Shown: in pieces, positions 1 to 43,909 of the stretch
How the letters are laid out: each line of letters starts with the position of its first letter
Numbering within the stretch: position 1 is the stretch's first letter
IMG/VR virus record: IMGVR_UViG_2778261176_000017
DNA length: 43,909 bases
DNA from: a virus
Taxonomy: Duplodnaviria; Heunggongvirae; Uroviricota; Caudoviricetes
Direction: 5' to 3' (one strand)
Notes under the pieces: model-generated
What the model was told of the DNA's origin: nothing
The model's database searches: none
Seen by the model: the letters and a program-made list of their open reading frames with translations, nothing else
Program-made: the position numbers and the translations under genes

Positions 1-1236
1 CTACGATAACCGCGCATTCAACATAGCTACCTGTTCGTCGTTCATGTCATCAATCCACATACCGTAAATTTCATACACCATCTGCGCAGTTTCATGCCCC
101 ATCTGGCTGGCTATAAATGCCGGGTTCGCTCCTGCCGTCAACAGCCAGCAGGCAAAAGTATGTCGCGTATGGTACGGATTACGGCGGCGAATACCAGCAC
201 GTTTTACTGCTGCATTCCATCTCGCACCCAAACTGCTTACCGAGTAATAAGGTTTCTGTTTTCCGTTACACATCCTGGGCATGAAAACAAAATGCAGTTT
301 TTGCTTTTCGGTTCTGCCGTACTCCCGATGATAAAAAGTGATTTCGCTTTTGCGATGATGCCCGGTCAGTTTGTATTGCTCCTTCAGTGCTTCAAGAGCT
401 GGCTGTAGTAATGTTACCGTCCGGATCCCGGCATTTGTTTTTGGGGGACCGAACATATCCAGTATCGTCAGGTTTCTTCTGACATTCACAGTTCCCTTCT
501 CGAAATCCACATCCTCCCACGCCAGAGCTGCCAGTTCCCCGTGACGAAGCCCGGAGTAAACGGCAAATTTCCACAAGTTCTGGCTCTGTCCTTTTTCACT
601 TTCCATTAATGCATTGAATTCTGTTTTAGATAACGGATCTGGTTTTATTCTGTTTCGCTGTAATTTTTTTACTCCTTCAAATGGTTTGTTTGATATAAAT
701 CCCGACTGATAAGCAAAACGTAACAAAGAACAGAGCAGGGCGATATAGTTATCAACTGTGCGCACTGTTCTTCCTTTTTTGTTAGATCTTGGATTATCCA
801 GGTAAAGCGTTTCTCCATGCAACAGTTCATTCCGGTAATTTAAGATATCGCTATAACGAATATGTGATATCGGGGTACTTTCAGAAATTATTATCCTGAG
901 TGTTTTTAATTGTGATTTCGTTTTCTTCATTGTGTTTGTTGTTAACTCTGTCTCTTTAATTTTTGTCCAGATATCACAAAGCTCCCCGAATGTTTTTATG
1001 ACTCTCGTTGTCACCATTTTTGCCCCAGTGCTGGACTGGGGAAAACGTCTTAAATACTCAAATTCACCGGAGTTTATTTCATGAACTATCAGTGCTCTTA
1101 AATTTCCGGCCTTTTTAATATTACTGTTTGTAATCTCCCAGCCTTTTAATGTTTCCCGACATCGTTTTCCTCGAAACATGAACCAGATGCGAATGTTTCT
1201 ACCTCTAATCTCGACACCTGTTGGTAATTTAGACAT
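1..1236 (-). CDS. intR: Tyrosine recombinase, phage integrase (411 aa)
   Basis: ATG at 1236..1234, stop TAG at 3..1. First gene at the prophage end, adjacent to an excisionase-like ORF. Length and N-terminus (MSKLPTGVEIRGR) match recalled Rac IntR. Confidence 0.9.
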   Translation of the reverse strand: MSKLPTGVEIRGRNIRIWFMFRGKRCRETLKGWEITNSNIKKAGNLRALIVHEINSGEFEYLRRFPQSSTGAKMVTTRVIKTFGELCDIWTKIKETELTTNTMKKTKSQLKTLRIIISESTPISHIRYSDILNYRNELLHGETLYLDNPRSNKKGRTVRTVDNYIALLCSLLRFAYQSGFISNKPFEGVKKLQRNRIKPDPLSKTEFNALMESEKGQSQNLWKFAVYSGLRHGELAALAWEDVDFEKGTVNVRRNLTILDMFGPPKTNAGIRTVTLLQPALEALKEQYKLTGHHRKSEITFYHREYGRTEKQKLHFVFMPRMCNGKQKPYYSVSSLGARWNAAVKRAGIRRRNPYHTRHTFACWLLTAGANPAFIASQMGHETAQMVYEIYGMWIDDMNDEQVAMLNARLS

Positions 1237-1237
1237 A

Positions 1238-1453
1238 TCATGAGTCTTTGATAAACTGATTTATCTTTGGATAGTTGTACCAGATAATCCCTCGTTTGCT
1301 GTCTGGCTTACCTAAAGGAGATACTCGTTTGAAGTGGAAGCCCTCCACCCAACAGTTCTGGCGGTATGCTTCAATTTGTCTGGCCCCCAGACCAGTGCGA
1401 AGCATCAGGCCGTATTCAACCATCCACTCTTCATTAAAGATTACTTGTGCCAT
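1238..1453 (-). CDS. ydaQ: Excisionase-like small protein (71 aa from ATG at 1453; ORF extends to a TTG at 1477)
   Basis: Small ORF immediately upstream of int. GAGG RBS about 7 nt before ATG 1453. Sequence [15 protein letters not shown] recalled as Rac YdaQ/XisR. Confidence 0.65.
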
Positions 1454-1552
1454 CGCATCACCTCTGGCAGGCGCCAATGTTAGACTGAAATTGACGCCTG
1501 ATGTTGATTATTAATAATCAGCTATGAAGTTTTAATTTGAATACAATGCAAT

Positions 1553-1741
1553 TCACGAGGACTGAAGTTTCTCGCAATTAAAATTTATCAGTTTTACTTT
1601 CTGCTCTCTGGAAACGCCTGCTTCTTTTTTACCTGAGAGCATTTTTTCGCATTCTGATTTCGTTAGTTTAGATTTTGAATATCTTGTCCAGTTAGTAGGA
1701 GTGCCACCTTCCTTTTCAATAGTGGCGGTAATTTTATACAT
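1553..1741 (-). CDS. ydaC: Rac YdaC-like small protein (62 aa)
   Basis: ATG at 1741 preceded by GGAGG at 6 nt spacing; start overlaps the ralR stop by 8 nt. Sequence MYKITATIEKEGG recalled as YdaC. Confidence 0.6.
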   Translation of the reverse strand: MYKITATIEKEGGTPTNWTRYSKSKLTKSECEKMLSGKKEAGVSREQKVKLINFNCEKLQSS

Positions 1742-1928
1742 GAACACCTCCATTATTATTTCCAGTGGTTCGTTTATTCCACCTTTCGAGTGCTTCTTTT
1801 TCACTTCCACCATAACCGGTTCGGGATTCGCATCCGTTACACTTCGCTCGGTAATATCCTGAAATGGCTTTCACCGTTACTGATGGACAACCACAAAATG
1901 GACATGGTTTAACATTGTCATATCTCAT
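1734..1928 (-). CDS. ralR: Restriction alleviation protein Lar / type I TA toxin RalR (64 aa; alternative ATG at 1940 gives 68 aa)
   Basis: Cys-rich small protein (CPFCGC...CNGC) matching recalled Lar/RalR, in the canonical position upstream of recT. Confidence 0.75.
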   Translation of the reverse strand: MRYDNVKPCPFCGCPSVTVKAISGYYRAKCNGCESRTGYGGSEKEALERWNKRTTGNNNGGVHV

Positions 1929-1984
1929 GATTTTTCTCATAAAAAATATTTCAAGTTGGCGGTGCATTACACCGCTAGGCTGAA

Positions 1985-2794
1985 TTATTCCTCTGAATTA
2001 TCGATTACACTGTATTCCCCGGTTAATACAGAGGAATCTGCAGGATCGATTGTCAGTGGTTCCTTTTCATCCATTGATACTGCACGCTGGATCTCAATTG
2101 ATACGGGCAGGTATTTGAACAGGCGACGAATAGCCGTTTTCTTTGCCATTTCTTCCCAGTGAGTTACCCACGGCCCGTTATTACCAGCTTTACTCTGGCT
2201 GCGCACCAGCTCAATCTGTTTGCGCGTCATAACTTCAAACTGAGTACCTCCGTCTTTCAGTCTTGCGACAGCATAGACGTGGGTAACCGGGGCATCTTCG
2301 TTTTCTCCTAGGCGGTGTATTAACTTTTCATCAAGGCCAAATTCGAAATTAAACTCGTCACCTTCACGGACAACACGGGCTGACAGGCTGGCGATTTGAC
2401 CTGAACGGCGAGCCAGATCAATCATGCCGCGATAGCCAATGATTAGCTGAACGTTTTTTTTACCGCTCTTTTCGTTTTTATTTCCAAAAGGCAGTAAATA
2501 TGCATGACCGAGGGCGCTACCGGGCTCAAGTCCGAGCTGTGAACACTGTACGATTGCACTGACAAAACTCATAGTGTCACAGTTTCCTAACGCCGGAACT
2601 TTACGAATTTCTGTGGTGGCGATACGGATCATACGTTCAGCCGTCATATGGCGTGGAAGAGCTGCTGCCAGTTGCTCTTTCATTGATGGCTGGTTAATAA
2701 AACTAATCACGTCGTTATTTTTAATTGCTGCTGGTGCACGGTTTCCCTGAGTTTTTTGCAGATCGGCTTTTGCGATTGGTGGTTGCTTAGTCAT
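1985..2794 (-). CDS. recT: Recombinase RecT, single-strand annealing protein (269 aa)
   Basis: Protein from [14 protein letters not shown] onward matches recalled Rac RecT. Start overlaps the recE stop by 8 nt. Confidence 0.9.
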
Positions 2795-5387
2795 TTGCAT
2801 ATTCCTTAGCCCAGCGGGGCAGTGATAACGTCTTAATAGCTGGCCATTCATCGGTATTGAGGCAGTCAGCCAGGGTTCGCAGATTGCGGTGATATTCCAG
2901 CTGACCTGCCTGTTTTGCTTCTTCGCCCATCATGAAAATTTCAACCGGATAACGTCCGCATTCAATAGTTGTGCTGGCAACCAGAAAAACGAAAGTTGGC
3001 TGCACTCCAAACTGTGCTTCATAACCGTCACTGTAGAATGCATCCTGAACGTGATAGCGGTAGTCGTAATAAGCGGTTTTGAATCGTTGAATATCCGCCG
3101 TAGTTTTCACGTCCATGATCCAGTGAAATTCAGGGATAATTTTGTCCGGACGGCACCGACACAAAATTCCTGTTTCAGGATCTTCCCAGTAAATTGATGA
3201 TTCAGCGTGTCCGGCGCTTTCAACAAGCCATTGCCCCAACGGCAAAGCCATAACGCTTTGATACATGAGTTCAATTTTCCGGCCTTCTTCCGCAGTGATA
3301 ACCGTTTTTCCTGTGCTTGCGCATTCCATCAGAAACGCTTTCTCTTCTTCTTTTCCGGCGTTTGTACGGCGGTTAAATTCAGGTGCTACGATAAAGCGGT
3401 TACTGAATTCTTCCGGTTCAAGTACCCGGCAGTGGAAAGCGGTTCCTAAATCGAGCGTTTTTGTCTTTGTAGTGTCCACGGGGGCATTTTTACGCCACAA
3501 ATACAGTGCCGGAGTATCAGCAATGTCATCGAGCTGAGACTTACTGACACCGGGACCCGCGTGGTAATTCTCATTCGAAATTCCGTAATAAATACCTGGC
3601 TCTATGTCTTCTACGATTACGGGATCTGCGACTTCGCCAGTTTCATCACTGCAATCGCGATGCGGATCGCTGCCAGCATTCTCATTGTGCGGATGTTCAG
3701 CGCCTTCCATTTCCTCCGGATCTTTTTCTTTAGCTTCAATCTGATTCTCTTCACCGAATGTTTCCTGGTATGTTGCGTCGCCCATCACCGCACCACAGTC
3801 AGGGCAGCTATCCCCGCCAGTCTGACCGCAGGCATTGCAGACTTTTTCCGGTTCCTGTTGCACTACTGGCTCAGGTTGATTCATATCCGGGCTGGTTTTT
3901 TCCGTTTCTGGCTGGTTCTGGTACACACAATCGCGAGTCTGGATCCCCTTTACCCATTTCGGATCGTTCGGGTCGCTAATTCCGTCAACAAATTCACCAC
4001 GTGATGCAGCAAGCAATTTATCGGCATCGACAGGATCTTTTGATGGAATGTTTTTCCGGGCTTCATGGAGTTCTGCCCGCAGTTCCTGATATTTCGCATC
4101 AACAGAATTTACCTGTGACTGAGCATCCAGCGGCTGCGTGTCCTGATGATGTTCAGTTGCGTCCGGTTCCATTGTTTCAGCCTCTCCCTGTTCAACTGCC
4201 GTTGTTCCAGATGGTTGCGGTTTTTCTTCATCATCCTGTTTTCCTTCTTCTGTTACTCGCTGCGGCATCGGGGCAGAGGAGCGACCGCAGGCAATATCCA
4301 CGATTTCCGGATCAGGGTTGGCATGATCGGTTTCAGTCAGTACTTTGTTCAGATATTCAGTGACGTGCGCGGGGATGACCTCGATCCCAATTGGTGCTTC
4401 TTTTACGGACGCAACCACGATGGCGCGGGAATAATCCAACCCGCCAGGCATGGTGATGAATTTGTCGCGGAAAACAGAAAAGGGCGGTTTATTTTCAGCG
4501 ATAATTTCCTCAATGCGTTTAGCGTGTGCCGGATGAAGGTTATAGATGTCCAGATCCATTGAACGGGCCAGTACGCCAGTGGCTACGTCGCGCGCCAGTG
4601 ACGTCAGATCGTGTACGAAACCTTCGCCGCGATCGGTGAGGTTTCCGCCGCCAGCATTAGCACCGGAAGCCGTGCGAGTGATGTGTGAAACACGATTACC
4701 CTTCATCCACTCTTTTGTCAGCAGTCCTCGATCGGTGTAGTCAGCGTTCAGGTATGCTTCGAAAAAAGCAGTTATCAGTCCCAGGTTTGAATTACCAGGA
4801 TTAGGGAAAACTTTGTCAGTGTCACGAACCAGTTTGTGGAGTTCGCGAATTTCCAGCGGGTCGAGCAGGCTGGTTTTGTGGGAAACAGCCAGGGCAGTAA
4901 CAGCCGGTAGTTCTTCAGCCCGAGCAATGTGTAATGCCTGGAGTCCGTCGCGTGAAACGTGCGTTACCGGTTTTTCGCTGCCGTGTTGAGCAAGCCAACG
5001 AATGGGCAGTTCCTGGCCAGAAATTGGGAGTAGCATATTCTCCTCAATCTCAGTCATGTCTTCGCCGTTGACGTTGGTATTGCCTTGATAGTGAGCGTTG
5101 TCTGGTGCTGCTCCCGGTTTTAGTTCCCATGTCATGGAGTCTTTGCTGAGTTGATAGCGTTCACTCCAGGTAAAATCGATCTCACCTTCAGCGGGCAGGT
5201 CATTAACGACAGGAAAATTCGTGGCAACAGCTTTAAAATAGCTGCTCAGTTTTTTACCTGACTTAACGATCAGGTAGTCCAGAGTGGCACAGGTCGATTC
5301 AAAATCGTTGCTTGCCCACAGGACGACGTCAGGTTCACCGGATGATTTTTTCGCTTTCCGTAACAGGAAGAGTGGTTTTGTGCTCAT
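2787..5387 (-). CDS. recE: Exodeoxyribonuclease VIII, RecE (866 aa, full length)
   Basis: Uninterrupted 866-aa ORF with acidic linker and C-terminal nuclease region; length and sequence match recalled Rac RecE. Confidence 0.9.
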
Positions 5388-5488
5388 TGTTTTTTAACCT
5401 CAACTCAGATTAAAATTCGTTTTGTTCAGTGAATGATCTTGCCGGATACACACTGTTCATAGCCTGCGCCATACGCAGGCTATTTCTT

Positions 5489-5764
5489 TCAGATTTCACC
5501 TTTTAATTTCATTGCAATTAGAGTTGCCAGAAATTCGGCTTTTTTTTCTGTGGGCAGATTCTTTCCGATATGCACCAGGCACATTTTTTTGACACCTTCA
5601 TCAAGTGTTTTTACGTTGCCTGATGGACCATCGATATCAACCACAGTGAATGGGGTTTCTTTATTTTCTGTTTTAATTACGTAGCCAATGCGCTTTCCTT
5701 CCAGATTCACCTCGTGAACAATGTCATCGGTAGTTACAACAGTGGCTTCATAATTGGTAATCAT
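5489..5764 (-). CDS. racC: Rac RacC-like protein (91 aa)
   Basis: ATG at 5764. Sequence MITNYEATVVTTDDIV recalled as RacC; position upstream of recE. Confidence 0.7.
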   Translation of the reverse strand: MITNYEATVVTTDDIVHEVNLEGKRIGYVIKTENKETPFTVVDIDGPSGNVKTLDEGVKKMCLVHIGKNLPTEKKAEFLATLIAMKLKGEI

Positions 5765-5838
5765 GTTTTTCTCCTTAATTAAGGTTGAGCGAATACCTGC
5801 CATTTCTGGCATAAATTCAGTTTCGAATAGTCAATTAA

Positions 5839-6009
5839 TTAAAGTTCATGTGCCATCTGGTCTTTTTCGGCACAAGCTTCACTGCAATATTTTCTCGGTT
5901 CGTCTTTTGATAAAATCCCGTGCATGAAGTGAAGCATTCTTTCAATAGCTTTGCTTTCTTCAACGTCTTTTTTGCAAAGGTGGTAAGCACATTTTATTTT
6001 CTTAGTCAT
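5839..6009 (-). CDS. ydaE: Small Cys-containing protein YdaE-like (56 aa; not in the supplied ORF track)
   Basis: Hand translation of the minus strand gives [60 protein letters not shown] sits 8 nt upstream of ATG 6009; stop TAA at 5841..5839. Lies between racC and kilR as in Rac. Confidence 0.55.
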   Translation of the reverse strand: MTKKIKCAYHLCKKDVEESKAIERMLHFMHGILSKDEPRKYCSEACAEKDQMAHEL

Positions 6010-6230
6010 CACCATGACTCCGCCTTTACAGGTAAACCATCACGACCGAGGAAGACTTTAATCATGCGGTCAGTAATGCATGTTTTTGTGGTCAGGTTAC
6101 GAATATATAGTTTTCGCTTTTTAATATTGTTTGCCGAGGCAATATATGTCCGGCCTTCATGAAGAACATAATCGCCAGGAGTCACACACTGACGTGGTAT
6201 TTCATCAGTTCCGAAGTGATGTGCAATCAT
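6009..6230 (-). CDS. kilR: Cell-division inhibitor KilR (73 aa)
   Basis: ATG at 6230. Sequence [35 protein letters not shown] recalled as Rac KilR. Confidence 0.8.
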
Positions 6231-6671
6231 AATTATCTCCATTTTTACAAATGAACTTTGTTGATGCGGTGCCTGGTGCCTCCAGGTGACTGCAACCAGT
6301 TAACAATTACAGTCGGCTTTCCCACCCAAACCAATAAGGACTAACATGACTTTTAACTGTGCCACGTGCGCTTAGCCGCATTCACCGCATCACAAAATTC
6401 ACTTTAAAAAGGGCGGACATCAGCCGAACTTCAAGAAAAAAACTGATGCCGCCAGGACTACACACAGCAATGTCGTTATTTACAACCGGAGGCGCACTCC
6501 CACCATTTAAATTTAACAGACAAGACCGACTCTTTATGGATATCGGAAATGCGCCTTCGTGTTGTGCCCGGTTTTATTTCACCACCTCCGGGCTTCGGTG
6601 GTCTCGGCTATACCCCTACAGCGAGAGCTTGTGTTAACATTTCAATACCCTTACAGTTGAGAGTTATTGAT

Positions 6672-7160
6672 ATGTTGGATGTATTTACTCCATTGTTGAA
6701 ACTTTTTGCTAACGAGCCACTCGAAAGACTTATGTATACGATTATCATTTTTGGTCTCACTCTCTGGCTGATACCGAAAGAGTTTACTGTCGCATTCAAT
6801 GCTTATACTGAAATACCTTGGCTCTTTCAGGTTATCGTTTTTGCCTTTTCTTTCGTGGTCGCCATTTCCTTATCAAGATTGCGAGCACGTATTCAAAAGC
6901 ATTATTCATTACTACCAGAGCAACGAGTATTGCTTCGTTTATCTGAGAAAGAAATCGCTGTATTTAAAGATTTCCTTAAAACAGGAAATCTTATTATCAC
7001 TTCTCCTTGCCGTAACCCGGTTATGAAAAAATTAGAACGGAAGGGCATCATTCAACATCAGAGTGATAGCGCAAACTGTTCTTATTATCTCGTCACCGAA
7101 AAATACTCCCATTTTATGAAGTTATTCTGGAACAGCAGGAGTAGACGTTTTAATCGTTAG
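6672..7160 (+). CDS. sieB: Superinfection exclusion protein B (162 aa, membrane protein)
   Basis: ATG at 6672 inside the longer track ORF. Hydrophobic N-terminal half; sequence MLDVFTPLLKLFANEPLERLMYTIIIFGLTLWL recalled as SieB. Confidence 0.85.
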   Translation: MLDVFTPLLKLFANEPLERLMYTIIIFGLTLWLIPKEFTVAFNAYTEIPWLFQVIVFAFSFVVAISLSRLRARIQKHYSLLPEQRVLLRLSEKEIAVFKDFLKTGNLIITSPCRNPVMKKLERKGIIQHQSDSANCSYYLVTEKYSHFMKLFWNSRSRRFNR

Positions 7161-7312
7161 CTTACTGTGTGCTTCTCCAACCATCGGCGCGCACCAGTTT
7201 CGGTTTTAAATGTTTTGCTTTTTGTATACGTCATCGCGGTGAACGTTCCATCCTGGTTGGGGAACACACCGCACACCAGGGATTCGTTGTTGCCGAGGTC
7301 GATTTTTTGCAT
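7157..7312 (-). CDS. ydaG: Small protein YdaG-like (51 aa; not in the supplied ORF track)
   Basis: Hand translation gives MQKIDLGNNESLVCGVFPNQDGTFTAMTYTKSKTFKTETGARRWLEKHTVS; ATG at 7312, stop TAA at 7159..7157. Confidence 0.55.
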   Translation of the reverse strand: MQKIDLGNNESLVCGVFPNQDGTFTAMTYTKSKTFKTETGARRWLEKHTVS

Positions 7313-7323
7313 TTTGGGAACTC

Positions 7324-7458
7324 TCACATCTTGTTGTTGCGGATAGAGGCTTCTGCTTGCCAGAGATCCCAGTCGTTGCTACGTAAAGCCTGCACAGCCT
7401 GGCTGTAAGTGATACCGCAACAATCCATCAAATACTGAACTACTTCGTAATGCACCAT
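7324..7458 (-). CDS. ydaF: Small protein YdaF-like (44 aa from ATG 7458; the ORF extends to a TTG at 7515)
   Basis: First gene downstream of the predicted leftward promoter. G-rich RBS before ATG 7458. Start is uncertain. Confidence 0.5.
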   Translation of the reverse strand: MVHYEVVQYLMDCCGITYSQAVQALRSNDWDLWQAEASIRNNKM

Positions 7459-7632
7459 CTTTTTTCCCCTTAACGCCGGGTGGCGGAACGTTTTATCTAC
7501 TGCGCTTTGTATCAATCAACAACTGCCGTCATGTTCGTATGCCTCAGGCTGGCTACTTAGCCCTGTTCAGTGGCTGGATAACTCGAGGTATTGTCCTGCC
7601 GTTCTCCGGTGGGGCGTTGTTTGGATATGCTT

Positions 7633-7674
7633 ATTAAACACAAAGGGTTTTCTCGCGTCAACACAAAGTGTGTT
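7633..7674 (-). promoter_or_regulatory. Candidate leftward early promoter (PL-like) with operator palindrome
   Basis: On the minus strand: -35 TTGACG (7661..7656), 17-nt spacer, -10 TTTAAT (7638..7633). Perfect 6-3-6 palindrome AACACAAAGTGTGTT (7660..7674) overlaps the -35; a related half-site AAACACAAA lies at 7636..7645. Confidence 0.35.
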
Positions 7675-7705
7675 TTTATGGTGGCGTGTCATATGATGAT
7701 GGTAC

Positions 7706-7730
7706 AAAAAAAGCCCGCTGATAGCGGGCT
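7706..7730 (-). terminator. Rho-independent terminator downstream of racR
   Basis: Stem AGCCCGC (7712..7718) / GCGGGCT (7724..7730) with 5-nt loop; the A-run at 7706..7712 on the top strand is a U-run following the hairpin on the minus-strand transcript. Confidence 0.6.
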
Positions 7731-7760
7731 GATTGGCATATTACTGTGATAGCAAGATCA

Positions 7761-8180
7761 TTACTCCGGTGGGGGGGTATCTTTAAGCCTGCCCCTCAAA
7801 TATTTTTCTACATACTCGTCGATTTCTTTTAGCCGGACTTCAAATAGCTCAATCATTCGTTGTTGTTCTGAGCCCGGTAGCTGGTTAAACAACTCAAGAA
7901 GTTTTCGTTGGGATTCATTTAACCACAATTCAGAAGAGTCTTTTTCCCCAAAGAGGAGCTCAGGAGGAGATATGCCCAGCGCCTTTCCCAGGACGACAGC
8001 ATCATGCACTCCAACATTTCTGCTGCCCGCCTCATAGTTACCTATACGCGATTGCGTCCATCCGCAGATTTCAGCAAGTTTTCCTTGAGATAAACCAAGC
8101 TTCTGCCTGCGCTCTTTAAGACGCATTGCAATTTTGTCATTGAGCCTACTAGCGGCAATTTTTTCGTTTTCTTTTTCCAT
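7761..8180 (-). CDS. racR: Prophage repressor, XRE-family HTH, CI-like (139 aa)
   Basis: HTH segment LGLSQGKLAEICGWTQSRIGNYEAG. Divergent from the cro-like gene with operator palindromes in the shared intergenic region. AAGGA RBS before ATG 8180. Confidence 0.8.
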   Translation of the reverse strand: MEKENEKIAASRLNDKIAMRLKERRQKLGLSQGKLAEICGWTQSRIGNYEAGSRNVGVHDAVVLGKALGISPPELLFGEKDSSELWLNESQRKLLELFNQLPGSEQQRMIELFEVRLKEIDEYVEKYLRGRLKDTPPPE

Positions 8181-8191
8181 TTCGTCCTTGT

Positions 8192-8253
8192 ATCACGAAT
8201 CGTGATTTATATAAAACACAAAATAGCTTGACCGTAAAACACAAGGTGTGTTT
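8192..8253 (+). promoter_or_regulatory. Divergent immunity promoter/operator region (PR-like for ydaS; racR promoter on the opposite strand)
   Basis: Perfect palindromes ATCACGAATCGTGAT (8192..8206) and AAACACAAGGTGTGTTT (8237..8253). Candidate -35 TTGACC (8228..8233), 17-nt spacer containing the second palindrome, then a weak -10 TTTAAA (8251..8256). GGAGG RBS before ydaS ATG 8277. Confidence 0.4.
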
Positions 8254-8276
8254 AAAATTGTCGTCGGAGGTTTTTA

Positions 8277-8519
8277 ATGAACAAAATTTCAACATATCGA
8301 AAACAACTTGGTCTGTCTCAAAGACAATTCGCTGTTCAGCTAGGGTGGATACAAAGCCGACTGGCAAATTACGAAGCAAATTTTCGTACCCCTGGGCTAG
8401 AGGAGTGCAGAAAAATTGTTTCCACCCTTAATCGGCTTGGTGCTCATTGTGGACTTGACGATGTATTCCCCCCAGACGGTAAGCATAGCGAAAACAGCAT
8501 AGGAGCGGTTGATTCATGA
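8277..8519 (+). CDS. ydaS: Cro-like HTH regulator YdaS (80 aa)
   Basis: HTH segment LGLSQRQFAVQLGWIQSRLANYEA. GGAGG RBS at 6 nt spacing. Divergent from the repressor gene. Confidence 0.8.
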   Translation: MNKISTYRKQLGLSQRQFAVQLGWIQSRLANYEANFRTPGLEECRKIVSTLNRLGAHCGLDDVFPPDGKHSENSIGAVDS

Positions 8520-8938
8520 AAATCAGGCATGAGCACATCGAATCAGTGTTGTTTGCCCTGGCAGCCGAAAAAGGGCAGGCATGGGTAGCCAATGCAATTA
8601 CTGAAGAATATCTGCGCCAGGGGGGCGGCGAATTGCCCCTGGTTCCAGGCAAGGACTGGAACAATCAGCAGAATATCTATCACCGTTGGTTGAAAGGTGA
8701 AACGAAAACGCAAAGAGAAAAAATTCAGAAGCTGATCCCAGCAATTCTGGCAATCCTTCCGCGCGAGCTGCGTCACCGACTCTGCATCTTCGATACCCTG
8801 GAACGCCGTGCATTACTGGCGGCGCAGGAAGCGTTGAGTACGGCAATTGATGCGCATGATGATGCAGTCCAGGCCGTTTACCGTAAAGCATATTTCAGCG
8901 GCGGTGGGTCGCCCGGCGATTCTGTCGTAGTGCATTGA
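8516..8938 (+). CDS. ydaT: YdaT (CII-like / toxic early protein, 140 aa)
   Basis: ATG overlaps the ydaS stop (ATGA). AGGAGCGG RBS. Sequence MKIRHEHIESVLFALAAEKGQAWVANAI recalled as Rac YdaT. Confidence 0.8.
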   Translation: MKIRHEHIESVLFALAAEKGQAWVANAITEEYLRQGGGELPLVPGKDWNNQQNIYHRWLKGETKTQREKIQKLIPAILAILPRELRHRLCIFDTLERRALLAAQEALSTAIDAHDDAVQAVYRKAYFSGGGSPGDSVVVH

Positions 8939-9016
8939 TTGAAATTAATCGTGCCGGACTGTTTTGTTCGGTATCAGTTAAATGTAACGCTTACAGCGTT
9001 ACAAGGTGAAAACAAT

Positions 9017-9805
9017 ATGGCTTCAAACTGGATAAAGCTCGAGGTTATTACGCCGGATAAGCCGGAAATATTCAGGCTTGCTGAGATTCTGAATATTGAT
9101 CCAGATGCCGCATTAGGGAAAGTCATTCGCTTCTGGGCATGGGCGGATCAACAAATGATAGACGGTAACGCAGAGTGTAACGCTCGCGGCGTTACAAAAA
9201 GTGCAATAGATCGCATCACTTTTATGGCTGGTTTTGCTGATGCGTTAATTCAGGTTGGATGGCTGGTCGAAAATAACGGTGGGCTTTCTCTACCTAACTT
9301 TGAACGTCATAACGGAAAAAGCTCTAAAAAACGGGCGATTACAAACGAGAGGGTTACAAAAATACGCGAACTGAAACGAAAAGGTAACGCTGCCAGCGTT
9401 ACACAAACGGATCAAAAAGCGTTACCAGAGGAAGAGGAAGAGGAAGATATAAATACTGATCTCCCCCTAAATCCCCCTCGCCAAAAACGAGCATCTAAAA
9501 AATTCGAGCCGGAGGCTATTGAGTTGCCCGATTGGTTGCCGGAAACACTCTAGCATGAGTGGGTCCGGTTCAGGCAGGCATTGCGAAAACCGATTCGAAC
9601 GGAGCAGGGCGCTAACGGGGCGATACGGGAGCTGGAAAAATTCCGCCAGCAGGGTTTTACCCCTGAGCAGGTGATTCGACACAGCATCGCCAATGAATAC
9701 CAGGGCTTGTTCGCGCCGAAAGGTGTTAGGCCTGAGACGTTGCTCAGACAGGTTAACACCGTCTCGTTGCCGGACAGTGCGATCCCGCCAGGCTTCAGGG
9801 GGTAA
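9017..9805 (+). pseudogene. ydaU: YdaU-like replication gene interrupted by an in-frame amber codon (TAG 9551..9553)
   Basis: Track ORFs 8939..9553 and 9581..9805 are in the same frame, separated only by TAG at 9551..9553. The downstream part has no ATG or RBS of its own. ATG at 9017 has an AAGGTG RBS. Whether a reference YdaU reads through this position was not verified. Confidence 0.5.
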
Positions 9806-9811
9806 CGAACC

Positions 9812-10558
9812 ATGAAAAATATTGCGACAGGCGGCGTTCTAGAACGCATCCGCCGACTGACCCCGCCACATGTAACCGCCCCATTCAGAACGGTAGCGGA
9901 GTGGCGCGAGTGGCAACTTGCTGAAGGCCAGAAACGTAGCGAGGAGATCAACCGCCTGAATCGCCAGTTGCGGGTGGAAAAAATTCTGAATCGCTCAGGC
10001 ATCCAGCCGTTGCACCGTAAATGCTCGTTTGCGAATTACCAGGTGCAGAACGACGGTCAGCGATACGCGTTGAGCCAGGCGAAATCTATCGCTGATGAAC
10101 TGATGACCGGATGTACAAATTTTGCGTTCAGCGGAAAACCTGGTACCGGAAAAAACCATCTGGCGGCGGCTATCGGGAATCGTCTGCTGAAAGATGGCCA
10201 GACAGTGATTGTGGTTACCGTGGCTGATGTCATGAGTGCTCTACACGCCAGCTATGACGAAGGGCAATCAGGCGAAAAATTTTTGCGGGAACTGTGCGAA
10301 GTGGATCTGCTGGTTCTTGATGAAATTGGCATTCAGCGCGAGACAAAAAACGAGCAGGTGGTACTGCACCAGATTGTTGATCGCCGGACAGCGTCGATGC
10401 GCAGCGTGGGGATGCTGACAAACCTGAACTATGAGGCCATGAAAACATTGCTCGGCGAGCGGGTTATGGATCGCATGACCATGAACGGCGGGCGATGGGT
10501 GAATTTTAACTGGGAGAGCTGGCGTCCGAATGTCGTCCAGCCAGGAACTGCGAAGTAA
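9812..10558 (+). CDS. ydaV: DnaC/IstB-like replicative helicase loader (248 aa)
   Basis: Walker [16 protein letters not shown] and Walker B-like LLVLDEIG; position after the initiator gene. Confidence 0.85.
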
Positions 10559-10580
10559 TTTTTATCGGGAGGAAATTTTA

Positions 10581-11342
10581 ATGGAGACTGTTTTTGACGC
10601 ACTGAAAGCAATGGGAAAAGCCACATCCATAGAACTTGCTGCGCGACTTGATATCAGTCGTGAAGAAGTGCTGAACGAACTATGGGAACTGAAAAAAGCT
10701 GGTTTCGTTGATAAAAGCGCGTACACCTGGCGTGTGGCTGATAACAACGTTCAGCAGGAACAGCCAATGCAGGCAGAACTGCCGGAAGAAACCACCACGG
10801 CAACAGTAGCGAAAATCTCAGAGTGCGATTTAACCGCGACGATTGAACAACGTGGACCACAAACGGCGGATGAACTGGCTACGCTGTTCGGTACCACATC
10901 CCGCAAAGTTGCTTCAACGCTGGCTATGGCAATCAGCAAAGGACGCCTGATTCGCGTAAATCAGAACGGTAAATTTCGTTACTGCATACCGGGCAATAAT
11001 TTACCAGCAGAGCCGAAAGCTGCATCGGTAACGGAAACTGATTTTAAAGCCTTTCCTCAGCCAGCAGGTTTTGCGTTGCCGTTACAGAAAGATGCAACAC
11101 AGGAAGATATTAAAACAGAAACTGTGGCGGACATTGTGCAGTCGCTGCCATCGTTTACCGAAACGTGGGTGGATGACCTGATTTTACCATCGCTGCACAT
11201 GGCAAACCGTGAGCTGCGCCGGGCGAAAAATCATGTCCAGAAGTGTGAGCGTGTCTGCGCCGCGCTGCGGGAGCTGAACAAGTACCGGGATATTGTTCGA
11301 CAGATTGTCGACTCCTCCAGTCGTATTGTGTCGGAAAAGTGA
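10581..11342 (+). CDS. Hypothetical protein (253 aa), possibly YdaW-like, predicted winged-helix domains
   Basis: GGGAGG RBS at 10567..10572 before ATG 10581. Charged helical N-terminus resembling a wHTH; no catalytic motif recognised. Confidence 0.55.
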
Positions 11343-11357
11343 TTGCCGGAGGCGCTT

Positions 11358-11780
11358 ATGGCAAAAGTTTTTACACAGGAAGAGCGTGAAAAAATTAAGG
11401 AGCAGGTTGTTGAGCTGGTACGCCAGAGTGGGCGCGAGACGTTAAGGCAACTGGAGGCCAAGACAGGTGCGACAAGATATCTGATGAGCATTCTTGCCAG
11501 AGAGTTGGTTGCCAGTGGCGATGTATACAACTCTGGCTATGGGTTATTTCCCTCTGAACAGGCTCGTAAGGACTGGAAAAACGCCCGCAAAAAACTATCC
11601 AGGGCAAAGGTGAAAAAAACGGTTGTGGTTGATCCTGACCTTATCTGGTCATTACCAGACGGAGAAATACGCCGCTATGACAGGCGTATGAACATAATCT
11701 GTCGCGAGTGCCGGAAGAGCGAAGTTATGCAGCGTGTGCTGGCATTCTATCAGGGGCATTTTCAGGGGGCGGCGCAGTGA
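11358..11780 (+). CDS. Hypothetical protein (140 aa)
   Basis: GGAGG RBS 5 nt before ATG 11358; follows directly after the preceding gene. No recognisable motif. Confidence 0.5.
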   Translation: MAKVFTQEEREKIKEQVVELVRQSGRETLRQLEAKTGATRYLMSILARELVASGDVYNSGYGLFPSEQARKDWKNARKKLSRAKVKKTVVVDPDLIWSLPDGEIRRYDRRMNIICRECRKSEVMQRVLAFYQGHFQGAAQ

Positions 11781-12108
11781 GCAGGATTGGCTACCAGGAG
11801 TTGACCGCGCCAATGCCTTCCTTGCCGAAGTTCGGACGTGGGCGTTTAACGAGCTTTGCACGGCGTTTGACAGGCACGGAATGTTCGCTGGCCTTGATGG
11901 CAACAACGCCGTGACACATAAGCCACATAAAAGAAGTGATAAATGCGATGCTGCATTGCTCGGAACAACTTCATAAAGGAAGCGTCTGATGAGGGCAATA
12001 AAAGCTCATACAGAATTGCTATCTATTAGGACACAGGATATCAGATGAGATTACATTCCACCAATAACCAAGAAAATTACATAAGACAATAAAAATAGAT
12101 GATAAAGA

Positions 12109-12137
12109 TTGTAAAAAGCCTATCAATTTCATATGAT
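12109..12137 (+). promoter_or_regulatory. Candidate sigma70 promoter for the methyltransferase operon
   Basis: -35 TTGTAA (12109..12114), 17-nt spacer, -10 TATGAT (12132..12137), about 45 nt upstream of ATG 12183 in an AT-rich intergenic region. Confidence 0.35.
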
Positions 12138-12182
12138 TCTCGATTAGATTCATAGTATACATGATGGAATGGAACGCATAAA

Positions 12183-13223
12183 ATGAAAGCAATTGATCTT
12201 TTTTGTGGCGCTGGTGGTTTGACAGTTGGTCTAAAAATGGCTGGCTTTGATGTCATATCAGCAATCGAAAAAGAAGCTATTGTATCTGAAACCTATAGAA
12301 TCAACCATCCGGATGTTAACTTAATAAATGGGGATATAAAAAATATATCACCAGATGAATTAATGAAACAATTAAAAATTCAGCAAGGTGAACTGGATTT
12401 GTTGGCAGGTTGTCCACCATGTCAAGGATTTTCTTCGTTAAGAACAAAAAATAAAACAGTAGCTGTCTTTGATGAGAGAAATGAACTTATTTTTAATTTT
12501 TTAGATTTTGTTAAAGTCTTTTTTCCAAAAGTTGTAATGGTTGAAAATGTACCAGCTTTGGCATTTGACGAACGAATAAACATGTTTACTTCGGAGCTTA
12601 AGAAATTGGGTTATCATATCGATGATAATTCAGTTTTAATTGAAGATGCTAGTAAATTTGGTGTGCCACAAAGACGTAAGCGCATGGTACTACTTGCTTC
12701 GCGATACGGAGAGCTTACTCGTGCTCAAAAAAATAGTAATTTAATAACTGTGCGCGATGCAATAGGCCATTTGGCTCGACCTGAAAATAGCAATGATCCG
12801 CTGCACAATATATTAGAAAGAAGAACTGAGAAGGTTAAAAAAATTATAAGTCTTATTCCTAAGGATGGGGGAAGCCGCTCTCAACTTCCTTACGAGTATT
12901 GGCTGCCATGTCATAAACGATATCCAAATGGTTTTCGCGATGTTTACGGTCGTATGAGGTGGGATGATGTAGCTCCAACTATTACGAGTGGATGTACTAA
13001 TCCTTCAAAAGGTCGTTTTTTACATCCTGAACAAGATAGAGCAATAACTCTTCGAGAGGCTGCATTATTACAAACTTTTCCGAGTGATTACTATTTTCCT
13101 ATTCAATTTGGTAAAGACAAGGCTGCTTTGATGATAGGGAATGCATTGCCCCCTGAATTCATTAAGCGTCATGCTGAACTTATCAAAGAACATATAACTA
13201 AAAACGAGGCGGATTATGGATAA
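12183..13223 (+). CDS. DNA (cytosine-5)-methyltransferase (346 aa)
   Basis: Conserved m5C-MTase motifs read directly: DLFCGAGG (SAM binding), PPCQGFS (catalytic Cys), ENV, QRRKR, GNALP. Visibly AT-rich coding sequence. Confidence 0.9.
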   Translation: MKAIDLFCGAGGLTVGLKMAGFDVISAIEKEAIVSETYRINHPDVNLINGDIKNISPDELMKQLKIQQGELDLLAGCPPCQGFSSLRTKNKTVAVFDERNELIFNFLDFVKVFFPKVVMVENVPALAFDERINMFTSELKKLGYHIDDNSVLIEDASKFGVPQRRKRMVLLASRYGELTRAQKNSNLITVRDAIGHLARPENSNDPLHNILERRTEKVKKIISLIPKDGGSRSQLPYEYWLPCHKRYPNGFRDVYGRMRWDDVAPTITSGCTNPSKGRFLHPEQDRAITLREAALLQTFPSDYYFPIQFGKDKAALMIGNALPPEFIKRHAELIKEHITKNEADYG

Positions 13224-15198
13224 TAAACTATTTCTAAATTTTCATGGTAGGATAATTGATCATTTAGGTATTCAAATGTATCAAAGTCCAACAGCAGCAA
13301 TAGCTGAAATGGTTTCTAATGCTTGGGACGCGGATGCAACCGAAGTTAATATTACACTACCCACGCATGAAAATAGAACTATTGTTATAAAAGACAATGG
13401 TATTGGAATGACATTTGAAGAATGTCAAAAGAAATTTCTTACGGTTGGTTTTGATAAAAGGAAAGATAATCCTGTAGCGAAGTCGAAATTATTCAATCGA
13501 GACTTAATGGGAAGAAAAGGTATCGGAAAGTTTGCTGGTTTTGGTATTGCTGAGATTATAGAAATTTGTACTACTAGCCAAGAAACAGGTGAAAAAACTA
13601 GTTTTACTTTGGATATAAATAAGATTAGATCGTCAGATGACTACGTTAAAACTGAAAGCATGGCTATTGATGTGACCTTCCGCACAGGCCCTTCAGAATT
13701 AGAAAAAGAAAATCATGGAACAACAGTAACACTTAAGTCATTGAAAATAAACAGATTATTAAATGAGTCTTCTTTTGCTACATCTATGGCGAGAAGGTTT
13801 GCGATCAATTCTGGCGGCGATGAATTTTTAGTTCGTATTAATAATACCCCCATGCCAGTCGAAAATTTTCTTGCCACTGCAGAATATAGTTTTCCAAAAG
13901 ATTATACTGTAGATGAAAAACCTGATTCTCTTACGGAAATTGACAGTTTGGGGTATGGAAAAGAAATCGTTGATGGTTATGAGATAAAATGGAGAGTGTT
14001 TTTCTTAAAAGAAACAATCAAGGATGATGAGTTGCAAGGTATCTCGATTTACGCTCACAAAAAATTAGCACAAAGGCCGTTTATGTTTAACTTGACTGGA
14101 GGGTTGCCAAGTCAAAATGGTCCTGAATATATGACAGGGGCTGTAATTGCTGATTATTTGGATGAGTTTAATGATGATGTGATTTCTACTGAACGACAAA
14201 GATTGAATTGGAGTAGTCACCACCTTGCTAAATTAGAAGAGTGGGGACAGAAACGTGTTCGCGAATTATTAAAAATCTGGAAAGATCGGCGGGCAGATGA
14301 AAAAACCAAACTGATTGAAAGTAAAATTGATGATTTCAGAAGTAGGCTAGATAAACTAGGTGTAGAAAAAAAAACGGTTATAATGGCTTTGAAACGAATT
14401 GCATCAATCCAACAAATCGGTGCAGAGCAATTTAGGCATATAGGCAACTCTATCCTCACTGCATGGGAGGGAGGGCGTCTAAAAGAGCTTATAAGAAGCG
14501 TTGCTTCTGTTCCTGATATGGATGAAACGAAATTGCTTGAGATATTGATCGAAGCAAATACAATTCAGGCTTTACACACAGCAGAATCAGTTAAAGCTAA
14601 GCTTGATACTATAAGTGGTCTTGAGACTAGAATACGCACTAAAGAATTAGAAAATGCTGTTCGAGACTATATTGCGAAGAATCCTTGGCTGATAGCTCCA
14701 AAATGGGAGACTTATGCTATTGAGAAAAATGTCCAGCATATCGCTAGAGAAGCAGCAAAAGAATCAGACATTGAACACGATCCAAGCTTTAAAGGAAGGG
14801 TTGACTTAGTTCTTTCAAGTGGTGAACATTTGCTTGTACTTGAATTCATGAGGCCAGGGCTGAAAATAGATAAAGATCACATCAATCGCTTTGAGGAGTA
14901 TGTTAATACTTTCAGAGTTTATTTAGACTCTGCAACAGGAAGTCCATTCAAGCGAGTTTCCGGTTATCTAGTTGCTGATGATTTTTTAAAGAGAAATGCA
15001 ACGTTAAATATGAAACTGAAAACATTGAGAGAACAAGAAATGTATACATTAACTTGGGATGACCTTCTGTCTGATGCAAAGCGTCAATGGCGTGAGTTTT
15101 TAGAACACTTGTCTTCTCGTGCTCCCGAAGATCAGCGTATGAAAGAATTGTTATCTACAACTCCTGAGAAAGTGATAGATACCTCTGAAATTACTTAA
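13216..15198 (+). CDS. GHKL (Bergerat-fold) ATPase-domain protein, 660 aa, predicted ATP-dependent restriction/defence component
   Basis: N-terminal motifs EMVSNAWDA (N-box), DNGIGM (G1), GRKGIGKFAGFG (G2). ATG 13216 overlaps the MTase stop by 8 nt; GAGG RBS. C-terminal segment RVDLVLSSGEHLLVLEF is a possible, unverified nuclease core. Confidence 0.75.
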   Translation: MDNKLFLNFHGRIIDHLGIQMYQSPTAAIAEMVSNAWDADATEVNITLPTHENRTIVIKDNGIGMTFEECQKKFLTVGFDKRKDNPVAKSKLFNRDLMGRKGIGKFAGFGIAEIIEICTTSQETGEKTSFTLDINKIRSSDDYVKTESMAIDVTFRTGPSELEKENHGTTVTLKSLKINRLLNESSFATSMARRFAINSGGDEFLVRINNTPMPVENFLATAEYSFPKDYTVDEKPDSLTEIDSLGYGKEIVDGYEIKWRVFFLKETIKDDELQGISIYAHKKLAQRPFMFNLTGGLPSQNGPEYMTGAVIADYLDEFNDDVISTERQRLNWSSHHLAKLEEWGQKRVRELLKIWKDRRADEKTKLIESKIDDFRSRLDKLGVEKKTVIMALKRIASIQQIGAEQFRHIGNSILTAWEGGRLKELIRSVASVPDMDETKLLEILIEANTIQALHTAESVKAKLDTISGLETRIRTKELENAVRDYIAKNPWLIAPKWETYAIEKNVQHIAREAAKESDIEHDPSFKGRVDLVLSSGEHLLVLEFMRPGLKIDKDHINRFEEYVNTFRVYLDSATGSPFKRVSGYLVADDFLKRNATLNMKLKTLREQEMYTLTWDDLLSDAKRQWREFLEHLSSRAPEDQRMKELLSTTPEKVIDTSEIT

Positions 15199-15266
15199 TA
15201 GCTGTTCATCGTACTAAAAAGCTGCAGTAGTGCTGTGGACTCCCCAGCAATGGGCGAATAGAAAAG

Positions 15267-15322
15267 GCAGGCATAGTGTTTTGTGATTGCAACCAATTCA
15301 ATGAGATCATCTCTATGCCTGC
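15267..15322. repeat. Perfect 10-bp inverted repeat with 36-nt spacer
   Basis: GCAGGCATAG (15267..15276) and CTATGCCTGC (15313..15322), about 70 nt downstream of the ATPase stop. No U-tract follows directly. Confidence 0.5.
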
Positions 15323-16085
15323 TCGCCAAGTGTGACAGAATTTTTACCGCAATGCGTTAGCACCGCTTGATACTCCCCTACAAAATGCTTTGCCGGATGC
15401 CACTATTGTTCTCATCAATAGCAATCGCTAGTGCTGGCAAGTATCGGATGTTATTTAGCCAGTACAGCCCATACAAAAAATCAAATCAAATGCGTTTACC
15501 AATTACTTGGAAATGAATTTCTTTACCACAGTATCCTACTAATTTTCAGAAATATTACTGCTATACAGACGAATTAGTTTTCTATTTATGGCATGATTTT
15601 TATACTCATCATACTGATTTGAAACGACATTTGATCTCCTCGCAGAGATGGATAGTTTCTTCGGAGAATCAGCAAAATGCAGAGTTAAAACAGATTTTTA
15701 TTAAAATTATTGCCGGAATATTAAAATCAAAAAGTAAGAGTAATCAGCGTCACCAATGAGGACATTTCAGACCGTTTGGTCCCAGCACATAATTAAAATT
15801 CGCACGGTACTGGGTTCCGTTTCTAATCACCTGGTAAGTGCTTAGAATATAGTGATAGTAAATTAGGTATTATATGCGAGCACTTTCAGCCCTTATGCAT
15901 TTTGCCTGCTGAATCTGAAGAGCAAAAAACAATCACTTATTTGATTATATGCATAACAATAAATAAAAGTCATTGTGCCTGCGCATAAAACAAACAAATA
16001 TACGGCGTGAAATAAATATTTTTAAGGTTAATATTTTTGTCTCTATGTGGATATAACCTCTTGTACTTATAAAGTTGGAGGCATC

Positions 16086-16298
16086 GTGGAAAAAATAAAG
16101 AAACTATTTAGTAGCAAATACGCAGTCATACGTCGTGATGATCTGTCAGTTATAGTCGAAATGGATTACTTCCCTGAAAACCAAAAATCAATGATGTATC
16201 GTAATGGGCGAAAGGCAATTTTTTTACCGATGAGGTTAAGTGACATTATGGGAAATGATAAACTGCTGGATGAATTGCGAGTCAGAGCATCCTGTTAG
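16086..16298 (+). CDS. Hypothetical small protein (70 aa, GTG start)
   Basis: GGAGG RBS (16076..16080) 5 nt before GTG 16086; first ORF after a roughly 890-bp AT-rich non-coding stretch. Confidence 0.4.
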   Translation: MEKIKKLFSSKYAVIRRDDLSVIVEMDYFPENQKSMMYRNGRKAIFLPMRLSDIMGNDKLLDELRVRASC

Positions 16299-16369
16299 TA
16301 TTGGTATTAATTCTGGTATACTGCACAACGGGCTGAACACCCATTCTACTGCGCCAGCGGAGAACTACG

Positions 16370-16969
16370 ATGGCGCATATACAACTGGTCAAACAAACTT
16401 CTTCTGGTTTACTTCTCCCGGCGACGCCGGAGAGTTGCGATTTTCTGCATCAAATCAAAATAGGCGAGTGGATACACGCAGACTTTAAGCGTGTGCGTAA
16501 CTACGCATTCCACAAGCGTTTTTTCAAACTCCTGCAACTGGGATTCGATTACTGGACTCCGGTCGGTGGGGCGATCACGCCTCGCGAACGAGAACTGCTG
16601 TCTGGTTTCGTGGATTACCTGTGCGAATCAGTTGGTCGGGAACACACGCCAGCCCTGAGTGATGCCGCAGAGCAATATCTGAATACAGTTGCGACACGCA
16701 GAACTCGGGATACGGCATTGCTAAAGTCGTTTGAGGCTTTTCGCGAGTGGGTAACCATTCAGGCTGGATTTTACACCGAACATTTTTATCCGGACGGTAG
16801 CCATGGGCGTCGGGCGAAATCCATCGCTTTTGCGAATATGGACGAAACCGAGTTTCAGCAGGTTTATAAATCTGTTCTGAATGTGCTGTGGAACTGGATT
16901 CTGTTCCGTAAATTTTCCTCTCCGGAACAAGTCGAAAATGTGGCCGCGCAGCTGCTGGAGTTTGCGTAA
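16370..16969 (+). CDS. nin-region protein (199 aa), YbcN/DUF1367-like by recall
   Basis: Position upstream of Q, with stop/start overlap to the next gene; family assignment is from memory only. Confidence 0.55.
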   Translation: MAHIQLVKQTSSGLLLPATPESCDFLHQIKIGEWIHADFKRVRNYAFHKRFFKLLQLGFDYWTPVGGAITPRERELLSGFVDYLCESVGREHTPALSDAAEQYLNTVATRRTRDTALLKSFEAFREWVTIQAGFYTEHFYPDGSHGRRAKSIAFANMDETEFQQVYKSVLNVLWNWILFRKFSSPEQVENVAAQLLEFA

Positions 16970-17259
16970 TGGTGGATTTACGTAAAGCGGCGCGGGGGCA
17001 GATGTGCACCGTCAGAATTCCTGGCTACTGCAATCACGATCCGGAAACGTCTGTGCTGGCGCATTACCGACTGGCGGGAACGTGCGGAATAGCGACAAAA
17101 CCACACGATATGCAGGCGGCGATTGCCTGTAGCTCATGCCACGATCTAATCGACGGGCGGGTAAAAACCAGCGATTACACCAAAGAAGAATTACGCCTGA
17201 TGCATGGAGAAGGTGTTTTTCGCACACAAGAAATCTGGAGAAAGGAGGGATATTTGTGA
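16969..17259 (+). CDS. nin-region protein (96 aa), YbcO/DUF1364-like, Cys/His-rich
   Basis: ATG overlaps the upstream stop (TAATG). Cys/His pattern C..C...H...C..C..H; family assignment from memory. Confidence 0.55.
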   Translation: MVDLRKAARGQMCTVRIPGYCNHDPETSVLAHYRLAGTCGIATKPHDMQAAIACSSCHDLIDGRVKTSDYTKEELRLMHGEGVFRTQEIWRKEGYL

Positions 17260-17798
17260 TTTACCCAACGAATACAGGAAAAAGCGGAGAACACCTTCGT
17301 CTCGCCACGCTGGAAAGTGTCTGGATTCAGGGCAAACTGCGTATGTGGGGGCGCTGGTCGTATATTGGCGGTGGCAGGTCAGGAAATATGTTCAATCAGT
17401 TGTTGGCATCCAAAAAATTGACGAAAACAGCCATCAATGAAGCCCTGCGCAGAATGAAAAAAGCGGGAATAGAGAAAGCTGAGCTGGAAGCGTTTTTGAG
17501 AGAGATGATCAACGGCAAGCAAAAGAGCTGGCTGGCGCATTGTACTGATGCAGAGGCGTTATGTATTGATCGGGTCATAAGTGAGGTGCTGGCAGAGCAT
17601 CCAGGATTGATTAGCGTCCTTCGGCAACGGTATGAGGGGCGGGGGATGACCAAACGCAAAATGGCTGAATTGCTAAATGATGCACACCCAGAGTGGTGTT
17701 TTAGCACATGCGAAAAGCGAATTGCTAATTGGTTGGCCGTTGCTGAGTATGCGCTATACATTCCCATGCGAGAATCATTCGCTCAAAAAACGGCTTGA
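17256..17798 (+). CDS. Late-gene antiterminator Q-like protein (180 aa, GTG start)
   Basis: AGGAGG (17244..17249) 6 nt before GTG 17256, which overlaps the upstream stop (GTGA). C-terminal region recalled as similar to Q/YdfT-type antiterminators. Sits upstream of the tRNAs and lysis genes. Confidence 0.65.
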   Translation: MIYPTNTGKSGEHLRLATLESVWIQGKLRMWGRWSYIGGGRSGNMFNQLLASKKLTKTAINEALRRMKKAGIEKAELEAFLREMINGKQKSWLAHCTDAEALCIDRVISEVLAEHPGLISVLRQRYEGRGMTKRKMAELLNDAHPEWCFSTCEKRIANWLAVAEYALYIPMRESFAQKTA

Positions 17799-17883
17799 TT
17801 TTTTACGCGTAAACTGCTTCAATTTTGCTACGCTTCGCAAAGCTGTATCGCGAGGCGAATCAAGCGCAATTAAACTTTAATAG

Positions 17884-17910
17884 AACCCGCCATCAAGCGG
17901 GTTTTGTTGT
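17884..17910 (+). terminator. Hairpin with U-rich tail downstream of Q
   Basis: Stem AACCCGC (17884..17890) / GCGGGTT (17897..17903), loop CATCAA, followed by TTGTTGTT. Confidence 0.4.
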
Positions 17911-18150
17911 TATTATGGTGTGATATAAGAAACGACATTTAATATTGCCTTCAAAATAAATTTGTTTATATATTGTCGCTTATATTTTAAGTGAAGGTGA
18001 AATGTTCACATAAAATAAAAATACATAAATAAATTTACATAGCTTGACGCAAAGTGTTGTTGCGATTGGAATATTAAATCGTATCATCGAAAACGGTTCT
18101 GAGGGGGAACTCTTCTTTGCTCGGTGATATCGCTCCCCTGAAGAACCAAT

Positions 18151-18226
<76 letters not shown>

Positions 18227-18229
18227 TAT

Positions 18230-18304
<75 letters not shown>

Positions 18305-18668
18305 GCATTTAAAACAAGCCTTATTGTATTACGGCACTGGCGTATTTTTTTATTACGTGGGAGCAGGTTGTTTTGAAAAAGCATTCTGTTCTCTGGCTAT
18401 GATTTGAGGCCGGGTGTAGCCTCAGTGCTAATTTTTTACGGCAGCAGAATGGTGCATTATCGGTGGAGATTTTGTATTTCCTGGCAGGGTCGGTGATGCA
18501 TCATTTTGGTGTTGTAAAAGCACCACAGAGGCGCTCCTCAGTGCGAGGGTGGTTTAAAGAGTCGGTTTAGCGGGAAACCACAGTATCCATGCAGCACGGA
18601 ATACTTCGGGAGGCACCCGACGCCTAGGTTTAATAACAATTAAAAAATTCATCCCTTGCATTGACCAA

Positions 18669-18692
18669 CCGCCATATCTGGCGGTTTTTTTT
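18669..18692 (+). terminator. Strong rho-independent terminator (tR'-like)
   Basis: Stem CCGCCA (18669..18674) / TGGCGG (18679..18684), loop TATC, followed by an 8-nt T-run. Confidence 0.65.
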
Positions 18693-19080
18693 ATTCCTTT
18701 CTCAGGACAAAAAAAGACACGAGCATACAGGAATACTCGTGGGACAACGTCCTTTAGATAGCAATTTGCGAGAGGGTGAAAAGTAGCGCGGTCGTCGGAT
18801 TAAGACCGCGGGACAAAGTCCATGAAGAATAATAAGTATTGGCCCCTTCTGGGGACATGTTCATACTACTAAGCTTCAGAAGTGGTTTAAATCATCAAAT
18901 TAACCTTAATTTTCGATAAGTCTTATTTCATTTCTTTGCGCCACACCTGGCGCGCATCAAATAACGCCACGCAAAGGGCATCTGCGGATGCCGGTGCTTT
19001 TGACGGGGTGTTTTTTACGGGCCGCTGGTGGCTATTTTTTGTTTCCATTACACAGCGCCCGCATCTGCGAGGTGGGGGTT

Positions 19081-19296
19081 ATGAAATCCATGGATAAGTT
19101 AACAACAGGTGTCGCCTATGGCACCTCCGCAGGCAGTGCTGGCTACTGGTTTTTACAGTTGCTCGATAGAGTCACGCCCTCACAGTGGGCAGCAATAGGT
19201 GTGCTGGGTAGTCTGGTGTTTGGCCTGTTGACGTATCTGACAAATCTTTATTTCAAGATTAAAGAAGATAAGCGTAAGGCTGCACGGGGAGAGTAA
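19081..19296 (+). CDS. Class II holin / pinholin, phage 21 S-like (71 aa, dual-start MKSM)
   Basis: Sequence [28 protein letters not shown]...[14 protein letters not shown] matches recalled S21 pinholin; two TMDs with charged C-terminus. Confidence 0.85.
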
Positions 19297-19300
19297 TTCA

Positions 19301-19645
19301 ATGACTCAAAACTATGAACTGATTGTGAAAGGGATCCGCAATTTTGAGAATAAAGTTACGGTAACTTTAGCGTTACGGGACAAAAAACGCTTTGACGGTG
19401 AAATTTTAGACCTGGACATCTCGCTGGACCGTGTTGAAGGTGCCGCGCTGGAGTTTTATGAGGCAGCAGCCAGAAGGAGCATCAGACAGGTCTTCCTGGA
19501 TGTTGCTGCCGGGTTATGTGAAGGGGATGAGCAGTCACCGGAAAAGCGCCCCATAATTTTAGAGGCGCAGGGTGTGTGGATAACCTACAAAGGAAAACTG
19601 CCGGGAAGAATTACTGGTTCACTGAAGACTCCGCCGAAATGGTAA
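19301..19645 (+). CDS. Hypothetical protein (114 aa) inserted between holin and endolysin
   Basis: ATG 19301 lies 5 nt after the holin stop, with GGGAGAG RBS. No recognisable motif. Confidence 0.5.
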   Translation: MTQNYELIVKGIRNFENKVTVTLALRDKKRFDGEILDLDISLDRVEGAALEFYEAAARRSIRQVFLDVAAGLCEGDEQSPEKRPIILEAQGVWITYKGKLPGRITGSLKTPPKW

Positions 19646-19883
19646 TTTCACCAGCATATTTTTCTTCCAGTAATACCGCCAGCCACTTGAAAGAATTTTG
19701 TTGTTGCTGGGACCATTTGGGGTTGAGTGATTCAAGCTGGAGCGATGCCAGTGTTGGTTGCATTTGTTCCTTGGGAATTGAGAATGCCAGATATGAAAAT
19801 GCGACAGTAAGGGCATTTACATCATCCCGAAGCTTGGAAATGCAGTCGAGCAACTCCTGTAGAGAAATGGTGCTATTGTCCAT
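19611..19883 (-). CDS. Hypothetical protein (90 aa), convergent with and overlapping the preceding ORF
   Basis: ATG at 19883 with AGAGAGGA RBS 6 nt upstream on the minus strand. The 3' end overlaps the plus-strand ORF by 35 nt. Confidence 0.4.
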   Translation of the reverse strand: MDNSTISLQELLDCISKLRDDVNALTVAFSYLAFSIPKEQMQPTLASLQLESLNPKWSQQQQNSFKWLAVLLEEKYAGEITISAESSVNQ

Positions 19884-19988
19884 AAACAATCCTCTCTATT
19901 GTATTTAACTATTCCTTGCCTGATTCAACAGGCCGGGACAGATAAACATATCCAGGGTTCAGAAACCGATAAATCCTGATAAATATCC

Positions 19989-20522
19989 ATGAACGCAAAA
20001 ATCAGATACGGCCTGTCGGCTGCCGTTCTGGCACTGATTGCCGTCGGTGCGCCTGCGCCTGATATTCTCGACCAGTTTCTGGATGAAAAAGAAGGTAACC
20101 ACACAACGGCATACCGCGATGGTTCCGGTATATGGACCATCTGTCGTGGTGCCACAATGGTGGATGGTAAGCCCGTCATACCGGGAATGAGGCTGTCGAA
20201 GGAAAAATGCGACCAGGTTAACGCTATTGAACGTGATAAGGCGCTGGCATGGGTGGAGCGCAATATTAAAGTACCACTGACCGAACCACAGAAAGCGGGT
20301 ATAGCGTCATTTTGTCCCTATAACATTGGCCCCGGTAAGTGTTTCCCGTCGACGTTTTATAAGCGGCTGAATGCCGGTGATCGTAAGGGTGCATGCGAGG
20401 CGATTCGCTGGTGGATAAAAGATGGTGGGCGCGATTGCCGCATACGTTCAAATAACTGCTATGGACAGGTTATTCGTCGTGACCAGGAAAGCGCATTAGC
20501 CTGTTGGGGGATAGATCAGTGA
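19989..20522 (+). CDS. SAR endolysin, T4-lysozyme-like muramidase (177 aa)
   Basis: N-terminal signal-anchor-release segment [18 protein letters not shown] followed by a lysozyme catalytic region (E...D...T within [24 protein letters not shown]). Partner of the pinholin. Confidence 0.85.
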
Positions 20523-20983
20523 GCAGAGTCGCCGCGATTATTTATGCTCTGGTTATCTGCATCATCGTCTGCCTGTCATGGGCTGTTAATCATTACCGTG
20601 ATAACGCCACCGCCTACAAAGAGCAGCGCGACAAAAATGCCAGAGAACTGAAGCTGGCGAACGCGGCAATTACTGACATGCAGATGCGTCAGCGTGATGT
20701 TGCTGCGCTCGATGCAAAATACACGAAGGAGTTAGCTGATGCGAAAGCTGAAAATGATGCTCTGCGTGATGATGTTGCCGCTGGTCGTCGTCGGTTGCAC
20801 ATCAAAGCAGTCTGTCAGTCAGTGCGTGAAGCCACCACCGCCTCCGGCGTGGATAATGCAGCCTCCCCCCGACTGGCAGACACCGCTGAACGGGATTATT
20901 TCACCCTCCGGGAACGACTGGTAATGATGCAGGCCCAACTTGAAGGTGCTCAGCAATACATAACCGAACAGTGTTTAAAGTAA
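20519..20983 (+). CDS. Spanin inner-membrane subunit Rz (154 aa, GTG start overlapping the endolysin stop)
   Basis: Sequence [29 protein letters not shown]...[15 protein letters not shown] matches recalled lambda Rz. Confidence 0.85.
20739..20924 (+). CDS. Spanin outer-membrane lipoprotein Rz1 (61 aa), embedded in the +1 frame of Rz
   Basis: Lipobox LVVVGC followed by a Pro-rich segment ([17 protein letters not shown]); wholly inside Rz. Confidence 0.8.
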
Positions 20984-21120
20984 AATCTTAACTACAATAT
21001 GATTCATTTTGATGATTGTTTCATAAGGAACAGTGAAGTAAGATCTAAGAGGAGTTAAATTTTATACAGTATAATCATAATATTGCAGCAAGGTGGTTAT
21101 AATTGAAAGAATATTTAGAT

Positions 21121-22578
21121 ATGAATACATCTCATGTAAGAGTTGTTACTCATATGTGTGGGTTCCTGGTTTGGCTCTATAGTCTTTCAATGTTGCCACC
21201 AATGGTTGTAGCATTGTTTTATAAAGAAAAAAGCCTGTTCGTTTTCTTTATAACTTTCGTTATATTTTTTTGCATTGGTGGCGGAGCGTGGTATACAACT
21301 AAGAAATCTGGCATTCAATTACGTACCCGTGATGGATTTATTATAATTGTAATGTTTTGGATTTTGTTTTCTGTTATTAGTGCATTCCCTTTATGGATTG
21401 ACTCAGAACTTAATTTAACGTTCATTGATGCTCTGTTTGAAGGGGTTTCTGGAATAACAACAACAGGAGCAACTGTAATTGATGATGTTAGTTCATTACC
21501 TCGGGCATATTTGTACTATCGGTCACAGTTAAATTTTATAGGTGGTTTAGGAGTTATTGTTCTGGCGGTTGCTGTATTGCCATTATTGGGTATTGGTGGT
21601 GCAAAGCTTTATCAGTCAGAAATGCCGGGGCCATTTAAGGATGACAAACTCACTCCCCGCCTGGCCGATACGTCACGGACACTGTGGATAACTTATTCTT
21701 TATTAGGTATTGCTTGTATTGTCTGTTATAGACTTGCAGGAATGCCTTTGTTTGATGCTATTTGTCACGGGATTTCCACAGTTTCGCTTGGTGGTTTCTC
21801 AACTCATAGCGAGAGTATCGGATATTTTAATAACTATTTGGTTGAGCTGGTGGCTGGTTCTTTTTCCCTGCTATCGGCTTTCAACTTCACTCTTTGGTAT
21901 ATTGTTATTAGCAGGAAAACGATAAAACCTTTAATCAGAGATATTGAACTTCGTTTCTTTCTGTTAATAGCCTTAGGGGTGATCATTGTTACCTCTTTCC
22001 AGGTCTGGCATATAGGTATGTATGACTTGCATGGAAGTTTTATTCATTCGTTTTTTCTTGCCAGCTCCATGCTCACTGATAATGGTTTAGCTACGCAGGA
22101 TTATGCAAGCTGGCCCACGCACACGATAGTGTTTTTGCTGTTGTCAAGTTTCTTTGGGGGATGTATAGGTTCAACTTGTGGTGGAATTAAGTCACTTCGA
22201 TTTCTTATACTTTTCAAACAAAGCAAACACGAGATAAATCAGCTTTCTCATCCCAGAGCGTTGTTGAGTGTAAATGTAGGAGGGAAGATAGTTACAGATC
22301 GTGTAATGAGGTCTGTATGGAGTTTCTTTTTTCTTTATACTCTCTTCACGGTGTTTTTTATACTGGTGTTAAATGGTATGGGATATGATTTTCTTACATC
22401 ATTTGCAACAGTGGCTGCATGTATTAATAATATGGGATTAGGTTTTGGGGCTACTGCATCGTCATTCGGAGTGCTTAATGACATTGCAAAATATTTAATG
22501 TGCATAGCTATGATTCTTGGTCGCCTTGAAATTTATCCTGTTATTATATTGTTTTCAGGTTTTTTTTGGCGCTCCTAA
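21121..22578 (+). CDS. trkG: Potassium uptake protein TrkG (485 aa, polytopic membrane protein)
   Basis: ATG at 21121; AT-rich, hydrophobic ORF matching recalled Rac-encoded TrkG. Confidence 0.9.
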   Translation: MNTSHVRVVTHMCGFLVWLYSLSMLPPMVVALFYKEKSLFVFFITFVIFFCIGGGAWYTTKKSGIQLRTRDGFIIIVMFWILFSVISAFPLWIDSELNLTFIDALFEGVSGITTTGATVIDDVSSLPRAYLYYRSQLNFIGGLGVIVLAVAVLPLLGIGGAKLYQSEMPGPFKDDKLTPRLADTSRTLWITYSLLGIACIVCYRLAGMPLFDAICHGISTVSLGGFSTHSESIGYFNNYLVELVAGSFSLLSAFNFTLWYIVISRKTIKPLIRDIELRFFLLIALGVIIVTSFQVWHIGMYDLHGSFIHSFFLASSMLTDNGLATQDYASWPTHTIVFLLLSSFFGGCIGSTCGGIKSLRFLILFKQSKHEINQLSHPRALLSVNVGGKIVTDRVMRSVWSFFFLYTLFTVFFILVLNGMGYDFLTSFATVAACINNMGLGFGATASSFGVLNDIAKYLMCIAMILGRLEIYPVIILFSGFFWRS

Positions 22579-22715
22579 TATATGGCTGATTTATAATTGT
22601 GAGTTTAATATTATGTTGACTCACTCATTGATCCAATACCTAACTTTACCAGCAACACCTCCGCCCCCAGTAGCACTGGCTGCTGGGGTGCGTTTTATTC
22701 ATAAAGCAAGGATGT

Positions 22716-23507
22716 ATGAGCGAGAAATTAAAGATAGTCTATCGCCCATTACAAGAATTGTCACCGTATGCGCACAACGCCAGGACGCACAGCCCTGAGC
22801 AGGTGGCACAACTGGTAGAAAGTATTAAGCAATTCGGCTGGACTAATCCGGTGCTGATTGACGAAAAGGGCGAAATTATTGCGGGTCACGGTCGTGTTAT
22901 GGCGGCTGAAATGCTCAAAATGGATTCTGTTCCGGTCATTGTTCTGTCTGGCCTGACGGATGAGCAGAAAAAGGCGTACCGCCTCGCAGATAATCGCCTG
23001 CCGATGAATGCTGGCTGGGATGAAGATCTGTTGCGGATGGAGCTGTCGGACCTAATCAATGCTGATTTTGATGTCTCCCTGACAGGCTTCATCCCGACAG
23101 AAATTGATGAACTGTTGACGGATGTTTTGCCCGGTACAGGAAATGAGGAGGAGCCGTATACGACGAAAATTGATACGCCTGTTTATGAGCCGTCGGACGG
23201 TAAACCGGATATCAGTGAACTGTACGACGATACGAAAACTCAGGAGCTGATCAGCCGGATACGTTCGGCGTCCCTTGATCCTGATATTGAGAAATTCCTC
23301 CTGTGTGCGGCAGAACGTCACACAGTGTTTAATTTCAGCAGAATTGCGGACTATTACGCTCATGCCCCCGCTGAAATTCAGTGCCTTTTCGAGGAGTCGG
23401 CGCTGGTGATCATTGATTATCAGCAGGCTATTGAAAATGGATTTGTCCGAATGACGCAGCGCATGGTGGAGATCATGCATGGTGGTGAGGAGGAGGAATA
23501 TGCGTGA
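22716..23507 (+). CDS. ParB-like (ParB/Srx fold) nuclease-domain protein (263 aa)
   Basis: N-terminal ParB N-domain signature (VYRPLQELSPYAHNARTH ... GHGR) with an acidic C-terminus. Lies upstream of the terminase genes. Confidence 0.7.
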   Translation: MSEKLKIVYRPLQELSPYAHNARTHSPEQVAQLVESIKQFGWTNPVLIDEKGEIIAGHGRVMAAEMLKMDSVPVIVLSGLTDEQKKAYRLADNRLPMNAGWDEDLLRMELSDLINADFDVSLTGFIPTEIDELLTDVLPGTGNEEEPYTTKIDTPVYEPSDGKPDISELYDDTKTQELISRIRSASLDPDIEKFLLCAAERHTVFNFSRIADYYAHAPAEIQCLFEESALVIIDYQQAIENGFVRMTQRMVEIMHGGEEEEYA

Positions 23508-24432
23508 TGATTTTTGCGCCTTTATTCTGACTCACGGGCGACCGGACAAAGTTCTGACTTACCGGACGTTGCGTCGTGCTGGCTATACCGGGAAAATTTT
23601 TATCGTTGTTGATGATGAAGATAAGACACGGCATCAGTACATGGCTGAATTTGGTGAACAGGTGCTGGTATTTTCCAAAGCCGATATTGCCAGTCGTTTT
23701 GACGAAGCCGATAATTTTGGTGACCGCCGCTCAATTTTTTACGCCCGTAATGCCTGTTTCGACCTGGCAAAACTGGTCGGGTGTAAATACTTCATTCAGC
23801 TCGATGATGATTATCACGAGTTCCAGTTTCGGGTGGATCGCAACTATGACCAGGCCTATTTCCCGATAAGGAAACTGGATGCGATCCTTTCTGAAATGCT
23901 GGCGTATTACGAATCAATACCCGCGCTTTCCATCGCTATGTCGCAGGGCGGGGATTTTCTTGGTGACAATGGCGGCCATGCTTCGTGGGTGAAACGCAAG
24001 GCAATGAACAGCTTTATCTGTTCGGTTGATCGACCGTTCTCATTCATGGGGCGCATTAACGAGGATGTGAATACGTACACGAATCTCGGTCGCTGTGGTG
24101 AATTGTTTATGACGATCGGTGCTGTCCAGTTAGGGCAGAAACAGACGCAGAAAAACAGCGGCGGAATGACCGAGCTGTATCTGGACTCCGGAACCTACGT
24201 TAAAAGTTTTTACTCCGTCATGTATTCGCCGTCGTGCGTAAAAATCTCACTGATGGGTGCCAGCCATAAACGCATTCACCATCAGGTCACCTGGAACAAC
24301 GCTGCAGTAAAAATCCTTCACGAAAAATACAGGAAGAAGACACCCTGCATATCAATGGGGGTGACAAATGATTCCGTATTCGAAAGTCGAGTCTCTGGCA
24401 GCGTGCCGGATGACTGCACAACAAATCGCTGA
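23500..24432 (+). CDS. Hypothetical protein (310 aa) with GT-A-like glycosyltransferase signature
   Basis: ATG 23500 overlaps the ParB-like stop (ATGCGTGATGA), with AGGAGG just upstream. N-terminal FILTHGRPD strand and IQLDDDY (DXD-like) about 90 residues later. The track ORF starts at 23479. Confidence 0.5.
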   Translation: MRDDFCAFILTHGRPDKVLTYRTLRRAGYTGKIFIVVDDEDKTRHQYMAEFGEQVLVFSKADIASRFDEADNFGDRRSIFYARNACFDLAKLVGCKYFIQLDDDYHEFQFRVDRNYDQAYFPIRKLDAILSEMLAYYESIPALSIAMSQGGDFLGDNGGHASWVKRKAMNSFICSVDRPFSFMGRINEDVNTYTNLGRCGELFMTIGAVQLGQKQTQKNSGGMTELYLDSGTYVKSFYSVMYSPSCVKISLMGASHKRIHHQVTWNNAAVKILHEKYRKKTPCISMGVTNDSVFESRVSGSVPDDCTTNR

Positions 24433-24619
24433 CGTTCTGGATGTTGATCTGAACCGACTGAAAGAAAATCGGGAAGCAATGACAGATTTTTATGCGGCCA
24501 TCCGTAAGGGCAGAGCGAAAGGTGAAGCCGAGTTACGAGCGGCATTGTTTAAGCTTGCCAGAAAAGGGGATGCCTTTGCTCTGCGCGAACTACTCAGGGT
24601 GGATAAAAATCAGGACTAA
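24368..24619 (+). CDS. Hypothetical small protein (83 aa), possible HTH
   Basis: GGGGG RBS before ATG 24368; overlaps the end of the previous gene; ends 3 nt before terS. Confidence 0.4.
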   Translation: MIPYSKVESLAACRMTAQQIADVLDVDLNRLKENREAMTDFYAAIRKGRAKGEAELRAALFKLARKGDAFALRELLRVDKNQD

Positions 24620-24622
24620 CTG

Positions 24623-25717
24623 ATGAGCAGACCGGACTGGGGGGCGTTGCAGCAGGAGTATATTGCTGAATACACCCGCTCCGGTATATCTCCGGTGGCA
24701 TGGTGTGAAGCAAGGGGACTGAACTACGCAACAGCCCGTCGTTACATCAAAAAAACTCCGAAAAATGCGCAGAAAGAAATGCGCAAAACTGCGCAAAAAA
24801 GTGCGCGAAAAAAAACTGCGCAGACTGCGCAAAGGCAGAACGGAAAATCTCAGGAAAAAAAGCCAGTATTCGATGCGGGCCTGAATGAGGGCGACGCGGA
24901 GGAATTTTCGTTCTGTCCCGATGAATTCGGCATTTCTGACCAGCAGGCTAAGTTTGCGATGCTTGTTGCTCAGGGTAAAAAGCCGACAGAGGCGTACCGA
25001 CTAGCCGGTTATGAGGGGCAAGGTGCGACAGCTAACAGCAACGCCAGTCGTATGCTTAGAAATGCCAGGGTTTATCGTGCTATCAGCTACTTCCGCAATC
25101 AGTACCAGAAACGCTATACCGCAGACCTGGATTTACTGGTGAGCCAGTTGATGGCCATTGTCCAGGCCGACCCCAATCAGTTGGCACAATTTCGCCGTGT
25201 TAACTGCCGTTATTGCTGGGGCGAGAATCATCTCTACCAGTGGCGTGATATTGCAGAATTCGATAAGGCTGCGGCACAGGCCTCCAGAGATGGTAAACCC
25301 GAGCCGGAATATGGAGGCCTCGGCTTTGTTGATAACGCCATACCCAATCCGGATTGCCCGAAGTGCTGCGGTGAGGGAACGGGACAGCTTTATATGGCTG
25401 ATACCACACTGCTTGATGGGGATGCGCGGCAATTATATGCAGGGTCAAAGCTCGGAAAATACGGTGTTGAGATCCTGCTGGAGGATAAGGCTGCCGCCCG
25501 GCGTGAATTGTTGCGTTTGCTTTCTGCTGGCGGGGCATTATGTGCAGATAAGCGGCTACAGGAACTGGAAATTGAACGGCGCAGAATAGAAAACCAGAAG
25601 CTGCGCAAAGAGATCGAAACGGTGGAGGATAATGAACATCCCCAGCCTGTGGCGATCAATATTAATGTGGTTGATGCCAGATTAAGGAGTGATGAAGATG
25701 ATCTCTCCGACGCTTAA
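24623..25717 (+). CDS. Terminase small subunit (364 aa) with C-terminal Cys-rich extension
   Basis: Central region AYRLAGYEG...ANSNASRMLRNARV is typical of phage small terminases. Basic N-terminal linker; CxxC...CxxCC further downstream. Immediately precedes the large terminase. Confidence 0.7.
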   Translation: MSRPDWGALQQEYIAEYTRSGISPVAWCEARGLNYATARRYIKKTPKNAQKEMRKTAQKSARKKTAQTAQRQNGKSQEKKPVFDAGLNEGDAEEFSFCPDEFGISDQQAKFAMLVAQGKKPTEAYRLAGYEGQGATANSNASRMLRNARVYRAISYFRNQYQKRYTADLDLLVSQLMAIVQADPNQLAQFRRVNCRYCWGENHLYQWRDIAEFDKAAAQASRDGKPEPEYGGLGFVDNAIPNPDCPKCCGEGTGQLYMADTTLLDGDARQLYAGSKLGKYGVEILLEDKAAARRELLRLLSAGGALCADKRLQELEIERRRIENQKLRKEIETVEDNEHPQPVAININVVDARLRSDEDDLSDA

Positions 25718-26999
25718 TGTGCCTCAGGCGCGATTTCTTTCAATGCCCCATAAATTTAAAGCCTATATTGCTGGTTTTGGCTCGGGCAAAACATGGGTTG
25801 GGTGTGGCGGCATATGCAAGGGGATTTGGGAGCATCCAGGTATAAATCAGGGATATTTTGCGCCAACGTATCCCCAAATTCGCGATATTTTTTACCCTAC
25901 AGTTGAAGAAGTTGCTGCTGACTGGGGATTGAACGTAAAAATTAATGAGGGAAATAAAGAGGTTCACTTTTATTACGGACGCCAGTATCGGGGAACCACT
26001 ATCTGCAGATCGATGGAGAAGCCACAAACGATCGTCGGTTTCAAAATTGGTAATGCGCTGGTGGATGAACTGGACATTTTGCCGAAGGAAAAAGCCAGAA
26101 CGGCGTGGCGCAAGATAATTGCGCGTATGCGTTATAAGATTGATGGACTTCGCAACGGTATTGACGTTACAACCACGCCGGAAGGATTCAAATTTGTCTA
26201 CGAGCAGTTTGTTAAAGCCGTGCGTGAAAAAACAGAGCTGGCCTCACTGTATGGTCTGGTGCAGGCATCTACTTTCGATAATGAAAAGAACCTGCCAGCA
26301 GATTACATTCCTTCACTTCTTGAATCATACCCTCCAGAGCTGATTAAAGCCTATCTTCTAGGACGGTTTACTAACCTGACAAGTGGTACTGTTTACCATC
26401 AGTTTTACCGGAAACTGAATAATTGCGAAGAAGTGGAGCAGCCAGGGGAGCCGATTTATATTGGGATGGATTTTAACGTTGGAAAGATGGCGGGAATCGT
26501 CCATGTGCTGCGTTTGGGGCTTCCATGTGCGGTAACTGAAATCATCAATGCCTACGATACGCCGGATATGATCCGCCTCATTAAAGAACGCTTCTGGCTG
26601 TATGACGGGCATGATTACCAGAAAGTGAGGGAGATTTATATTTATCCAGATGCTTCCGGAGATTCCAGAAAATCAAGTAACGCAAGTACGACGGATATAG
26701 CCCAGCTTAAGCAGGCAGGTTTTAACGTTGTGGTGAACAGCTCGAACCCGCCAGTAAAAGATCGCGTTAACTCAATGAATGCAATGTTCTGCAATGCCAA
26801 TGGTGAGCGTCGCTATAAAGTTAATGTGAAGCGTTGTCCGGTATATGCCGAATCTCTGGAGCAACAGGTCTGGGATGATAAGGGGGAGCCTGATAAAAAA
26901 TCTGGCAATGATCACCCGAATGATGCCGGAGGTTATTTCATCGTTAAGCAATTCCCTATTGTCAAACCGACCGGAAGAGTCACATCACTTCGGATTTAA
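25698..26999 (+). CDS. Terminase large subunit (433 aa from ATG 25698; alternative ATG 25692)
   Basis: Walker A AGFGSGKTW near the N-terminus. AGGAG (25685..25689) sits 8 nt before ATG 25698. Start overlaps the terS end. Confidence 0.85.
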   Translation: MISPTLNVPQARFLSMPHKFKAYIAGFGSGKTWVGCGGICKGIWEHPGINQGYFAPTYPQIRDIFYPTVEEVAADWGLNVKINEGNKEVHFYYGRQYRGTTICRSMEKPQTIVGFKIGNALVDELDILPKEKARTAWRKIIARMRYKIDGLRNGIDVTTTPEGFKFVYEQFVKAVREKTELASLYGLVQASTFDNEKNLPADYIPSLLESYPPELIKAYLLGRFTNLTSGTVYHQFYRKLNNCEEVEQPGEPIYIGMDFNVGKMAGIVHVLRLGLPCAVTEIINAYDTPDMIRLIKERFWLYDGHDYQKVREIYIYPDASGDSRKSSNASTTDIAQLKQAGFNVVVNSSNPPVKDRVNSMNAMFCNANGERRYKVNVKRCPVYAESLEQQVWDDKGEPDKKSGNDHPNDAGGYFIVKQFPIVKPTGRVTSLRI

Positions 27000-27001
27000 T
27001 T

Positions 27002-28408
27002 ATGGCTGATATATCAACACCCAACCTCGACTATAACGATATGCTGGAGGCGTGGGATATTAACGACGCATTGATGGGCGGTACGCTTGAAATGCGCAGG
27101 CAGGGGGAAAATTATCTCCCCAAATGGCCTAATGAAGATGAAGACGCTTATAAAAAACGCCTGTCTGTGGCTACGTTACTTCCTGTGTATGAAGAAAGCA
27201 TCAAACAAAATATTGGGCGCATATTTGCAGAGCCGACAGTATTGAGTGAGGAAACGCCGGAAAAAATCAGGGAATATGCAGAAAATATCGACATGGAGGG
27301 GAGCCGACTGGATGTGTGGGCGCAGCAATTTTTCAGTCTCGCATTTCAGTATGGTGTGGCACATGCGCTGGTGGACTATCCACGAACGGATATGAACGAG
27401 ATTCGGACAAAAGCCGATGAAAACGCGGCCGGTGGTCGCCCGTACGTTACGATGCTGAATCCACGCCAGGTTATTGGATGGAAATCGAAAGTTGAAAAAG
27501 GGAAAGTTGTTCTCACTGATTTGCGTATAAAAGAGGTCATCATTATTGATGGTGATGATTTCGGGCAGAAGAAGGTGGAGCAGATCCGCCATATTATGCC
27601 CCGTCGAGTAGAAATTTATCGACGCAGCGAAGGTATTAATGGCGAATCTGTCTGGATGCTTCATGAGTCATGGAATACCAGCCGTGATGATATTCCTCTG
27701 GTAACACTGTATACGAAGAAAACAGGGTTTATGCGTGGTACACCGCCATTGCTTAATCTTGGCTTGCTGAATATCAAGCACTGGCAAAGCCAGAGCGAGC
27801 AGGACAATATTCTTCATGTTGCCCGCGTTCCATTGCTGGTGGCCTACGGGCTGGACAGGAATGAAGAACTGACGGTTGGTGCATCCACGGCTACGATTTT
27901 TGAGGACAGAACAAAAAATGGCCTCGAATATGTTGAACATAGTGGCGCAGCGATAGAATCTGGCGAAACATCACTTGAGAAGCTGGAAAATCAGATGCGT
28001 CATGCCGGCGCTAAACTTCTGCGGGCTGAAAATACATCCACCAAATCTGTTGATCAGACTAATGAAGAGCGGATGCAGGAACACTCGCCGCTTTATACAA
28101 TGGCGAACTCCCTCGAAGATGCCCTCGATAATATTCTCCAGATAATGGCGGAATGGAGCGGAGAGAGTTGCGGTGGCAATGTGGATGTGCGCACTGAACT
28201 GGATGTATCTGCCCAGGTGTTTGACTCATCCTCCGCGCTGGCTGTTCAGTCATTGCGTCAGGGCGGTGATATACGTCAGATTGATGCGGTTCGGGTGTTG
28301 CAGGCGTTGAAATTTATCGATCAGGATTCCCGTCCAGAGGATGTGATCGATGAATTAAAAAATCAGAGTGTAATGTTGATGGAAATCAATGATGCAAACC
28401 GTGAATGA
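27002..28408 (+). CDS. Portal protein (468 aa)
   Basis: Position directly after the large terminase (ATG 3 nt after its stop), size and acidic character; family not verified. Confidence 0.7.
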   Translation: MADISTPNLDYNDMLEAWDINDALMGGTLEMRRQGENYLPKWPNEDEDAYKKRLSVATLLPVYEESIKQNIGRIFAEPTVLSEETPEKIREYAENIDMEGSRLDVWAQQFFSLAFQYGVAHALVDYPRTDMNEIRTKADENAAGGRPYVTMLNPRQVIGWKSKVEKGKVVLTDLRIKEVIIIDGDDFGQKKVEQIRHIMPRRVEIYRRSEGINGESVWMLHESWNTSRDDIPLVTLYTKKTGFMRGTPPLLNLGLLNIKHWQSQSEQDNILHVARVPLLVAYGLDRNEELTVGASTATIFEDRTKNGLEYVEHSGAAIESGETSLEKLENQMRHAGAKLLRAENTSTKSVDQTNEERMQEHSPLYTMANSLEDALDNILQIMAEWSGESCGGNVDVRTELDVSAQVFDSSSALAVQSLRQGGDIRQIDAVRVLQALKFIDQDSRPEDVIDELKNQSVMLMEINDANRE

Positions 28409-29504
28409 ACGGCTGCGTGATGAATCAATTGCTCATGCAGTCTGGATATCCCGCTATAGCACTGGTGTGGCTGCCAGAATGGTGAAAATACTGAATGACA
28501 GCGATGCGGAGCTTACAGCTCGCCTGCTGGTAGCACTGGACAGCCTCGATCCTGGTAGTTTTACCGTTACGCGCCTGGAGTCACTTCTGGCGAGTGTCAG
28601 AGAGGTTAACCGCGCTGCTATTAACAGCATGTTTACCAGTCTCTCCGGAGAGCTGAACGAGCTGGCAATTTATGAGGCTGGTTATCAGTTAAGTCTGTTT
28701 GATTCTCTGCTACCTGATTTTGTTGCTGATGTTCACCCTCTGGTTGGTATATCTTCTGATGCACTTTACGCCGCTGCAATGGCGCGACCATTCCAGGGAC
28801 GACTGCTCAGTGAGTGGGCCTTGGATCTTGAGGCGGATCGGCTCAGACGCATAACAAATACGGTGCGTCAGGGTTTTTTGCTGGGGGATACCAATGAGCA
28901 GATCGCAAGAAAAATTCGGGGACATGTCAGCAAGGGATTTCAGGATGGTGCATTGCAGATGAGCCGGGCTAATGCGGCCAGCATTGCAAAAACAGCGGTT
29001 GGACATCTTGCTGCTACTGCCCGTGAGAGTTTTGCCAGCGCGAATAATGATTTGATTAAGGGTAAGCAATGGTTATCAACGCTTGATAATCGTACTACGC
29101 CACAATGTCGAATCAGGGATCGCCTCAAATATACGCTGGATAATAAACCTGTAGGTCACAGTGTGCCTTATTTGCATGGGCCGGGAAAAATTCATTTCTG
29201 CTGCCGCTCAACGGAAACGTTCATTCTGAAATCAGCGAAGGAACTGGGTATTGATGTTCGTGATATTTCCCCGGCTGAGCGGGCCAGCATGGATGGCGTG
29301 GTGGCCGGAGATACAACCTACAGGGAATGGTTTTTGCGTCAGCCTTACACCAGACAAAAACAGATTGTGGGGGAAAACCGGGCAAAGCTGATTCGGGATG
29401 GCGGTATGTCGCCAGATGAATTTTACACCGATAAAGGCGAATGGCTGACGCTGAAGCAACTCCGTGAGCGTGATGCACAGGTATTCAGAAAAGCAGGGAT
29501 TTAA
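28389..29504 (+). CDS. Head morphogenesis / minor capsid protein, Mu gpF-like (371 aa)
   Basis: Follows the portal with overlapping start. Region RITNTVRQGFLLGDTNEQIARKIRG is typical of the Mu F / SPP1 gp7-like family (from memory). Confidence 0.7.
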   Translation: MMQTVNERLRDESIAHAVWISRYSTGVAARMVKILNDSDAELTARLLVALDSLDPGSFTVTRLESLLASVREVNRAAINSMFTSLSGELNELAIYEAGYQLSLFDSLLPDFVADVHPLVGISSDALYAAAMARPFQGRLLSEWALDLEADRLRRITNTVRQGFLLGDTNEQIARKIRGHVSKGFQDGALQMSRANAASIAKTAVGHLAATARESFASANNDLIKGKQWLSTLDNRTTPQCRIRDRLKYTLDNKPVGHSVPYLHGPGKIHFCCRSTETFILKSAKELGIDVRDISPAERASMDGVVAGDTTYREWFLRQPYTRQKQIVGENRAKLIRDGGMSPDEFYTDKGEWLTLKQLRERDAQVFRKAGI

Positions 29505-29523
29505 ATAAATCATTTATTACAAC

Positions 29524-29548
29524 AGGCTACCTTCGGGTGGCCTTTTTT
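29524..29548 (+). terminator. Intrinsic terminator-like hairpin after the head morphogenesis gene
   Basis: Stem AGGCTACC (29524..29531) / GGTGGCCT (29536..29543) with one G-U pair, TTCG tetraloop, then a T-run. Confidence 0.55.
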
Positions 29549-29608
29549 ATTGCTGCGATCCGGATGGTGAGCAGCGTAACTGTCGGAAGACTTAAACCAG
29601 GTACTAAT

Positions 29609-30373
29609 ATGAAACTGAAAACGGTCGAGATTAACGGAAAACAATACGCAGAAATTGATACTGCTGGCCTGCCAGTTTATGTGCACGACGATGGTAAAGA
29701 AATCGGCTTCGATGCACCGCTGGCGATAAAAAAAATTACAGAGCTTAATGGCGAGGCAAAAAATCATCGCCTGGCTAAAGAAGCTGCAGAGGAAAAACTG
29801 GCTAAGTTTGCCGCTATCGAAGACCCGAAGAAGGCGATCGAGGCACTGGAAATGCTGTCAAAAATCGACCAGAAAAAGCTGATCGATGCGGGACAGGTTG
29901 ACCAGGTTAAGGCAGAAATTACGAAAAATTTTCAGCAGCAATTAGATGAAGAAAAGCAACGCTCTCAGATGCTGGAGACGCAGCTTTACGATTCTATGAT
30001 TGGCGGTAGTTTTGCGGGTTCAAAATATATTGCCGATAAAATTGCGATCCCGGCAGATTTATTACAAGCCCGCTTCGGGCAGGCATTCAAAGTGGAAGAA
30101 GGGAAGATCGTTGCTTATGACGCTTCCGGCAACAAAATTTATTCCCGCGCGAAGCCAGGAGAACTGGCGCAGTTTGATGAGGCGCTGGAGTTCCTCGTCG
30201 AAAATTACCCTCAGAAAGACTACATCCTGAAAGCCAGTGGCAACAATGGCGGCGGTTCCCGTCCGACACAGCATGATATTGGTCAGAAAACGATGAAACG
30301 CTCTGCTTTTGATGCACTGGATGTTGCAGGTAAGCAAAACGCACTGAAAGACGGTATCACAATCGTTGATTAA
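29609..30373 (+). CDS. Putative scaffolding protein (254 aa)
   Basis: Position between the Mu-F-like gene and the major capsid gene; charged coiled-coil-like composition. ATG 29609 chosen over the track's GTG at 29537, which lies inside the terminator hairpin. Confidence 0.5.
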   Translation: MKLKTVEINGKQYAEIDTAGLPVYVHDDGKEIGFDAPLAIKKITELNGEAKNHRLAKEAAEEKLAKFAAIEDPKKAIEALEMLSKIDQKKLIDAGQVDQVKAEITKNFQQQLDEEKQRSQMLETQLYDSMIGGSFAGSKYIADKIAIPADLLQARFGQAFKVEEGKIVAYDASGNKIYSRAKPGELAQFDEALEFLVENYPQKDYILKASGNNGGGSRPTQHDIGQKTMKRSAFDALDVAGKQNALKDGITIVD

Positions 30374-30471
30374 TACATTTGCCAGCTTCCGGATGGGAGT
30401 TGGTGTCAGGGCTGGATAGCTCACTACTCAATCCATTCACAATTACGCAAATTTTTAAGGAATATTTAATT

Positions 30472-31611
30472 ATGGCTGGAAATACCCTGACCGGGTTGAT
30501 CCCGACTATTTACACCGCCCTGGATGTTGTATCCCGTGAGCAGGTAGGTTTTATCCCTGCGGTAGCAAAAAACGCAAAAGCTGACGCCGCAGCAAAAGAT
30601 CAGACGGTAACCGCGCCAGTTGCGCCTGAGGCGAAAACCGAAGATATCGTACCGGGGCCGTCAGCTCCGAATACCGGTGATCAAAATATTGGCACTGTTG
30701 ATGTAAAAATTACTAAATCCAAAATGGCGCCGGTTAAATGGAATGGTGAAGAACAACTGGCTCTTGGCCCTTCAGGGACTTACAACACCATTCTGGCTGA
30801 TCAGTTCAAGCAGGCTTTTCGCGCCCTTGCAAACGAGGTTGAGGCTGATCTTGGTGCGTTGTATTTCGGTGCTTCCCGCGCCGTGGGAACCGCAGGGACA
30901 ACGCCGTTTGGTGTTAAAGATGATCTTTCTGATGCTGCTCTGGCTCGTCAGGTTCTGGAGGATAACGGCGCACCGACAACAGATCTGCAGATGGTGCTTG
31001 GTTCCACTGCCATTGCTAATTTGCGCGGAAAACAGTCTGTATTGTTTAAAGTGAATGAATCCGGCACTGAACAGCTACTGCGTGAGGGCGTGTTGGGGCG
31101 TCTGGAGGGATTCAATATTCACAGTTCGGCAGGTGTAAAACGAGCGCCAAAGGTTGCTGCAACTGGTTATCTCGTGAATGGCGAGAAAAAAGAAGGCGAT
31201 GTTCTTATTTCCATTGATACAGGTTCGGGGAGTATTTCTGCAGGTCAGATTGTTACGTTCGCTGGCGATCCGAATCAGTATGTTGTGGCAGCAGCGACCA
31301 GCAATCTGATTACTCTTGCAGCACCGGGACTGCGTCAGGATCTGGCCGATGATACTGCAATCACAGTTGTTGGCTCCTTTACTGCAAATATGGCGTTTGA
31401 TCGCAACGCGTTTCTGCTGGCATCCCGTACTCCGGCAATGCCGGAAGGTGGCGATAATGCTGATGATGTAATGAATGTTACGGACCCGATTTCAGGGATT
31501 ACGTTCCAGATTGCACTGTATCGTCAGTATCGCCAGGTGCGCTATGAAGTTGGACTGGCATGGGGTGTTTCGTCAGTGAAACCGGCACATGGTTGTCTGA
31601 TTCTTGGTTAA
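30472..31611 (+). CDS. Major capsid protein (379 aa)
   Basis: ATG 30472. Position after the scaffold gene and followed by a terminator; family not verified. Confidence 0.65.
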   Translation: MAGNTLTGLIPTIYTALDVVSREQVGFIPAVAKNAKADAAAKDQTVTAPVAPEAKTEDIVPGPSAPNTGDQNIGTVDVKITKSKMAPVKWNGEEQLALGPSGTYNTILADQFKQAFRALANEVEADLGALYFGASRAVGTAGTTPFGVKDDLSDAALARQVLEDNGAPTTDLQMVLGSTAIANLRGKQSVLFKVNESGTEQLLREGVLGRLEGFNIHSSAGVKRAPKVAATGYLVNGEKKEGDVLISIDTGSGSISAGQIVTFAGDPNQYVVAAATSNLITLAAPGLRQDLADDTAITVVGSFTANMAFDRNAFLLASRTPAMPEGGDNADDVMNVTDPISGITFQIALYRQYRQVRYEVGLAWGVSSVKPAHGCLILG

Positions 31612-31621
31612 ACATCCAAAC

Positions 31622-31641
31622 GGGGCTTCGGCCCCATTTTT
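31622..31641 (+). terminator. Intrinsic terminator after the major capsid gene
   Basis: Stem GGGGC (31622..31626) / GCCCC (31631..31635), TTCG loop, followed by ATTTTT. Confidence 0.55.
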
Positions 31642-31653
31642 AATGGAGGGTAT

Positions 31654-31878
31654 ATGGCCGGATTAACTAAAGAGCAAAGAGCACAGCGTGAAGCCGCGCA
31701 AAAAAATGCAGTGGTGGAGCAAAATGTGGAGCAAATTCAGGAGCCACAAAAAACGCAAATTGAGTTAGTGGTTATGGTGACCGATTATCAGATGTTTCCC
31801 GGCGCACCAACTATCGCTAATGTTCATCCTGATGAAGTTGACAACTGGAAGGCTCTGGGCTGGAAAACTCAGGAGTAA
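31654..31878 (+). CDS. Hypothetical head-module protein (74 aa)
   Basis: GGAGGG RBS before ATG 31654; position only. Confidence 0.4.
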   Translation: MAGLTKEQRAQREAAQKNAVVEQNVEQIQEPQKTQIELVVMVTDYQMFPGAPTIANVHPDEVDNWKALGWKTQE

Positions 31879-31881
31879 CAC

Positions 31882-32277
31882 ATGATCACTTACGTGACCT
31901 GTGATGACGTTGATAATGCGTTTGGGAACGCCTGGACGAGTGAGAACGCTAAAAATAAAGCTGTTTTAATGGCTAATGCCTGGCTTAATGGCTTCGGCCT
32001 GAAAATTAACCCATCCCGTATTCCGGAAGAGGTAAAACTTGCGGGAGCATATGCAGCCAGAATTGCCTCTGTCGGTAAGTTGTTTCAGCAGAAAAATGAT
32101 TCTGGCGTTGTTATCAGTAAAACCGTGTCGGCTGACGGGGTCAGTGTAACGAAATCATTTGCTGAATTGCCAGCAAACAGCACTGCATTGCTTGAACCCG
32201 ATTTACAGCTTGCGATAGCACTGCTGAAACCGTACGGACTTAGTCGCTCACAAGTCAGGGTTGTGAGGGGGGGATGA
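31882..32277 (+). CDS. Putative head-tail connector / head completion protein (131 aa)
   Basis: Position and size; tightly spaced with its neighbours. Confidence 0.4.
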   Translation: MITYVTCDDVDNAFGNAWTSENAKNKAVLMANAWLNGFGLKINPSRIPEEVKLAGAYAARIASVGKLFQQKNDSGVVISKTVSADGVSVTKSFAELPANSTALLEPDLQLAIALLKPYGLSRSQVRVVRGG

Positions 32278-32660
32278 TGGGGCTTCGTGAAGAGATTCAG
32301 TCAGAGGTTGCCGCTGCTTTTGATGAGGATTTAGCAGACGCCGTGAGTGATTTTTCTGGTTCTTACGTTACGCACCGGAACTGGGATCCTGTGACGGAAA
32401 CTGGCGGCGAATCCACAGCAACCTATACCGGGCGAGGCGTGTTGACGCGTTATAAGCTGGGCAGAATTGATGGGATTAATATTTTGCATGGTGACCTTAA
32501 ATTAACCGCTCTGGTATGCGAGGTTACGGATAAACCCGCTGTCGGCCATATTATTGAGATTTATGATCCTGTATCAAGGCAGTTGCAACGATACGAGGTA
32601 ATTACAGCGAGTGTAGATCCTTCCGCATCAGTTTACTCAATCCAGTTAAGGAGAGCGTAA
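32274..32660 (+). CDS. Putative head-tail joining protein (128 aa)
   Basis: Overlapping start (ATGATGG); position only. Confidence 0.4.
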   Translation: MMGLREEIQSEVAAAFDEDLADAVSDFSGSYVTHRNWDPVTETGGESTATYTGRGVLTRYKLGRIDGINILHGDLKLTALVCEVTDKPAVGHIIEIYDPVSRQLQRYEVITASVDPSASVYSIQLRRA

Positions 32661-33041
32661 ATGGCAAAGGCATGGGATATCGAACCGTCAATATTTGCCG
32701 GGATGATTGAGGAAGATGTGGGGCTGAAAATTCGCTACATCGCTATTCAGATTCTTACTGCTATCGATATTGCTGCTCCGGTTGATACCGGGCGTTTCAG
32801 AAATAACAACATGGTGTCGTTACAGCATCCCGATTTTGGAATATCTGATAACGTGGATCCGAACGGTACGATTGCGGTTCAGCGTGGGATCGGGGTTATT
32901 TCGAAAGCTGCAAATTACGGAATTATTTATATCCAGAATAACCTTCCTTATGCAGAGGCTCTTGAAAACGGTCATTCACAACAAGCGCCAACTGGCGTGT
33001 ATGCCAACGCTTTTCATGGTGTTTTACAGGCTTACAAATGA
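32661..33041 (+). CDS. Putative tail completion / neck protein (126 aa)
   Basis: Starts directly after the previous stop; position only. Confidence 0.4.
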   Translation: MAKAWDIEPSIFAGMIEEDVGLKIRYIAIQILTAIDIAAPVDTGRFRNNNMVSLQHPDFGISDNVDPNGTIAVQRGIGVISKAANYGIIYIQNNLPYAEALENGHSQQAPTGVYANAFHGVLQAYK

Positions 33042-33430
33042 CGTTTACTGAAATCAGAAATACGGTCATTTCCAGAATGACGGCACAGACGGTTATTAAT
33101 GGAAAAGACGTATTGTATCCGAACGGGCCAACGTTCGATCCTTCCGGTAAGTTAATCTGGGCGCGGTTAAGTAATATTCCCGGGCAGGCTGGAGTTAATG
33201 AAATTGGCGCGGGGCCGGTTGTTTATCGCACGGGGATAATCATTATTCAGTTATTTGTCCCCGCAGGTTCTGGTTCAAAACTCATTACTGAGACAGCCGA
33301 TAAATTGCGGGAACTGTTTGAGTTTCAGGATGACGACCGTCTCAGTTACCAGGCTGTTTCCTCAATAACCGTTGGCGAAAAGAATGGCTGGTTCCAGCTT
33401 AATCTTCAAATTCCATATCGCGCGCTCTAG
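33038..33430 (+). CDS. Putative tail terminator protein (130 aa)
   Basis: Overlapping start (ATGA); position upstream of the major tail gene. Confidence 0.4.
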   Translation: MTFTEIRNTVISRMTAQTVINGKDVLYPNGPTFDPSGKLIWARLSNIPGQAGVNEIGAGPVVYRTGIIIIQLFVPAGSGSKLITETADKLRELFEFQDDDRLSYQAVSSITVGEKNGWFQLNLQIPYRAL

Positions 33431-33456
33431 CGCAATTAATGACATAGGAGGCTCCT

Positions 33457-34419
33457 GTGAGTTCAGGTGCAAAGGTTATCTCGGCATTTATCCGGGAGAC
33501 AGTTGCAGGCGCCACACCAGCAAGTGGTGACTGGAGTTTATTAAAACGCACAAGCTGGGGAGTAAAACCCACCCAGAATAAAGGCGAAAATAATGAGATT
33601 GGTGGCTCCCGGATGGCTCAGGGGGCGACGCCTGGCACTGTGGATGTTGGCGGTGATGTTGGTACCAAATTTCGCTGGGGTCAACATGATGATTTTCTTG
33701 CATCCTGTTTCGGCGCGGAATGGTCAGGTGATTCTCTGACAATGGGGAATGAGCGAATAACATTTTCTCTGGCGACCTATGCGTCCGATGTCGGAATTGC
33801 CTCTGTTGTCAGAGGAGCGCAGGTTGGCTCATGGAAAATGCAGATCCCTAACGACGGCGATATTACGGCGACCGTAACCTTTGCCGGGCTGGACTGGGAA
33901 TCAAAGGCCGATGATACGAATTTTATCAAAGGCGAACCTGTGGATAGTGCAGGAAAGCTACGTTATTCGTTTAAGGAGGTTTCAGCAGTAAGCCTGAATG
34001 GTGTTGCCGGAGGTAACGGTTTTTGTATCGACAGTTTTGATATTCAGTTCGATAACAAACTCCAGACACAGCGTTGTATCGGGACTGGCTCGCCTTATGC
34101 AGGAGCAAATATTCCGACTACTTTTACACCGTCCGGTACGGTGACGCTTTCATGGTCTAAAGCCGCGTGGGAAATCTGGAGTAAAACACTGACTGGAGAA
34201 ACAGTTCCGTTCAGCTTCACGCTTTCGAATGGAGAGGGGGCATACACTTTCAGTTTCCCGAAGGTTCAGGTGTCAGGTGAATGGCCTGATGGGGGTAATA
34301 CCGACATTATCCAGGTTCAATTGAGCATTACCGCAGCAGATGAAGCACCTACGATAACCAGAAAAAAAGCCTCCCCGGCTGCCGTGATCGCAAAAGCCAG
34401 TGCTGAGGCGATTAGTTGA
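33457..34419 (+). CDS. Major tail (tube) protein (320 aa, GTG start)
   Basis: AGGAGG RBS (33444..33449) before GTG 33457. Position upstream of the chaperone and tape-measure genes; Gly/Thr/Ser-rich composition. Confidence 0.6.
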   Translation: MSSGAKVISAFIRETVAGATPASGDWSLLKRTSWGVKPTQNKGENNEIGGSRMAQGATPGTVDVGGDVGTKFRWGQHDDFLASCFGAEWSGDSLTMGNERITFSLATYASDVGIASVVRGAQVGSWKMQIPNDGDITATVTFAGLDWESKADDTNFIKGEPVDSAGKLRYSFKEVSAVSLNGVAGGNGFCIDSFDIQFDNKLQTQRCIGTGSPYAGANIPTTFTPSGTVTLSWSKAAWEIWSKTLTGETVPFSFTLSNGEGAYTFSFPKVQVSGEWPDGGNTDIIQVQLSITAADEAPTITRKKASPAAVIAKASAEAIS

Positions 34420-34467
34420 TTTTCCGTTATTCCCCCTGTGGTACTGCACTACAGGGGGGCGCATTGA

Positions 34468-34929
34468 ATGAGGTTATGGATGTTTATTCTTAATCAGAAA
34501 ATTATCATCGGTGGTGAACGCTGGTTTACCCCAATGAAGGACTTAAAACCTGTAGACGGGTTAAAACTGTTGGTGGCAAGCAGCGATAACGATCAGTATC
34601 GCTCCCGTAATGCATTAATCCGTCGTCACATTGAGAAAATGGATGCCAGTTTGCACGTCGGAACGAAGGAGTTTGATATTGCAAAGGTTTCCGAGGTGGA
34701 TTCTGTTGATGATTTACTCATTGATAATGCTGCTCGTTATCTGCTGAAAGACTGGAAAGGGGTTGGTGAACTGGTTGATGGTGTTGAGGTTGCACTGGAA
34801 TATACGCCAGAACGAGGGATCGCGCTGCTTAAGCAGAATCCGGAGTTGTACTGGCAGATCCTTGCAGAAGCAGTCAGCATCGCCCAGGGTAAAGAGCAGC
34901 AGAAGCAGGATACGATAAAAAAGCCATAG
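34468..34929 (+). CDS. Tail assembly chaperone G-like (153 aa)
   Basis: Position immediately upstream of the tape-measure gene; slippery heptamer near its 3' end. Confidence 0.6.
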   Translation: MRLWMFILNQKIIIGGERWFTPMKDLKPVDGLKLLVASSDNDQYRSRNALIRRHIEKMDASLHVGTKEFDIAKVSEVDSVDDLLIDNAARYLLKDWKGVGELVDGVEVALEYTPERGIALLKQNPELYWQILAEAVSIAQGKEQQKQDTIKKP

Positions 34930-35237
34930 CCGCCCAGCGGTGGTTATCGGAGTTCGGGGGAGAAAAGGGTGAAAAGGCAAGATGGAAGCGAGAAAAACTC
35001 AGGTTGCCACCGATACCGGAACCAGAAATAGACCCGGTGCTTAAGGAATTGTTGTACGCCTATTCGGTAATATCCCGTGCCCGACGTTATGCTGGAATGA
35101 CTGGGGTGCCTTTGCCTTTATCTCTGACAGAGATAAATGAATATTTAGCCACTCGTCCGGTATTGATTGAGCGCGATGAATTTGAAGCAGTGATCTTTGC
35201 ACTGGATGACCAGTATTTTCAGGAGCAGTGTGTGTAG
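34468..35237 (+). CDS. Tail assembly chaperone GT-like fusion via programmed -1 frameshift at A_AAA_AAG (34917..34923)
   Basis: The -1 frame is open from the slip site to TAG at 35235..35237, checked codon by codon. Canonical arrangement upstream of the tape-measure gene. Confidence 0.5.
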
Positions 35238-35357
35238 TTGTTAATTACGTACACTCTGTTACAGAGATGTGATGGTGTCTTTAATTAAATCGATGATGGT
35301 CCTGGAGAAAAGCATTGCGTGGCCTCGTAATCGCTATATCTACTATTATGTCGCCTG

Positions 35358-35380
35358 AAACCCACTTCGGTGGGTTTTTT
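35358..35380 (+). terminator. Intrinsic terminator-like hairpin upstream of the tape-measure gene
   Basis: Stem AAACCCAC (35358..35365) / GTGGGTTT (35370..35377), TTCG loop, then a T-run; followed by CAGGAG RBS and ATG 35401. Confidence 0.55.
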
Positions 35381-35400
35381 GTTGTCAGGAGTTTTAATGA

Positions 35401-38400
35401 ATGGCAGAGCAAACCTCGCGTCTCGCAATAATTATTGATAGCACTGGAGCGAAGAATAATGCTGACAATCTGGCCTCCTCATTAGTCAAAATGACGCAGG
35501 CTGGGGAAACTGCTGCAAATAGCGCAGGGAAAGTGACTAAGGCAACAGAAGATGAGAAGAACGCGCTCGCAAAATTAAAAGCAGCTATTGATCCAGTTGG
35601 TGCCGCAATTGATACTGTCGGTCGACGCTATTCTGAATTAAAGAAATTTTTTAATAAAGGGCTTATTGATAAAGAAGAATATGAATTTCTTGTCCGTAAA
35701 CTTAATGAAACCACAGAGGAATTGAGCGGGGTTGCGCAAGCGCAGAGAGAAGCCGAGAAGGCCGGAAAACTTGCTGCCGCCCAGCAGGAAGCGCAGGCTC
35801 AGGCCTTTCAAAGAATGCTGGACAAGATCGACCCTCTGGCTGCGGCGCTAAGAAATCTTGAACAACAGCAGGATGAACTTAATGCTGCGTTTGCATCCGG
35901 GAAAATAAATGGTTCTCAGTTTGAGAATTATAGCCGAAAAATACAGGAAACACGGCGAGAGCTTACCGGAGAAGCTCAGGCAGAGCGAGAAGCAGCAAAA
36001 GCACATGATGAACAGGTTGCTGCTTTGCAACGTCTGATTGCTCAACTAGATCCTGTCGGAACTGCTTTTAATCGTCTGGTAGAACAACAGAAACAGCTCA
36101 ATGAAGCAAAAGCTAAGGGGATGCTTTCTCCTGAAATGTATGAGGAGCTTTCTGGAAAACTTCGTGCTATGCGGAGTGAGCTTGAGGTTACTCAATCGCA
36201 ATTAAGCAAAACCGGAATGTCGGCAAAACAAACGGCTTTTGCTATGCGCATGTTGCCTGCACAAATGACGGATATTGTTGTTGGGTTGTCCACTGGTCAG
36301 TCGCCATTTATGGTGTTAATGCAGCAGGGCGGCCAGCTAAAAGATATGTTCGGTGGGATTGGCCCGGCGATCAAAGGTGTAGGTTCTTATGTGCTGGGAT
36401 TAATTAATCCTTTTACCCTGGCCGCAGCAGCCGTTGGCGTCTTAGGGCTGGCTTACTATAAAGGCTCTCAGGAGCAGGACGAATTTAATAAATCTCTTAT
36501 TCTTACCGGAAATCAGTTGGGGATAACCAGCGGGCAATTGGCCGATATAGCTCAACGTGCCGGGAATGCGGCTGATTCGACAACTGGCGCTGCGGCGGCA
36601 GTATTAAACCAGCTTGTGCGTTCGGGAAAGGTAGCGAGCAGTTCGCTGGAGCAAGTGACGACAGCGATAGTAAAAACGAGCGAAGTAACAGGAATATCAA
36701 CCGAACAACTGGTTAATGACTTCAATGAAATTGCAAAGGATCCTGTCAGTGCTATATCAAAACTTAATGATCAGTACCATTTTCTGACACTTGCGACTTA
36801 TAACCAGATTAAGGCGCTACAGGATGAAGGGAACCAGCAGGAGGCCGCCCGCATTGCGACAGAAGCATACTCATCCTCAATGATCCAGCGCACCAACCAG
36901 ATTAAAGAAAATCTTGGTTATCTTGAGACTGCATGGAAAGCTGTCGCAGACTCCGCAAAATGGGCATGGGATTCCATGCTGGATATTGGCCGTGAGGCCT
37001 CCCTTGATCAAAAAATCTCAGATGTTCTCCGTCAAATTGATGAAATAGAAAAAAATACCCGACCCGGAGTTTTCGGGTTAGGTGGCATTGGAGATGGCGG
37101 AGCTCAAAATAAAAAGCTGGCACGATTAAAGCAGCAATTGGGCGTACTTCAAGCAGAAAAAATTGCTCAGGACGTACTAAATTCATCAATAAACGATTAC
37201 AACAAGCGACAACAGGAAGGAATTGAACTCAGACAGAGAGCAGATGCTTTTTCAAAACAATATCAGACCCGGGAGCAGCAGAGAGCTAGTGAACTTGCAA
37301 AACTGGAAAAGCTAAAGAATCAGTATTCAAAGGAAGAATATAATAATCTTATCGCTCAAATAAATGAGCGTTATAAAGATCCAAAGCAACCAAAGGCGAA
37401 AGGTTATTCGGATGATGCTGCCCAACGAATGATTGATCATCTGAATCAACAGAATGCGTTACTAAGTTCACAAGCTGAATTGACCGTTAAATTAAGTTCC
37501 TCTGAACAGGAACTGGTTAAGTGGCGTCAGCAGATTGCCGACCTGGAGTCACGACCGTCATCGAAATTAACCCAGGATCAGAAATCGCTTCTCTTACACC
37601 GGGAAGAAATAACCGCGTTGATGGAGAAAAATGTTGCGATTGAAAAAAATAACAGGCTAATCAAGGAATCCGCCGAAATAGCTGCATGGCGTGATTCATT
37701 GCAGGCTTCGATTGATAATCGTCAACAGGGGTATGACATTCAGATTGCTGGTTATGGGGTTGGCGATAAAAATCAGCAACGCCAGCAGGAATTACTGCGG
37801 ATTGAACGTGAATATAACAATCAGCGTCTGCAACTTGAACGTGACTATGCAGATAAATCCCGTGGAATGTCAAATCATGTTTTTCAGGAGAAAATGCAGG
37901 CTCTGAATGATGCTCGGGAACGAGAAAAAGAAATTGTCAGCCAGATAAACGAGCAGCTCGATATTCAGGCAGGAGACTGGATTAGTGGTGCCTCCCAGGG
38001 ATTCAATAACTGGCTGGATGACACTAAGGATATCAGTGAGCAGATAAAATCAACCACGACTCAGATGTTTGATGGGATGACCGATGCGCTGGGTGATTTT
38101 GTCACGACAGGCAAGGCAAATTTTCGTTCTTTCGCTACTTCCGTGATTTCGGATCTTAGTCGAATAGCATTAAAGGCTTCAATTACTGGGATTTTCGACA
38201 GCATTAGTAACAGTTCTTCTGGGGGGATTTTAGGAACTATCGGGAGTGCTATTAGTAAATTTATTCCGAATGCAAAGGGCGGTGTTTATGAGTCTCCGTC
38301 ATTGAGCACGTATTCGAACGGTATTTATGATTCCCCGCAATTTTTTGCTTTTGCAAAAGGGGCTGGTGTTTTTGGTGAGGCTGGACCGGAAGCTATTATG

Positions 38401-38634
38401 CCATTAACACGAACTTCCGATGGTTCTCTTGGTGTCAGAGCTATTAATAGTAAAAGTGGTAATGGAGGCGGAGATATTACCTATGCCCCTGTATACCAAA
38501 TCACTATTCAAAATGACGGCCAGAATGGAGAGATTGGCCCTCAGGCAATAAAAGCACTTATGGGGATGGTTGATCAGCGGGTGCAGGGCAATCTGTTAAA
38601 TATGCGACGTGATGGGGGAATGTTAAGTGGCTAA
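35401..38634 (+). CDS. Tail tape measure protein (1077 aa)
   Basis: Very long, coiled-coil-rich ORF with a Gly-rich C-terminal region, in the canonical position between the chaperone and minor tail genes. Confidence 0.9.
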
Positions 38635-38965
38635 TACGGAAGAATTTCACTGGTTACCAGAGGATGGAATGAAAACAGAAAATAAACCATCGATAAAAAC
38701 TGTAAGATTTGGTGATGGTTATGAGCAACGAAGTCCAAATGGACTTAATCATTCTCTGCGCGTTTTCACCTGTGATTTCAAAGTTGAGGCGAATGAACGT
38801 GATTCATTTGAAAAATTTTTAGCCCGGCATGAAGGCTATAAATCTTTTTTTTGGCGCCCGCCGGGTATTAACAGAAAAATCAGAGTGGTGTGTCGAACGT
38901 GGTCAGCGACAGAACATATCACCTATACCGATTTTTCGTGTCAGTTTGACGAAGTGGTGATCTGA
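38627..38965 (+). CDS. Minor tail protein M-like (112 aa, GTG start overlapping the tape-measure stop)
   Basis: Conserved segment [16 protein letters not shown] ... FFWRPP as recalled for lambda gpM. Confidence 0.85.
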
Positions 38966-39663
38966 TGCAGGACATACGACAGGAAACACTGAATGAATGT
39001 ATCCGTGCGGAGCAGTCGGCCAGCGTGGTGCTCTGGGAAATTGATCTGACAGAGGTCGGTGGGGAGCGTTACTTTTTCTGCAATGAGCAGAACGAAAAAG
39101 GTGAGCCAGTCACCTGGCAGGGGCGGCAGTATCAGGCATACCCCATTCAGGGGACGGGATTTGAATTGAACGGCAAGGGCAGTGCTGCCCGTCCGACACT
39201 GACGGTCTCTAACCTGCACGGCATGGTCACCGGGATGGCGGAAGATCTGCAGAGTCTGGTCGGCGGAACGGTGGTCCGGCGTAAGGTTTACGCCCGTTTT
39301 CTGGATGCGGTGAACTTCGTCAACGGAAACAGCGAAGCCGATCCGGAGCAGGAGGTGATCAGCCGCTGGCGCATCGAGCAGTGCAGCGAACTGAGCGCGG
39401 TCAGTGCCTCTTTTGTACTGTCCACACCGACTGAAACGGATGGTGCCGTTTTTCCGGGGCGCATCATGCTGGCTAATACCTGCACCTGGACCTATCGCGG
39501 TGATGAGTGCGGTTATCACGGTCCGGCGGTCGCGGATGAATATGACCAGCCGACGTCCGATATCATGAAGGATAAATGCAGCAAATGCCTGAGTGGCTGT
39601 AAGTTTCGCAATAATGTCGGCAACTTTGGCGGCTTCCTTTCCATTAACAAACTTTCGCAGTAA
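38965..39663 (+). CDS. Minor tail protein L-like (232 aa)
   Basis: Near-identical to recalled lambda gpL ([12 protein letters not shown]...CSKCLSGCKFRNNVGNFGGFLSINKLSQ); same length. Confidence 0.9.
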   Translation: MQDIRQETLNECIRAEQSASVVLWEIDLTEVGGERYFFCNEQNEKGEPVTWQGRQYQAYPIQGTGFELNGKGSAARPTLTVSNLHGMVTGMAEDLQSLVGGTVVRRKVYARFLDAVNFVNGNSEADPEQEVISRWRIEQCSELSAVSASFVLSTPTETDGAVFPGRIMLANTCTWTYRGDECGYHGPAVADEYDQPTSDIMKDKCSKCLSGCKFRNNVGNFGGFLSINKLSQ

Positions 39664-39668
39664 ATCCC

Positions 39669-40412
39669 ATGACAGAGACAGAATCAGCGATTCTGGCGCA
39701 CGCCCGGCGATGTGCGCCAGCGGAGTCGTGCGGCTTCGTGGTGAGAACGCCGGAGGGAGAAAGATATCTTCCCTGCGTGAATATCTCCGGTGAGCCGGAG
39801 GCGTATTTCCGGATGGCTCCGGAGGACTGGCTGCAGGCAGAGATGCAGGGTGAGATTGTGGCGCTGGTCCACAGTCATCCCGGTGGTCTGCCCTGGCTGA
39901 GTGAGGCTGACCGGCGGTTGCAGGTGCAGGGTGATTTGCCATGGTGGCTGGTCTGCCGGGGAGCGATTCACAAGTTCCGCTGTGTGCCGCATCTTACTGG
40001 GCGGCGCTTTGAGCACGGGGTGACGGACTGTTACACGCTGTTCCGGGATGCTTATCATCTGGCGGGGATTGAGATGCCGGATTTTCATCGCGGGGATGAC
40101 TGGTGGCGTCACGGTCAGAATCTCTATCTGGATAATCTGGAGGCCACAGGGCTGTATCAGGTGCCGTTGTCATCAGCACAACCGGGCGATGTGCTGCTGT
40201 GCTGTTTTGGTTCATCGGTGCCGAATCATGCCGCCATTTACTGCGGTGATGGCGAGCTGCTGCACCATATTCCTGAACAACTGAGCAAACGAGAGAGGTA
40301 TACCGACAAATGGCAGCGACGCACACACTCCCTCTGGCGTCACCGGGCATGGCACGTATCTGCCTTTACGGGGATTTACAACGATTTGGCCGCCGCATTG
40401 ACCTTCGTGTGA
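39669..40412 (+). CDS. Tail tip assembly protein K-like (247 aa, MPN/JAB plus NlpC/P60 domains)
   Basis: Near-identical to recalled lambda gpK, including the HSHPGG metal-binding segment. Overlaps the next gene by 103 nt, as in lambda. Confidence 0.9.
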   Translation: MTETESAILAHARRCAPAESCGFVVRTPEGERYLPCVNISGEPEAYFRMAPEDWLQAEMQGEIVALVHSHPGGLPWLSEADRRLQVQGDLPWWLVCRGAIHKFRCVPHLTGRRFEHGVTDCYTLFRDAYHLAGIEMPDFHRGDDWWRHGQNLYLDNLEATGLYQVPLSSAQPGDVLLCCFGSSVPNHAAIYCGDGELLHHIPEQLSKRERYTDKWQRRTHSLWRHRAWHVSAFTGIYNDLAAALTFV

Positions 40413-40957
40413 AAACGGGGGCTGAAGCCATCCGGGCGCTGGCCACACAGCTTCCGTCGTTTCGTCAGAAACTGAGCGACGGCTGGTATCAGGTGCGTAT
40501 TGCCGGGCGTGATGCCGGCGAAACTGAATTATCAGCCCGTCTTAATGAACCGCTGGCAAATGGTGCAGTGATCCACATCGTACCGCGTCTGGCGGGAGCC
40601 AAAAGTGGCGGTGTTTTTCAGGCTGTGCTGGGTGCGGCGCTGATTGCGGTGGCGTGGTGGAACCCCGCAGGCTGGCTGGGTGCCGCGGCTTTATCGGGCA
40701 TGTATGCGGCAGGGGCCAGTATGATCCTGGGCGGTGTGGCACAGATGCTGGCACCGAAAGCCAGTACCGCAACAACGACCAGCACGGATAACGGTAAGCA
40801 GAACACGTATTTCTCCTCACTGGATAACATGGTTGCCCAGGGCAATGTTCTGCCTGTTCTGTACGGTGAAATGCGCGTGGGGTCACGCGTGGTTTCTCAG
40901 GAGATCAGCACGGCAGACGAAGGGGATGGTGGTCAGGTTGTGGTGATTGGTCGCTGA
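40310..40957 (+). CDS. Tail tip assembly protein I-like (215 aa)
   Basis: N-terminus MAATHTLPLASPGMARICLYGDLQRFGRRIDLRV and C-terminus match recalled lambda gpI; the Gly/Ala-rich middle is shorter. Confidence 0.85.
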   Translation: MAATHTLPLASPGMARICLYGDLQRFGRRIDLRVKTGAEAIRALATQLPSFRQKLSDGWYQVRIAGRDAGETELSARLNEPLANGAVIHIVPRLAGAKSGGVFQAVLGAALIAVAWWNPAGWLGAAALSGMYAAGASMILGGVAQMLAPKASTATTTSTDNGKQNTYFSSLDNMVAQGNVLPVLYGEMRVGSRVVSQEISTADEGDGGQVVVIGR

Positions 40958-41014
40958 TGCAAAATGTTTTATGTGAAACCGCCTCCAGGCGGTTTTATCG
41001 TTTATGGAGCATGA

Positions 41015-43909
<2,895 letters not shown>

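Follow-up and report, generated by a model that had tools for sequence, protein, structure and literature searches.

The window, by which we mean the whole stretch of 43,909 nucleotides analysed here, constitutes a full-length lambdoid prophage of the Rac family from E. coli, which starts at intR adjoining ttcA. Its genes include recET, kilR and sieB, a cI/cro-like pair, ydaT, a replication-initiator gene and ydaV, together with a methyltransferase gene, genes for tRNA-Thr and tRNA-Gly, lysis genes, trkG and a complete head and tail set. The initiator gene, which is broken by an amber codon, is presented with its associated features in table 1. The gene preceding it in cII position (8516-8938) matches the Pfam family YdaT_toxin with E 3.4e-11 and carries conflicting labels, namely 'activator protein cII' in one GenBank prophage record and 'toxin YdaT family protein' in RefSeq. 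The ydaV gene that follows is intact, 100% identical to that of the closest relative and equipped with its own Shine-Dalgarno sequence (AGGGGG at 9797-9802). Further downstream, the two tRNA genes, tRNA-Thr(TGT) and tRNA-Gly(TCC), lie at 18151-18304, upstream of the lysis genes, and neither of them is a suppressor.

Table 1. Coordinates, in the window, of the initiator gene, its internal stop, the neighbouring loader gene and the putative binding sites
Feature	Position	Strand	Remarks
Replication-initiator gene of Rac-family prophage, ydaU position	9017..9805	+	262 codons, broken at codon 179; full-length match to PHROG 2509; CDS intact in relatives
Amber codon TAG, in frame	9551..9553	+	Base 9552 is A, G in relatives (TGG, Trp179)
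Part still translated, 178 aa	9017..9550	+	Winged-helix-like N-terminal domain (~aa 16-91), basic stretch, acidic run, linker
Untranslated remnant	9554..9805	+	Encodes three-helix bundle resembling the DnaT C-terminal domain, and tail ...PDSAIPPGFRG
Shine-Dalgarno AAGGTGA	9003..9009	+	7 nt 5' of ATG 9017; read from sequence
Palindrome TGTAACGCT-N3-AGCGTTACA	8983..9003	.	Adjoins the ribosome-binding site; putative initiator-binding site; kept in relatives
Half-site GTAACGC (9165-9171) and palindrome TGTAACGC-N5-GCGTTACA (9176-9196)	9165..9196	.	Inside the gene
Palindrome GTAACGCTG-C-CAGCGTTAC (about 9384-9403) and half-site GCGTTAC (9419-9425)	9384..9425	.	Just 5' of the GAA/GAG run
ydaV, DnaC-type helicase loader	9812..10558	+	NCBIfam PRK12377, E 5e-153; DnaC, E 7e-92

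The two open reading frames that cover this locus, 8939..9553 and 9581..9805, share a single frame on the plus strand with the ATG at 9017. Translation of 9017-9805 gives 263 codons, of which TAG is the sole internal stop and TAA at 9803-9805 the terminal one; coordinates and translation therefore agree with the initial annotation, which had considered this TAG the only interruption of a common frame. The true start is ATG 9017, and homologues are annotated from the equivalent ATG with a CDS of 789 nt. The same annotation had stated that the downstream part lacks an ATG and a Shine-Dalgarno sequence of its own, and this also holds: the earliest in-frame codon of start type beyond the TAG is TTG 9581, which is preceded by weak AGG triplets alone (9572-9574 and 9576-9578), while the ATG at 9555 belongs to a different frame.

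Are these then two genes or one? A chance adjacency of two open reading frames is ruled out by the intact frame of 262 codons in the homologues, along with the near invariance of Trp179. A separate downstream gene is ruled out too: among the homologues examined, none has a natural end at the position of the TAG or a separately translated downstream gene, and a start at TTG 9581, besides being without a proper Shine-Dalgarno sequence, would fall inside the first helix of the C-terminal domain described below. Given that four homologues aligned at the DNA level are uninterrupted over all 262 codons, the view of the locus as one gene carrying a nonsense codon is confirmed, and in place of two genes it should be annotated as one pseudogene, interrupted where the codon for Trp179 has become amber.

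With regard to the origin of the stop, a query of 1 kb found full-length matches in 679 complete genomes of E. coli, the best being that of strain Z0117EC0056 with 99.9% identity. Codon 179 is TGG in all four DNA-aligned homologues (99.9% to 94% identical), which comprise Z0117EC0056, two other E. coli strains and one GenBank prophage record; the earlier expectation that intact homologues would probably have TGG as the sense codon is thus borne out in every one examined. When the window is compared base by base with Z0117EC0056 (CP098201), the G-to-A change at 9552 constitutes the sole difference over positions 8235-10924 (2.7 kb), and the flanking SNPs lie at 8234, 10925 and 11070, that is approximately one per 1-1.5 kb. 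Since the 252 bases 3' of the TAG are 100% identical to those of this intact relative, and nothing else has changed over the same 2.7 kb, the mutation must be very recent. An alignment of 20 protein sequences, extending down to 53% identity, shows the motif LW.EWV.FR, in which Trp179 hardly varies, and the TGG version of a 26-mer including this codon is present as an exact pattern in two GTDB representative genomes. The alignments show, at the level of sequence, that a G-to-A transition at 9552 turned a conserved Trp codon, TGG, into TAG.

A 61-mer centred on the TAG, which would seed on any genome carrying the TAG within a 28-nt exact context, matched 38 complete E. coli genome records among the 5,426 genomes searched, none of them exactly; such a test is able to detect common alleles, because a control 61-mer on the unrelated stop of rcbA returned 576 exact matches. 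The 26-mer with TAG is likewise missing from GTDB species representatives, from IMG/VR and from JGI metagenomes. The exact product of 178 aa is recorded from a single contig, NLOS01000026.1 of the draft assembly GCA_002230055.1, which matches the window at 100% over 6017-12553, and exact-sequence look-ups returned no independent assembly having this product. On the evidence of these searches, the allele is private to one strain and very recent; being confined to one assembly, it shows no sign of selection or spread.

An allele recorded from one draft contig and found nowhere else searched, and differing by a single base from a relative of 99.9% identity, could also be an error of sequencing or assembly, the strain truly having TGG and the A at 9552 being a miscall of the draft consensus. 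We consider this improbable. Real SNPs with respect to Z0117EC0056 occur every ~1-1.5 kb in the flanks, a spacing that makes one further SNP at 9552 unremarkable, and in other strains the initiator gene has frequently been broken by independent events. Miscalled substitutions are rare in a consensus assembly when set against real SNPs, and no other gene of the window has a private stop or frameshift that would hint at poor assembly. Hence, an assembly error is less likely than a real SNP.

The rest of the prophage conforms to this picture. Among the 49 CDSs of the relative Z0117EC0056, 48 are matched over their full length in the window, and in-frame stops are found only in the initiator and in rcbA; because the other CDSs are full-length and free of private stops, the prophage looks otherwise intact and its assembly not ridden with errors. 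These full-length CDSs rule out both a prophage in overall decay and a deficient assembly, the rcbA stop being a common natural allele. The latter gene (1532-1741, minus strand) differs at base 1555 and ends at TGA in codon 63, where Z0117EC0056 reads AGA and continues for another seven codons; the exact 61-mer of the short allele occurs in 576 of the 1,785 matching E. coli genomes, and to judge from these genomes the stop is a natural length polymorphism, not decay. The 49th CDS, the lysozyme gene rrrD, is replaced by a divergent gene: the region 19283-20517 of the window is swapped with respect to 20505-21010 of the relative, whose rrrD is only 32% identical to the 177-aa ORF at 19989-20522. 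Such an endolysin replacement is a typical mosaic swap of lambdoid phages.

If the amber codon is real, it could still be read through, either by a host suppressor tRNA or by a leaky UAG-C context, at a level that supplies replication with sufficient full-length initiator. A UAG with C as its next base is reportedly a comparatively weak terminator in E. coli, so the context of this stop would be favourable; moreover, initiators are needed only in small amounts, and the coding sequence 3' of the TAG is still perfect. However, an intact 3' sequence is equally expected from a very recent mutation, the stop is absent from every relative and collection searched, and amber suppressors are rare in natural E. 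coli isolates. A suppressor tRNA encoded by the prophage itself is ruled out, as the only tRNAs of the window are tRNA-Thr(TGT) and tRNA-Gly(TCC) and no CUA anticodon is present. Programmed readthrough or another form of recoding is ruled out as well, because the stop is conserved in no relative, TGG being present in all those examined. Dependence on amber suppression, one of the consequences that had been listed for this gene, thus found no support in the tRNAs of the 43.9-kb window or in the allele searches, and readthrough sufficient for replication appears to us very unlikely.

We have considered the make-up of the protein with a reconstructed sequence of 262 aa having W at position 179. 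The reconstructed protein matches PHROG 2509, 'replication initiation protein', with E 3.4e-89, its residues 1-262 aligning with profile positions 1-277 of 277. No Pfam family was retrieved at E<=1, DUF1376 (PF07120) and Phage_rep_O included, and K-12 YdaU, used as positive control, matched PF07120 with E 2.7e-26. The C-terminal 123-124 aa align to K-12 YdaU by BLASTP and hhalign, with 81% identity over 124 aa, whereas the N-terminal 138 aa have no similarity to YdaU or DUF1376 by Pfam, BLASTP or hhalign. The original description of the gene as ydaU-like is consequently right for its position and its C-terminal module, and wrong for its N-terminal domain, which is not DUF1376; in the NCBI annotation, the DNA homologue of 94% identity is labelled 'phage replication initiator YdaU family protein'. 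The same synteny of ydaT, initiator and ydaV in a Rac-type prophage is found in CP098201 and DH1. On comparison of these sequences, the gene is a mosaic allele at the ydaU position, in which a different N-terminal module is combined with the same C-terminal module.

The C-terminal module is related also to DnaT. Residues 170-262 match the C-terminal domain of DnaT in phmmer searches of the PDB (2ru8, E 9.8e-5; 9zbt_D, E 3.3e-4), and initiator and DnaT have in common a nearly identical tail, VNTVS.PDS.IPPGFRG. The NCBIfam model for DnaT (NF002770) scores 16.3 bits, involving only the last 19 residues, against a curated cutoff of 201, which rules out that the initiator is a DnaT orthologue. In the preprimosome, the C-terminal domain of DnaT, which is preceded by an acidic linker, assembles into filaments on the ssDNA of the lagging strand (PMC13377028).

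Structural information was taken from the AF2 model of the homologue P0001, which is 98% identical to the initiator. In this model, residues 16-91 are predicted to form a helical domain with a beta-hairpin, residues 96-160 to be disordered, and three helices (H176-188, H196-211 and H216-225) to form a bundle, with pLDDT of 80-90 over residues 161-230; W179 falls in the helix 176-188, the first of the bundle. When the whole model was compared with the PDB by Foldseek, no hit was significant (best E 0.67) and most of the weak ones were winged-helix regulators; for this reason the assignment of the N-terminal domain as a winged helix is tentative. The acidic run E138-D144 in the disordered linker is encoded by nt 9428-9448.

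Independently damaged copies of the initiator are frequent in public assemblies (P0077, P0086, P0100, P0105, P0108, P0067 and P0079), their lesions consisting of frameshifts, truncations and one internal in-frame deletion; most of them lose the C-terminal module, breaking near the GAA/GAG run for the acidic linker (window 9428-9445). In many copies from E. coli and Salmonella, namely P0013 and ~45 similar entries of 374-380 aa, but not in that of the window, the disordered linker is lengthened by 114 aa inserted after the acidic run and ahead of the DnaT-like domain. These extra residues match no Pfam family, and their motif RIDIVVTD...GIELDRNSPRQK recalls a PD-(D/E)XK nuclease; they may represent a domain, selfish or accessory, acquired by insertion.

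What, then, would the N-terminal domain recognize? The heptamer GTAACGC occurs at 13 sites in the 43.9-kb window, where 3.4 would be expected, and eight of these sites are concentrated in 8984-9425, in and just before the initiator gene. The positions of the sites are conserved in relatives. The K-12 ydaU gene has no GTAACGC site and has instead a different repeat, AAGCAGATGTTCAA, in five copies. Because the type of repeat covaries with the type of N-terminal domain, it would seem that this domain reads the repeats within its own gene, which suggests, by analogy, a binding like that of lambda O at ori-lambda. The cluster at 8983-9425 is probably the replication origin of the prophage together with its initiator-binding sites, and the segment 9384..9425 probably represents the core of this origin. 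The position of the first palindrome, adjoining the ribosome-binding site, hints at autoregulation. Every palindrome and half-site of the cluster lies upstream of the TAG and is untouched by the mutation.

From these elements, we infer that the intact initiator would work in two steps. Its N-terminal domain, probably of winged-helix type, would bind the GTAACGC palindromes in and before its own gene; through a long disordered linker, basic and then acidic, it would be joined to the DnaT-like bundle which, with the IPPGFRG tail, would act on the unwound origin DNA in concert with the DnaC-type loader YdaV, the two proteins then loading the DnaB of the host. In the mutant, translation ends after Leu178, when only three residues of helix 1 have been made, and the whole C-terminal module is lost. 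The resulting fragment of 178 aa would probably still bind the origin, while being unable to perform the C-terminal step, and the prophage is predicted to be incapable of autonomous replication after induction. In phage lambda, an amber mutation in gene O renders the phage replication-defective unless it is suppressed. Such mutants, and the part played by the C-terminal domain of DnaT, make a replication defect the likeliest outcome by analogy. Of the consequences first proposed for the lesion, truncation of the protein and defective replication of the prophage are the likely ones. Premature termination 250 nt 5' of ydaV could additionally reduce the expression of this gene by polarity, although ydaV has its own Shine-Dalgarno sequence. 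GenBank records of 'phages' that carry the same replication module are prophages delineated in silico and not virions, and thus provide no proof that the module works in virions.

The explanation we favour, with good confidence, is that a single initiator gene had its Trp179 codon changed to amber by a G-to-A transition, leaving a fragment devoid of the C-terminal step and a prophage that is probably defective in replication: a case of ordinary gene decay. An alternative view would be that the truncated fragment has a kept or new function, for instance as an origin-binding repressor or as a dominant-negative factor against superinfecting relatives, or else that a split protein is produced by reinitiation at TTG 9581. 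The fragment does retain the linker and, in full, the predicted DNA-binding domain, all putative binding sites are 5' of the stop, and several other broken copies (P0086, P0108, P0077 and P0100) have likewise lost their C-terminal part but not the N-terminal one. Yet the allele is private to one assembly and without sign of selection, while the other truncations group near the GAA run, which is prone to slippage, and for this reason have a mutational explanation; as to a split protein, TTG 9581 has no proper Shine-Dalgarno sequence and would start translation inside helix 1. A functional fragment or split protein would accordingly be most surprising. Even slimmer are the chances of one specific version of this idea, namely that the fragment is kept for its capacity to sit on the GTAACGC origin sites of related phages as they enter the cell, whose replication it would then block, thereby conferring superinfection immunity; were it true, immunity by interference with replication could explain also why other broken copies keep their N-terminal part.

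Seen as the product of ordinary decay, the TAG is a nonsense mutation of recent date in the replication gene of a prophage; its mechanism is already known, and the finding matters little beyond annotation. It does imply that, despite the intact look of its other genes, this Rac-type prophage has to be counted among those probably defective in replication, and the combination of a single-base lesion with an isogenic intact relative offers a possible natural control for studies of the replication module. This module has been little studied, and our search of the literature on ydaU and ydaV found no functional study of the initiator. Two side observations sharpen its definition beyond the names present in databases: the initiator combines, as a mosaic, an exchangeable N-terminal domain, which would bind the origin, with a DnaT-like C-terminal module, and the GTAACGC palindromes mark a probable origin within the initiator gene.

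The closest known counterpart of the gene is ydaU of the K-12 Rac prophage, coding for a DUF1376 protein, which lies in the same slot, flanked by ydaT and ydaV, of a Rac-type prophage located at ttcA and has a partner loader, YdaV, of the same type. The C-terminal 124 aa of the two proteins are 81% identical and have in common the tail IPPGFRG as well as the Trp that is mutated in the window. They differ in the N-terminus, which is DUF1376 in K-12 and here a sequence of 138 aa unrelated to it by BLASTP, hhalign and Pfam, and in the repeats within the gene, GTAACGC palindromes in place of the AAGCAGATGTTCAA repeats of K-12; moreover, of the two genes only that of the window carries an interrupting amber codon.

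The layout of the locus is also that of lambda O and ori-lambda, in gene order, in-gene repeats and two-part protein. The lambda initiator gene follows the gene in cII position and precedes that for the helicase loader, contains repeated binding sites in its own coding sequence, and encodes a protein with an N-terminal DNA-binding part and a C-terminal part. There is, however, no detectable homology between the two initiators (no Pfam Phage_rep_O match), the partner loader is a DnaC-type AAA+ protein instead of lambda P, the C-terminal domain is DnaT-like, unlike that of lambda O, and the putative binding sites are palindromes instead of the four direct 19-bp iterons of lambda.

The third system to which the initiator can be compared is DnaT of the host, whose C-terminal domain (PDB 2ru8, 6aep and 9zbt) aligns, at residues 92-179, with residues 170-262 of the initiator. 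Both have a three-helix bundle, which for the initiator is predicted, with an acidic linker ahead of it. The initiator differs from DnaT in being phage-encoded, in having a different N-terminal domain and in its mode of recruitment, since it would be targeted to the origin and not brought in by PriA/PriB.

Follow-up and report, generated by a model that had tools for sequence, protein, structure and literature searches.

We found that the AT-rich island that separates the replication genes from the nin/Q region in this window (the whole stretch of DNA analysed, 43,909 nucleotides) is probably defence cargo gained by horizontal transfer. It sits in a variable slot of a lambdoid, Rac-like Escherichia coli prophage, and its core is probably a self-contained Type II-like restriction-modification (R-M) cassette. 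The cassette has two open reading frames on the + strand, 12183-13223 and 13216-15198, that overlap by 8 nt.

A methyltransferase and a candidate restriction endonuclease

The first gene (12183..13223, + strand) encodes a C5-cytosine DNA methyltransferase (MTase) of 346 aa, as expected of a Type II (m5C) R-M system. It matched PF00145 (E=1.3e-55) and the PADLOC MTase_II model (E=1.2e-80), and scored 155.8 bits against TIGR00675 (dcm; cut-off 100.65). The motifs FCGAGG, PPCQ, ENV, QRR and GN are all visible.

The second gene (13216..15198, + strand), whose start overlaps the MTase stop, encodes a protein of 660 aa that NCBI annotates just as 'ATP-binding protein'. Based on its sequence, we consider this GHKL gene a candidate for the restriction endonuclease (REase) partner of the MTase. 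The original prediction did not pick out this partnership. The protein consists of a GHKL ATPase and middle domain (residues 1-~330), a helical linker (~335-475), and a PD-(D/E)xK nuclease domain (~476-648). It matched HATPase_c_3 (E=1e-23) and the PADLOC REase_II model (E=1.2e-52). The AF2 model (pLDDT 79) resembled the N-terminal and middle domains of Hsp90/TRAP1 over 390-440 columns in a Foldseek search. Residues invariant in the alignment include E31, N35, D38, D60, G62, G64 and the G99-G110 loop of the GHKL domain and K283 of the middle domain.

The gene is thus a neighbour of the MTase gene, in the same orientation, and homologous to known REases. The protein matched NCBIfam NF050001, the BbrUII/HgiDII restriction enzymes, with E=2.5e-89, and residues 13-634 aligned to positions 9-647 of the 659 in the profile. 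At 300.6 bits, the match falls short of the equivalog cut-off of 550 bits; homologues from Pantoea and Yersinia phage P37 scored 304 and 329 bits, and the protein of phage PhiR44_1, a bona fide member, scored 751 bits. The PhiR44_1 protein was 26% identical to the window protein over residues 13-628 (BLASTP). Because this protein, with its high score on NF050001, carries the annotation 'ParaMORC3', we take 'paraMORC3' and BbrUII/HgiDII to name one family.

The window enzyme appears to belong to a discrete, always MTase-linked sister clade of these enzymes. It is collinear with the BbrUII/HgiDII enzymes over its full length, has its GHKL domain at the N-terminus, as does R.HgiDII (PMC2441816), and is encoded alongside a C5-MTase. 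The two groups differ in the nuclease domain: the motifs are D...E-x-K-R-P and QxxxY in bona fide members but D...E-F-M-R-P and HxxRxxxY in the clade described here. They may also differ in specificity, which here need not be GTCGAC. The window has 3 copies of this HgiDII site and would be expected to have 4.5, which is not a depletion, and the site-avoidance analysis was uninformative.

The paraMORC3 proteins were defined by GHKL, S5 and restriction endonuclease (RE) folds, a nuclease motif E-D-ExK, and R-M neighbourhoods, and a DNA-looping accessory role was put forward for them (Iyer, Abhiman and Aravind 2008, PMC2292703). The window protein resembles them in its intact GHKL ATP-binding motifs, a middle domain that is S5-like by fold similarity alone, and its C-terminal nuclease of RE fold. 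The linkage to DNA cytosine methylase and Vsr genes, the commonness in proteobacteria and the lateral mobility are also alike. In contrast, the E-D-ExK motif is incomplete here, as the Lys is absent, and the GHKL protein is the operon's sole nuclease candidate rather than an accessory factor.

Linkage to the methyltransferase

In each of the nine contexts examined, a C5-MTase gene precedes the REase gene in the same orientation, and in most of them the two overlap or abut. For all five distant members of the clade, the gene directly upstream was a co-oriented PF00145 gene, and two of the five also had a Vsr gene. That is, the neighbourhoods show the DNA methylase or Vsr link that is typical of paraMORC3.

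It is possible, but unlikely, that the GHKL-nuclease is instead an immune nuclease like Shedu type I-D, or a stand-alone paraMORC3 nuclease. Its trigger would then be a feature of infection (free ends of DNA, intermediates of replication or a signal that depends on ATP) and not a particular sequence left unmethylated, and the MTase would serve as an accessory marker of self or as an independent methylase that protects the phage. VcSduA of Shedu type I-D, one of the closest known systems, combines GHKL with a DUF4263 nuclease (PMC12137116; bioRxiv 10.1101/2023.08.10.552793). It acts alone, with no MTase, and depends on its ExK lysine, whereas the window protein is always linked to an MTase. No SduA model was among the four PADLOC families matched at E<=0.01. 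Pfam SduA_C gave 14.3 bits against a cut-off of 27, and only 7 of 19 members matched it at E<=5. The top profile match was a named restriction-enzyme family (NF050001), and the consistent upstream C5-MTase, together with Vsr in two cases, is the classical signature of m5C R-M systems. These results argue for an R-M system.

An altered nuclease active site

The C-terminal nuclease domain (residues 476-648; 14641..15159, + strand) contains E503, D530, E543, Met545 and H555/R558/Y562. E503, D530, E543 and Y562 are invariant in the clade. Met545 stands where the canonical ExK motif has Lys (EFMRP), and this Lys is missing in all clade members examined, which have Met or, rarely, Val, Leu or Thr. 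In place of the QxxxY of RecB-type nucleases there is a clade-specific helix, HxxRxxxY, in which H555 is conserved in 100% and R558 in 96%. We infer that the Arg or His of this helix supplies the missing positive charge.

The clade lacks an ExK Lys that is essential in the related GHKL-Shedu protein VcSduA, where K557A abolishes defence (PMC12137116), so the nuclease could be inactive or work differently. At its extreme, this would mean a dead nuclease domain, with the GHKL protein acting as a non-cutting, methylation-sensitive clamp or silencer and the MTase, which would guard phage DNA from host restriction, as the useful product. The replacement of Lys throughout the clade and the loss of defence in VcSduA K557A fit this idea. 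Orphan methylases are also commonly carried by phages. Nevertheless, we consider a dead nuclease improbable. The four other residues stay invariant, and the loss of Lys is accompanied across the clade by the gain of H555 and R558 on the adjacent helix, a pattern expected of a rearranged active site and not of decay. The strict linkage to an MTase implies that unmodified DNA would be harmed by the protein's activity. In addition, the sole genome with a broken MTase gene, E. coli O177:H21, also has a truncated nuclease domain. In this strain the MTase gene is frameshifted (in an A-run, and possibly by an assembly error) and the REase gene is truncated by ISVsa5; that is, both halves are damaged.

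The cassette in other temperate phages

The two genes, together with 82 nt upstream of them, form a 3.06 kb cassette (12101..15164, + strand) that appears, from sequence comparisons, to move as a unit between temperate phages. It was found with the same end-points and 81% nucleotide identity in a Klebsiella pneumoniae prophage (L008, 4886-7949) and in a Pantoea agglomerans prophage (L006, 5001-8060). Both are lambdoid; the cassette lies after the replication genes in Klebsiella and after Q in Pantoea. Yersinia phage P37, which is P2-like, has beside its replication gene a Dcm gene and, after it, an REase homologue with 67% identity. PhiR44_1, also P2-like, has an MTase/REase pair of the canonical clade between portal and gpA.

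The conserved upstream region includes two candidate promoters (12109..12184, + strand) just upstream of the MTase start. Each has 9/12 matches to a sigma-70-like promoter, although such matches were not enriched relative to shuffled sequence.

Composition and limits of the island

The drop in base composition described in the original prediction is real and large: GC is 0.365 in the island and 0.51 in the flanks. By segment, GC was 0.51 (9812-11780), 0.36 (both island genes), 0.38 (15199-15901) and 0.50 (16370-16969). GC at third codon positions was 0.23 for the MTase gene and 0.27 for the GHKL gene, in contrast to 0.48-0.60 for flanking genes.

The limits first proposed, 11781 and 16085, were each off by about 200 bp, and we place the island at about 11976 to about 15901. 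On the left, GC is still 0.52 at 11781-11975, and the fall starts at ~11976. Homology to other Rac-like prophages stops at ~11881-11975 and restarts at 15902, from where the sequence is 92-93% identical to L002 and L003. The search for direct repeats that had been proposed as a check found none at the island edges.

The left edge of the shared backbone is a decayed small ORF (11777..11976, + strand) downstream of DUF977/LygF. It aligns with a 66-aa ORF of L002 and L003, compared with which it has lost 1 nt and carries an insertion of 10 nt, and homology to the relatives ends at ~11975. Between it and the cassette is an island-specific AT-rich leader (11976..12100); GC is 0.32 over the whole leader through 12182. 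The segment 11976..12100 is not part of the cassette common to Klebsiella and Pantoea. Sequence from 11965 to 12110 was confined to the same 19 E. coli genomes that carry the island and had no other match in the genome collection.

On the right, AT-richness runs on beyond 16085 (GC 0.30 at 15902-16085 and 0.37 at 16086-16298). It spans island and backbone, and the right-hand edge has no compositional mark. Alignment to other strains shows that 15902-16298 is AT-rich prophage backbone, outside the island. It comprises an intergenic region shared with Rac-like prophages (15902..16085), whose counterpart in the relatives directly follows the hok terminator, and a conserved 70-aa ORF (16086..16298, + strand) with a GTG start after GGAGG. 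L001, L002 and L003 list the ORF as a hypothetical protein, and it had no Pfam, NCBIfam or PADLOC match. It sits where phage Rac 442/2 has 'rem', and the two sequences were not alike on inspection.

An insertion sequence remnant in the ORF-free tail

As predicted, the MTase/GHKL operon is followed by a region (15199-16085) with no complete ORF of at least 60 aa; the longest are 44-49 aa. A decayed gene, a small toxin and a non-coding RNA had been suggested for this tail. The first suggestion was borne out. The tail appears to be explained by a decayed, internally deleted IS4-family insertion sequence (IS) at ~15216..15893 (+ strand), with 68-77% nucleotide identity to annotated IS4-family transposase genes. 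Transposase residues 1-154 were recovered at 15315-15739 in three frames with in-frame stops (tblastn, E=1e-25), and the C-terminus left a weak trace at 15801-15861 (tblastn, E=0.51). Aligning the ends with those of the intact element in L005 gave a clear left inverted repeat at ~15230-15250 and a weak right-repeat-like match at ~15873-15893 (alignment score 47). No target-site duplication or direct repeats of the remnant were found. Thus, what can still be recognised of an IS4-family element and its transposase gene is the left end and the first 154 codons. Relative to an intact element, there is an internal deletion of ~600 bp, the frame is broken in three places, and the right end is barely recognisable.

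It is very improbable that the tail has a function as the gene of a small toxin or of a regulatory RNA. The equivalent position in relatives does have hok/sok, and the tail includes a few promoter-like matches. However, there was no Rfam match in 11000-17000 at E<=1, whereas sok scored 120 bits in L002 and L003, and we detected neither a HokD-like peptide (tblastn) nor DNA similarity to hok/sok (blastn). The transposase remnant accounts for 15216-15792, and the predicted fold of 15902-16085 was no better than that of shuffled sequences (z=+0.54). The right end of the IS appears to abut the backbone exactly where the relatives have hok/sok, which suggests that hok/sok was probably lost through insertion of the IS and a deletion next to it, perhaps in that order.

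A variable slot for prophage cargo

Among complete E. coli genomes (5,426), the island was carried by 19, and the flank sequences matched in 4,512. This rarity, together with the breakpoints at ~11881-11975 and 15902, supports the earlier view that the DNA was horizontally acquired. Its placement between the replication module and the nin/Q region also held: replication genes (ydaV-like, DUF1627, DUF977/LygF) are on the left and DUF1367, DUF1364 and Q-like genes are on the right. Comparison to the Rac prophage of K-12 was uninformative because the match to the query stops after its first 531 bases and K-12 is without the rest of the region.

Other strains have different cargo in the same slot, including RmrT/RmrA and sce7726 plus beta (PD-Lambda-2_C-like). 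AbiH, NACHT, Sll1717 ATPase and KilA-N genes were also found there. In those strains hok/sok comes after the alternative cargo; here it is missing. That is, the flanks are conserved and the cargo is compositionally distinct and differs by genome, as for 'morons'. The hotspots of P2 and P4 prophages (PMC9122126) similarly have conserved flanks and exchangeable low-GC defence or toxin-antitoxin cargo; the corresponding flanks here are DUF977/LygF on one side and hok/sok, the 70-aa ORF and DUF1367 on the other. In contrast to those hotspots, this slot belongs to lambdoid prophages of the Rac type, where it separates the replication genes from nin/Q, and it was not described as a named hotspot in the literature searched.

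We view the island as a whole as ordinary prophage defence cargo. The C5-MTase would mark host and prophage DNA at some sequence, and translation of the REase would be coupled to that of the MTase through the 8-nt overlap. The GHKL ATPase and middle domain would form a dimeric clamp like those of MutL and Hsp90, tied to the PD-(D/E)xK nuclease by the long helical linker, and the GHKL module, by binding or hydrolysing ATP, may gate or position the nuclease. Methylation would shield self DNA, and unmethylated incoming DNA, for example that of a superinfecting phage, would be cut.

Extent and edges of the AT-rich island

We found that GC content in this Rac-like E. coli prophage drops from ~0.52 to 0.32-0.40 between ~11.9 kb and ~16.3 kb (sliding-window profile). 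Measured by segment, GC was 0.51 at 9812-11780 and 0.52 at 11781-11975, and then 0.32 at 11976-12182, 0.36 in both the C5-cytosine methyltransferase (MTase) gene and the GHKL gene, 0.38 at 15199-15901, 0.30 at 15902-16085, and 0.37 in the 70-aa ORF at 16086-16298. It was 0.50 in the DUF1367 gene. GC3 was 0.23 and 0.27 for the two island genes compared to 0.48-0.60 for flanking genes. The two genes encode 346 aa (12183-13223) and 660 aa (13216-15198) and overlap by 8 nt; the longest ORF within 15199-16085 is 49 aa or less. These results (sliding-window GC, segment GC, GC3, and an ORF scan) confirmed the composition drop and ORF layout of the original prediction. Its limits for the island, 11781-16085, did not hold. 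That is, the drop begins at ~11976 and AT-richness runs past 16085.

The full 7 kb stretch from 10500 to 17500 was present in 19 of 5,426 complete E. coli genomes, and matches to the flanks were present in 4,512 of the 5,426. In pairwise BLAST, homology to two Rac-like relatives that have other cargo (L002 and L003) stopped at 11881 or 11972 and restarted at 15902. Alignment of the left junction placed the loss of similarity at ~11975. At the right junction similarity began at ~15895-15902, a point that in the relatives is directly 3' of the hok terminator. Because similarity to the relatives restarts there, 15902-16298 is shared backbone despite its AT-richness. The island proper is ~11976-15901 (3.9 kb).

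Repeats flanking the island, which had been suggested as something to look for, were not found: a search for direct and inverted repeats at the edges gave only short matches at the level expected by chance. The idea of a composite transposon was tried and rejected; the left leader (11965-12110), searched for elsewhere, was present in the same 19 genomes only.

Two small backbone ORFs lie near the junctions. The 66-aa ORF found after DUF977/LygF in other Rac-like prophages is a frameshifted pseudogene at 11777-11976 (+ strand), in which 1 nt is missing and 10 nt are inserted. The conserved 70-aa ORF (16086-16298, + strand) has a GTG start after GGAGG and sits where phage Rac 442/2 has 'rem'. 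It had no match in Pfam, NCBIfam, or PADLOC, and on inspection its sequence looks unrelated to 'rem'.

An IS4-family remnant and the missing hok/sok

The tail without an ORF (15199-16085) had been proposed to hold a decayed gene, a small toxin, or a non-coding RNA. A decayed gene was found, that of an IS4-family transposase. Sequences from 15216 to 15792 were 68-77% identical (nt) to annotated IS4-family transposase genes; such matches occurred in 637 E. coli records as well as on many plasmids. When aligned to an intact copy (L005), the tail gave a same-strand match that took in the element's left end plus ~514 nt at the start of its transposase gene. By tblastn, transposase residues 1-154 of 399 were found at 15315-15739, in three frames and with in-frame stops. 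Two weak signals lie further right: a trace of the last ~20 transposase codons at 15801-15861 (tblastn, E=0.51) and, at ~15873-15893, a resemblance to the right inverted repeat. These alignments suggest that the element has an internal deletion of ~600 bp and that its right end abuts the backbone junction.

The toxin and the RNA were not supported; no sok, Hok, or Rfam family was found in the tail. An Rfam scan of 11000-17000 at E<=1 gave just two sub-threshold chance matches, both outside the tail. Rfam, tblastn, and blastn detected no hok/sok in the window and detected the positive control in the relatives. The predicted RNA fold of 15902-16085 was no better than that of shuffled sequences (z=+0.54).

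In the relatives, a complete hok/sok (hokD) lies between the cargo and the 70-aa ORF (4275-4600 in L002 and 3931-4256 in L003). It is entirely absent from the window and from the other 18 carrier genomes, with the breakpoint at 15895-15902. We infer the order of events: in the simplest history, an IS would have inserted beside the cassette and hok/sok would then have been lost through a deletion. As a secondary reading, the prophage may have come to rely on the R-M cassette in place of hok/sok as its addiction module.

A cargo slot in Rac-like prophages

The relatives have a common gene order: DUF977/LygF, variable genes, hokD/sok, the small ORF, DUF1367, DUF1364, and a Q-like DUF1133 gene. 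The variable genes were RmrT/RmrA in L003 and sce7726 + beta, PD-Lambda-2_C-like, in L002. In a spread sample of other genomes they encoded an AbiH-family protein, a NACHT protein, a Sll1717-type ATPase, and a KilA-N protein. Thus, the slot between DUF977/LygF and DUF1367 is a cargo hotspot of Rac-like prophages. Pinning down this swap-prone slot, with R-M, RmrTA, sce7726 + beta, AbiH, or NACHT in different strains, is modestly useful. The alignment to K-12 Rac that the original prediction called for was made and was uninformative: only bases 1-531 of the query matched. K-12 Rac is not a useful comparator because the rest of the region is absent there.

Just downstream of the Q-like DUF1133 gene are genes for tRNA-Thr (anticodon TGT) and tRNA-Gly (anticodon TCC) at 18151-18304 (+ strand). 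A second dip in GC (0.37 at 17800-18200) is close by.

The two genes and their family

The MTase matched PF00145 (E=1.3e-55), scored above the cut-off of TIGR00675, and has complete catalytic motifs. The product of the second gene (here called the REase) carries a GHKL ATPase domain at its N-terminus (HATPase_c_3, E=1e-23) and matched two PADLOC 'REase_II' models (1.2e-52 and 5.3e-33). It also matched the NCBIfam model NF050001, 'BbrUII/HgiDII family restriction enzyme' (E=2.5e-89, 300.6 bits), over its full length (residues 13-634 aligned to profile positions 9-647 of 659). The score of 300.6 bits is below the 550-bit equivalog cut-off of NF050001 and the Lys of the ExK motif is missing; therefore, the REase is not an equivalog of BbrUII/HgiDII.

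R.HgiDII has been described with a GHKL domain at its N-terminus and a C-terminal domain with an unassigned fold (PMC2441816). Iyer et al. gave the name paraMORC3 to proteins with GHKL and S5 domains and a C-terminal RE-fold nuclease with E-D-ExK, which occur in R-M neighborhoods that also encode cytosine methylases and Vsr (PMC2292703). In the P2-like phage PhiR44_1, one gene product was deposited as 'ParaMORC3' and that of the adjacent gene as 'Dcm protein'. This 'ParaMORC3' scored 751 bits on NF050001 and is 26% identical to the window protein over residues 13-628; paraMORC3 and BbrUII/HgiDII are thus two names for a single lineage, which is modestly useful to know.

The window enzyme differs from paraMORC3 in failing the motif definition (no ExK Lys) and from Shedu in being below profile thresholds. 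The description that fits it best is a sister clade of BbrUII/HgiDII, with a predicted role in restriction. As prophage cargo, the cassette resembles Type II m5C R-M systems and is well known in kind. RM type II is the call to be expected from PADLOC-type tools, while the NCBI label for the enzyme is 'ATP-binding protein' only. It is modestly useful to recognize that proteins with only this label are restriction-enzyme homologues.

Two papers conflict on M.BbrUII, as an m5C enzyme or as an m6A (N6-adenine) enzyme (PMC5867850 vs PMC5829577). The NCBIfam family name is thus no reliable guide to methylation type or specificity, and we did not use BbrUII to infer specificity. GTCGAC, the HgiDII site, was not depleted in the window, and avoidance of palindromes and of GTCGAC gave no pointer to specificity.

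An AlphaFold2 model of the REase (37 homologues) had a mean pLDDT of 79. In Foldseek, the N-terminal ~390-440 residues of the whole model aligned with the N-terminal and middle domains of Hsp90/TRAP1. This list was dominated by Hsp90 and had nothing on the C-terminus, so the C-terminal domain was modelled alone. Structural matches also included Cap4, NucC, Kpn2I, and others. Sequence profiles alone gave SduA_C and HSDR_N_2 at sub-threshold levels only. Among PDB sequences, a profile of the C-terminal domain had no significant match, and the full-length REase matched only GHKL N-terminal domains (MutL, Hsp90). The architecture thus runs from a GHKL ATPase and middle domain through a long helical linker to an RE-fold nuclease.

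A Met clade with a non-canonical nuclease motif

The sequence 'RIDIAF...VIIEMKRP' of a bona fide family member aligns with 'RVDLVL...LVLEFMRP' of the window protein; that is, the Lys of ExK is replaced by Met. Among 120 close homologues, the motif region was present in 119 (the other is a 532-aa partial sequence that lacks it). The residue was Met in all but one (Leu) and Lys in none. An exhaustive search against representatives at 50% identity gave 5,739 matches at E<=1e-3 and 536 at E<=1e-30, and a word-index search gave 1,787 proteins at E<=1e-5; the counts of 536 and 1,787 both include relatives with the canonical Lys. Among the representatives, those at least about 38% identical to the query had E-[FL]-[MVT]-x-P and those about 36% identical or less had E-x-K-R-P.

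We compared residues in 27 Met-clade and 44 Lys-clade sequences. E503, R528, D530, E543, and Y562 were kept in both. The Met clade (n=27) had H555 in 100% and R558 in 96% of sequences, whereas the Lys clade had E and Q at these positions; this Q belongs to the RecB-type QxxxY. Based on this alignment we infer that positive charge may have left the strand for the helix after it in the Met clade. Our tentative proposal, somewhat short of probable, is that these GHKL-nuclease R-M enzymes form a large clade, so far uncharacterised, in which the role of the Lys has shifted to the next helix, changing QxxxY to HxxRxxxY.

Mobility of the cassette and linkage to a methyltransferase

A segment from 12101/12102 to 15161/15164 is common to lambdoid prophages of Klebsiella (L008) and Pantoea (L006), with 81% nt identity. 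The cassette is after a lambda-P-like replication gene in Klebsiella and between Q and the lysis genes in Pantoea. Judging from these alignments, the M-R cassette is mobile. The 82 nt conserved upstream of the MTase start contain two promoter-like matches (candidates only). A promoter and terminator scan found fewer promoter-like sites than in shuffled sequences and, downstream of the REase, nothing convincing as a terminator.

Dcm + GHKL-nuclease pairs are also present in P2-like phages, at 1968-5013 in Yersinia phage P37 (L009) and 3468-6516 in Escherichia phage PhiR44_1 (L010). The PhiR44_1 pair, of the canonical Lys type with convergent genes, occupies the classical old/tin slot, flanked by the portal gene and gpA. 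The P37 pair, of the Met-clade type and in M-then-R order, adjoins the replication gene.

Five distant Met-clade members (50-59% identity; from Paraburkholderia, a Halomonas relative, and metagenomes) all had a PF00145 methylase gene immediately upstream on the same strand (5/5). With E. coli, Klebsiella, Pantoea, and Yersinia phage P37 added, the linkage was found in 9/9 contexts. Several of the distant contexts adjoin HsdR, McrBC, or MmeI-like genes, and Vsr was also present in two of the five. These Vsr genes, beside the M-R pair, are at 6038-6439 in Paraburkholderia (L011) and 6205-6660 in the Halomonas relative (L012). The E. coli window cassette has no Vsr, so T:G mismatches from deamination of 5mC at the new motif would be without dedicated repair.

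In two carrier strains, further IS elements have inserted within the island. Both genes are damaged in one of them, E. coli O177:H21 (L016, 1836-6051). Its MTase gene has lost 1 nt at codon 52, upstream of the PCQ motif and within an A-run where an assembly error is possible, and ISVsa5 cuts the REase off at residue 623. Damage to both together is as expected if the R gene alone would be harmful. In the other, E. coli LA3 (L017, 5601-6569), IS903B is inside the old IS4 remnant, and both MTase and REase are intact.

The methylase linkage and the joint damage in O177:H21 favor a working R-M system over a dead nuclease, as which the missing ExK Lys could be read, or a stand-alone Shedu-like sensor; PADLOC gave no Shedu model among the four matches of the REase.

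Meaning of the island

Our results indicate that the island is mostly explained and ordinary: a routine case of a prophage hotspot that carries defense genes and the scar of an IS. The AT-rich stretch does not call for a new kind of element. The residual interest is in the definition of the Rac-prophage cargo slot and in the uncharacterised Met clade. This discrete, MTase-linked clade with a non-canonical nuclease motif is testable for control of DNA cleavage by a GHKL ATPase. If the proposal for the clade is true, Type II enzymes (HgiDII), 'paraMORC3', and GHKL-Shedu would be joined in a single lineage, and the compact cassette of two genes would offer a tractable way to study how a MutL/MORC-like ATP clamp gates a restriction nuclease.

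Follow-up and report, generated by a model that had tools for sequence, protein, structure and literature searches.

A probable restriction-modification cassette of a Rac-like prophage pairs a C5-cytosine methyltransferase with a divergent relative of the HgiDII/BbrUII-type GHKL-fused restriction enzymes

Restriction enzymes fused to a GHKL ATPase have been recognised at the sequence level since 2008, the year in which R.HgiDII was described as having a GHKL domain at its N terminus (PMC2441816). In the paraMORC3 proteins (Iyer, Abhiman and Aravind 2008, PMC2292703), a GHKL ATPase and an S5-like domain are followed by a C-terminal domain of the restriction-endonuclease fold; these proteins are sporadically distributed and laterally mobile, and they are associated with cytosine methylases and Vsr. 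In VcSduA, a GHKL-Shedu protein (Shedu type I-D) from Vibrio cholerae, anti-phage defence is abolished both by the E27A mutation in the ATPase and by the K557A mutation in the nuclease (PMC12137116; Gu et al. bioRxiv 10.1101/2023.08.10.552793).

The window analysed here is a 43,909-nucleotide stretch of DNA from a Caudoviricetes virus record (IMGVR_UViG_2778261176_000017). At positions ~12100-15200, it contains what is probably a restriction-modification (R-M) cassette, in which a C5-cytosine (m5C) methyltransferase (MTase) would mark DNA and a coupled 660-aa protein would restrict it. The cassette is cargo of a Rac-like lambdoid prophage of E. coli and occupies a variable slot there. Both open reading frames proposed in an earlier, sequence-only reading of this DNA were recovered (Table 1). 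They form a two-gene pair in which the ATG of the second gene falls, as that reading had it, 8 nt within the first.

Table 1. Features of the cassette and its borders, in window coordinates
Feature	Positions	Strand	Basis or remarks
Upstream leader, promoter-like	12100..12182	+	TTGTAA (12109-12114), 17-nt spacer, TATGAT (12132-12137)
C5-cytosine DNA methyltransferase, 346 aa, modification subunit	12183..13223	+	PF00145, TIGR00675, PADLOC MTase_II
Junction, predicted translational coupling	13206..13223	+	GAGG Shine-Dalgarno sequence 13206-13209, ATG 13216, MTase stop (TAA) 13221-13223
GHKL-ATPase/nuclease fusion, 660 aa, predicted restriction subunit	13216..15198	+	HgiDII/BbrUII-like; paraMORC3 architecture
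GHKL ATPase (aa 1-~200) and beta-rich middle/transducer domain (aa ~205-330)	13216..14205	+	PF13589, Foldseek
Long helical, coiled-coil-like linker (aa ~335-475)	14218..14640	+	AF2 secondary structure
C-terminal PD-(D/E)xK-fold nuclease domain (aa ~479-634)	14650..15117	+	
D530	14803-14805		
E543	14842-14844		
M545	14848-14850		Lys position
H555	14878-14880		Clade-specific His
Trailing AT-rich sequence, ~700 bp	15199..15900	.	Accompanies the cassette in E. coli only

The product of the first gene is a C5-cytosine MTase. It matches the Pfam family PF00145 (E = 1.3e-55), scores above the cutoff of TIGR00675 (155.8 versus 100.65 bits), and has MTase_II (PDLC03378; E = 1.2e-80) as its best PADLOC match. 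The motifs DLFCGAGG, PPCQGFS, ENV, QRRKR, and GNALP, picked out earlier by eye, are all found in the translation, with motifs I (FxGxG), IV (PCQ), VI (ENV), VIII (QRR), and X (GN) present. With the MTase of the bona fide BbrUII/HgiDII family member (see below) it shares only 34% identity, so the GTCGAC specificity of M.BbrUII/M.HgiDII is not transferable to it. The window shows no shortage of GTCGAC (3 observed versus 4.5 expected), such counts being uninformative. Palindrome statistics for the window, which are too noisy for site prediction, show low AGCGCT, GCATGC, and GCCGGC; low values of these three are usual in coliphage DNA.

Against NF050001 (“BbrUII/HgiDII family restriction enzyme”), the 660-aa protein scores 300.6 bits (E = 2.5e-89), its residues 13 to 634 aligning with positions 9 to 647 of the 659 in the profile. 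This score does not reach the curated cutoff of 550 bits, so the equivalog function is not transferred from NF050001. It also matches PADLOC REase_II profiles, PDLC03419 (E = 1.2e-52) among them. With overlapping genes that match MTase_II and REase_II, as in the PADLOC-style definition of a Type II R-M system, the locus would be called RM type II by standard defence finders. Protein searches returned no BbrUII/HgiDII-named sequences; the bona fide NF050001 member (L086; 800.8 bits), encoded on a Halobaculum plasmid, came from a plasmid collection. In BLASTP it aligns with the 660-aa protein over 591 aa with 26% identity. Profile, BLASTP, and AF2 comparisons agree on the family architecture of a GHKL ATPase, a long C-terminal region, and the family C-terminal domain. 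Where the (D/E)xK motif should have its canonical Lys, the 660-aa protein has Met: its D530...E543-F-M545 aligns with D...D-L-K of the Halobaculum protein.

The sequence-only reading had taken the pair for a candidate uncharacterised ATP-dependent R-M-like or defence module. It was right about prophage cargo, and its interpretation of the pair is partly supported; the framing as uncharacterised is not supported, given the full-length NF050001 match, the REase_II match, and the descriptions of the same build in 2008 (R.HgiDII and paraMORC3) and then in GHKL-Shedu. Its remark that the neighbourhood lacks a conventional Type II endonuclease misleads, since one of the two products, the GHKL protein, is related to a named family of Type II restriction endonucleases (REases), BbrUII/HgiDII. 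Judged by sequence, the cassette is a divergent, poorly annotated member of the HgiDII/BbrUII-type enzymes and not a new defence class.

At the N terminus, the GHKL motifs EMVSNAWDA (aa 31-39), DNGIGM (aa 60-65), and GRKGIGKFAGFG (aa 99-110) are confirmed, and PF13589 is matched at aa 25-169 (E = 9.8e-24). The C-terminal sequence RVDLVLSSGEHLLVLEF, quoted earlier as a possible restriction-endonuclease-like core, is found at aa 528-544. Structure prediction, which had been suggested as a check, was run with AF2 (pLDDT 78.9) and yields an N-terminal GHKL domain with a middle domain, a helical arm, and a C-terminal PD-(D/E)xK fold. Foldseek searches match GRP94/TRAP1/Hsp90, MORC2, MORC3, and SMCHD1 over ~400 aa, with E values from 1e-13 to 1e-10. 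Sequence searches of PDB show matches to the GHKL domain only (MutL, TRAP1, and MORC), the family being one without a solved structure. In 40 homologs, residues E31, N35, D38, D60, G62, G64, G99, K101, G102, G104, G168, and K283 are invariant, as are D530 and E543 of the nuclease domain, and T169 is nearly so (≥90%).

Of the E-D-ExK motif, the protein has E498, D530, and E543, with Met in place of Lys. This position is Met across the whole clade, whereas Lys is kept in the bona fide member and in other subfamilies (ExK); therefore, the nuclease chemistry is not assured. On the following helix, a clade-specific His is found in 149 of 150 non-Lys sequences versus 2 of 65 Lys sequences. The Lys-to-Met change coupled to this His looks like active-site remodelling rather than decay. 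We tentatively suggest, as a possibility that falls well short of the probable, that a very large, uncharacterised clade of HgiDII-like enzymes is first viewed here, with at least 1,787 proteins (E ≤ 1e-5), all named “ATP-binding protein.” The swap of Lys for Met and the recruited His would then give an ATP-gated clamp nuclease an active site of non-canonical type, and the chassis of the clade would join two defence logics, acting alone, as in Shedu (VcSduA), or leaving the self/non-self decision to an m5C MTase.

The prophage location claimed from the letters agrees with the gene content: recE, racC, kilR, sieB, ydaV, and trkG identify a Rac-like prophage, and the cassette is flanked by prophage replication and nin-region genes only. 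A 3.06-kb unit transfers en bloc among lambdoid prophages of E. coli, Klebsiella, and Lelliottia, with 81-83% nucleotide identity, and a version with 67% identity belongs to a P2-like prophage, where its neighbours are gpA (replication) on one side and the portal gene on the other. In one P2-type copy, the R gene is intact and the M gene is frameshifted, which counts against the R-M reading unless it stems from a homopolymer sequencing error, as it may. The copy in O177:H21 has a real interruption of R by an IS element, with a 9-bp duplication at 15075-15083; its M gene has lost 1 nt from an A6 run, a frameshift similar to one at another locus (L083), and either may be a sequencing error. For this reason, O177:H21 is given little weight and was dropped as a natural double knockout. 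The phage collection contains no megablast-level match to the cassette. The exact 660-aa protein is found on ~650 public contigs, named only “ATP-binding protein,” and close variants in Salmonella and Klebsiella are likewise so named.

The Klebsiella (L082) and Lelliottia (L003) copies are homologous to the window from 12100/12101 onward. The TTGTAA-17-TATGAT hexamers noted previously are present in the sequence and score 9/12 in a promoter scan. The scan shows no excess of promoter-like sites in the AT-rich sequence (8, versus 15.9 ± 3.8 in shuffles). Both hexamers are conserved at 12/12 positions in the Klebsiella and Lelliottia copies, and the spacer diverges. It is only this conservation in three species, not the scan, that suggests a promoter here. 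On the 3' side, the full 15199-16369 query is present in 19 E. coli genomes, and the cassette in equally many; the initial ~700 bp of this query have no other match among the records listed and are absent from the Klebsiella and Lelliottia copies. Searches of the 15.2-16.4 kb segment found no ORF of ≥50 aa, no Rfam match at E ≤ 0.1, and no vsr remnant (tblastn with 53 neighbour ORFs), and the idea of a third gene or RNA 3' of the cassette was dropped.

Members of this GHKL-nuclease clade show a conserved linkage to m5C MTases and Vsr. The sample consists of 44 loci of the close family. An m5C MTase is found ≤150 bp away in 26 of these, which come from Proteobacteria, Chloroflexi, Bacteroidota, Planctomycetota, CPR, and an archaeal MAG, and at 475 to 2629 bp in 10; the other 8, 6 of them actinobacterial, have none within 5 kb, and two of these MTase-less loci adjoin an AspBHI-like m5C-dependent enzyme. 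The MTase gene can be upstream, downstream, or convergent, often in a tight junction with a 4- or 8-nt overlap, in either gene order. A Pfam census of 149 neighbouring ORFs has DNA_methylase (30) and Vsr (12) as its top families. The identities of R and M co-vary (r = 0.41), and the nearest REase neighbour falls in the same MTase cluster in 31 of 34 cases.

This linkage bears on whether the GHKL-nuclease might be a self-contained, infection-sensing nuclease of the Shedu type (type I-D, VcSduA-like), with the MTase as an orphan or an independent defence-island neighbour. We consider this unlikely, since the MTase is adjacent at most loci across phyla with stop/start overlaps in both gene orders, R and M co-vary and move as one 3.06-kb block, and Vsr recurs as a third gene. 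Furthermore, SduA_C/DUF4263 (PF14082) is not matched by the full protein at E ≤ 0.1 or by its C-terminal domain at E ≤ 0.05, and there is no PADLOC SduA match; sub-threshold or precomputed PF14082 matches are seen in the ExK-bearing relatives. Loss of the catalytic Lys would suit a different role, in which the 660-aa protein is not a restriction nuclease and instead serves as a MutL/NucS-like partner of cytosine methylation, e.g., in processing T:G mismatches (m5C deamination) with Vsr, or as a non-cutting ATP-driven clamp. Such a role is improbable, given that D530 and E543 remain invariant, that the Lys-to-Met change is tightly coupled to the clade-specific His, and that the characterised relatives are restriction enzymes or defence nucleases. 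In addition, Vsr co-occurs with the GHKL-nuclease and does not replace it, and the location in a prophage hotspot suits defence.

The MTase also matches PADLOC DruM2 (E = 2.7e-79) and several DrmMII profiles, as it would if the pair were a fragment of a larger system, Druantia type II (DruM) or DISARM (DrmMII), to which the MTase belonged. This has very little probability: the similarity is a generic one among m5C MTases, with MTase_II as the best match, the flanks carry no DruE/F/G or Drm helicase genes, and the neighbour census found no Druantia or DISARM core genes. Of the Druantia type II set (DruM with DruE, DruF, and DruG), only an MTase resembling DruM is seen. The Druantia, DISARM, and Mza readings were rejected, as their partner genes are missing.

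In the favoured R-M reading, the MTase would mark host and prophage DNA at a short target, and the translationally coupled 660-aa protein would be the restriction subunit. Like MutL, MORC, and Hsp90, this protein might dimerise through its GHKL heads when it binds ATP and so close a clamp around DNA; two FokI/NucS-like nuclease domains would thus be brought together and would cut DNA without the m5C mark. We infer nuclease activity, ATP gating, a methylation block, and an anti-phage effect for this protein; its predicted cleavage may depend on ATP. Recasting an “ATP-binding protein” as the restriction partner of an MTase alters the reading of these prophage cargo genes, and the cassette may matter for transformation barriers in carrier strains. 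As an E. coli-native, two-gene, prophage-borne example, it is a convenient model for the role of the ATPase in GHKL-fused restriction enzymes, and in it the unusual Lys-to-Met/His active site could be put to the test as well.

Among known systems, R.HgiDII and R.BbrUII (Type II R-M, GTCGAC) share with the 660-aa protein the length class, the order of GHKL, middle, helical, and C-terminal regions, and an m5C MTase partner upstream, with the genes overlapping or nearly so (M-then-R in the Halobaculum member). They differ from it in the active site, where the 660-aa protein has Met for the (D/E)xK Lys and a His on the next helix. The paraMORC3 proteins, compared by their published description, resemble the clade in architecture, links to cytosine methylases and Vsr, distribution, and mobility; their conserved motif is E-D-ExK, whereas that of the clade is E-D-ExM. 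GHKL-Shedu shares the GHKL ATPase, the Hsp90/MORC-like middle domain, the C-terminal PD-(D/E)xK nuclease, and a predicted dimeric clamp, but VcSduA acts without a methyltransferase and has the canonical Lys (K557), whereas the 660-aa protein is MTase-linked and has Met. With MutL, MORC, and Hsp90, the 660-aa protein has in common the Bergerat-fold motifs and the transducer-domain fold; the C-terminal dimerisation/endonuclease domain of MutL is absent from it, and a PD-(D/E)xK nuclease domain is fused instead.

The two genes proposed in the sequence-only reading, a C5-cytosine methyltransferase gene (M) and a gene for a 660-aa GHKL-ATPase protein (R), are found at the positions that it assigned, and all the methyltransferase and GHKL motifs that it quoted are present in the respective translations. 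The M product matches Pfam family PF00145 (E value of 1.3e-55) and scores above the cutoff of TIGR00675, and the GHKL domain of the R product corresponds to PF13589 (residues 25 to 169, E value of 9.8e-24). The ATG of R lies 8 nt inside M, which ends in a TAA stop at 13221-13223, so the proposed overlap is confirmed, and is preceded by a GAGG Shine-Dalgarno sequence. The suggested promoter, TTGTAA-17-TATGAT, does exist, but its surroundings show no enrichment: a scan of this AT-rich stretch finds 8 promoter-like sites versus 15.9 +/- 3.8 in shuffled sequences, and such a site, taken alone, carries little weight. The only real support for a putative promoter comes from the 83-bp cassette leader, in which both hexamers are identical in Escherichia coli, Klebsiella, and Lelliottia while the spacer varies.

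Features of the M-R cassette (nucleotide positions in the window, or residues of the 660-aa protein)
Feature	Position	Strand	Basis
DUF977-DUF1367 slot	11780-16370		
TTGTAA-17-TATGAT site	12109-12137		hexamers conserved in three species
C5-cytosine methyltransferase, 346 aa	12183..13223	+	PF00145, TIGR00675, motifs
GAGG Shine-Dalgarno of R	13206-13209		
GHKL-ATPase/nuclease protein, 660 aa	13216..15198	+	PF13589, NF050001
GHKL domain	aa 1-~200		AlphaFold2 model
Beta-rich middle domain	aa ~205-330		AlphaFold2 model
Long helices	aa ~335-475		AlphaFold2 model
Alpha/beta C-terminal domain	aa ~479-634		AlphaFold2 model

Homologs of R, sampled at one genome per species, occupy 79 loci, 44 of which, from numerous bacterial phyla and one archaeal MAG, represent the window's clade. 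An m5C methyltransferase gene is found within 150 bp of R in 26 of these 44, located upstream, downstream, or convergently, often with 4- or 8-nt overlaps. Among the Pfam domains of 149 neighboring ORFs, DNA_methylase (30) and Vsr (12) are far above all others. Such linkage to methyltransferases and Vsr is a classic hallmark of m5C restriction-modification (R-M) modules, with or without Vsr; the E. coli copy contains no vsr gene or remnant. The sequence identities of the nuclease and methyltransferase covary (r = 0.41), and the nearest nuclease neighbor falls in the same methyltransferase cluster in 31 of 34 pairs.

No m5C methyltransferase is found within 5 kb in 8 of the 44 clade loci, 6 of them actinobacterial. 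Two of the latter, in Actinacidiphila (L018:3512-4831) and Streptomyces (L021:3516-4814), adjoin a divergently transcribed gene for an AspBHI-like m5C-dependent enzyme (RE_AspBHI_N plus Mrr_cat), which would clash with any resident m5C methyltransferase whose specificity overlapped. In Streptomyces (L024:6997-10612) and Streptacidiphilus (L026:7039-10666), the homolog is flanked by a DUF6339 gene and two unannotated genes. The same kind of set is found on a Halobaculum plasmid (L086:5594-7686) beside a bona fide BbrUII/HgiDII-family enzyme and may represent a recurrent companion module. An Azovibrio MAG (L034:3008-8630) has an HNH endonuclease gene between the two cassette genes, followed by a 550-aa ORF whose N terminus, by eye, resembles OLD/AAA-type ATPases; this ORF was part of the pooled Pfam domain count of neighbors.

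The cassette had been taken for prophage cargo, and it does lie within a Rac-like lambdoid prophage of E. coli that carries recE, racC, kilR, sieB, ydaV, and trkG. The pair forms a low-GC island (0.32 to 0.41, versus ~0.5 in the flanks) bordered by DUF977 and DUF1367 genes. In other E. coli genomes, this position, a variable cargo slot of Rac-like/lambdoid prophages, holds unrelated cargo such as KilA-N, an Sll1717-family P-loop ATPase with Hok/Gef, DUF1971, or SAM-dependent methyltransferases. The cassette is found in 19 of 5,426 complete E. coli genomes (at least 99.7% identity), the identical 660-aa protein in ~650 public contigs, and near-identical forms in Salmonella and Klebsiella. The mobile unit is sharply delimited, with homology to Klebsiella and Lelliottia copies, likewise within lambdoid prophages, extending from 12100 to ~15160 at 81 to 83% nucleotide identity. 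Three E. coli P2-like prophages (L083 to L085, genes at 2968-6013) carry a 67%-identical pair between the gpA replication gene and the portal gene; in L083 a Transposase_mut transposase gene adjoins it. Directly 3' of R, ~700 bp of AT-rich DNA (15199-15900), with no ORF of at least 50 aa and no Rfam match, travels with the E. coli cassette but not with its Klebsiella and Lelliottia copies; E. coli genomes matching the full 15199-16369 query number 19, as do the cassette carriers. Genes for tRNA-Thr(TGT) and tRNA-Gly(TCC) are located at 18151-18304, in the prophage late-regulatory region.

Natural disruptions also occur. In E. coli O177:H21 (L002), ISVsa5 is inserted within the 3' end of R (window equivalent 15075-15083, 9-bp target duplication), shortening the protein to 623 aa, and M is frameshifted by a 1-nt deletion (A6 to A5, 12338-12343). 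In L083, M has lost 1 nt from an A-run and R is intact. Long-read sequencing error could account for both frameshifts, which therefore bear little weight either way.

The AlphaFold2 model of the 660-aa protein, built from 40 homologs, has a pLDDT of 78.9. In Foldseek searches, its first ~400 residues align with GRP94, TRAP1, Hsp90, MORC2, MORC3, and SMCHD1; a PDB sequence search found no solved structure for the family. All ATP-binding residues, as well as D530 and E543 of the C-terminal domain, are invariant in 40/40 homologs, and of 226 aligned sequences, 212 retain the latter two, while 10 of the 14 exceptions have gaps in both columns. Canonical motifs characterize related subfamilies: standalone proteobacterial proteins, for example, have RPDLLL...LIEFKRP, and a further group has RIDFLC...VIEIKRP. 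The Halobaculum enzyme has D...D-L-K, whereas the window's clade has E-F-M in place of (D/E)xK. This change is coupled to an Asp after the fourth strand and to a His ten residues downstream, found in 149 of 150 non-Lys sequences versus 2 of 65 Lys sequences. Because it marks essentially one clade, the pattern counts as one evolutionary event. It is stably maintained and, by inference, looks like a remodeled active site rather than decay.

In the best-supported reading, which is probably correct, the methyltransferase would protect resident DNA and the GHKL-nuclease would restrict unmarked DNA, with the GHKL heads dimerizing on ATP and closing a clamp that would pair two nuclease domains. Of this protector-effector arrangement, already put forward from the sequence, the domains, family, linkage, and mobility are established, whereas cleavage, ATP gating, methyl-sensitivity, and phage defense are what we infer. 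The existence of standalone relatives would fit a Shedu-like solo nuclease next to an unrelated methyltransferase, but the tight, covarying linkage of the two genes contradicts this unlikely alternative. The missing Lys, a NucS match, and the Vsr neighbors could instead point to a nonrestriction, MutL/NucS-like role linked to m5C damage, which we also consider improbable; that the pair is a fragment of Druantia or DISARM is very improbable indeed. It is conceivable, if rather doubtful, that the clade combines a remodeled active site with a bridge between Shedu and R-M on one chassis.

Palindrome counts within the window are uninformative as to the recognition site. GTCGAC is not underrepresented relative to the Markov expectation. 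Several GC-rich 6-bp palindromes are strongly so: AGCGCT (0 observed versus 7.4 expected), GCATGC (1 versus 8.4), GCCGGC (2 versus 12.7), and CAGCTG (5 versus 17.3).

The module is not as uncharacterized as had been suggested, since its architecture is already in the literature and standard tools would assign it to type II R-M. PADLOC matches R to two REase_II models and M to MTase_II. Residues 13 to 634 of R align with positions 9 to 647 (of 659) of NF050001, "BbrUII/HgiDII family restriction enzyme" (E value of 2.5e-89), at 300.6 bits, short of the 550-bit equivalog cutoff; the Halobaculum member scores 800.8. R.HgiDII was described as an N-terminal GHKL domain with a then-unassigned C-terminal domain, among five listed GHKL-containing restriction enzyme subfamilies (Orlowski and Bujnicki 2008, PMC2441816). 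ParaMORC3, which combines GHKL, S5, and a C-terminal restriction-endonuclease-fold domain, has been tied to cytosine methylases and Vsr (Iyer, Abhiman and Aravind 2008, PMC2292703). The GHKL-nuclease architecture now falls under Shedu type I-D, and in VcSduA of Vibrio cholerae the ATPase mutation E27A and the nuclease mutation K557A each abolish phage defense (PMC12137116). Our literature search found no characterization of the window's clade, and RefSeq labels M "DNA cytosine methyltransferase" and R "ATP-binding protein." The clade is only 26% identical to a true BbrUII/HgiDII family member, and the methyltransferases are only 34% identical, so the GTCGAC specificity is not transferable. The system is thus of a known kind, represented here by a divergent, universally underannotated clade with a noncanonical catalytic motif.

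Follow-up and report, generated by a model that had tools for sequence, protein, structure and literature searches.

Gene organization of the lysis cassette

The window, that is, the whole stretch of 43,909 nucleotides analyzed here (IMG/VR record IMGVR_UViG_2778261176_000017), is a Rac-type lambdoid prophage of E. coli and encodes the RalA sRNA of the ralR/RalA toxin–antitoxin system. The trkG gene lies directly 3′ of the lysis genes, as in the Rac prophage of E. coli BL21, which carries an identical lysis module. The features of this module are listed in Table 1. The gap between the holin and endolysin genes is 692 bp long and is filled by two genes, ydfR and ORF90.

An earlier note, made from the sequence of the window, described two ORFs in this gap that converge and overlap by 35 nt at their 3′ ends, and the ORF listing and the sequence bear this out. 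The same holds for the two translational features mentioned there: the plus-strand ORF is coupled to the holin gene, its ATG (at 19301) being located 4 nt past the holin stop codon, and the minus-strand ORF has an RBS of its own, the start ATG being preceded by GAGAGGA at a spacing of 7 nt. This ATG, which gives the 90-aa form of ORF90, is the start used by both PGAP and PHROG 2411. Nothing in the holin–endolysin arrangement as a whole is out of the ordinary, and it has been annotated before, for example in BL21; the two proteins encoded in the gap are identical to WP_000193293.1 and WP_000370546.1.

Table 1 Features in and around the holin–endolysin gap of the window
Feature	Position	Strand	Evidence
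S21-type pinholin, 71 aa, begins MKSM (Met1 and Met4)	19081..19296	+	PF04971, E = 4.8e-35; identical gene is essD in PGAP
ydfR, 114 aa, DUF1327/YdfR family	19301..19645	+	PF07041, 141.8 bits; phrog_406
ORF90, 90 aa from ATG, PHROG 2411, WP_000370546.1	19611..19883	-	phrog_2411, E = 4.7e-59; codon model; dN/dS
ORF90, alternative 92-aa form from TTG	19611..19889	-	ORF listing
Convergent overlap of ORF90 and ydfR, 35 nt	19611..19645		ORF listing; sequence
Present/absent cassette of about 290 bp carrying ORF90	19640..19930		Alignment to PhiR40_1 and H-19B; GC content
Mirror ORF opposite ORF90, 110 aa, spurious	19576..19908	+	Codon model; stops in diverged copies
SAR-type endolysin, 177 aa	19989..20522	+	PF00959, E = 1.3e-24; hydrophobic N-terminus
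Rz spanin	20504..20983	+	PF03245, E = 9.4e-53
Rz1, embedded in Rz	20739-20924	+	ORF list; Rz1-family lipoprotein in PGAP annotation of the stretch

The plus-strand gene is ydfR

The plus-strand ORF had been regarded as devoid of any recognizable motif. This view did not stand: its product matches Pfam DUF1327 over residues 1–112, with a score well above the cut-off of 25 bits, and PHROG 406 over its full length, and an identical protein is annotated as "YdfR family protein" in PGAP. The gene is thus ydfR, which is located in the order essQ-ydfR-rrrQ in the Qin prophage of K-12. The K-12 Qin protein (b1555) shares with that of the window the family, the slot between an S21-type holin gene (essQ) and a lysozyme gene (rrrQ), and 81% identity over residues 1–72. 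In Qin, too, the ydfR ATG is located 4 nt after the essQ stop codon. Two differences were found between the two genes. One is that the K-12 protein is 103 aa long, whereas that of the window has 114 aa and ends with ...KGKLPGRITGSLKTPPKW. Another is that the end of the K-12 gene overlaps the start of the endolysin gene rrrQ by 4 nt, whereas in the window ydfR is kept apart from the endolysin gene by the ORF90-carrying cassette. The S–R gap of H-19B also holds a YdfR homologue, an unannotated one of 115 aa. Across the family, the C-termini diverge past the motif SLKTPP, and forms of 103, 114, 116, 176, 183, and 196 aa occur.

As for its occurrence, ydfR DNA was matched in 4349 of the 5426 complete E. 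coli genomes (about 80%), with at least 80% of the gene covered in 1906 of them. Among phage records, 438 carry an S21-type holin, 101 carry YdfR, and 3 carry ORF90; YdfR is absent from 337 of the 438 holin records. The statement that a pinholin gene is normally followed directly by a SAR endolysin gene is therefore correct for most sequenced phages but, judging from the ydfR counts, not for resident prophages. Likewise, of the two ORFs described as inserted, the term fits the minus-strand one (the colinearity of PhiR40_1 and H-19B with the window breaks off at the ydfR stop codon and returns about 290 bp further on), while the plus-strand one is the known ydfR in the slot that it also occupies in K-12 Qin.

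The ydfR frame has a pooled pN/pS of 0.44, and every other frame of this region is interrupted by stops. With pooled values of 0.42–0.44, ydfR and ORF90 are under weaker constraint than the holin gene (0.17) and the endolysin gene (0.09). The YdfR protein has a pI of 7.8 (near neutral to basic) and no transmembrane segment, and both members of the YdfR/ORF90 pair are hydrophilic (GRAVY −0.19 and −0.32). In the structure prediction that the earlier note had suggested for both products, AF2 gave YdfR three strands and a long helix with moderate confidence for residues 1–76, and low confidence for residues 73–114.

Searches of YdfR against Pfam, NCBIfam, and PDB sequences gave no tie to any characterized family, lysis regulators included, and those against NCBIfam, PADLOC, and PDB sequences gave no match. 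The functional data that we found on the YdfR family come from a single study (PMC13232886, 2026). There, both a two-hybrid assay and co-purification showed K-12 YdfR to bind RNase E at its catalytic N-terminal half, for which YdfR residues 1–72 suffice. RNA co-purifies with the protein. Its overproduction caused no growth defect and altered few transcripts, for which reason a role of YdfR in RNA decay is regarded as unproven.

ORF90 as a protein-coding gene

A mirror ORF of 110 aa, missed in the earlier note, lies on the plus strand opposite ORF90, and its third codon positions coincide with those of ORF90. In the close E. coli copies, pN/pS is 0.42 for ORF90 and 0.30 for the mirror ORF, with 9 and 7 discriminating changes, respectively; since the third codon positions are shared, neither pN/pS nor close copies can separate the two frames. 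They leave room for the idea that ydfR is the only real gene here and that ORF90, or else the mirror ORF, is a chance frame, as do the frameshifted ORF90 alleles that occur and the failure of a sigma-70 scan to find an ORF90 promoter. We consider this idea very improbable in view of the following five observations. First, a codon model trained on the long genes of the window, in which true genes score 35 ± 13 bits, gave a log-likelihood ratio of +28.8 bits for ORF90 and −5.7 to −13.5 bits for the mirror ORF. Second, all eight diverged copies, the most distant of which is 56% identical, keep the ORF90 frame open at 89–90 aa; in six of them the mirror frame contains stops. Third, dN/dS of ORF90 (codons 1–79) among diverged lineages, with dS up to about 1, is 0.16–0.6 and mostly 0.2–0.3. 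Fourth, when a profile was searched against 1.8 billion representative proteins, ORF90 relatives of similar length (81–97 aa) and 28–36% identity appeared in Klebsiella, Atlantibacter, Sodalis, and other contigs; such homologues come from four other genera and stand in unrelated contexts. Last, AF2 predicted a helical bundle for the product with confidence.

Judging from these sequence comparisons, ORF90 is a real gene under purifying selection. The comparison with related cassettes that had been proposed in the earlier note thus revealed conservation and a coding signal for ydfR and ORF90 alike, and its suggestion that only one of the two may be real was not borne out, as both are conserved coding sequences. 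The mirror ORF at 19576–19908 (+) was ruled out as a real gene by its codon usage and by the stops in six of the eight diverged copies. It was also considered that ORF90 or the mirror ORF may be a remnant or an inversion of the C-terminal extension of the 183-aa YdfR form, but no similarity was found.

The ORF90 protein

The match between ORF90 and PHROG 2411 covers profile positions 1–90 of 90; the length of about 90 aa is kept in this family. ORF90 is the same gene, with no difference, as that of the hypothetical protein of the BL21 Rac prophage (PHROG 2411, WP_000370546.1). The protein is acidic, with a pI of 4.4. Its AF2 model is a three-helix bundle (helices 8–34, 38–52, and 59–77) with a mean pLDDT of 77. 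Residues 80–90 are predicted to be disordered (pLDDT about 40) and form the least conserved segment of the family.

No match to ORF90 was found in Pfam, NCBIfam, PADLOC, or PDB sequences, and fold searches gave nothing informative (E > 3 in PDB with Foldseek, and E > 0.39 in BFVD). Because a fold match is lacking, any biochemical role assigned to ORF90 is a guess. We found no literature that names the ORF90 accessions and no functional study of PHROG 2411 or WP_000370546.1.

Occurrence of ORF90 and its genomic contexts

ORF90 was found in 1221 of the 5426 complete E. coli genomes, BL21 and ST131 included. Identical or near-identical copies in the same context are carried by the Rac prophage of BL21, by prophages of ST131, and by the phages Chlobot, vB_EcoS-783R2, and phiSTEC1575-Stx2k. 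Counted by places in the complete E. coli genomes, ydfR DNA occurs at 8616 and ORF90 at 1355, and each gene is mostly found without the other.

ORF90 is found in several kinds of context; the copies beside iha, on plasmids, in the Klebsiella and Atlantibacter-type prophages, and at non-phage chromosomal sites are diverged. The first is the late region of prophages. In phiSTEC1575-Stx2k and its relatives, S21-ydfR-ORF90 is retained ahead of a different, complete lysis cassette of holin and M15-peptidase type, and ORF90 is also intact where the 5′ part of ydfR has been lost. In a Klebsiella prophage, the homologue is located after Rz, reversed relative to the late genes, and in the Atlantibacter and L116 prophages it is located between the tail genes M and L, again reversed. 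ORF90 opposes the late operon in every prophage examined. The second is plasmids: ORF90 is present on 73 plasmid records, mostly typed as conjugative, and in those of the IncF type that were examined its upstream neighbor is an AIDA-type autotransporter gene. A third is non-phage chromosomal sites, including one between dinI and bssS. A diverged copy adjoins iha, inside a decayed remnant of the cassette.

Boundaries of the insertion and the 3′ overlap

Where ORF90 is lacking, as in PhiR40_1, H-19B, and numerous other cassettes, colinearity with the window extends to the final ydfR codons (about 19636–19645) and sets in again at about 19925–19935. The cassette of about 290 bp delimited in this way includes the ORF90 start, its RBS, about 45 bp upstream of it, and most of the coding sequence, whereas the end of ORF90 lies outside. 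The last 11 codons of ORF90 and its stop codon are roughly opposite the last 11 codons and stop codon of ydfR, and thus consist of antisense ydfR sequence. ORF90 reads on there up to its stop codon, which gives the product its disordered tail. The GC content of the cassette is 42.1%, a modest difference from the 47.8% of ydfR and the 51.7% of the endolysin gene.

No promoter site was found upstream of ORF90 in the sigma-70 scan, the regional counts of which were at chance level, although a consensus scan can miss a weak promoter or one of a non-sigma-70 type; by eye, weak hexamers alone are discernible there. No terminator was found 3′ of ORF90, and the next one on the minus strand is located at 18741–18718, past the holin gene. 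At the overlap, the predicted RNA folding of both strands is no better than that of shuffled controls, and no Rfam family was detected in the ydfR/ORF90 region. The lack of a terminator or an unusual RNA structure at the overlap fits late transcripts that need to reach the endolysin and spanin genes. Together with the disordered, variable tail of ORF90, the lack of a special RNA structure suggests that the 35-nt overlap came about as a side effect when cassettes were exchanged.

These features can be compared with those of the classical lambdoid morons (lambda bor and lom, Rac trkG), which are autonomous genes added to late operons. Like them, ORF90 is present or absent at a fixed, sharp junction, differs in base composition toward lower GC, and has an orientation independent of the late operon; moreover, the same family occurs at varied prophage positions and outside phages. 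Unlike them, ORF90 has no recognizable promoter or terminator of its own, and it has no separate 3′ end but runs into the neighboring gene. On balance, we read ORF90 as behaving as a moron.

Two accessory genes, probably independent of each other

Starting from what was observed (the reality of both genes, their family membership, the cassette boundaries, the distribution, and the orientation), we infer the timing of expression and the functions of both proteins as follows. The reading that we favor, and that we consider moderately probable, is that the gap of this Rac-type lambdoid prophage holds two accessory genes that are independent of each other, the late gene ydfR and the moron ORF90, and that their overlap is a by-product.

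According to this reading, ydfR would be a gene of the late operon, translated right after the pinholin gene. The conserved N-terminal domain of its product (residues 1–76) would correspond to the part of K-12 YdfR for which binding to the catalytic half of RNase E, and co-purification with RNA, were reported; the C-terminal part is interchangeable within the family. YdfR may then influence the processing or decay of host RNA during the late phase of infection, outside the lysis machinery. ORF90 would be a moron, namely, a self-contained, lower-GC cassette of about 290 bp that is reversed and joined at the ydfR stop codon. Its product, predicted to be a small acidic cytoplasmic three-helix protein, would be expressed from the resident prophage and may work by binding another protein. 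The likeliest class of function would be a benefit to the lysogen, for example the exclusion of, or interference with, other phages. Q-dependent late transcription has to cross ORF90 in the antisense direction to reach the endolysin and spanin genes, and such antisense read-through would silence ORF90 in lytic growth. The overlap would arise from the exchange of cassettes at the 3′ end of a late-strand gene.

Convergent partner genes and the question of coupling

A 3′ overlap between ORF90 or its homologue and a small late-strand ORF is found in five contexts (35 nt in E. coli, 20 nt in Klebsiella, 7 nt in Atlantibacter, 15 nt in L116, and 17 nt in L114). This recurrence counts against the by-product view and could mean functional coupling. 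Specifically, ORF90 and its convergent late-strand partner, here the C-terminal part of YdfR, may form a coupled module that moves as a unit between late operons and functions through protein antagonism or through mutual antisense or transcriptional interference.

Some features of the partners argue for such a module. The C-termini of YdfR and the Atlantibacter partner are alike (...RITGSLKTPPKW and ...QIFGDLKKPPSY, each followed by the stop codon), with a p value of 0.0014 for the last 40 residues in a Smith–Waterman shuffle test. When an HMM of YdfR residues 78–114 was used, the ORFs converging on ORF90 homologues took ranks 1–4 of 1221. The Atlantibacter tail type is, moreover, seen only in the partner alleles of ORF90-bearing loci, the context having been checked for two of the five other alleles.

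In standard tests, however, the similarity among the tails is below significance: BLASTP among the convergent partner ORFs gave no match, the E-values of the above HMM hits are 0.03–1.2, the shuffle test of the Klebsiella partner gave p = 0.096, and the DNA of the partner tails cannot be aligned. A database search with the Atlantibacter partner returned six clusters, all from Atlantibacter and without a link to DUF1327. In addition, the 116-aa and 183-aa forms have this YdfR C-terminus although ORF90 is absent, no partner is visible for ORF90 on plasmids, in Sodalis, or at the dinI–bssS site, and the numbers of places given above for ydfR and ORF90 are far apart. We therefore regard the coupled module as rather unlikely.

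The small gene that follows tail gene M in Atlantibacter provides a clue to the origin of the overlaps. Its first 47 residues are kept while its C-terminus varies among alleles, and the three loci compared have three tails and three reverse neighbors: the ORF90 homologue, an unrelated 72-aa ORF, and an uncalled 83-aa ORF. We read this pattern, from the alleles compared, as cassette exchange with a breakpoint within the 3′ end of the forward gene. If the breakpoint is located there, convergent overlaps would be by-products, as in the reading of two independent genes. The reverse ORFs of the Atlantibacter M–L slot (L117 and L119) were also considered as distant relatives of ORF90, but the best E-value was 1.1 and the relationship was not established.

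A bolder version can be derived from the same observations. An ORF90-type gene together with its neighbor's tail may constitute a mobile convergent two-gene cassette that enters and leaves enterobacterial prophages at the 3′ ends of their late genes (in the lysis cassette, downstream of Rz, and in the M–L slot), giving the neighbor a new C-terminus each time; the ORF90 protein or the antisense transcript would then control the neighbor, or the leaky expression of late or lysis genes in the lysogen. We consider this distinctly unlikely. If it were true, about one-fifth of E. coli genomes would carry genes for prophage maintenance or exclusion that belong to a family not described before.

Lysis control and toxin pairs as alternatives

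Another alternative is that YdfR is a lysis regulator acting from the cytoplasm on the pinholin or on the release of the SAR endolysin, that it is tuned by ORF90, and that the pair sets the timing of lysis. Small genes amid holin and endolysin genes are likewise known for accessory lysis regulators, such as the T4 RI and RIII antiholins, P1 LydB, and the Mu endolysin regulators. The position of ydfR between S and R is fixed and, in Qin, tightly coupled on both sides, and the maintenance of S21-ydfR-ORF90 in phiSTEC1575-Stx2k and its relatives, despite the replacement of the endolysin module, points in the same direction. Furthermore, a K-12 ydfR mutant was scored in an envelope-integrity screen, according to the account in PMC13232886 of Paradis-Bleau 2014; this result could be a polar effect on rrrQ. 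Against this alternative, YdfR is not needed for lysis, since 337 of the 438 S21-holin phage records are without it. The protein has no transmembrane segment and no family link in the Pfam, NCBIfam, and PDB sequence searches, and neither YdfR nor ORF90 showed similarity to an antiholin or another regulator in Pfam, PDB sequence, and fold searches. The available experiments point to RNase E and RNA (PMC13232886). Thus, a lysis regulator has a small chance of being the right explanation.

The toxin–immunity or toxin–antitoxin pair carried as a moron, which the earlier note had put forward, has next to no support left: it is suggested by two small adjacent prophage genes, the products of which are acidic (pI 4.4) and near neutral to basic (pI 7.8), but the genes are convergent and do not form the operon of co-directional genes that is characteristic of type II systems, no toxin or antitoxin match was found in PADLOC, NCBIfam, or Pfam, either gene is widespread without the other, and the overproduction of K-12 YdfR was non-toxic (PMC13232886).

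Significance of the ORF90 family and the proposed exchange site

Because the region is explained by the YdfR family and an ordinary moron-type insertion, it should not be singled out as a lysis system of an unusual kind. The residual novelty lies in a widespread, unstudied family of small proteins and in the potential mobile convergent cassette. As regards the former, the ORF90 family has no Pfam model and is distributed over E. coli, conjugative plasmids, and prophages of other Enterobacterales, and it would be an easy target for functional screens. As regards the exchange site, the 3′ end of ydfR and that of the small gene in the Atlantibacter M–L slot appear to be hotspots for the exchange of reverse-oriented cassettes. 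This exchange seems to swap the C-terminus of the forward gene, and it would illustrate how convergent overlaps can arise without a regulatory purpose.

Convergent overlaps of ORF90-family genes

In five contexts (see the table), one of them being the ydfR–ORF90 pair of the window, a small ORF on the late strand is overlapped at its 3′ end by a gene of the family of ORF90, the 90-aa minus-strand ORF. The C-termini of the partners are similar by eye (ending, before the stop, in RITGSLKTPPKW, QIFGDLKKPPSY and RLTGDILIPLES), and the best pair gave a shuffle p of 0.0014; comparison by BLASTP, HMM and DNA alignment detected no significant similarity among these C-termini.

In Atlantibacter-type prophages, the first 47 residues of a small forward gene between the tail genes M and L are constant, while at least six different C-termini follow them. 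The reverse-strand content downstream of this gene differs among the three loci examined. One locus carries an ORF90 homologue, another an unrelated ORF of 72 aa, and the third an 83-aa ORF whose ORF90-like match is below threshold (E = 1.1). The M-L slot appears to be a hotspot for cassette swaps, comparable to the 3′ end of ydfR.

Variants and diverged homologues

Two kinds of variants were found. One is that several ORF90 clusters (proteins P0044, P0045, P0049, P0051, P0058 and P0063) carry frameshifts, giving 94-aa products that cross into the frame of a 65-aa minus-strand ORF, so in some lineages the gene is undergoing decay. The other is that some YdfR proteins (P0131 and P0153; 169 and 196 aa) have their N-terminal domain duplicated internally in tandem.

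Diverged ORF90 homologues (56–61% identity) adjoin adhesin loci. In an IS-rich island, one homologue is oriented divergently from iha and flanked by decayed remnants of ydfR and the endolysin gene; on IncF plasmids, others lie downstream of an AIDA-type autotransporter accompanied by its heptosyltransferase, at a distance of about 300 bp. ORF90 matches on plasmids amount to 73 records in all.

Lysis regions of the window and related phages

The S21 holin-ydfR-ORF90 block of phiSTEC1575-Stx2k and related prophages precedes not the SAR endolysin but a second lysis cassette, itself complete, made up of two holin-family genes and an M15 peptidase; these phages thus have a pinholin without its usual partner. 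In the phage H-19B record, the 400-bp "empty" gap between S (holin) and R (endolysin) actually codes for a YdfR homologue.

Coordinates of the features described (L-numbers, comparison loci)
Feature	Location	Strand	Remark
RalA sRNA	window 1557-1735		Rfam RF02694, 225 bits
220-aa ORF	window 17136-17798
tRNA-Thr(TGT), tRNA-Gly(TCC)	window 18151-18304		between 220-aa ORF and lysis cassette
Terminator-like site	window 18741-18718	-
Two terminator-like hairpins	window 18977-19033	+	just upstream of holin
65-aa ORF	window 19619-19816	-
trkG, potassium transporter	window 21103-22578		GC 37.7%
ORF90-family overlap contexts	L109 6001-6476; L107 1383-1818; L116 456-869; L114 821-1325; window 19570-19645
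M-L small forward gene	L109/L110; L117/L118; L119/L120
Adhesin-adjoining ORF90 homologues	L100 2946-3218; L104 6001-6270; L105 6001-6270
S21 block and second cassette	L002 1441-3459; L094; L095
115-aa YdfR homologue, H-19B	L005 1709-2056		AF034975.3; unannotated

Upstream of the window's lysis cassette, the 220-aa ORF, whose counterpart in a near-identical E. coli prophage is a DUF1133 family protein (PGAP), is taken from its position to be a putative Q-like antiterminator. The plus-strand hairpins are possibly a late terminator overridden by Q. For a putative ORF90 transcript, the first terminator-like site would be the minus-strand one, reached past ydfR and the holin in antisense.

The RalA sRNA, which is the antitoxin in the type I toxin-antitoxin system ralR/RalA of Rac, fits the assignment of this prophage to the Rac family. 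As in Rac, trkG directly follows the spanin genes Rz/Rz1; it is a second, classical moron adjoining the lysis cassette.

Follow-up and report, generated by a model that had tools for sequence, protein, structure and literature searches.

Why should a prophage of Escherichia coli encode a ParB-like protein and a glycosyltransferase (GT) in two overlapping genes, just ahead of its packaging genes? This question is raised by the window analysed here, a 43,909-nucleotide stretch of DNA from a virus of the Caudoviricetes (IMG/VR record IMGVR_UViG_2778261176_000017), in which the cassette lies within an intact Rac-like prophage, in the order partner, GT, small HTH ORF, TerS and TerL (Table 1). We propose, with a probability of about one half, that the two genes encode one two-subunit DNA glycosyltransferase, the partner tethering the GT to DNA, and that the phage DNA is thereby glycosylated. 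A role in DNA modification had been suggested in an earlier note on this sequence, and it is the best-supported reading in view of the TAGT family to which the GT belongs, its pairing with the partner and the ParB module of the latter.

Table 1. Coordinates of the cassette and of the neighbouring features in the window.
Feature	Position	Strand	Remarks
Terminator-like hairpin	22665..22688	+	10-bp stem with 7 GC pairs, then T-tail TGCGTTTTAT; separates trkG moron from cassette
Partner gene (full-length ynaK), 263 aa	22716..23507	+	ParB/Srx N-domain, helical linker, conserved peptide, CTD
ParB/Srx (ParB-CTPase fold) N-domain and helical linker	22716..23120	+	Partner residues 1-135
Uncurated "CTD" module	23121..23507	+	Partner residues 136-263; conserved disordered peptide, then helical domain
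Translational-coupling junction (by layout)	23489..23507	+	GGAGG 23489-23493, GT ATG 23500, partner stop TGA 23505-23507
TAGT-family GT-A glycosyltransferase, 310 aa	23500..24432	+	Pfam PF20691; "GREB1-related protein" in PGAP
Small HTH ORF	24410..24619	+	phrog_309, E 8.3e-23; coordinates from PGAP
TerS	24623..25717	+	Pfam Terminase_2 1.4e-8; phrog_51 1.9e-75
TerL	25698..26999	+	Pfam Terminase_6N 9.3e-32, Terminase_6C 7.5e-11; start per PGAP

The trkG moron upstream of the cassette was recognised by its match to Pfam TrkH (E 3.8e-144). The ORF of the GT runs from 23479/23500 to 24432 (+), and the start chosen by PGAP in near-identical genomes is the ATG equivalent to 23500, which yields 310 aa. 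At the junction (...GAGGAGGAGGAAT ATG CGT GA), the GT start overlaps the partner stop, as the earlier note had described, the overlap being 8 nt long, and the GGAGG is located 6 nt 5' of the start codon. Judged from the sequence, this is the typical layout of translational coupling, and overlapping partner and GT genes were also found in phi jlb1, HHTV-2, c5, NTR1 and a Porphyromonas gingivalis phage. The small HTH ORF, which comprises 69 aa (PGAP) or 83 aa (from ATG 24368) and is similar to a portion of a small terminase subunit, overlaps the 3' end of the GT gene. The cassette thus lies upstream of the terminase genes, as had been stated, but not immediately next to them, this ORF intervening before TerS.

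The GT was clearly assigned to the TAGT family, by its match to Pfam PF20691 (E 6e-35, 121.5 bits for a cut-off of 27.5, covering profile positions 4-205 of 205) and to phrog_842 (1.5e-103). The motifs FILTHGRPD and IQLDDDY, from which a GT-A-like protein had been suspected, were located at residues 8-16 and 99-105, and R14, D102-D104 and N187-E188-D189 were invariant among 26 homologues, forming an R...DDD...NED motif. A GT-A nucleotide-sugar-transferase fold was borne out by the AF2 model, of which residues 185-310 constitute the low-confidence part: the top Foldseek matches in the PDB were exclusively GT-A enzymes (LH3, GnT-I, COLGALT1, SpsA and glycogenin), while TAGT proteins were matched in BFVD with TM scores of 0.7-0.8. 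Membership of a defence system was considered and rejected, PADLOC giving no match for the GT. The TAGT family includes the base-J glucosyltransferase, the T2/T6 beta-glucosyl-HMC-alpha-glucosyltransferase and GT-A enzymes associated with 5mYOX, the TET/JBP-type 5-methylpyrimidine dioxygenases, and its phage and kinetoplastid members described in the cited papers act on DNA bases (bioRxiv 10.1101/2023.12.21.572611; PMC13390438; PMC13216743).

The partner carries a ParB/Srx N-terminal fold with the nucleotide-binding GxxR motif. The N-domain had been recognised earlier, and it indeed exceeded the Pfam ParB_N cut-off (E 1.2e-6, 28.9 bits for a cut-off of 26.3); phrog_620 was matched with 1.4e-90. 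The AF2 model comprises the N-domain (residues 1-100), helices (103-134), a low-confidence segment (136-160) and a helical part (166-255). A nucleotide-binding domain (NBD) is thus joined to the CTD through a helical segment and a disordered linker, and a DNA-binding domain is absent. A partition ParB of the ParABS type was considered and rejected: the match to TIGR00180 (38.5 bits) fell below the cut-off of 58.45, no HTH domain was found in the partner by Pfam, and no parA is annotated in the prophage. The N-module is homologous to that of DNA methyltransferases fused to a ParB N-domain (phrog_498 and PADLOC MTase_II; E 9.6e-51 and 2.4e-38), these profiles being matched, in their N-terminal parts, by partner residues 3-141 and 10-144 alone. 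It is therefore a portable accessory of enzymes which act on canonical DNA.

The C-terminal module is more conserved than the ParB N-domain. Its conserved peptide (Y148-x2-K151-x3-P155-x-Y157...P164), which is disordered, precedes a helical domain in which R201, H202, Y214, Q222, E226, S228 and D234 are near-invariant across 200 sequences. No Pfam family matched it above threshold, and no sequence relative was found in the PDB. The CTD family comprises 1189 representatives (50% clustering), with the domain C-terminal in every case, and the long members tested (340-433 aa) differ solely by N-terminal extensions to ParB_N. The CTD can also stand alone, as in a 139-aa protein encoded upstream of the GT in Vibrio phage pv27 (53% identity, E 3e-40). 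No description of the partner domain, or of a clamp-tethered GT adaptor, was found in the literature searched.

Among non-redundant GT clusters, which came from phages of Proteobacteria, Firmicutes, Actinobacteria, Bacteroidota and haloarchaea, 114 were testable, and in 110 of these the gene immediately preceding the GT bears this CTD. The earlier note had regarded a GT-A partner as unusual; according to this gene-neighbourhood survey, the pairing is on the contrary the rule for this GT subfamily. What accompanies the GT constantly is the uncurated CTD, the ParB N-domain being optional: a partner of the ParB-N plus CTD type was present in 72 clusters, with TerL no more than 4 kb downstream in 58 of them, and a standalone CTD in 38 (39 by a separate tally). 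Nine standalone-CTD clusters are located between PolA and the phage DNA polymerase III beta clamp, with clamp loader, DnaB, primase and RecA nearby. Tandem duplications (CTD-GT-CTD-GT) exist, while no CTD-GT (Rosetta-stone) fusion was seen among 245 loci. In Nocardia phage NTR1, the cassette stands in place of TerS, and the TAGT of the T4-like Aeromonas phage Aeh1 has no CTD partner. An association of ParB with TET/GT DNA-modification clusters has previously been published (PMC8256090, citing Iyer et al.; PMC13229309).

The N-terminus of the partner is thus exchangeable, a clamp-binding-like motif nearly always taking the place of the ParB N-domain in standalone partners. Standalone partners begin with tails of the MKQxx[LM]FG type; in the 32 residues before the motif, [LMI]F occurs in 29/33 standalone partners versus 7/60 ParB-fused linkers (Fisher p = 2e-13). 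Of 31 trimmed standalone tails, 18 have Qxx[LM]F among their first 12 residues and 29 have [LMI]F. We take the Qxx[LM]F tail to fit the beta-clamp-binding consensus QL[SD]LF, from which we infer that standalone partners may bind the clamp. This motif belongs to the standalone-CTD relatives and is absent from the 263-aa partner.

Both genes of the cassette are under strong purifying selection. Relative to related prophages, dN/dS was 0.09-0.14 for the partner and 0.06-0.12 for the GT, with dS saturated for distant pairs. The pair was present in 889 of 5426 complete E. coli genomes (~16%); in K-12, a ynaK remnant is all that stays.

From a mechanistic point of view, the 310-aa protein would be the catalytic subunit, a TAGT-family GT-A nucleotide-sugar transferase. 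We infer that it is physically bound by its partner, that its target is DNA and that the benefit is an anti-defence one. The C-terminal module, conserved peptide plus helical CTD, would bind the GT, and the ParB/Srx nucleotide-binding N-domain would bring the enzyme to double-stranded DNA or hold it there. The cassette is probably expressed with the late operon, and the phage DNA may be glycosylated after replication, before or during packaging. The likely gain would be protection in the next host against restriction or other DNA-targeting defences. Such an arrangement would parallel, by analogy, the activation of phage thymine dioxygenases by ParB-like proteins and the T4 alpha-glucosyltransferase on the gp45 clamp.

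The nature of the acceptor bears directly on this scheme. To our knowledge, every characterised TAGT enzyme acting on DNA needs a hydroxyl acceptor, and canonical DNA offers none. No TET/JBP or ThyS-type hydroxymethylase was found anywhere in the prophage. The annotated genes of phage c5 (31.8 kb) likewise include no TET/JBP or hydroxymethylase, its largest unannotated ORF being 209 aa. No acceptor-making enzyme was detected among the recurrent neighbours of the GT clusters, in a survey that covered recurrent rather than singleton neighbours and included no direct TET/JBP profile; a phmmer search with ThyA gave L146 as its sole match. The C5-methyltransferase encoded on the same DNA was considered as a source of 5mC and rejected: its gene is part of a distinct low-GC restriction-modification moron, in which it is paired with a BbrUII/HgiDII-type enzyme. 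This rejection also rests on the absence of a dioxygenase and on the Rac-type prophage of JNQH498, where an IS1-associated deletion removed the moron region and the ParB-GT cassette was kept. We know of no DNA modification reported in phages with the GT and CTD pair. A more specific form of the proposal, tentative and rather doubtful as it stands, is that CTD-partnered TAGT enzymes put sugar directly onto a canonical base, or onto another non-hydroxymethyl acceptor of phage DNA. This would constitute an undescribed modification, applied by means of an adaptor tethered through a ParB fold or the beta clamp, in many temperate and lytic phages including the Rac-like prophages of about one-sixth of E. 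coli genomes.

As no acceptor-making enzyme was found in the prophage, protein glycosylation stays a live rival, albeit an unlikely one. The GT would then modify the Tyr/Thr peptide of its partner, the terminase, the portal, the sliding clamp or a host factor, with the partner as substrate or targeting subunit. There is a precedent, since the TAGT-family domain of GREB1 O-GlcNAcylates ER-alpha (PMC7968844). Such an activity would also be in line with the lack of a hydroxyl acceptor in canonical DNA, no hydroxymethylpyrimidine pathway having been found, with Y148, T149 and Y157 in the disordered, near-invariant peptide of the partner, and with the presence of glycogenin, a self-glucosylating GT-A enzyme, among the fold matches. 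By contrast, the phage and kinetoplastid TAGT members in the papers cited above act on DNA. For a soluble protein target, it would be hard to explain the presence of DNA-tracking devices such as a ParB-fold domain and a clamp-binding-like motif, and the ParB module is also fused to DNA methyltransferases. Moreover, a single target would be needed in both bacteria and haloarchaea.

A hidden first step of a two-step hypermodification would reconcile the GT with known TAGT chemistry. An unrecognised enzyme would first produce a hydroxylated base (5hmU, 5hmC, 5-hydroxy-C or another) for the GT to act on, and this step could be supplied by the CTD, by the host or by a phage protein that escaped annotation. 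ParB-like proteins do go with 5mYOX and GT genes elsewhere (PMC13229309), and the CTD, better conserved than the ParB N-domain, possesses invariant polar residues (R201, H202, Y214, E226 and D234). We consider this explanation quite improbable.

The ParB-like protein could finally be a packaging accessory, recognising or nicking pac or cos, next to a GT that is an unrelated moron (e.g., for cell-surface glycan conversion) or the decaying remnant of a ParB-5mYOX-GT system; this reading, suggested by the position directly upstream of TerS/TerL in 58 of the 72 ParB-type clusters, by the TerS place occupied in NTR1 and by the ynaK remnant retained alone in K-12, is very improbable, since E. coli ETEC1716 has a 91%-identical TerS that works without the cassette (the small HTH ORF still upstream of it), the pair occurs in replisome clusters without a terminase, the near-universal GT-CTD coupling in Gram-negative, Gram-positive and archaeal viruses speaks against an envelope target, dN/dS of 0.06-0.14 and invariant catalytic residues speak against decay, and PADLOC did not match the GT. 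Assistance in pac recognition, the other role that the earlier note had put forward, was accordingly rejected on account of ETEC1716 and of the pairs in replisome clusters far from the terminase, and a decaying remnant on account of dN/dS.

If the two-subunit DNA glycosyltransferase is confirmed, a large class of "solitary" TAGT GTs would be explained, each enzyme having a second subunit that can be recognised by its uncurated domain; in one recent survey, solitary TAGT homologues were counted in 288 of the 753 phage genomes that encode a homologue of T-even-type glucosyltransferases (PMC13216743). The partner N-terminus would have the ParB-CTPase fold in some members and a clamp-binding peptide in others, and orphan phage ParB-fold proteins would serve a second type of client enzyme, the thymine dioxygenases being the first. 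This would suggest a general principle, in which phage DNA-modifying enzymes are made processive by tethering to DNA-tracking modules. The module occurs in ~16% of complete E. coli genomes and also in phages of lactobacilli and P. gingivalis, so that any influence on restriction, CRISPR or sequencing behaviour would matter in practice.

Among known systems, methyltransferases fused to a ParB N-domain occupy the same slot upstream of the terminase in many temperate phages. Their C-terminal part is the fused methyltransferase, whereas a CTD and a separate GT are found here. The T2/T6 beta-glucosyl-HMC-alpha-glucosyltransferase and the 5mYOX-associated GT-A enzymes share with the present GT the PF20691 family, the GT-A fold and an R...DDD...ED motif, and the beta-glucosyl-HMC-alpha-GT of Klebsiella phage PKO111 matches it with E 5.5e-6. 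However, these enzymes transfer sugar onto 5hmC or onto a first sugar, an acceptor produced by a dCMP hydroxymethylase, or by a C5-methyltransferase and a TET enzyme, encoded nearby; here, no acceptor-making enzyme was found and the CTD partner is obligate. The kinetoplastid JGT, compared by description, is also a TAGT-family GT-A enzyme acting on DNA (bioRxiv 10.1101/2023.12.21.572611; PMC7968844), but its acceptor is the 5hmU produced by JBP1/2, while no thymine dioxygenase was found in the prophage. The C-terminal GT domain of GREB1 is of the same family, but GREB1 is a eukaryotic protein of 1949 aa, and the substrate that it O-GlcNAcylates is a protein (PMC7968844).

Two further systems illustrate the tethering itself. 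T4 alpha-GT co-purifies with the gp45 clamp (PMC13216743) and is thus a DNA glycosyltransferase tethered to a DNA-tracking ring, to which the clamp-binding-like motif and the beta-clamp gene neighbour of the standalone partners may correspond; it is nevertheless a GT-B enzyme which binds the clamp itself, while a separate adaptor is proposed here. In the 5mYOX176/ParB176 system, ParB176 has a ParB-like NBD joined to a CTD through a short helical segment and a disordered linker, and lacks a DNA-binding domain; its gene lies next to that of a post-replicative DNA-modifying enzyme, near the terminase, and the protein is required for activity on dsDNA (PMC13229309). Compared by description, our partner has the same architecture, with a glycosyltransferase as its client instead of a dioxygenase.

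The window holds a complete Rac-type lambdoid prophage of E. coli, whose integration site adjoins ttcA and whose genes run in the order intR, recET, kilR, sieB, immunity and replication genes, a Q-like antiterminator, two tRNAs, lysis genes, a trkG moron and the late operon. The ParB-like/glycosyltransferase (GT) pair forms the beginning of this late operon. Its two ORFs share 8 nt (ATGCGTGA), with GGAGG lying 6 nt 5' of the GT start, in line with the overlapping pair described in an earlier note, which had placed it directly upstream of the terminase; the pair does precede TerS and TerL, but a small HTH ORF intervenes. Elsewhere in the prophage, a low-GC moron combines the gene of a C5 DNA cytosine methyltransferase (TIGR00675, E 2.1e-45) with an overlapping one for a BbrUII/HgiDII-family GHKL-ATPase restriction enzyme of 660 aa (NF050001, E 2.5e-89), and appears to be a type II restriction-modification system carried by the prophage and unrelated to the GT cassette.

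Features of the prophage and, where a locus is named, of related surveyed loci
Feature	Position	Strand	Remark
ORF in replication-initiator position	8939-9550	+	204 aa; no Pfam match at E <= 0.001
Restriction-modification moron	12183-15198	+	35% GC
tRNA-Thr(TGT)	18151-18226	+	between Q-like gene and lysis cassette
tRNA-Gly(TCC)	18230-18304	+	between Q-like gene and lysis cassette
trkG potassium-transporter moron	21103-22578	+	37-42% GC; between lysis genes and late operon
Strong terminator-like hairpin	22665-22688		3' of trkG, just 5' of the ParB-like gene
Partner ORF (ParB-like)	22716-23507	+	263 aa
GT ORF	23500-24432	+	310 aa
C-terminal extension of GT	24368-24432		~20 aa; overlaps beginning of following ORF
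Small HTH ORF	24410-24619		3' of GT; then TerS, TerL, portal
L247 (E. coli ETEC1716 prophage)	4570-7234		small HTH ORF and TerS, no cassette
L150 (viral contig)	8412-10852		tandem duplication of module
L163 (viral contig)	8776-10876		tandem duplication of module
L146, ThyS-like gene	14495-15970		492 aa; Thymidylat_synt and PterinBD-DUF4346 domains

The GT matches Pfam PF20691 (TET-associated glycosyltransferase, TAGT) with 121.5 bits against a cut-off of 27.5, as well as phrog_842 (E 1.5e-103), and is labelled 'GREB1-related protein' by PGAP. Its AF2 model (mean pLDDT 69.5) is confident over residues 1-180 and poor over 185-310; PDB fold matches were GT-A enzymes only (LH3, GnT-I, COLGALT1, SpsA, glycogenin), while BFVD matches were viral TAGT proteins (TM 0.7-0.8). 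Residues R14, D102-D104 and N187-E188-D189 are invariant among homologues, and the motifs FILTHGRPD and IQLDDDY, from which a GT-A-like pattern had been read, are both present. Given the family match, the fold and model matches and these invariant residues, the nucleotide-sugar transferase fold on which that proposal depended stands, and the protein is a member of the known TAGT family by sequence, modelled fold and catalytic motif. Residues 185-265 are among the best conserved of the family (QTQ..GGMT.LY..GTY.KSFY...PS...R.HH..W), yet have a pLDDT <50, and may fold only with partner or substrate; a separate family, phrog_31222, spans residues 206-287. Other enterobacterial homologues (287-290 aa) lack the C-terminal extension.

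The partner protein scores 28.9 bits against Pfam ParB_N (cut-off 26.3), confirming the ParB/Srx N-domain noticed earlier. In its GHGR motif, the counterpart of GERR in Noc and ParB, the phosphate-binding Arg is retained and Glu is replaced by His, and residues 10-144 share homology with the N-terminal module found in fusions of ParB to DNA methyltransferases (phrog_498 9.6e-51; PADLOC MTase_II 2.4e-38). A partition ParB was ruled out, the protein being below the TIGR00180 cut-off, without HTH and without a parA partner. An alignment with the proteins encoded just before the GT in three other viruses (Lactobacillus phage phi jlb1, haloarchaeal virus HHTV-2, Nocardia phage NTR1) placed the highest conservation in the C-terminal half. 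This C-terminal domain (CTD) comprises a peptide, Y-T-x-K-x3-P-x-Y-E-P, disordered in the AF2 model, followed by a helical remainder (AAxRH...YYAH...E.Q.L.E.SALVIID); it has no Pfam family above threshold, no PDB sequence relative and no convincing fold match. The family counts 1189 representatives at 50% clustering, C-terminal in every one, and the GT gene of Vibrio phage pv27 is preceded by one for a standalone CTD (139 aa, 53% identical, E 3e-40). The CTD is the predicted real partner of the GT.

This pairing is widespread. Scanning 240 related loci with profiles built in this analysis gave 116 GT clusters at 85% identity; among the 114 with room upstream, 110 had a CTD-bearing gene directly upstream, of the ParB-N + CTD type in 72 and standalone in 38. 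The other four comprise the TAGT of T4-like Aeromonas phage Aeh1 and three second GT copies, all divergent, that immediately precede a CTD-GT pair. Terminase-adjacent overlapping pairs occur in phages of E. coli, L. gasseri, L. delbrueckii (phage c5, directly 3' of cos), Nocardia, Porphyromonas gingivalis and Haloarcula. With such frequent pairing across very distant hosts, the suggestion that a GT-A partner is unusual found no support; ParB association with TET/GT clusters in general has also been published already (PMC8256090; PMC13229309). Tandem arrays exist as well: replisome-type viral contigs carry duplicated modules (CTD-GT-CTD-GT or GT'-CTD-GT) with divergent second copies, which suggests two specificities, each needing its own partner.

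The two partner types occupy different settings. ParB-type partners lie upstream of the terminase, and in 58 of their 72 clusters TerL follows within 4 kb. Nine standalone-CTD clusters are flanked by DNA polymerase A on one side and a phage DNA pol III beta clamp on the other, near clamp-loader subunits, DnaB, primase and RecA. Standalone partners begin with MKQINLFG, MKQLDLFG, MKQFDLFG, MPLFD and similar peptides; [LMI]F is found in the 32 residues before the conserved peptide in 29/33 of them, against 7/60 ParB-fused linkers (Fisher p = 2e-13), and Qxx[LM]F within the first 12 residues of 18/31 standalone tails, a few of these 31 coming from called ORFs trimmed to the nearest Met. These tails fit the bacterial beta-clamp-binding consensus, QL[SD]LF. 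Partners with an MKQxx[LM]FG start stand directly upstream of the GT at L176, L185, L186, L191, L200 and other loci, several adjoining beta-clamp and clamp-loader genes. We infer an adaptor role for the partner: the CTD would hold the GT, and the N-terminus, whether a domain of ParB-CTPase fold or a peptide that binds the clamp, would act as a DNA-tracking device. The best explanation, with a probability of about 0.5, is a post-replicative DNA glycosyltransferase of two subunits, one of them an adaptor that tethers it to DNA.

Characterised TAGT DNA enzymes add sugar onto 5hmC, 5hmU or a first sugar (10.1101/2023.12.21.572611; PMC13390438; PMC13216743). No TET/JBP or ThyS-type gene was found in the prophage by annotation and a Pfam scan of ten non-structural ORFs, nine of which match other families (the exception being the 204-aa ORF), nor among the annotated genes of phage c5 (31.8 kb), which has no unannotated ORF >209 aa. 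None of the recurrent neighbour families of the surveyed GT loci is a dioxygenase or hydroxymethylase, and a ThyA search across these loci matched at L146 only, the sole one with a ThyS-like gene close to the pair (~4 kb downstream). Since no acceptor source was found, the GT would act on something new on DNA, on a protein, or on an acceptor made by an unrecognised hydroxylase. Protein glycosylation, for which the TAGT-family GREB1 offers a precedent (PMC7968844), seems unlikely, at perhaps one chance in five. A hidden hydroxylation step supplying the acceptor is more doubtful still. The CTD itself is an improbable hydroxylase, being a small helical module with a single invariant His.

Purifying selection on the two genes is strong (dN/dS 0.06-0.14 vs related prophages). 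The pair is near-complete in 889/5426 complete E. coli genomes, with remnants, e.g. K-12 ynaK, in a further ~690. In E. coli ETEC1716, the small HTH ORF is kept beside a 91%-identical TerS and the cassette is absent; the cassette is therefore accessory rather than part of pac recognition, the role that the earlier note had envisaged as one possibility. It is very improbable that the pair is a packaging accessory, a moron or a remnant. The ETEC1716 prophage has in the portal position a gene whose annotation, 'anti-CBASS protein Acb1 family', may be wrong.

The GT lacks the usual genomic hallmark of the TAGT family, an adjacent acceptor-forming enzyme. New elements here are this absent acceptor pathway, an obligate uncurated partner domain, and the exchange of the ParB domain for a clamp motif. 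The adaptor model fits two precedents, since gp45 clamp co-purifies with T4 alpha-glucosyltransferase (PMC13216743) and a phage thymine dioxygenase needs a ParB-like protein to act on dsDNA; such ParB-like proteins share with the partner an NBD-linker-CTD layout without a DNA-binding domain (PMC13229309).

Follow-up and report, generated by a model that had tools for sequence, protein, structure and literature searches.

The DNA analysed in this work (the window, 43,909 nucleotides in its entirety) represents a Rac-like lambdoid prophage with genes for an integrase, RecT/exonuclease VIII, a Q-like antiterminator, lysis proteins and a TrkG-like protein. A gene encoding a small terminase subunit (TerS) of 364 amino acids was identified; it is followed by the genes of the large terminase subunit (TerL), a DUF4055 portal protein and a Mu-F-like head protein. 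TerS was assigned to the Pfam family Terminase_2 (PF03592) with a score of 35.9 bits, above the gathering cut-off of 26.1, and to PHROG 51, 'terminase small subunit' (1.9e-75). Its 5' part carries a group of six short repeats, and the features of the locus considered below are as follows.

24623..25717, plus strand: small terminase (TerS) gene, 364 aa, with the Terminase_2 body at aa 122–316
25689..26999, plus strand: large terminase (TerL) gene, with Terminase_6N and Terminase_6C nuclease/ATPase domains; candidate for the enzyme that cuts near the array
24623..24757, plus strand: region coding for the TerS N-terminal domain, aa 1–45, the putative reader of the hexamers, with the final helix ...GLNYATARRYIKK
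24758..24904, plus strand: region coding for the low-confidence basic linker, aa 46–94 (AlphaFold2 pLDDT below 50), with the hexamer array inside
24749..24861, plus strand: whole candidate recognition region, six hexamers among A-tracts, 48% A
24766..24771, no strand assigned: hexamer 1, TGCGCA, codon phase 3 (aaT GCG CAg, encoding N-A-Q)
24780..24785, no strand assigned: hexamer 2, TGCGCA, codon phase 2 (aTG CGC Aaa, encoding M-R-K), differing in phase from the other five
24790..24795, no strand assigned: hexamer 3, TGCGCA, codon phase 3, encoding T-A-Q
24802..24807, plus strand: hexamer 4, TGCGCG, codon phase 3, encoding S-A-R; a one-base variant, TGCGCA in most close relatives
24817..24822, no strand assigned: hexamer 5, TGCGCA, codon phase 3, encoding T-A-Q
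24826..24831, no strand assigned: hexamer 6, TGCGCA, codon phase 3, encoding T-A-Q

The six hexamers, all read on the plus strand, start 14, 10, 12, 15 and 9 bp from one another and occupy TerS codons 48–70, directly after the N-terminal domain. A previous sequence-only reading of this DNA had reported six TGCGCR motifs, 9–15 bp apart at 24766–24831, in the 5' part of the small terminase gene, and had proposed them as a candidate pac site composed of repeated boxes; the motif count and the shuffling experiments confirmed the cluster, and the Pfam and PHROG assignments together with the codon positions confirmed its place in the gene. The repeat unit needs a correction: all six sites are real, but the relatives of the window, which mostly carry TGCGCA at 24802, indicate that the consensus unit is the palindrome TGCGCA rather than the degenerate TGCGCR.

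The motif is not enriched in the 43.9-kb window as a whole, where TGCGCR occurs 32 times on the plus strand and 58 times on both strands, versus 67.7 expected. Six copies within 66 bp were observed, versus a maximum of three in 500 dinucleotide shuffles of the window; 5000 shuffles of the local A-rich stretch of 121 bp also gave at most three, and a Poisson scan estimated the probability of finding at least six in one 66-bp stretch anywhere in the window at about 5e-7. Clustering of the six hexamers is far outside chance. They are interspersed with A-tracts (A7 at 24749, A5 at 24761, A4 at 24785, A6 at 24795, A8 at 24808, A4 at 24844 and A7 at 24855), and the next TGCGCR is found about 590 bp beyond the array, so that the window contains no second group.

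The N-terminal domain (N-domain) preceding the array was modelled by AlphaFold2 with pLDDT values of 73–86 and is predicted to contain helices at residues 6–20, 24–30 and 35–38. A Pfam search with the N-terminal 80 residues of TerS revealed no significant match, nor did a PDB sequence search with a profile of the N-domain. The peptide encoded around the hexamers is repetitive and rich in K, Q, A and T, which makes 'basic linker', the term used in the sequence-only reading, a fair description of it. Since the pLDDT of residues 46–94 is below 50, this part of the model suggests that little structural constraint probably acts on the peptide.

To compare the array among relatives, the first 45 residues of TerS were used as a query and one genome per species was retained, which yielded 62 homologous loci, mostly from Enterobacterales, with identities of 56–75% among homologues in the domain. 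In the 45 intact homologous genes, 224 hexamers were found in the 200 nt following the N-domain, spaced irregularly at 7–16 bp. Every codon phase is used, and the encoded peptide differs from one phase to the next: 168 are in phase 3 (X-A-Q), 43 in phase 2 ([LVM]-R-X) and 13 in phase 1 (C-A-X). Among the 179 A-Q pairs of the linkers, alanine is encoded by GCG in 159, as against 27% of the remaining alanine codons of the same genes, and 166 have T as the last base of the codon before it. The same pattern is seen at single positions in 24 genes that align without gaps, with the T before GCGCA constant while the codon that it closes varies among GCT, ACT, TCT and CCT or among AGT, ACT, ATT and AAT. 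The major-allele frequency in these 24 genes, a subset picked on two of the five motif positions so that the other three are independent of the choice, is 0.97 in the motif columns, compared to 0.71 at four-fold sites of the adjacent domain and 0.79 between the motifs. Because all three codon phases are used and silent sites are fixed while residues change, these alignments show that selection acts on the DNA word and not on the peptide.

The position of the word is also constrained. When TGCGCA was mapped over 3.1 kb at each of the 45 loci, 190 copies were located at +100 to +199 of the gene and 53 at +300 to +399, while most of the remaining 50-nt bins contained 0–2 copies. The second peak (typically +347, +359 and +385) was seen with two different types of TerS body, and many relatives carry both groups, at +137 to +195 and at +347 to +385. 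The second group is lacking in the subfamily to which the window belongs (the window and loci L084–L087).

Comparison of the arrays with the final helix of the N-domain revealed that the two change together. Although the counts given here are not phylogenetically independent, 54 of 57 loci from Enterobacterales, Aeromonas and Vibrio with A-R-R-Y/H in the N-domain have at least three TGCGCA and none has two or more TGCGAA, while all 11 loci with A-K-R-Y have at least two TGCGAA and none has three or more TGCGCA. In the latter class TGCGAA is often part of TGCGAAT or of the 12-mer TGCGAATTCGCA. Individual phages follow the same rule: A-R-R-Y is accompanied by seven TGCGCA in Aeromonas phage phiARM81mr and by five each in Vibrio phage douglas 12A4 and E. 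coli phage GER2, and A-K-R-Y is accompanied by nine TGCGAA, in phases 1 and 3, in Pasteurella phage Pmp11. The pairing of A-R-R-Y with TGCGCA holds in 48 of 49 related IMG/VR contigs, and peptide proxies for 125 representatives of clusters formed at 50% identity gave the same split between helices and words. A third class is formed by Shiga-toxin (Stx) phages such as VT2-Sakai and 933W, whose N-domain is 72% identical to that of GER2, with A-R-T-R in the helix; four CGATCAT(G/A)A repeats take the place of TGCGCA in them. The CGATCAT arrays of the Stx phages contain GATC, unlike TGCGCA.

The classes of helix and word follow neither the host nor the TerS body fused to the N-domain. These bodies are varied (ORFs of 196–365 aa, assigned to PHROGs 51, 370, 2606 and 1711), and the N-domain and its repeats also occur with different types of TerL. 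At 50% identity the domain falls into 199 clusters; it is N-terminal in all 199 representatives and was found at the N-terminus of small terminases only. A profile search of a collection of 5.8 billion proteins returned mostly truncated entries of 44–79 aa and contributed little more. The relationship was also approached from the opposite side, by searching IMG/VR for nothing but the DNA pattern (three TGCGCA separated by gaps of 1–10) and reading 80 of the loci. The N-domain was encoded within 450 nt in 59 of these 80 viral contigs, and most of the other loci were perfect tandem repeats or chance matches in G+C-rich DNA. Taken over all these loci, the comparisons show that the hexamer word co-varies with the N-domain and occupies a fixed position after it.

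The closest counterpart of this arrangement is the pac site of phage P1. The P1 genome record annotates pacA, an IHF site, and pac cleavage points located between four and three TGATCA/G hexamers: four TGATCA begin at pacA codon 65, TGATCG, TGATCA and TGATCA follow about 130 bp downstream of the first four, and the cuts lie in between. The site has been delimited to 161 bp inside pacA with seven TGATCA/G hexamers, and their synonymous recoding lowered packaging about 9-fold (PMC10028697). The N-domain of PacA ends with ...NLNPNTARRYL and is followed by a basic stretch. Aligned with PacA aa 3–40, the family profile gave an hhalign probability of 88.5% (E 2.7e-6, 38 of 45 columns), and BLASTP of the window TerS against PacA gave an E-value of 0.007; with a HMMER profile of 108 family members, PacA was the top non-self hit of 626 ORF segments at an E-value of 0.15, which is not significant. 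The N-domain is thus probably homologous to the N-terminus of PacA, with sequence similarity at the borderline of detection.

The two sites have much in common. Each is an array of short palindromic hexamers, spaced irregularly at about a helical turn, in which one copy has a final G in place of A; each lies in the 5' part of the TerS gene, after an N-terminal helical domain of about 40 residues that ends with ...N-T-A-R-R-Y-(I/L) and precedes a basic stretch. Many relatives of the window gene also have a second, smaller group 150–200 bp downstream, reminiscent of the 4 + 3 arrangement of P1. The differences concern the word, the layout and the partner proteins. The P1 word TGATCA/G is replaced with TGCGCA, which has no GATC, and thus a Dam-methylation switch would not operate in the window. 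Two groups of hexamers flank the cut in P1, while all six hexamers of the window form one group. The IHF site of P1 has no counterpart near the array, where the consensus WATCAANNNNTTR with up to one mismatch was not matched on either strand of 24500–25200. Finally, the body of the window TerS is of the Terminase_2 type, and its TerL is unrelated to P1 PacB (best BLASTP E-value 0.84). The array is best described as a putative P1-style hexamer pac site whose word is new and whose layout is simpler, and for which we infer a role in packaging.

Phages P22 and SPP1, which the sequence-only reading had offered as precedents, fit less well than P1 with its TGATCA/G array after a similar N-domain in pacA. 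The pac site of SPP1/SF6 lies in or at terS and comprises pacL boxes a and b and pacR box c, bound by G1P, with A-tract bending; the boxes are read by the helix-turn-helix of the Terminase_2 domain itself. The TerS body of SPP1/SF6 belongs to the same Pfam family as that of the window, but the latter has an extra N-terminal domain that co-varies with the repeats, and the box sequences are unrelated. In P22, a headful lambdoid phage, pac is a single asymmetric site of 22 bp within gene 3. It resembles the window array in being located inside the small terminase gene and differs in being one long unique site where the window has several short repeats, and an N-domain of this kind is absent from gp3. 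In phage lambda, cosB comprises the boxes R1–R3, 16 bp each, to which the winged-helix N-domain of gpNu1 binds, and also has an IHF site. Lambda and, as proposed here, the window share the use of an N-terminal DNA-binding domain in an oligomeric TerS to read several copies of a box; however, lambda is a cos phage with an IHF site, and its 16-bp boxes are located outside the coding region, beside cosN.

Taken together, DNA-level selection and the joint change of the word with the TerS N-terminal domain make the array a candidate pac site, and the six TGCGCA hexamers probably constitute the recognition array of the pac site of this Rac-like prophage. The core of the original proposal, repeated boxes of a candidate pac site in the TerS gene, is thus supported by conservation at the DNA level, by position and by co-variation. 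The following course of events could be proposed. TerS would carry, in addition to its Terminase_2 body, a PacA-like helical DNA-binding domain of 45 residues, attached through a flexible basic linker, and the DNA coding for this linker would hold the binding sites of the domain. Several N-domains of a TerS oligomer could grip adjacent hexamers, which are 9–15 bp, or about one helical turn, apart, and the A-tracts between the hexamers may pre-bend the DNA. Phage concatemers would be marked in this way, TerL would be recruited, and the first cut would be made nearby, after which packaging would continue, most likely by the headful mechanism.

The same domain–hexamer pairing would fit equally well an operator bound by TerS, through which the protein throttles transcription of the terminase genes or the late operon and has no part in the initiation of packaging; the location of the array inside the gene of its own likely binder also fits autoregulation. 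We consider this explanation unlikely, since the N-domain is restricted to small terminases, the only characterised array of such design, that of P1, is a pac site with mapped cuts, and a late operon could ill afford a roadblock upstream of its TerL, portal and head genes. Operator and packaging functions can coexist in one site.

Slightly less probable still is that the array serves a cos-type phage, in which TerS would bind the array, TerL would introduce the staggered nicks at a cos site of fixed position, and all virions would have identical ends. Repeated TerS boxes in or next to terS are the rule in cos phages too, and nothing in the sequence fixes the rule of termination. Headful modules typically have a Mu-F-like head protein and a DUF4055 portal, as does this one, which speaks weakly against cos, and P1, the closest analogue, is a headful phage. 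A PDB sequence search with TerL gave zero matches. TerL is 40–52% identical to the large terminases of Jersey-like phages (43–45%), Kagunavirus and Dhillonvirus siphophages, its nearest characterised relatives, and some Jersey-like or related siphophages have been reported to be circularly permuted (PMC9409062). Judged from these TerL relatives, headful packaging by this prophage is likely.

Two further explanations are as improbable as each other, and both clearly more so than a cos site. At the RNA level, the palindromic UGCGCA copies could pair as three hairpins in the terS mRNA and tune its translation or stability. Folding of the window region provides some support (-29.5 kcal/mol, z = -3.3, with hexamers paired 1–2, 3–4 and 5–6), as does the Klebsiella homologue (z = -4.1). 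However, structure is not a general property of the arrays and is missing from the classes that are non-palindromic or richer in A and T than the GC-rich TGCGCA, with z = 0.0 for the nine non-palindromic TGCGAA of Pasteurella, -0.6 for P1 and -1.8 for the TGCGAAT class; many genes have an odd number of copies, the word is strictly identical with no compensatory change, and it shifts with the helix of the protein.

Alternatively, the hexamers could be read by another factor, such as a host protein, the product of an upstream ORF of 83 aa, or an enzyme of restriction or modification. TGCGCA is a type II restriction site, the prophage encodes a C-5 cytosine methylase (12183..13223), and unrelated viral contigs have irregular arrays of TGCGCA in a few of their intergenic regions. 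Against this, the word tracks the class of the TerS N-domain in hosts and phage types that have no such neighbours, and the methylase resembles DNMT1/HaeIII more than it does HhaI, the enzyme specific for GCGC. A link to methylation was rejected, as the C5-methylase of the prophage bears no sign of GCGC specificity.

Least probable of all is a low-complexity K-T-A-Q-K peptide repeat that slippage produced in a disordered linker and of which the DNA word is a mere by-product: the linker is indeed repetitive and of low confidence, and five of the six copies in the window share one phase and encode X-A-Q/R, but this reading was rejected on account of the three codon phases and of silent bases fixed while residues vary, and it is further opposed by the irregular, non-tandem spacing, by the same word in Vibrio and Aeromonas phages despite quite different linker peptides, and by domain identities of 56–75%, which exclude that the homologues are recent copies of one another.

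If the hexamers are the recognition array of a pac site, their overprinting on DNA that codes for the linker of their own binder implies that domain and site travel together as one cassette. One could tentatively hypothesise, with somewhat more doubt than confidence, that the N-domain and its hexamer array form a portable 'packaging address' with a simple and readable specificity code. Such a cassette might have moved among unrelated terminase bodies and phage types, including lambdoid prophages of Enterobacterales, Stx phages, Aeromonas, Vibrio and Pasteurella phages, and probably P1. The code, which shares this tentative status, would relate the second-position arginine of A-R-R-Y to C at position 5 of the hexamer, lysine at the same place to A, and A-R-T-R to GATCAT. 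The natural co-variation offers a test set for the sequence specificity of small terminases, and the locus would present a clear case of a protein-binding array that doubles as the code for the flexible linker of the protein that binds it.

Only a few phages have a known pac site, and mapping one usually takes experiments. The pairing described above suggests a rule that uses sequence alone, namely to find a PacA-like N-domain and then read the repeated hexamer that follows it. Were the code true, the pac sites of hundreds of uncharacterised prophages would become readable from their sequences and could be re-programmed. The family is large and medically relevant, and includes Klebsiella prophages and Shiga-toxin phages. 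Knowledge of the pac word could be used to predict the chromosomal and plasmid regions that are transduced via pseudo-pac sites, and to design packageable phagemids, as was done with P1 pac (PMC10028697). Literature searches, in which subscription journals were thinly covered, found no report linking TGCGCA to a terminase and none on PacA-like N-domains with cognate repeats outside P1. Reports of virion ends for phages with this TerS (Yersinia vB_YenM phages, Klebsiella prophages and vB_EcoS-*R* records) were likewise not found in the literature. The vB_EcoS-*R* records stem from a study in which phages were located within genome sequences of E. coli isolates from the clinic, and thus carry no information on virion ends.

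The 5' region of this TerS gene was found in 882 of 5426 complete E. coli genomes, and terminase genes about 96–97% identical to those of the window are present in deposited prophage records. Near-identical E. coli prophages retain 4–6 intact hexamers each, which suggests either that not every copy is essential or that some of these prophages are decaying. In strain CUWW10, what looked like a mosaic breakpoint at the array proved to be an IS1 insertion. In the prophage Rac-SA53, the N-domain has been lost by a deletion fusion, and three of the five remaining hexamers are mutated; this is no more than neutral drift predicts at 89% overall identity. The mutated hexamers of Rac-SA53 contrast with those retained in genes whose N-domains are about 60–75% identical.

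Repeat arrays of a comparable kind are found in related small terminase genes, and two rearranged copies of the gene are broken in or at the array. The loci concerned are as follows:
L147 (VT2-Sakai, NC_000902), about 1335-1385: array of four CGATCAT(G/A)A repeats that directly follows the homologous N-domain
L001, 3290-3345, and many of the loci L088-L139, at +347, +359 and +385 of terS: second TGCGCA group of 2-3 copies
L002 (Rac-SA53, KU052037), 2912-3070: terS annotated as a gpO-terS deletion fusion
L329 (E. coli CUWW10, NZ_CP182145), 1301-2158: IS1 insertion

The four-repeat array of VT2-Sakai is also present in the Shiga-toxin phages 933W and phi419 (L146); its repeats encode the peptide IDHEIDHKTDHEIDHD, and each contains a Dam GATC site. 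It is a candidate methylation-sensitive pac array and closely resembles the TGATCA hexamers of the P1 pac site. The second TGCGCA group, which is smaller than the first, lies 150-200 bp downstream of it and accompanies two different TerS body types; it gives these relatives a bipartite layout similar to that of the HEX4 and HEX3 groups in P1 pacA, and is absent from the window's own subfamily (L084-L087).

The Rac-SA53 gene has lost the N-terminal domain together with hexamer 1, and three of its five remaining hexamers carry point mutations. In CUWW10 the IS1 insertion point coincides with the beginning of the hexamer cluster, leaving terS truncated after codon 48. The linker DNA of the window's terS (24749-24861) also contains A7 and A8 runs, and the protein databases hold many "small terminase" fragments of 44-79 aa that end in the linker region (proteins P0121-P0240); these could be frameshift-prone pseudogenes, products of homopolymer sequencing errors, or genuine truncated proteins carrying the N-domain.

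Unrelated IMG/VR viral contigs (L239, 10434-10520; L243; L265; L282) likewise have TGCGCA arrays with irregular spacing between their genes. The N-domain is not encoded near these arrays, which other DNA-binding proteins may use as operators.

Several other genes of the window deserve mention:
12183-15198: C-5 cytosine DNA methylase and GHKL/HATPase_c_3 protein gene pair, early region
21103-22578: TrkG-like potassium transporter gene, between the lysis and packaging genes
22716-24432: ParB_N-domain protein (263 aa) and TET-associated glycosyltransferase, a short way upstream of the terminase genes
24368-24619: 83-aa ORF, immediately 5' of terS

The methylase (PF00145, 346 aa) has DNMT1 and HaeIII as its nearest PDB relatives, the match to HhaI being much weaker, and its stop codon overlaps the start of the gene for the 660-aa GHKL/HATPase_c_3 protein; the two may form a restriction-modification or defence pair. 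The glycosyltransferase belongs to PF20691 and to PHROG 842 of the phage protein family database ("beta-glucosyl-HMC-alpha-glucosyltransferase"). Together with the ParB_N protein and the C-5 methylase it hints at a DNA hypermodification pathway; a scan of the larger ORFs of the window found no TET/JBP gene. The match of the 83-aa ORF to PHROG 309 ("terminase small subunit") is confined to the middle of that family, positions 145-218 of 319; the ORF may be what is left of another TerS, or it may encode a small accessory protein that binds DNA. For the transporter gene, the near-identical phage record SPF_0923 gives the annotation TrkG; such a gene inside the prophage is typical of Rac-like prophages.
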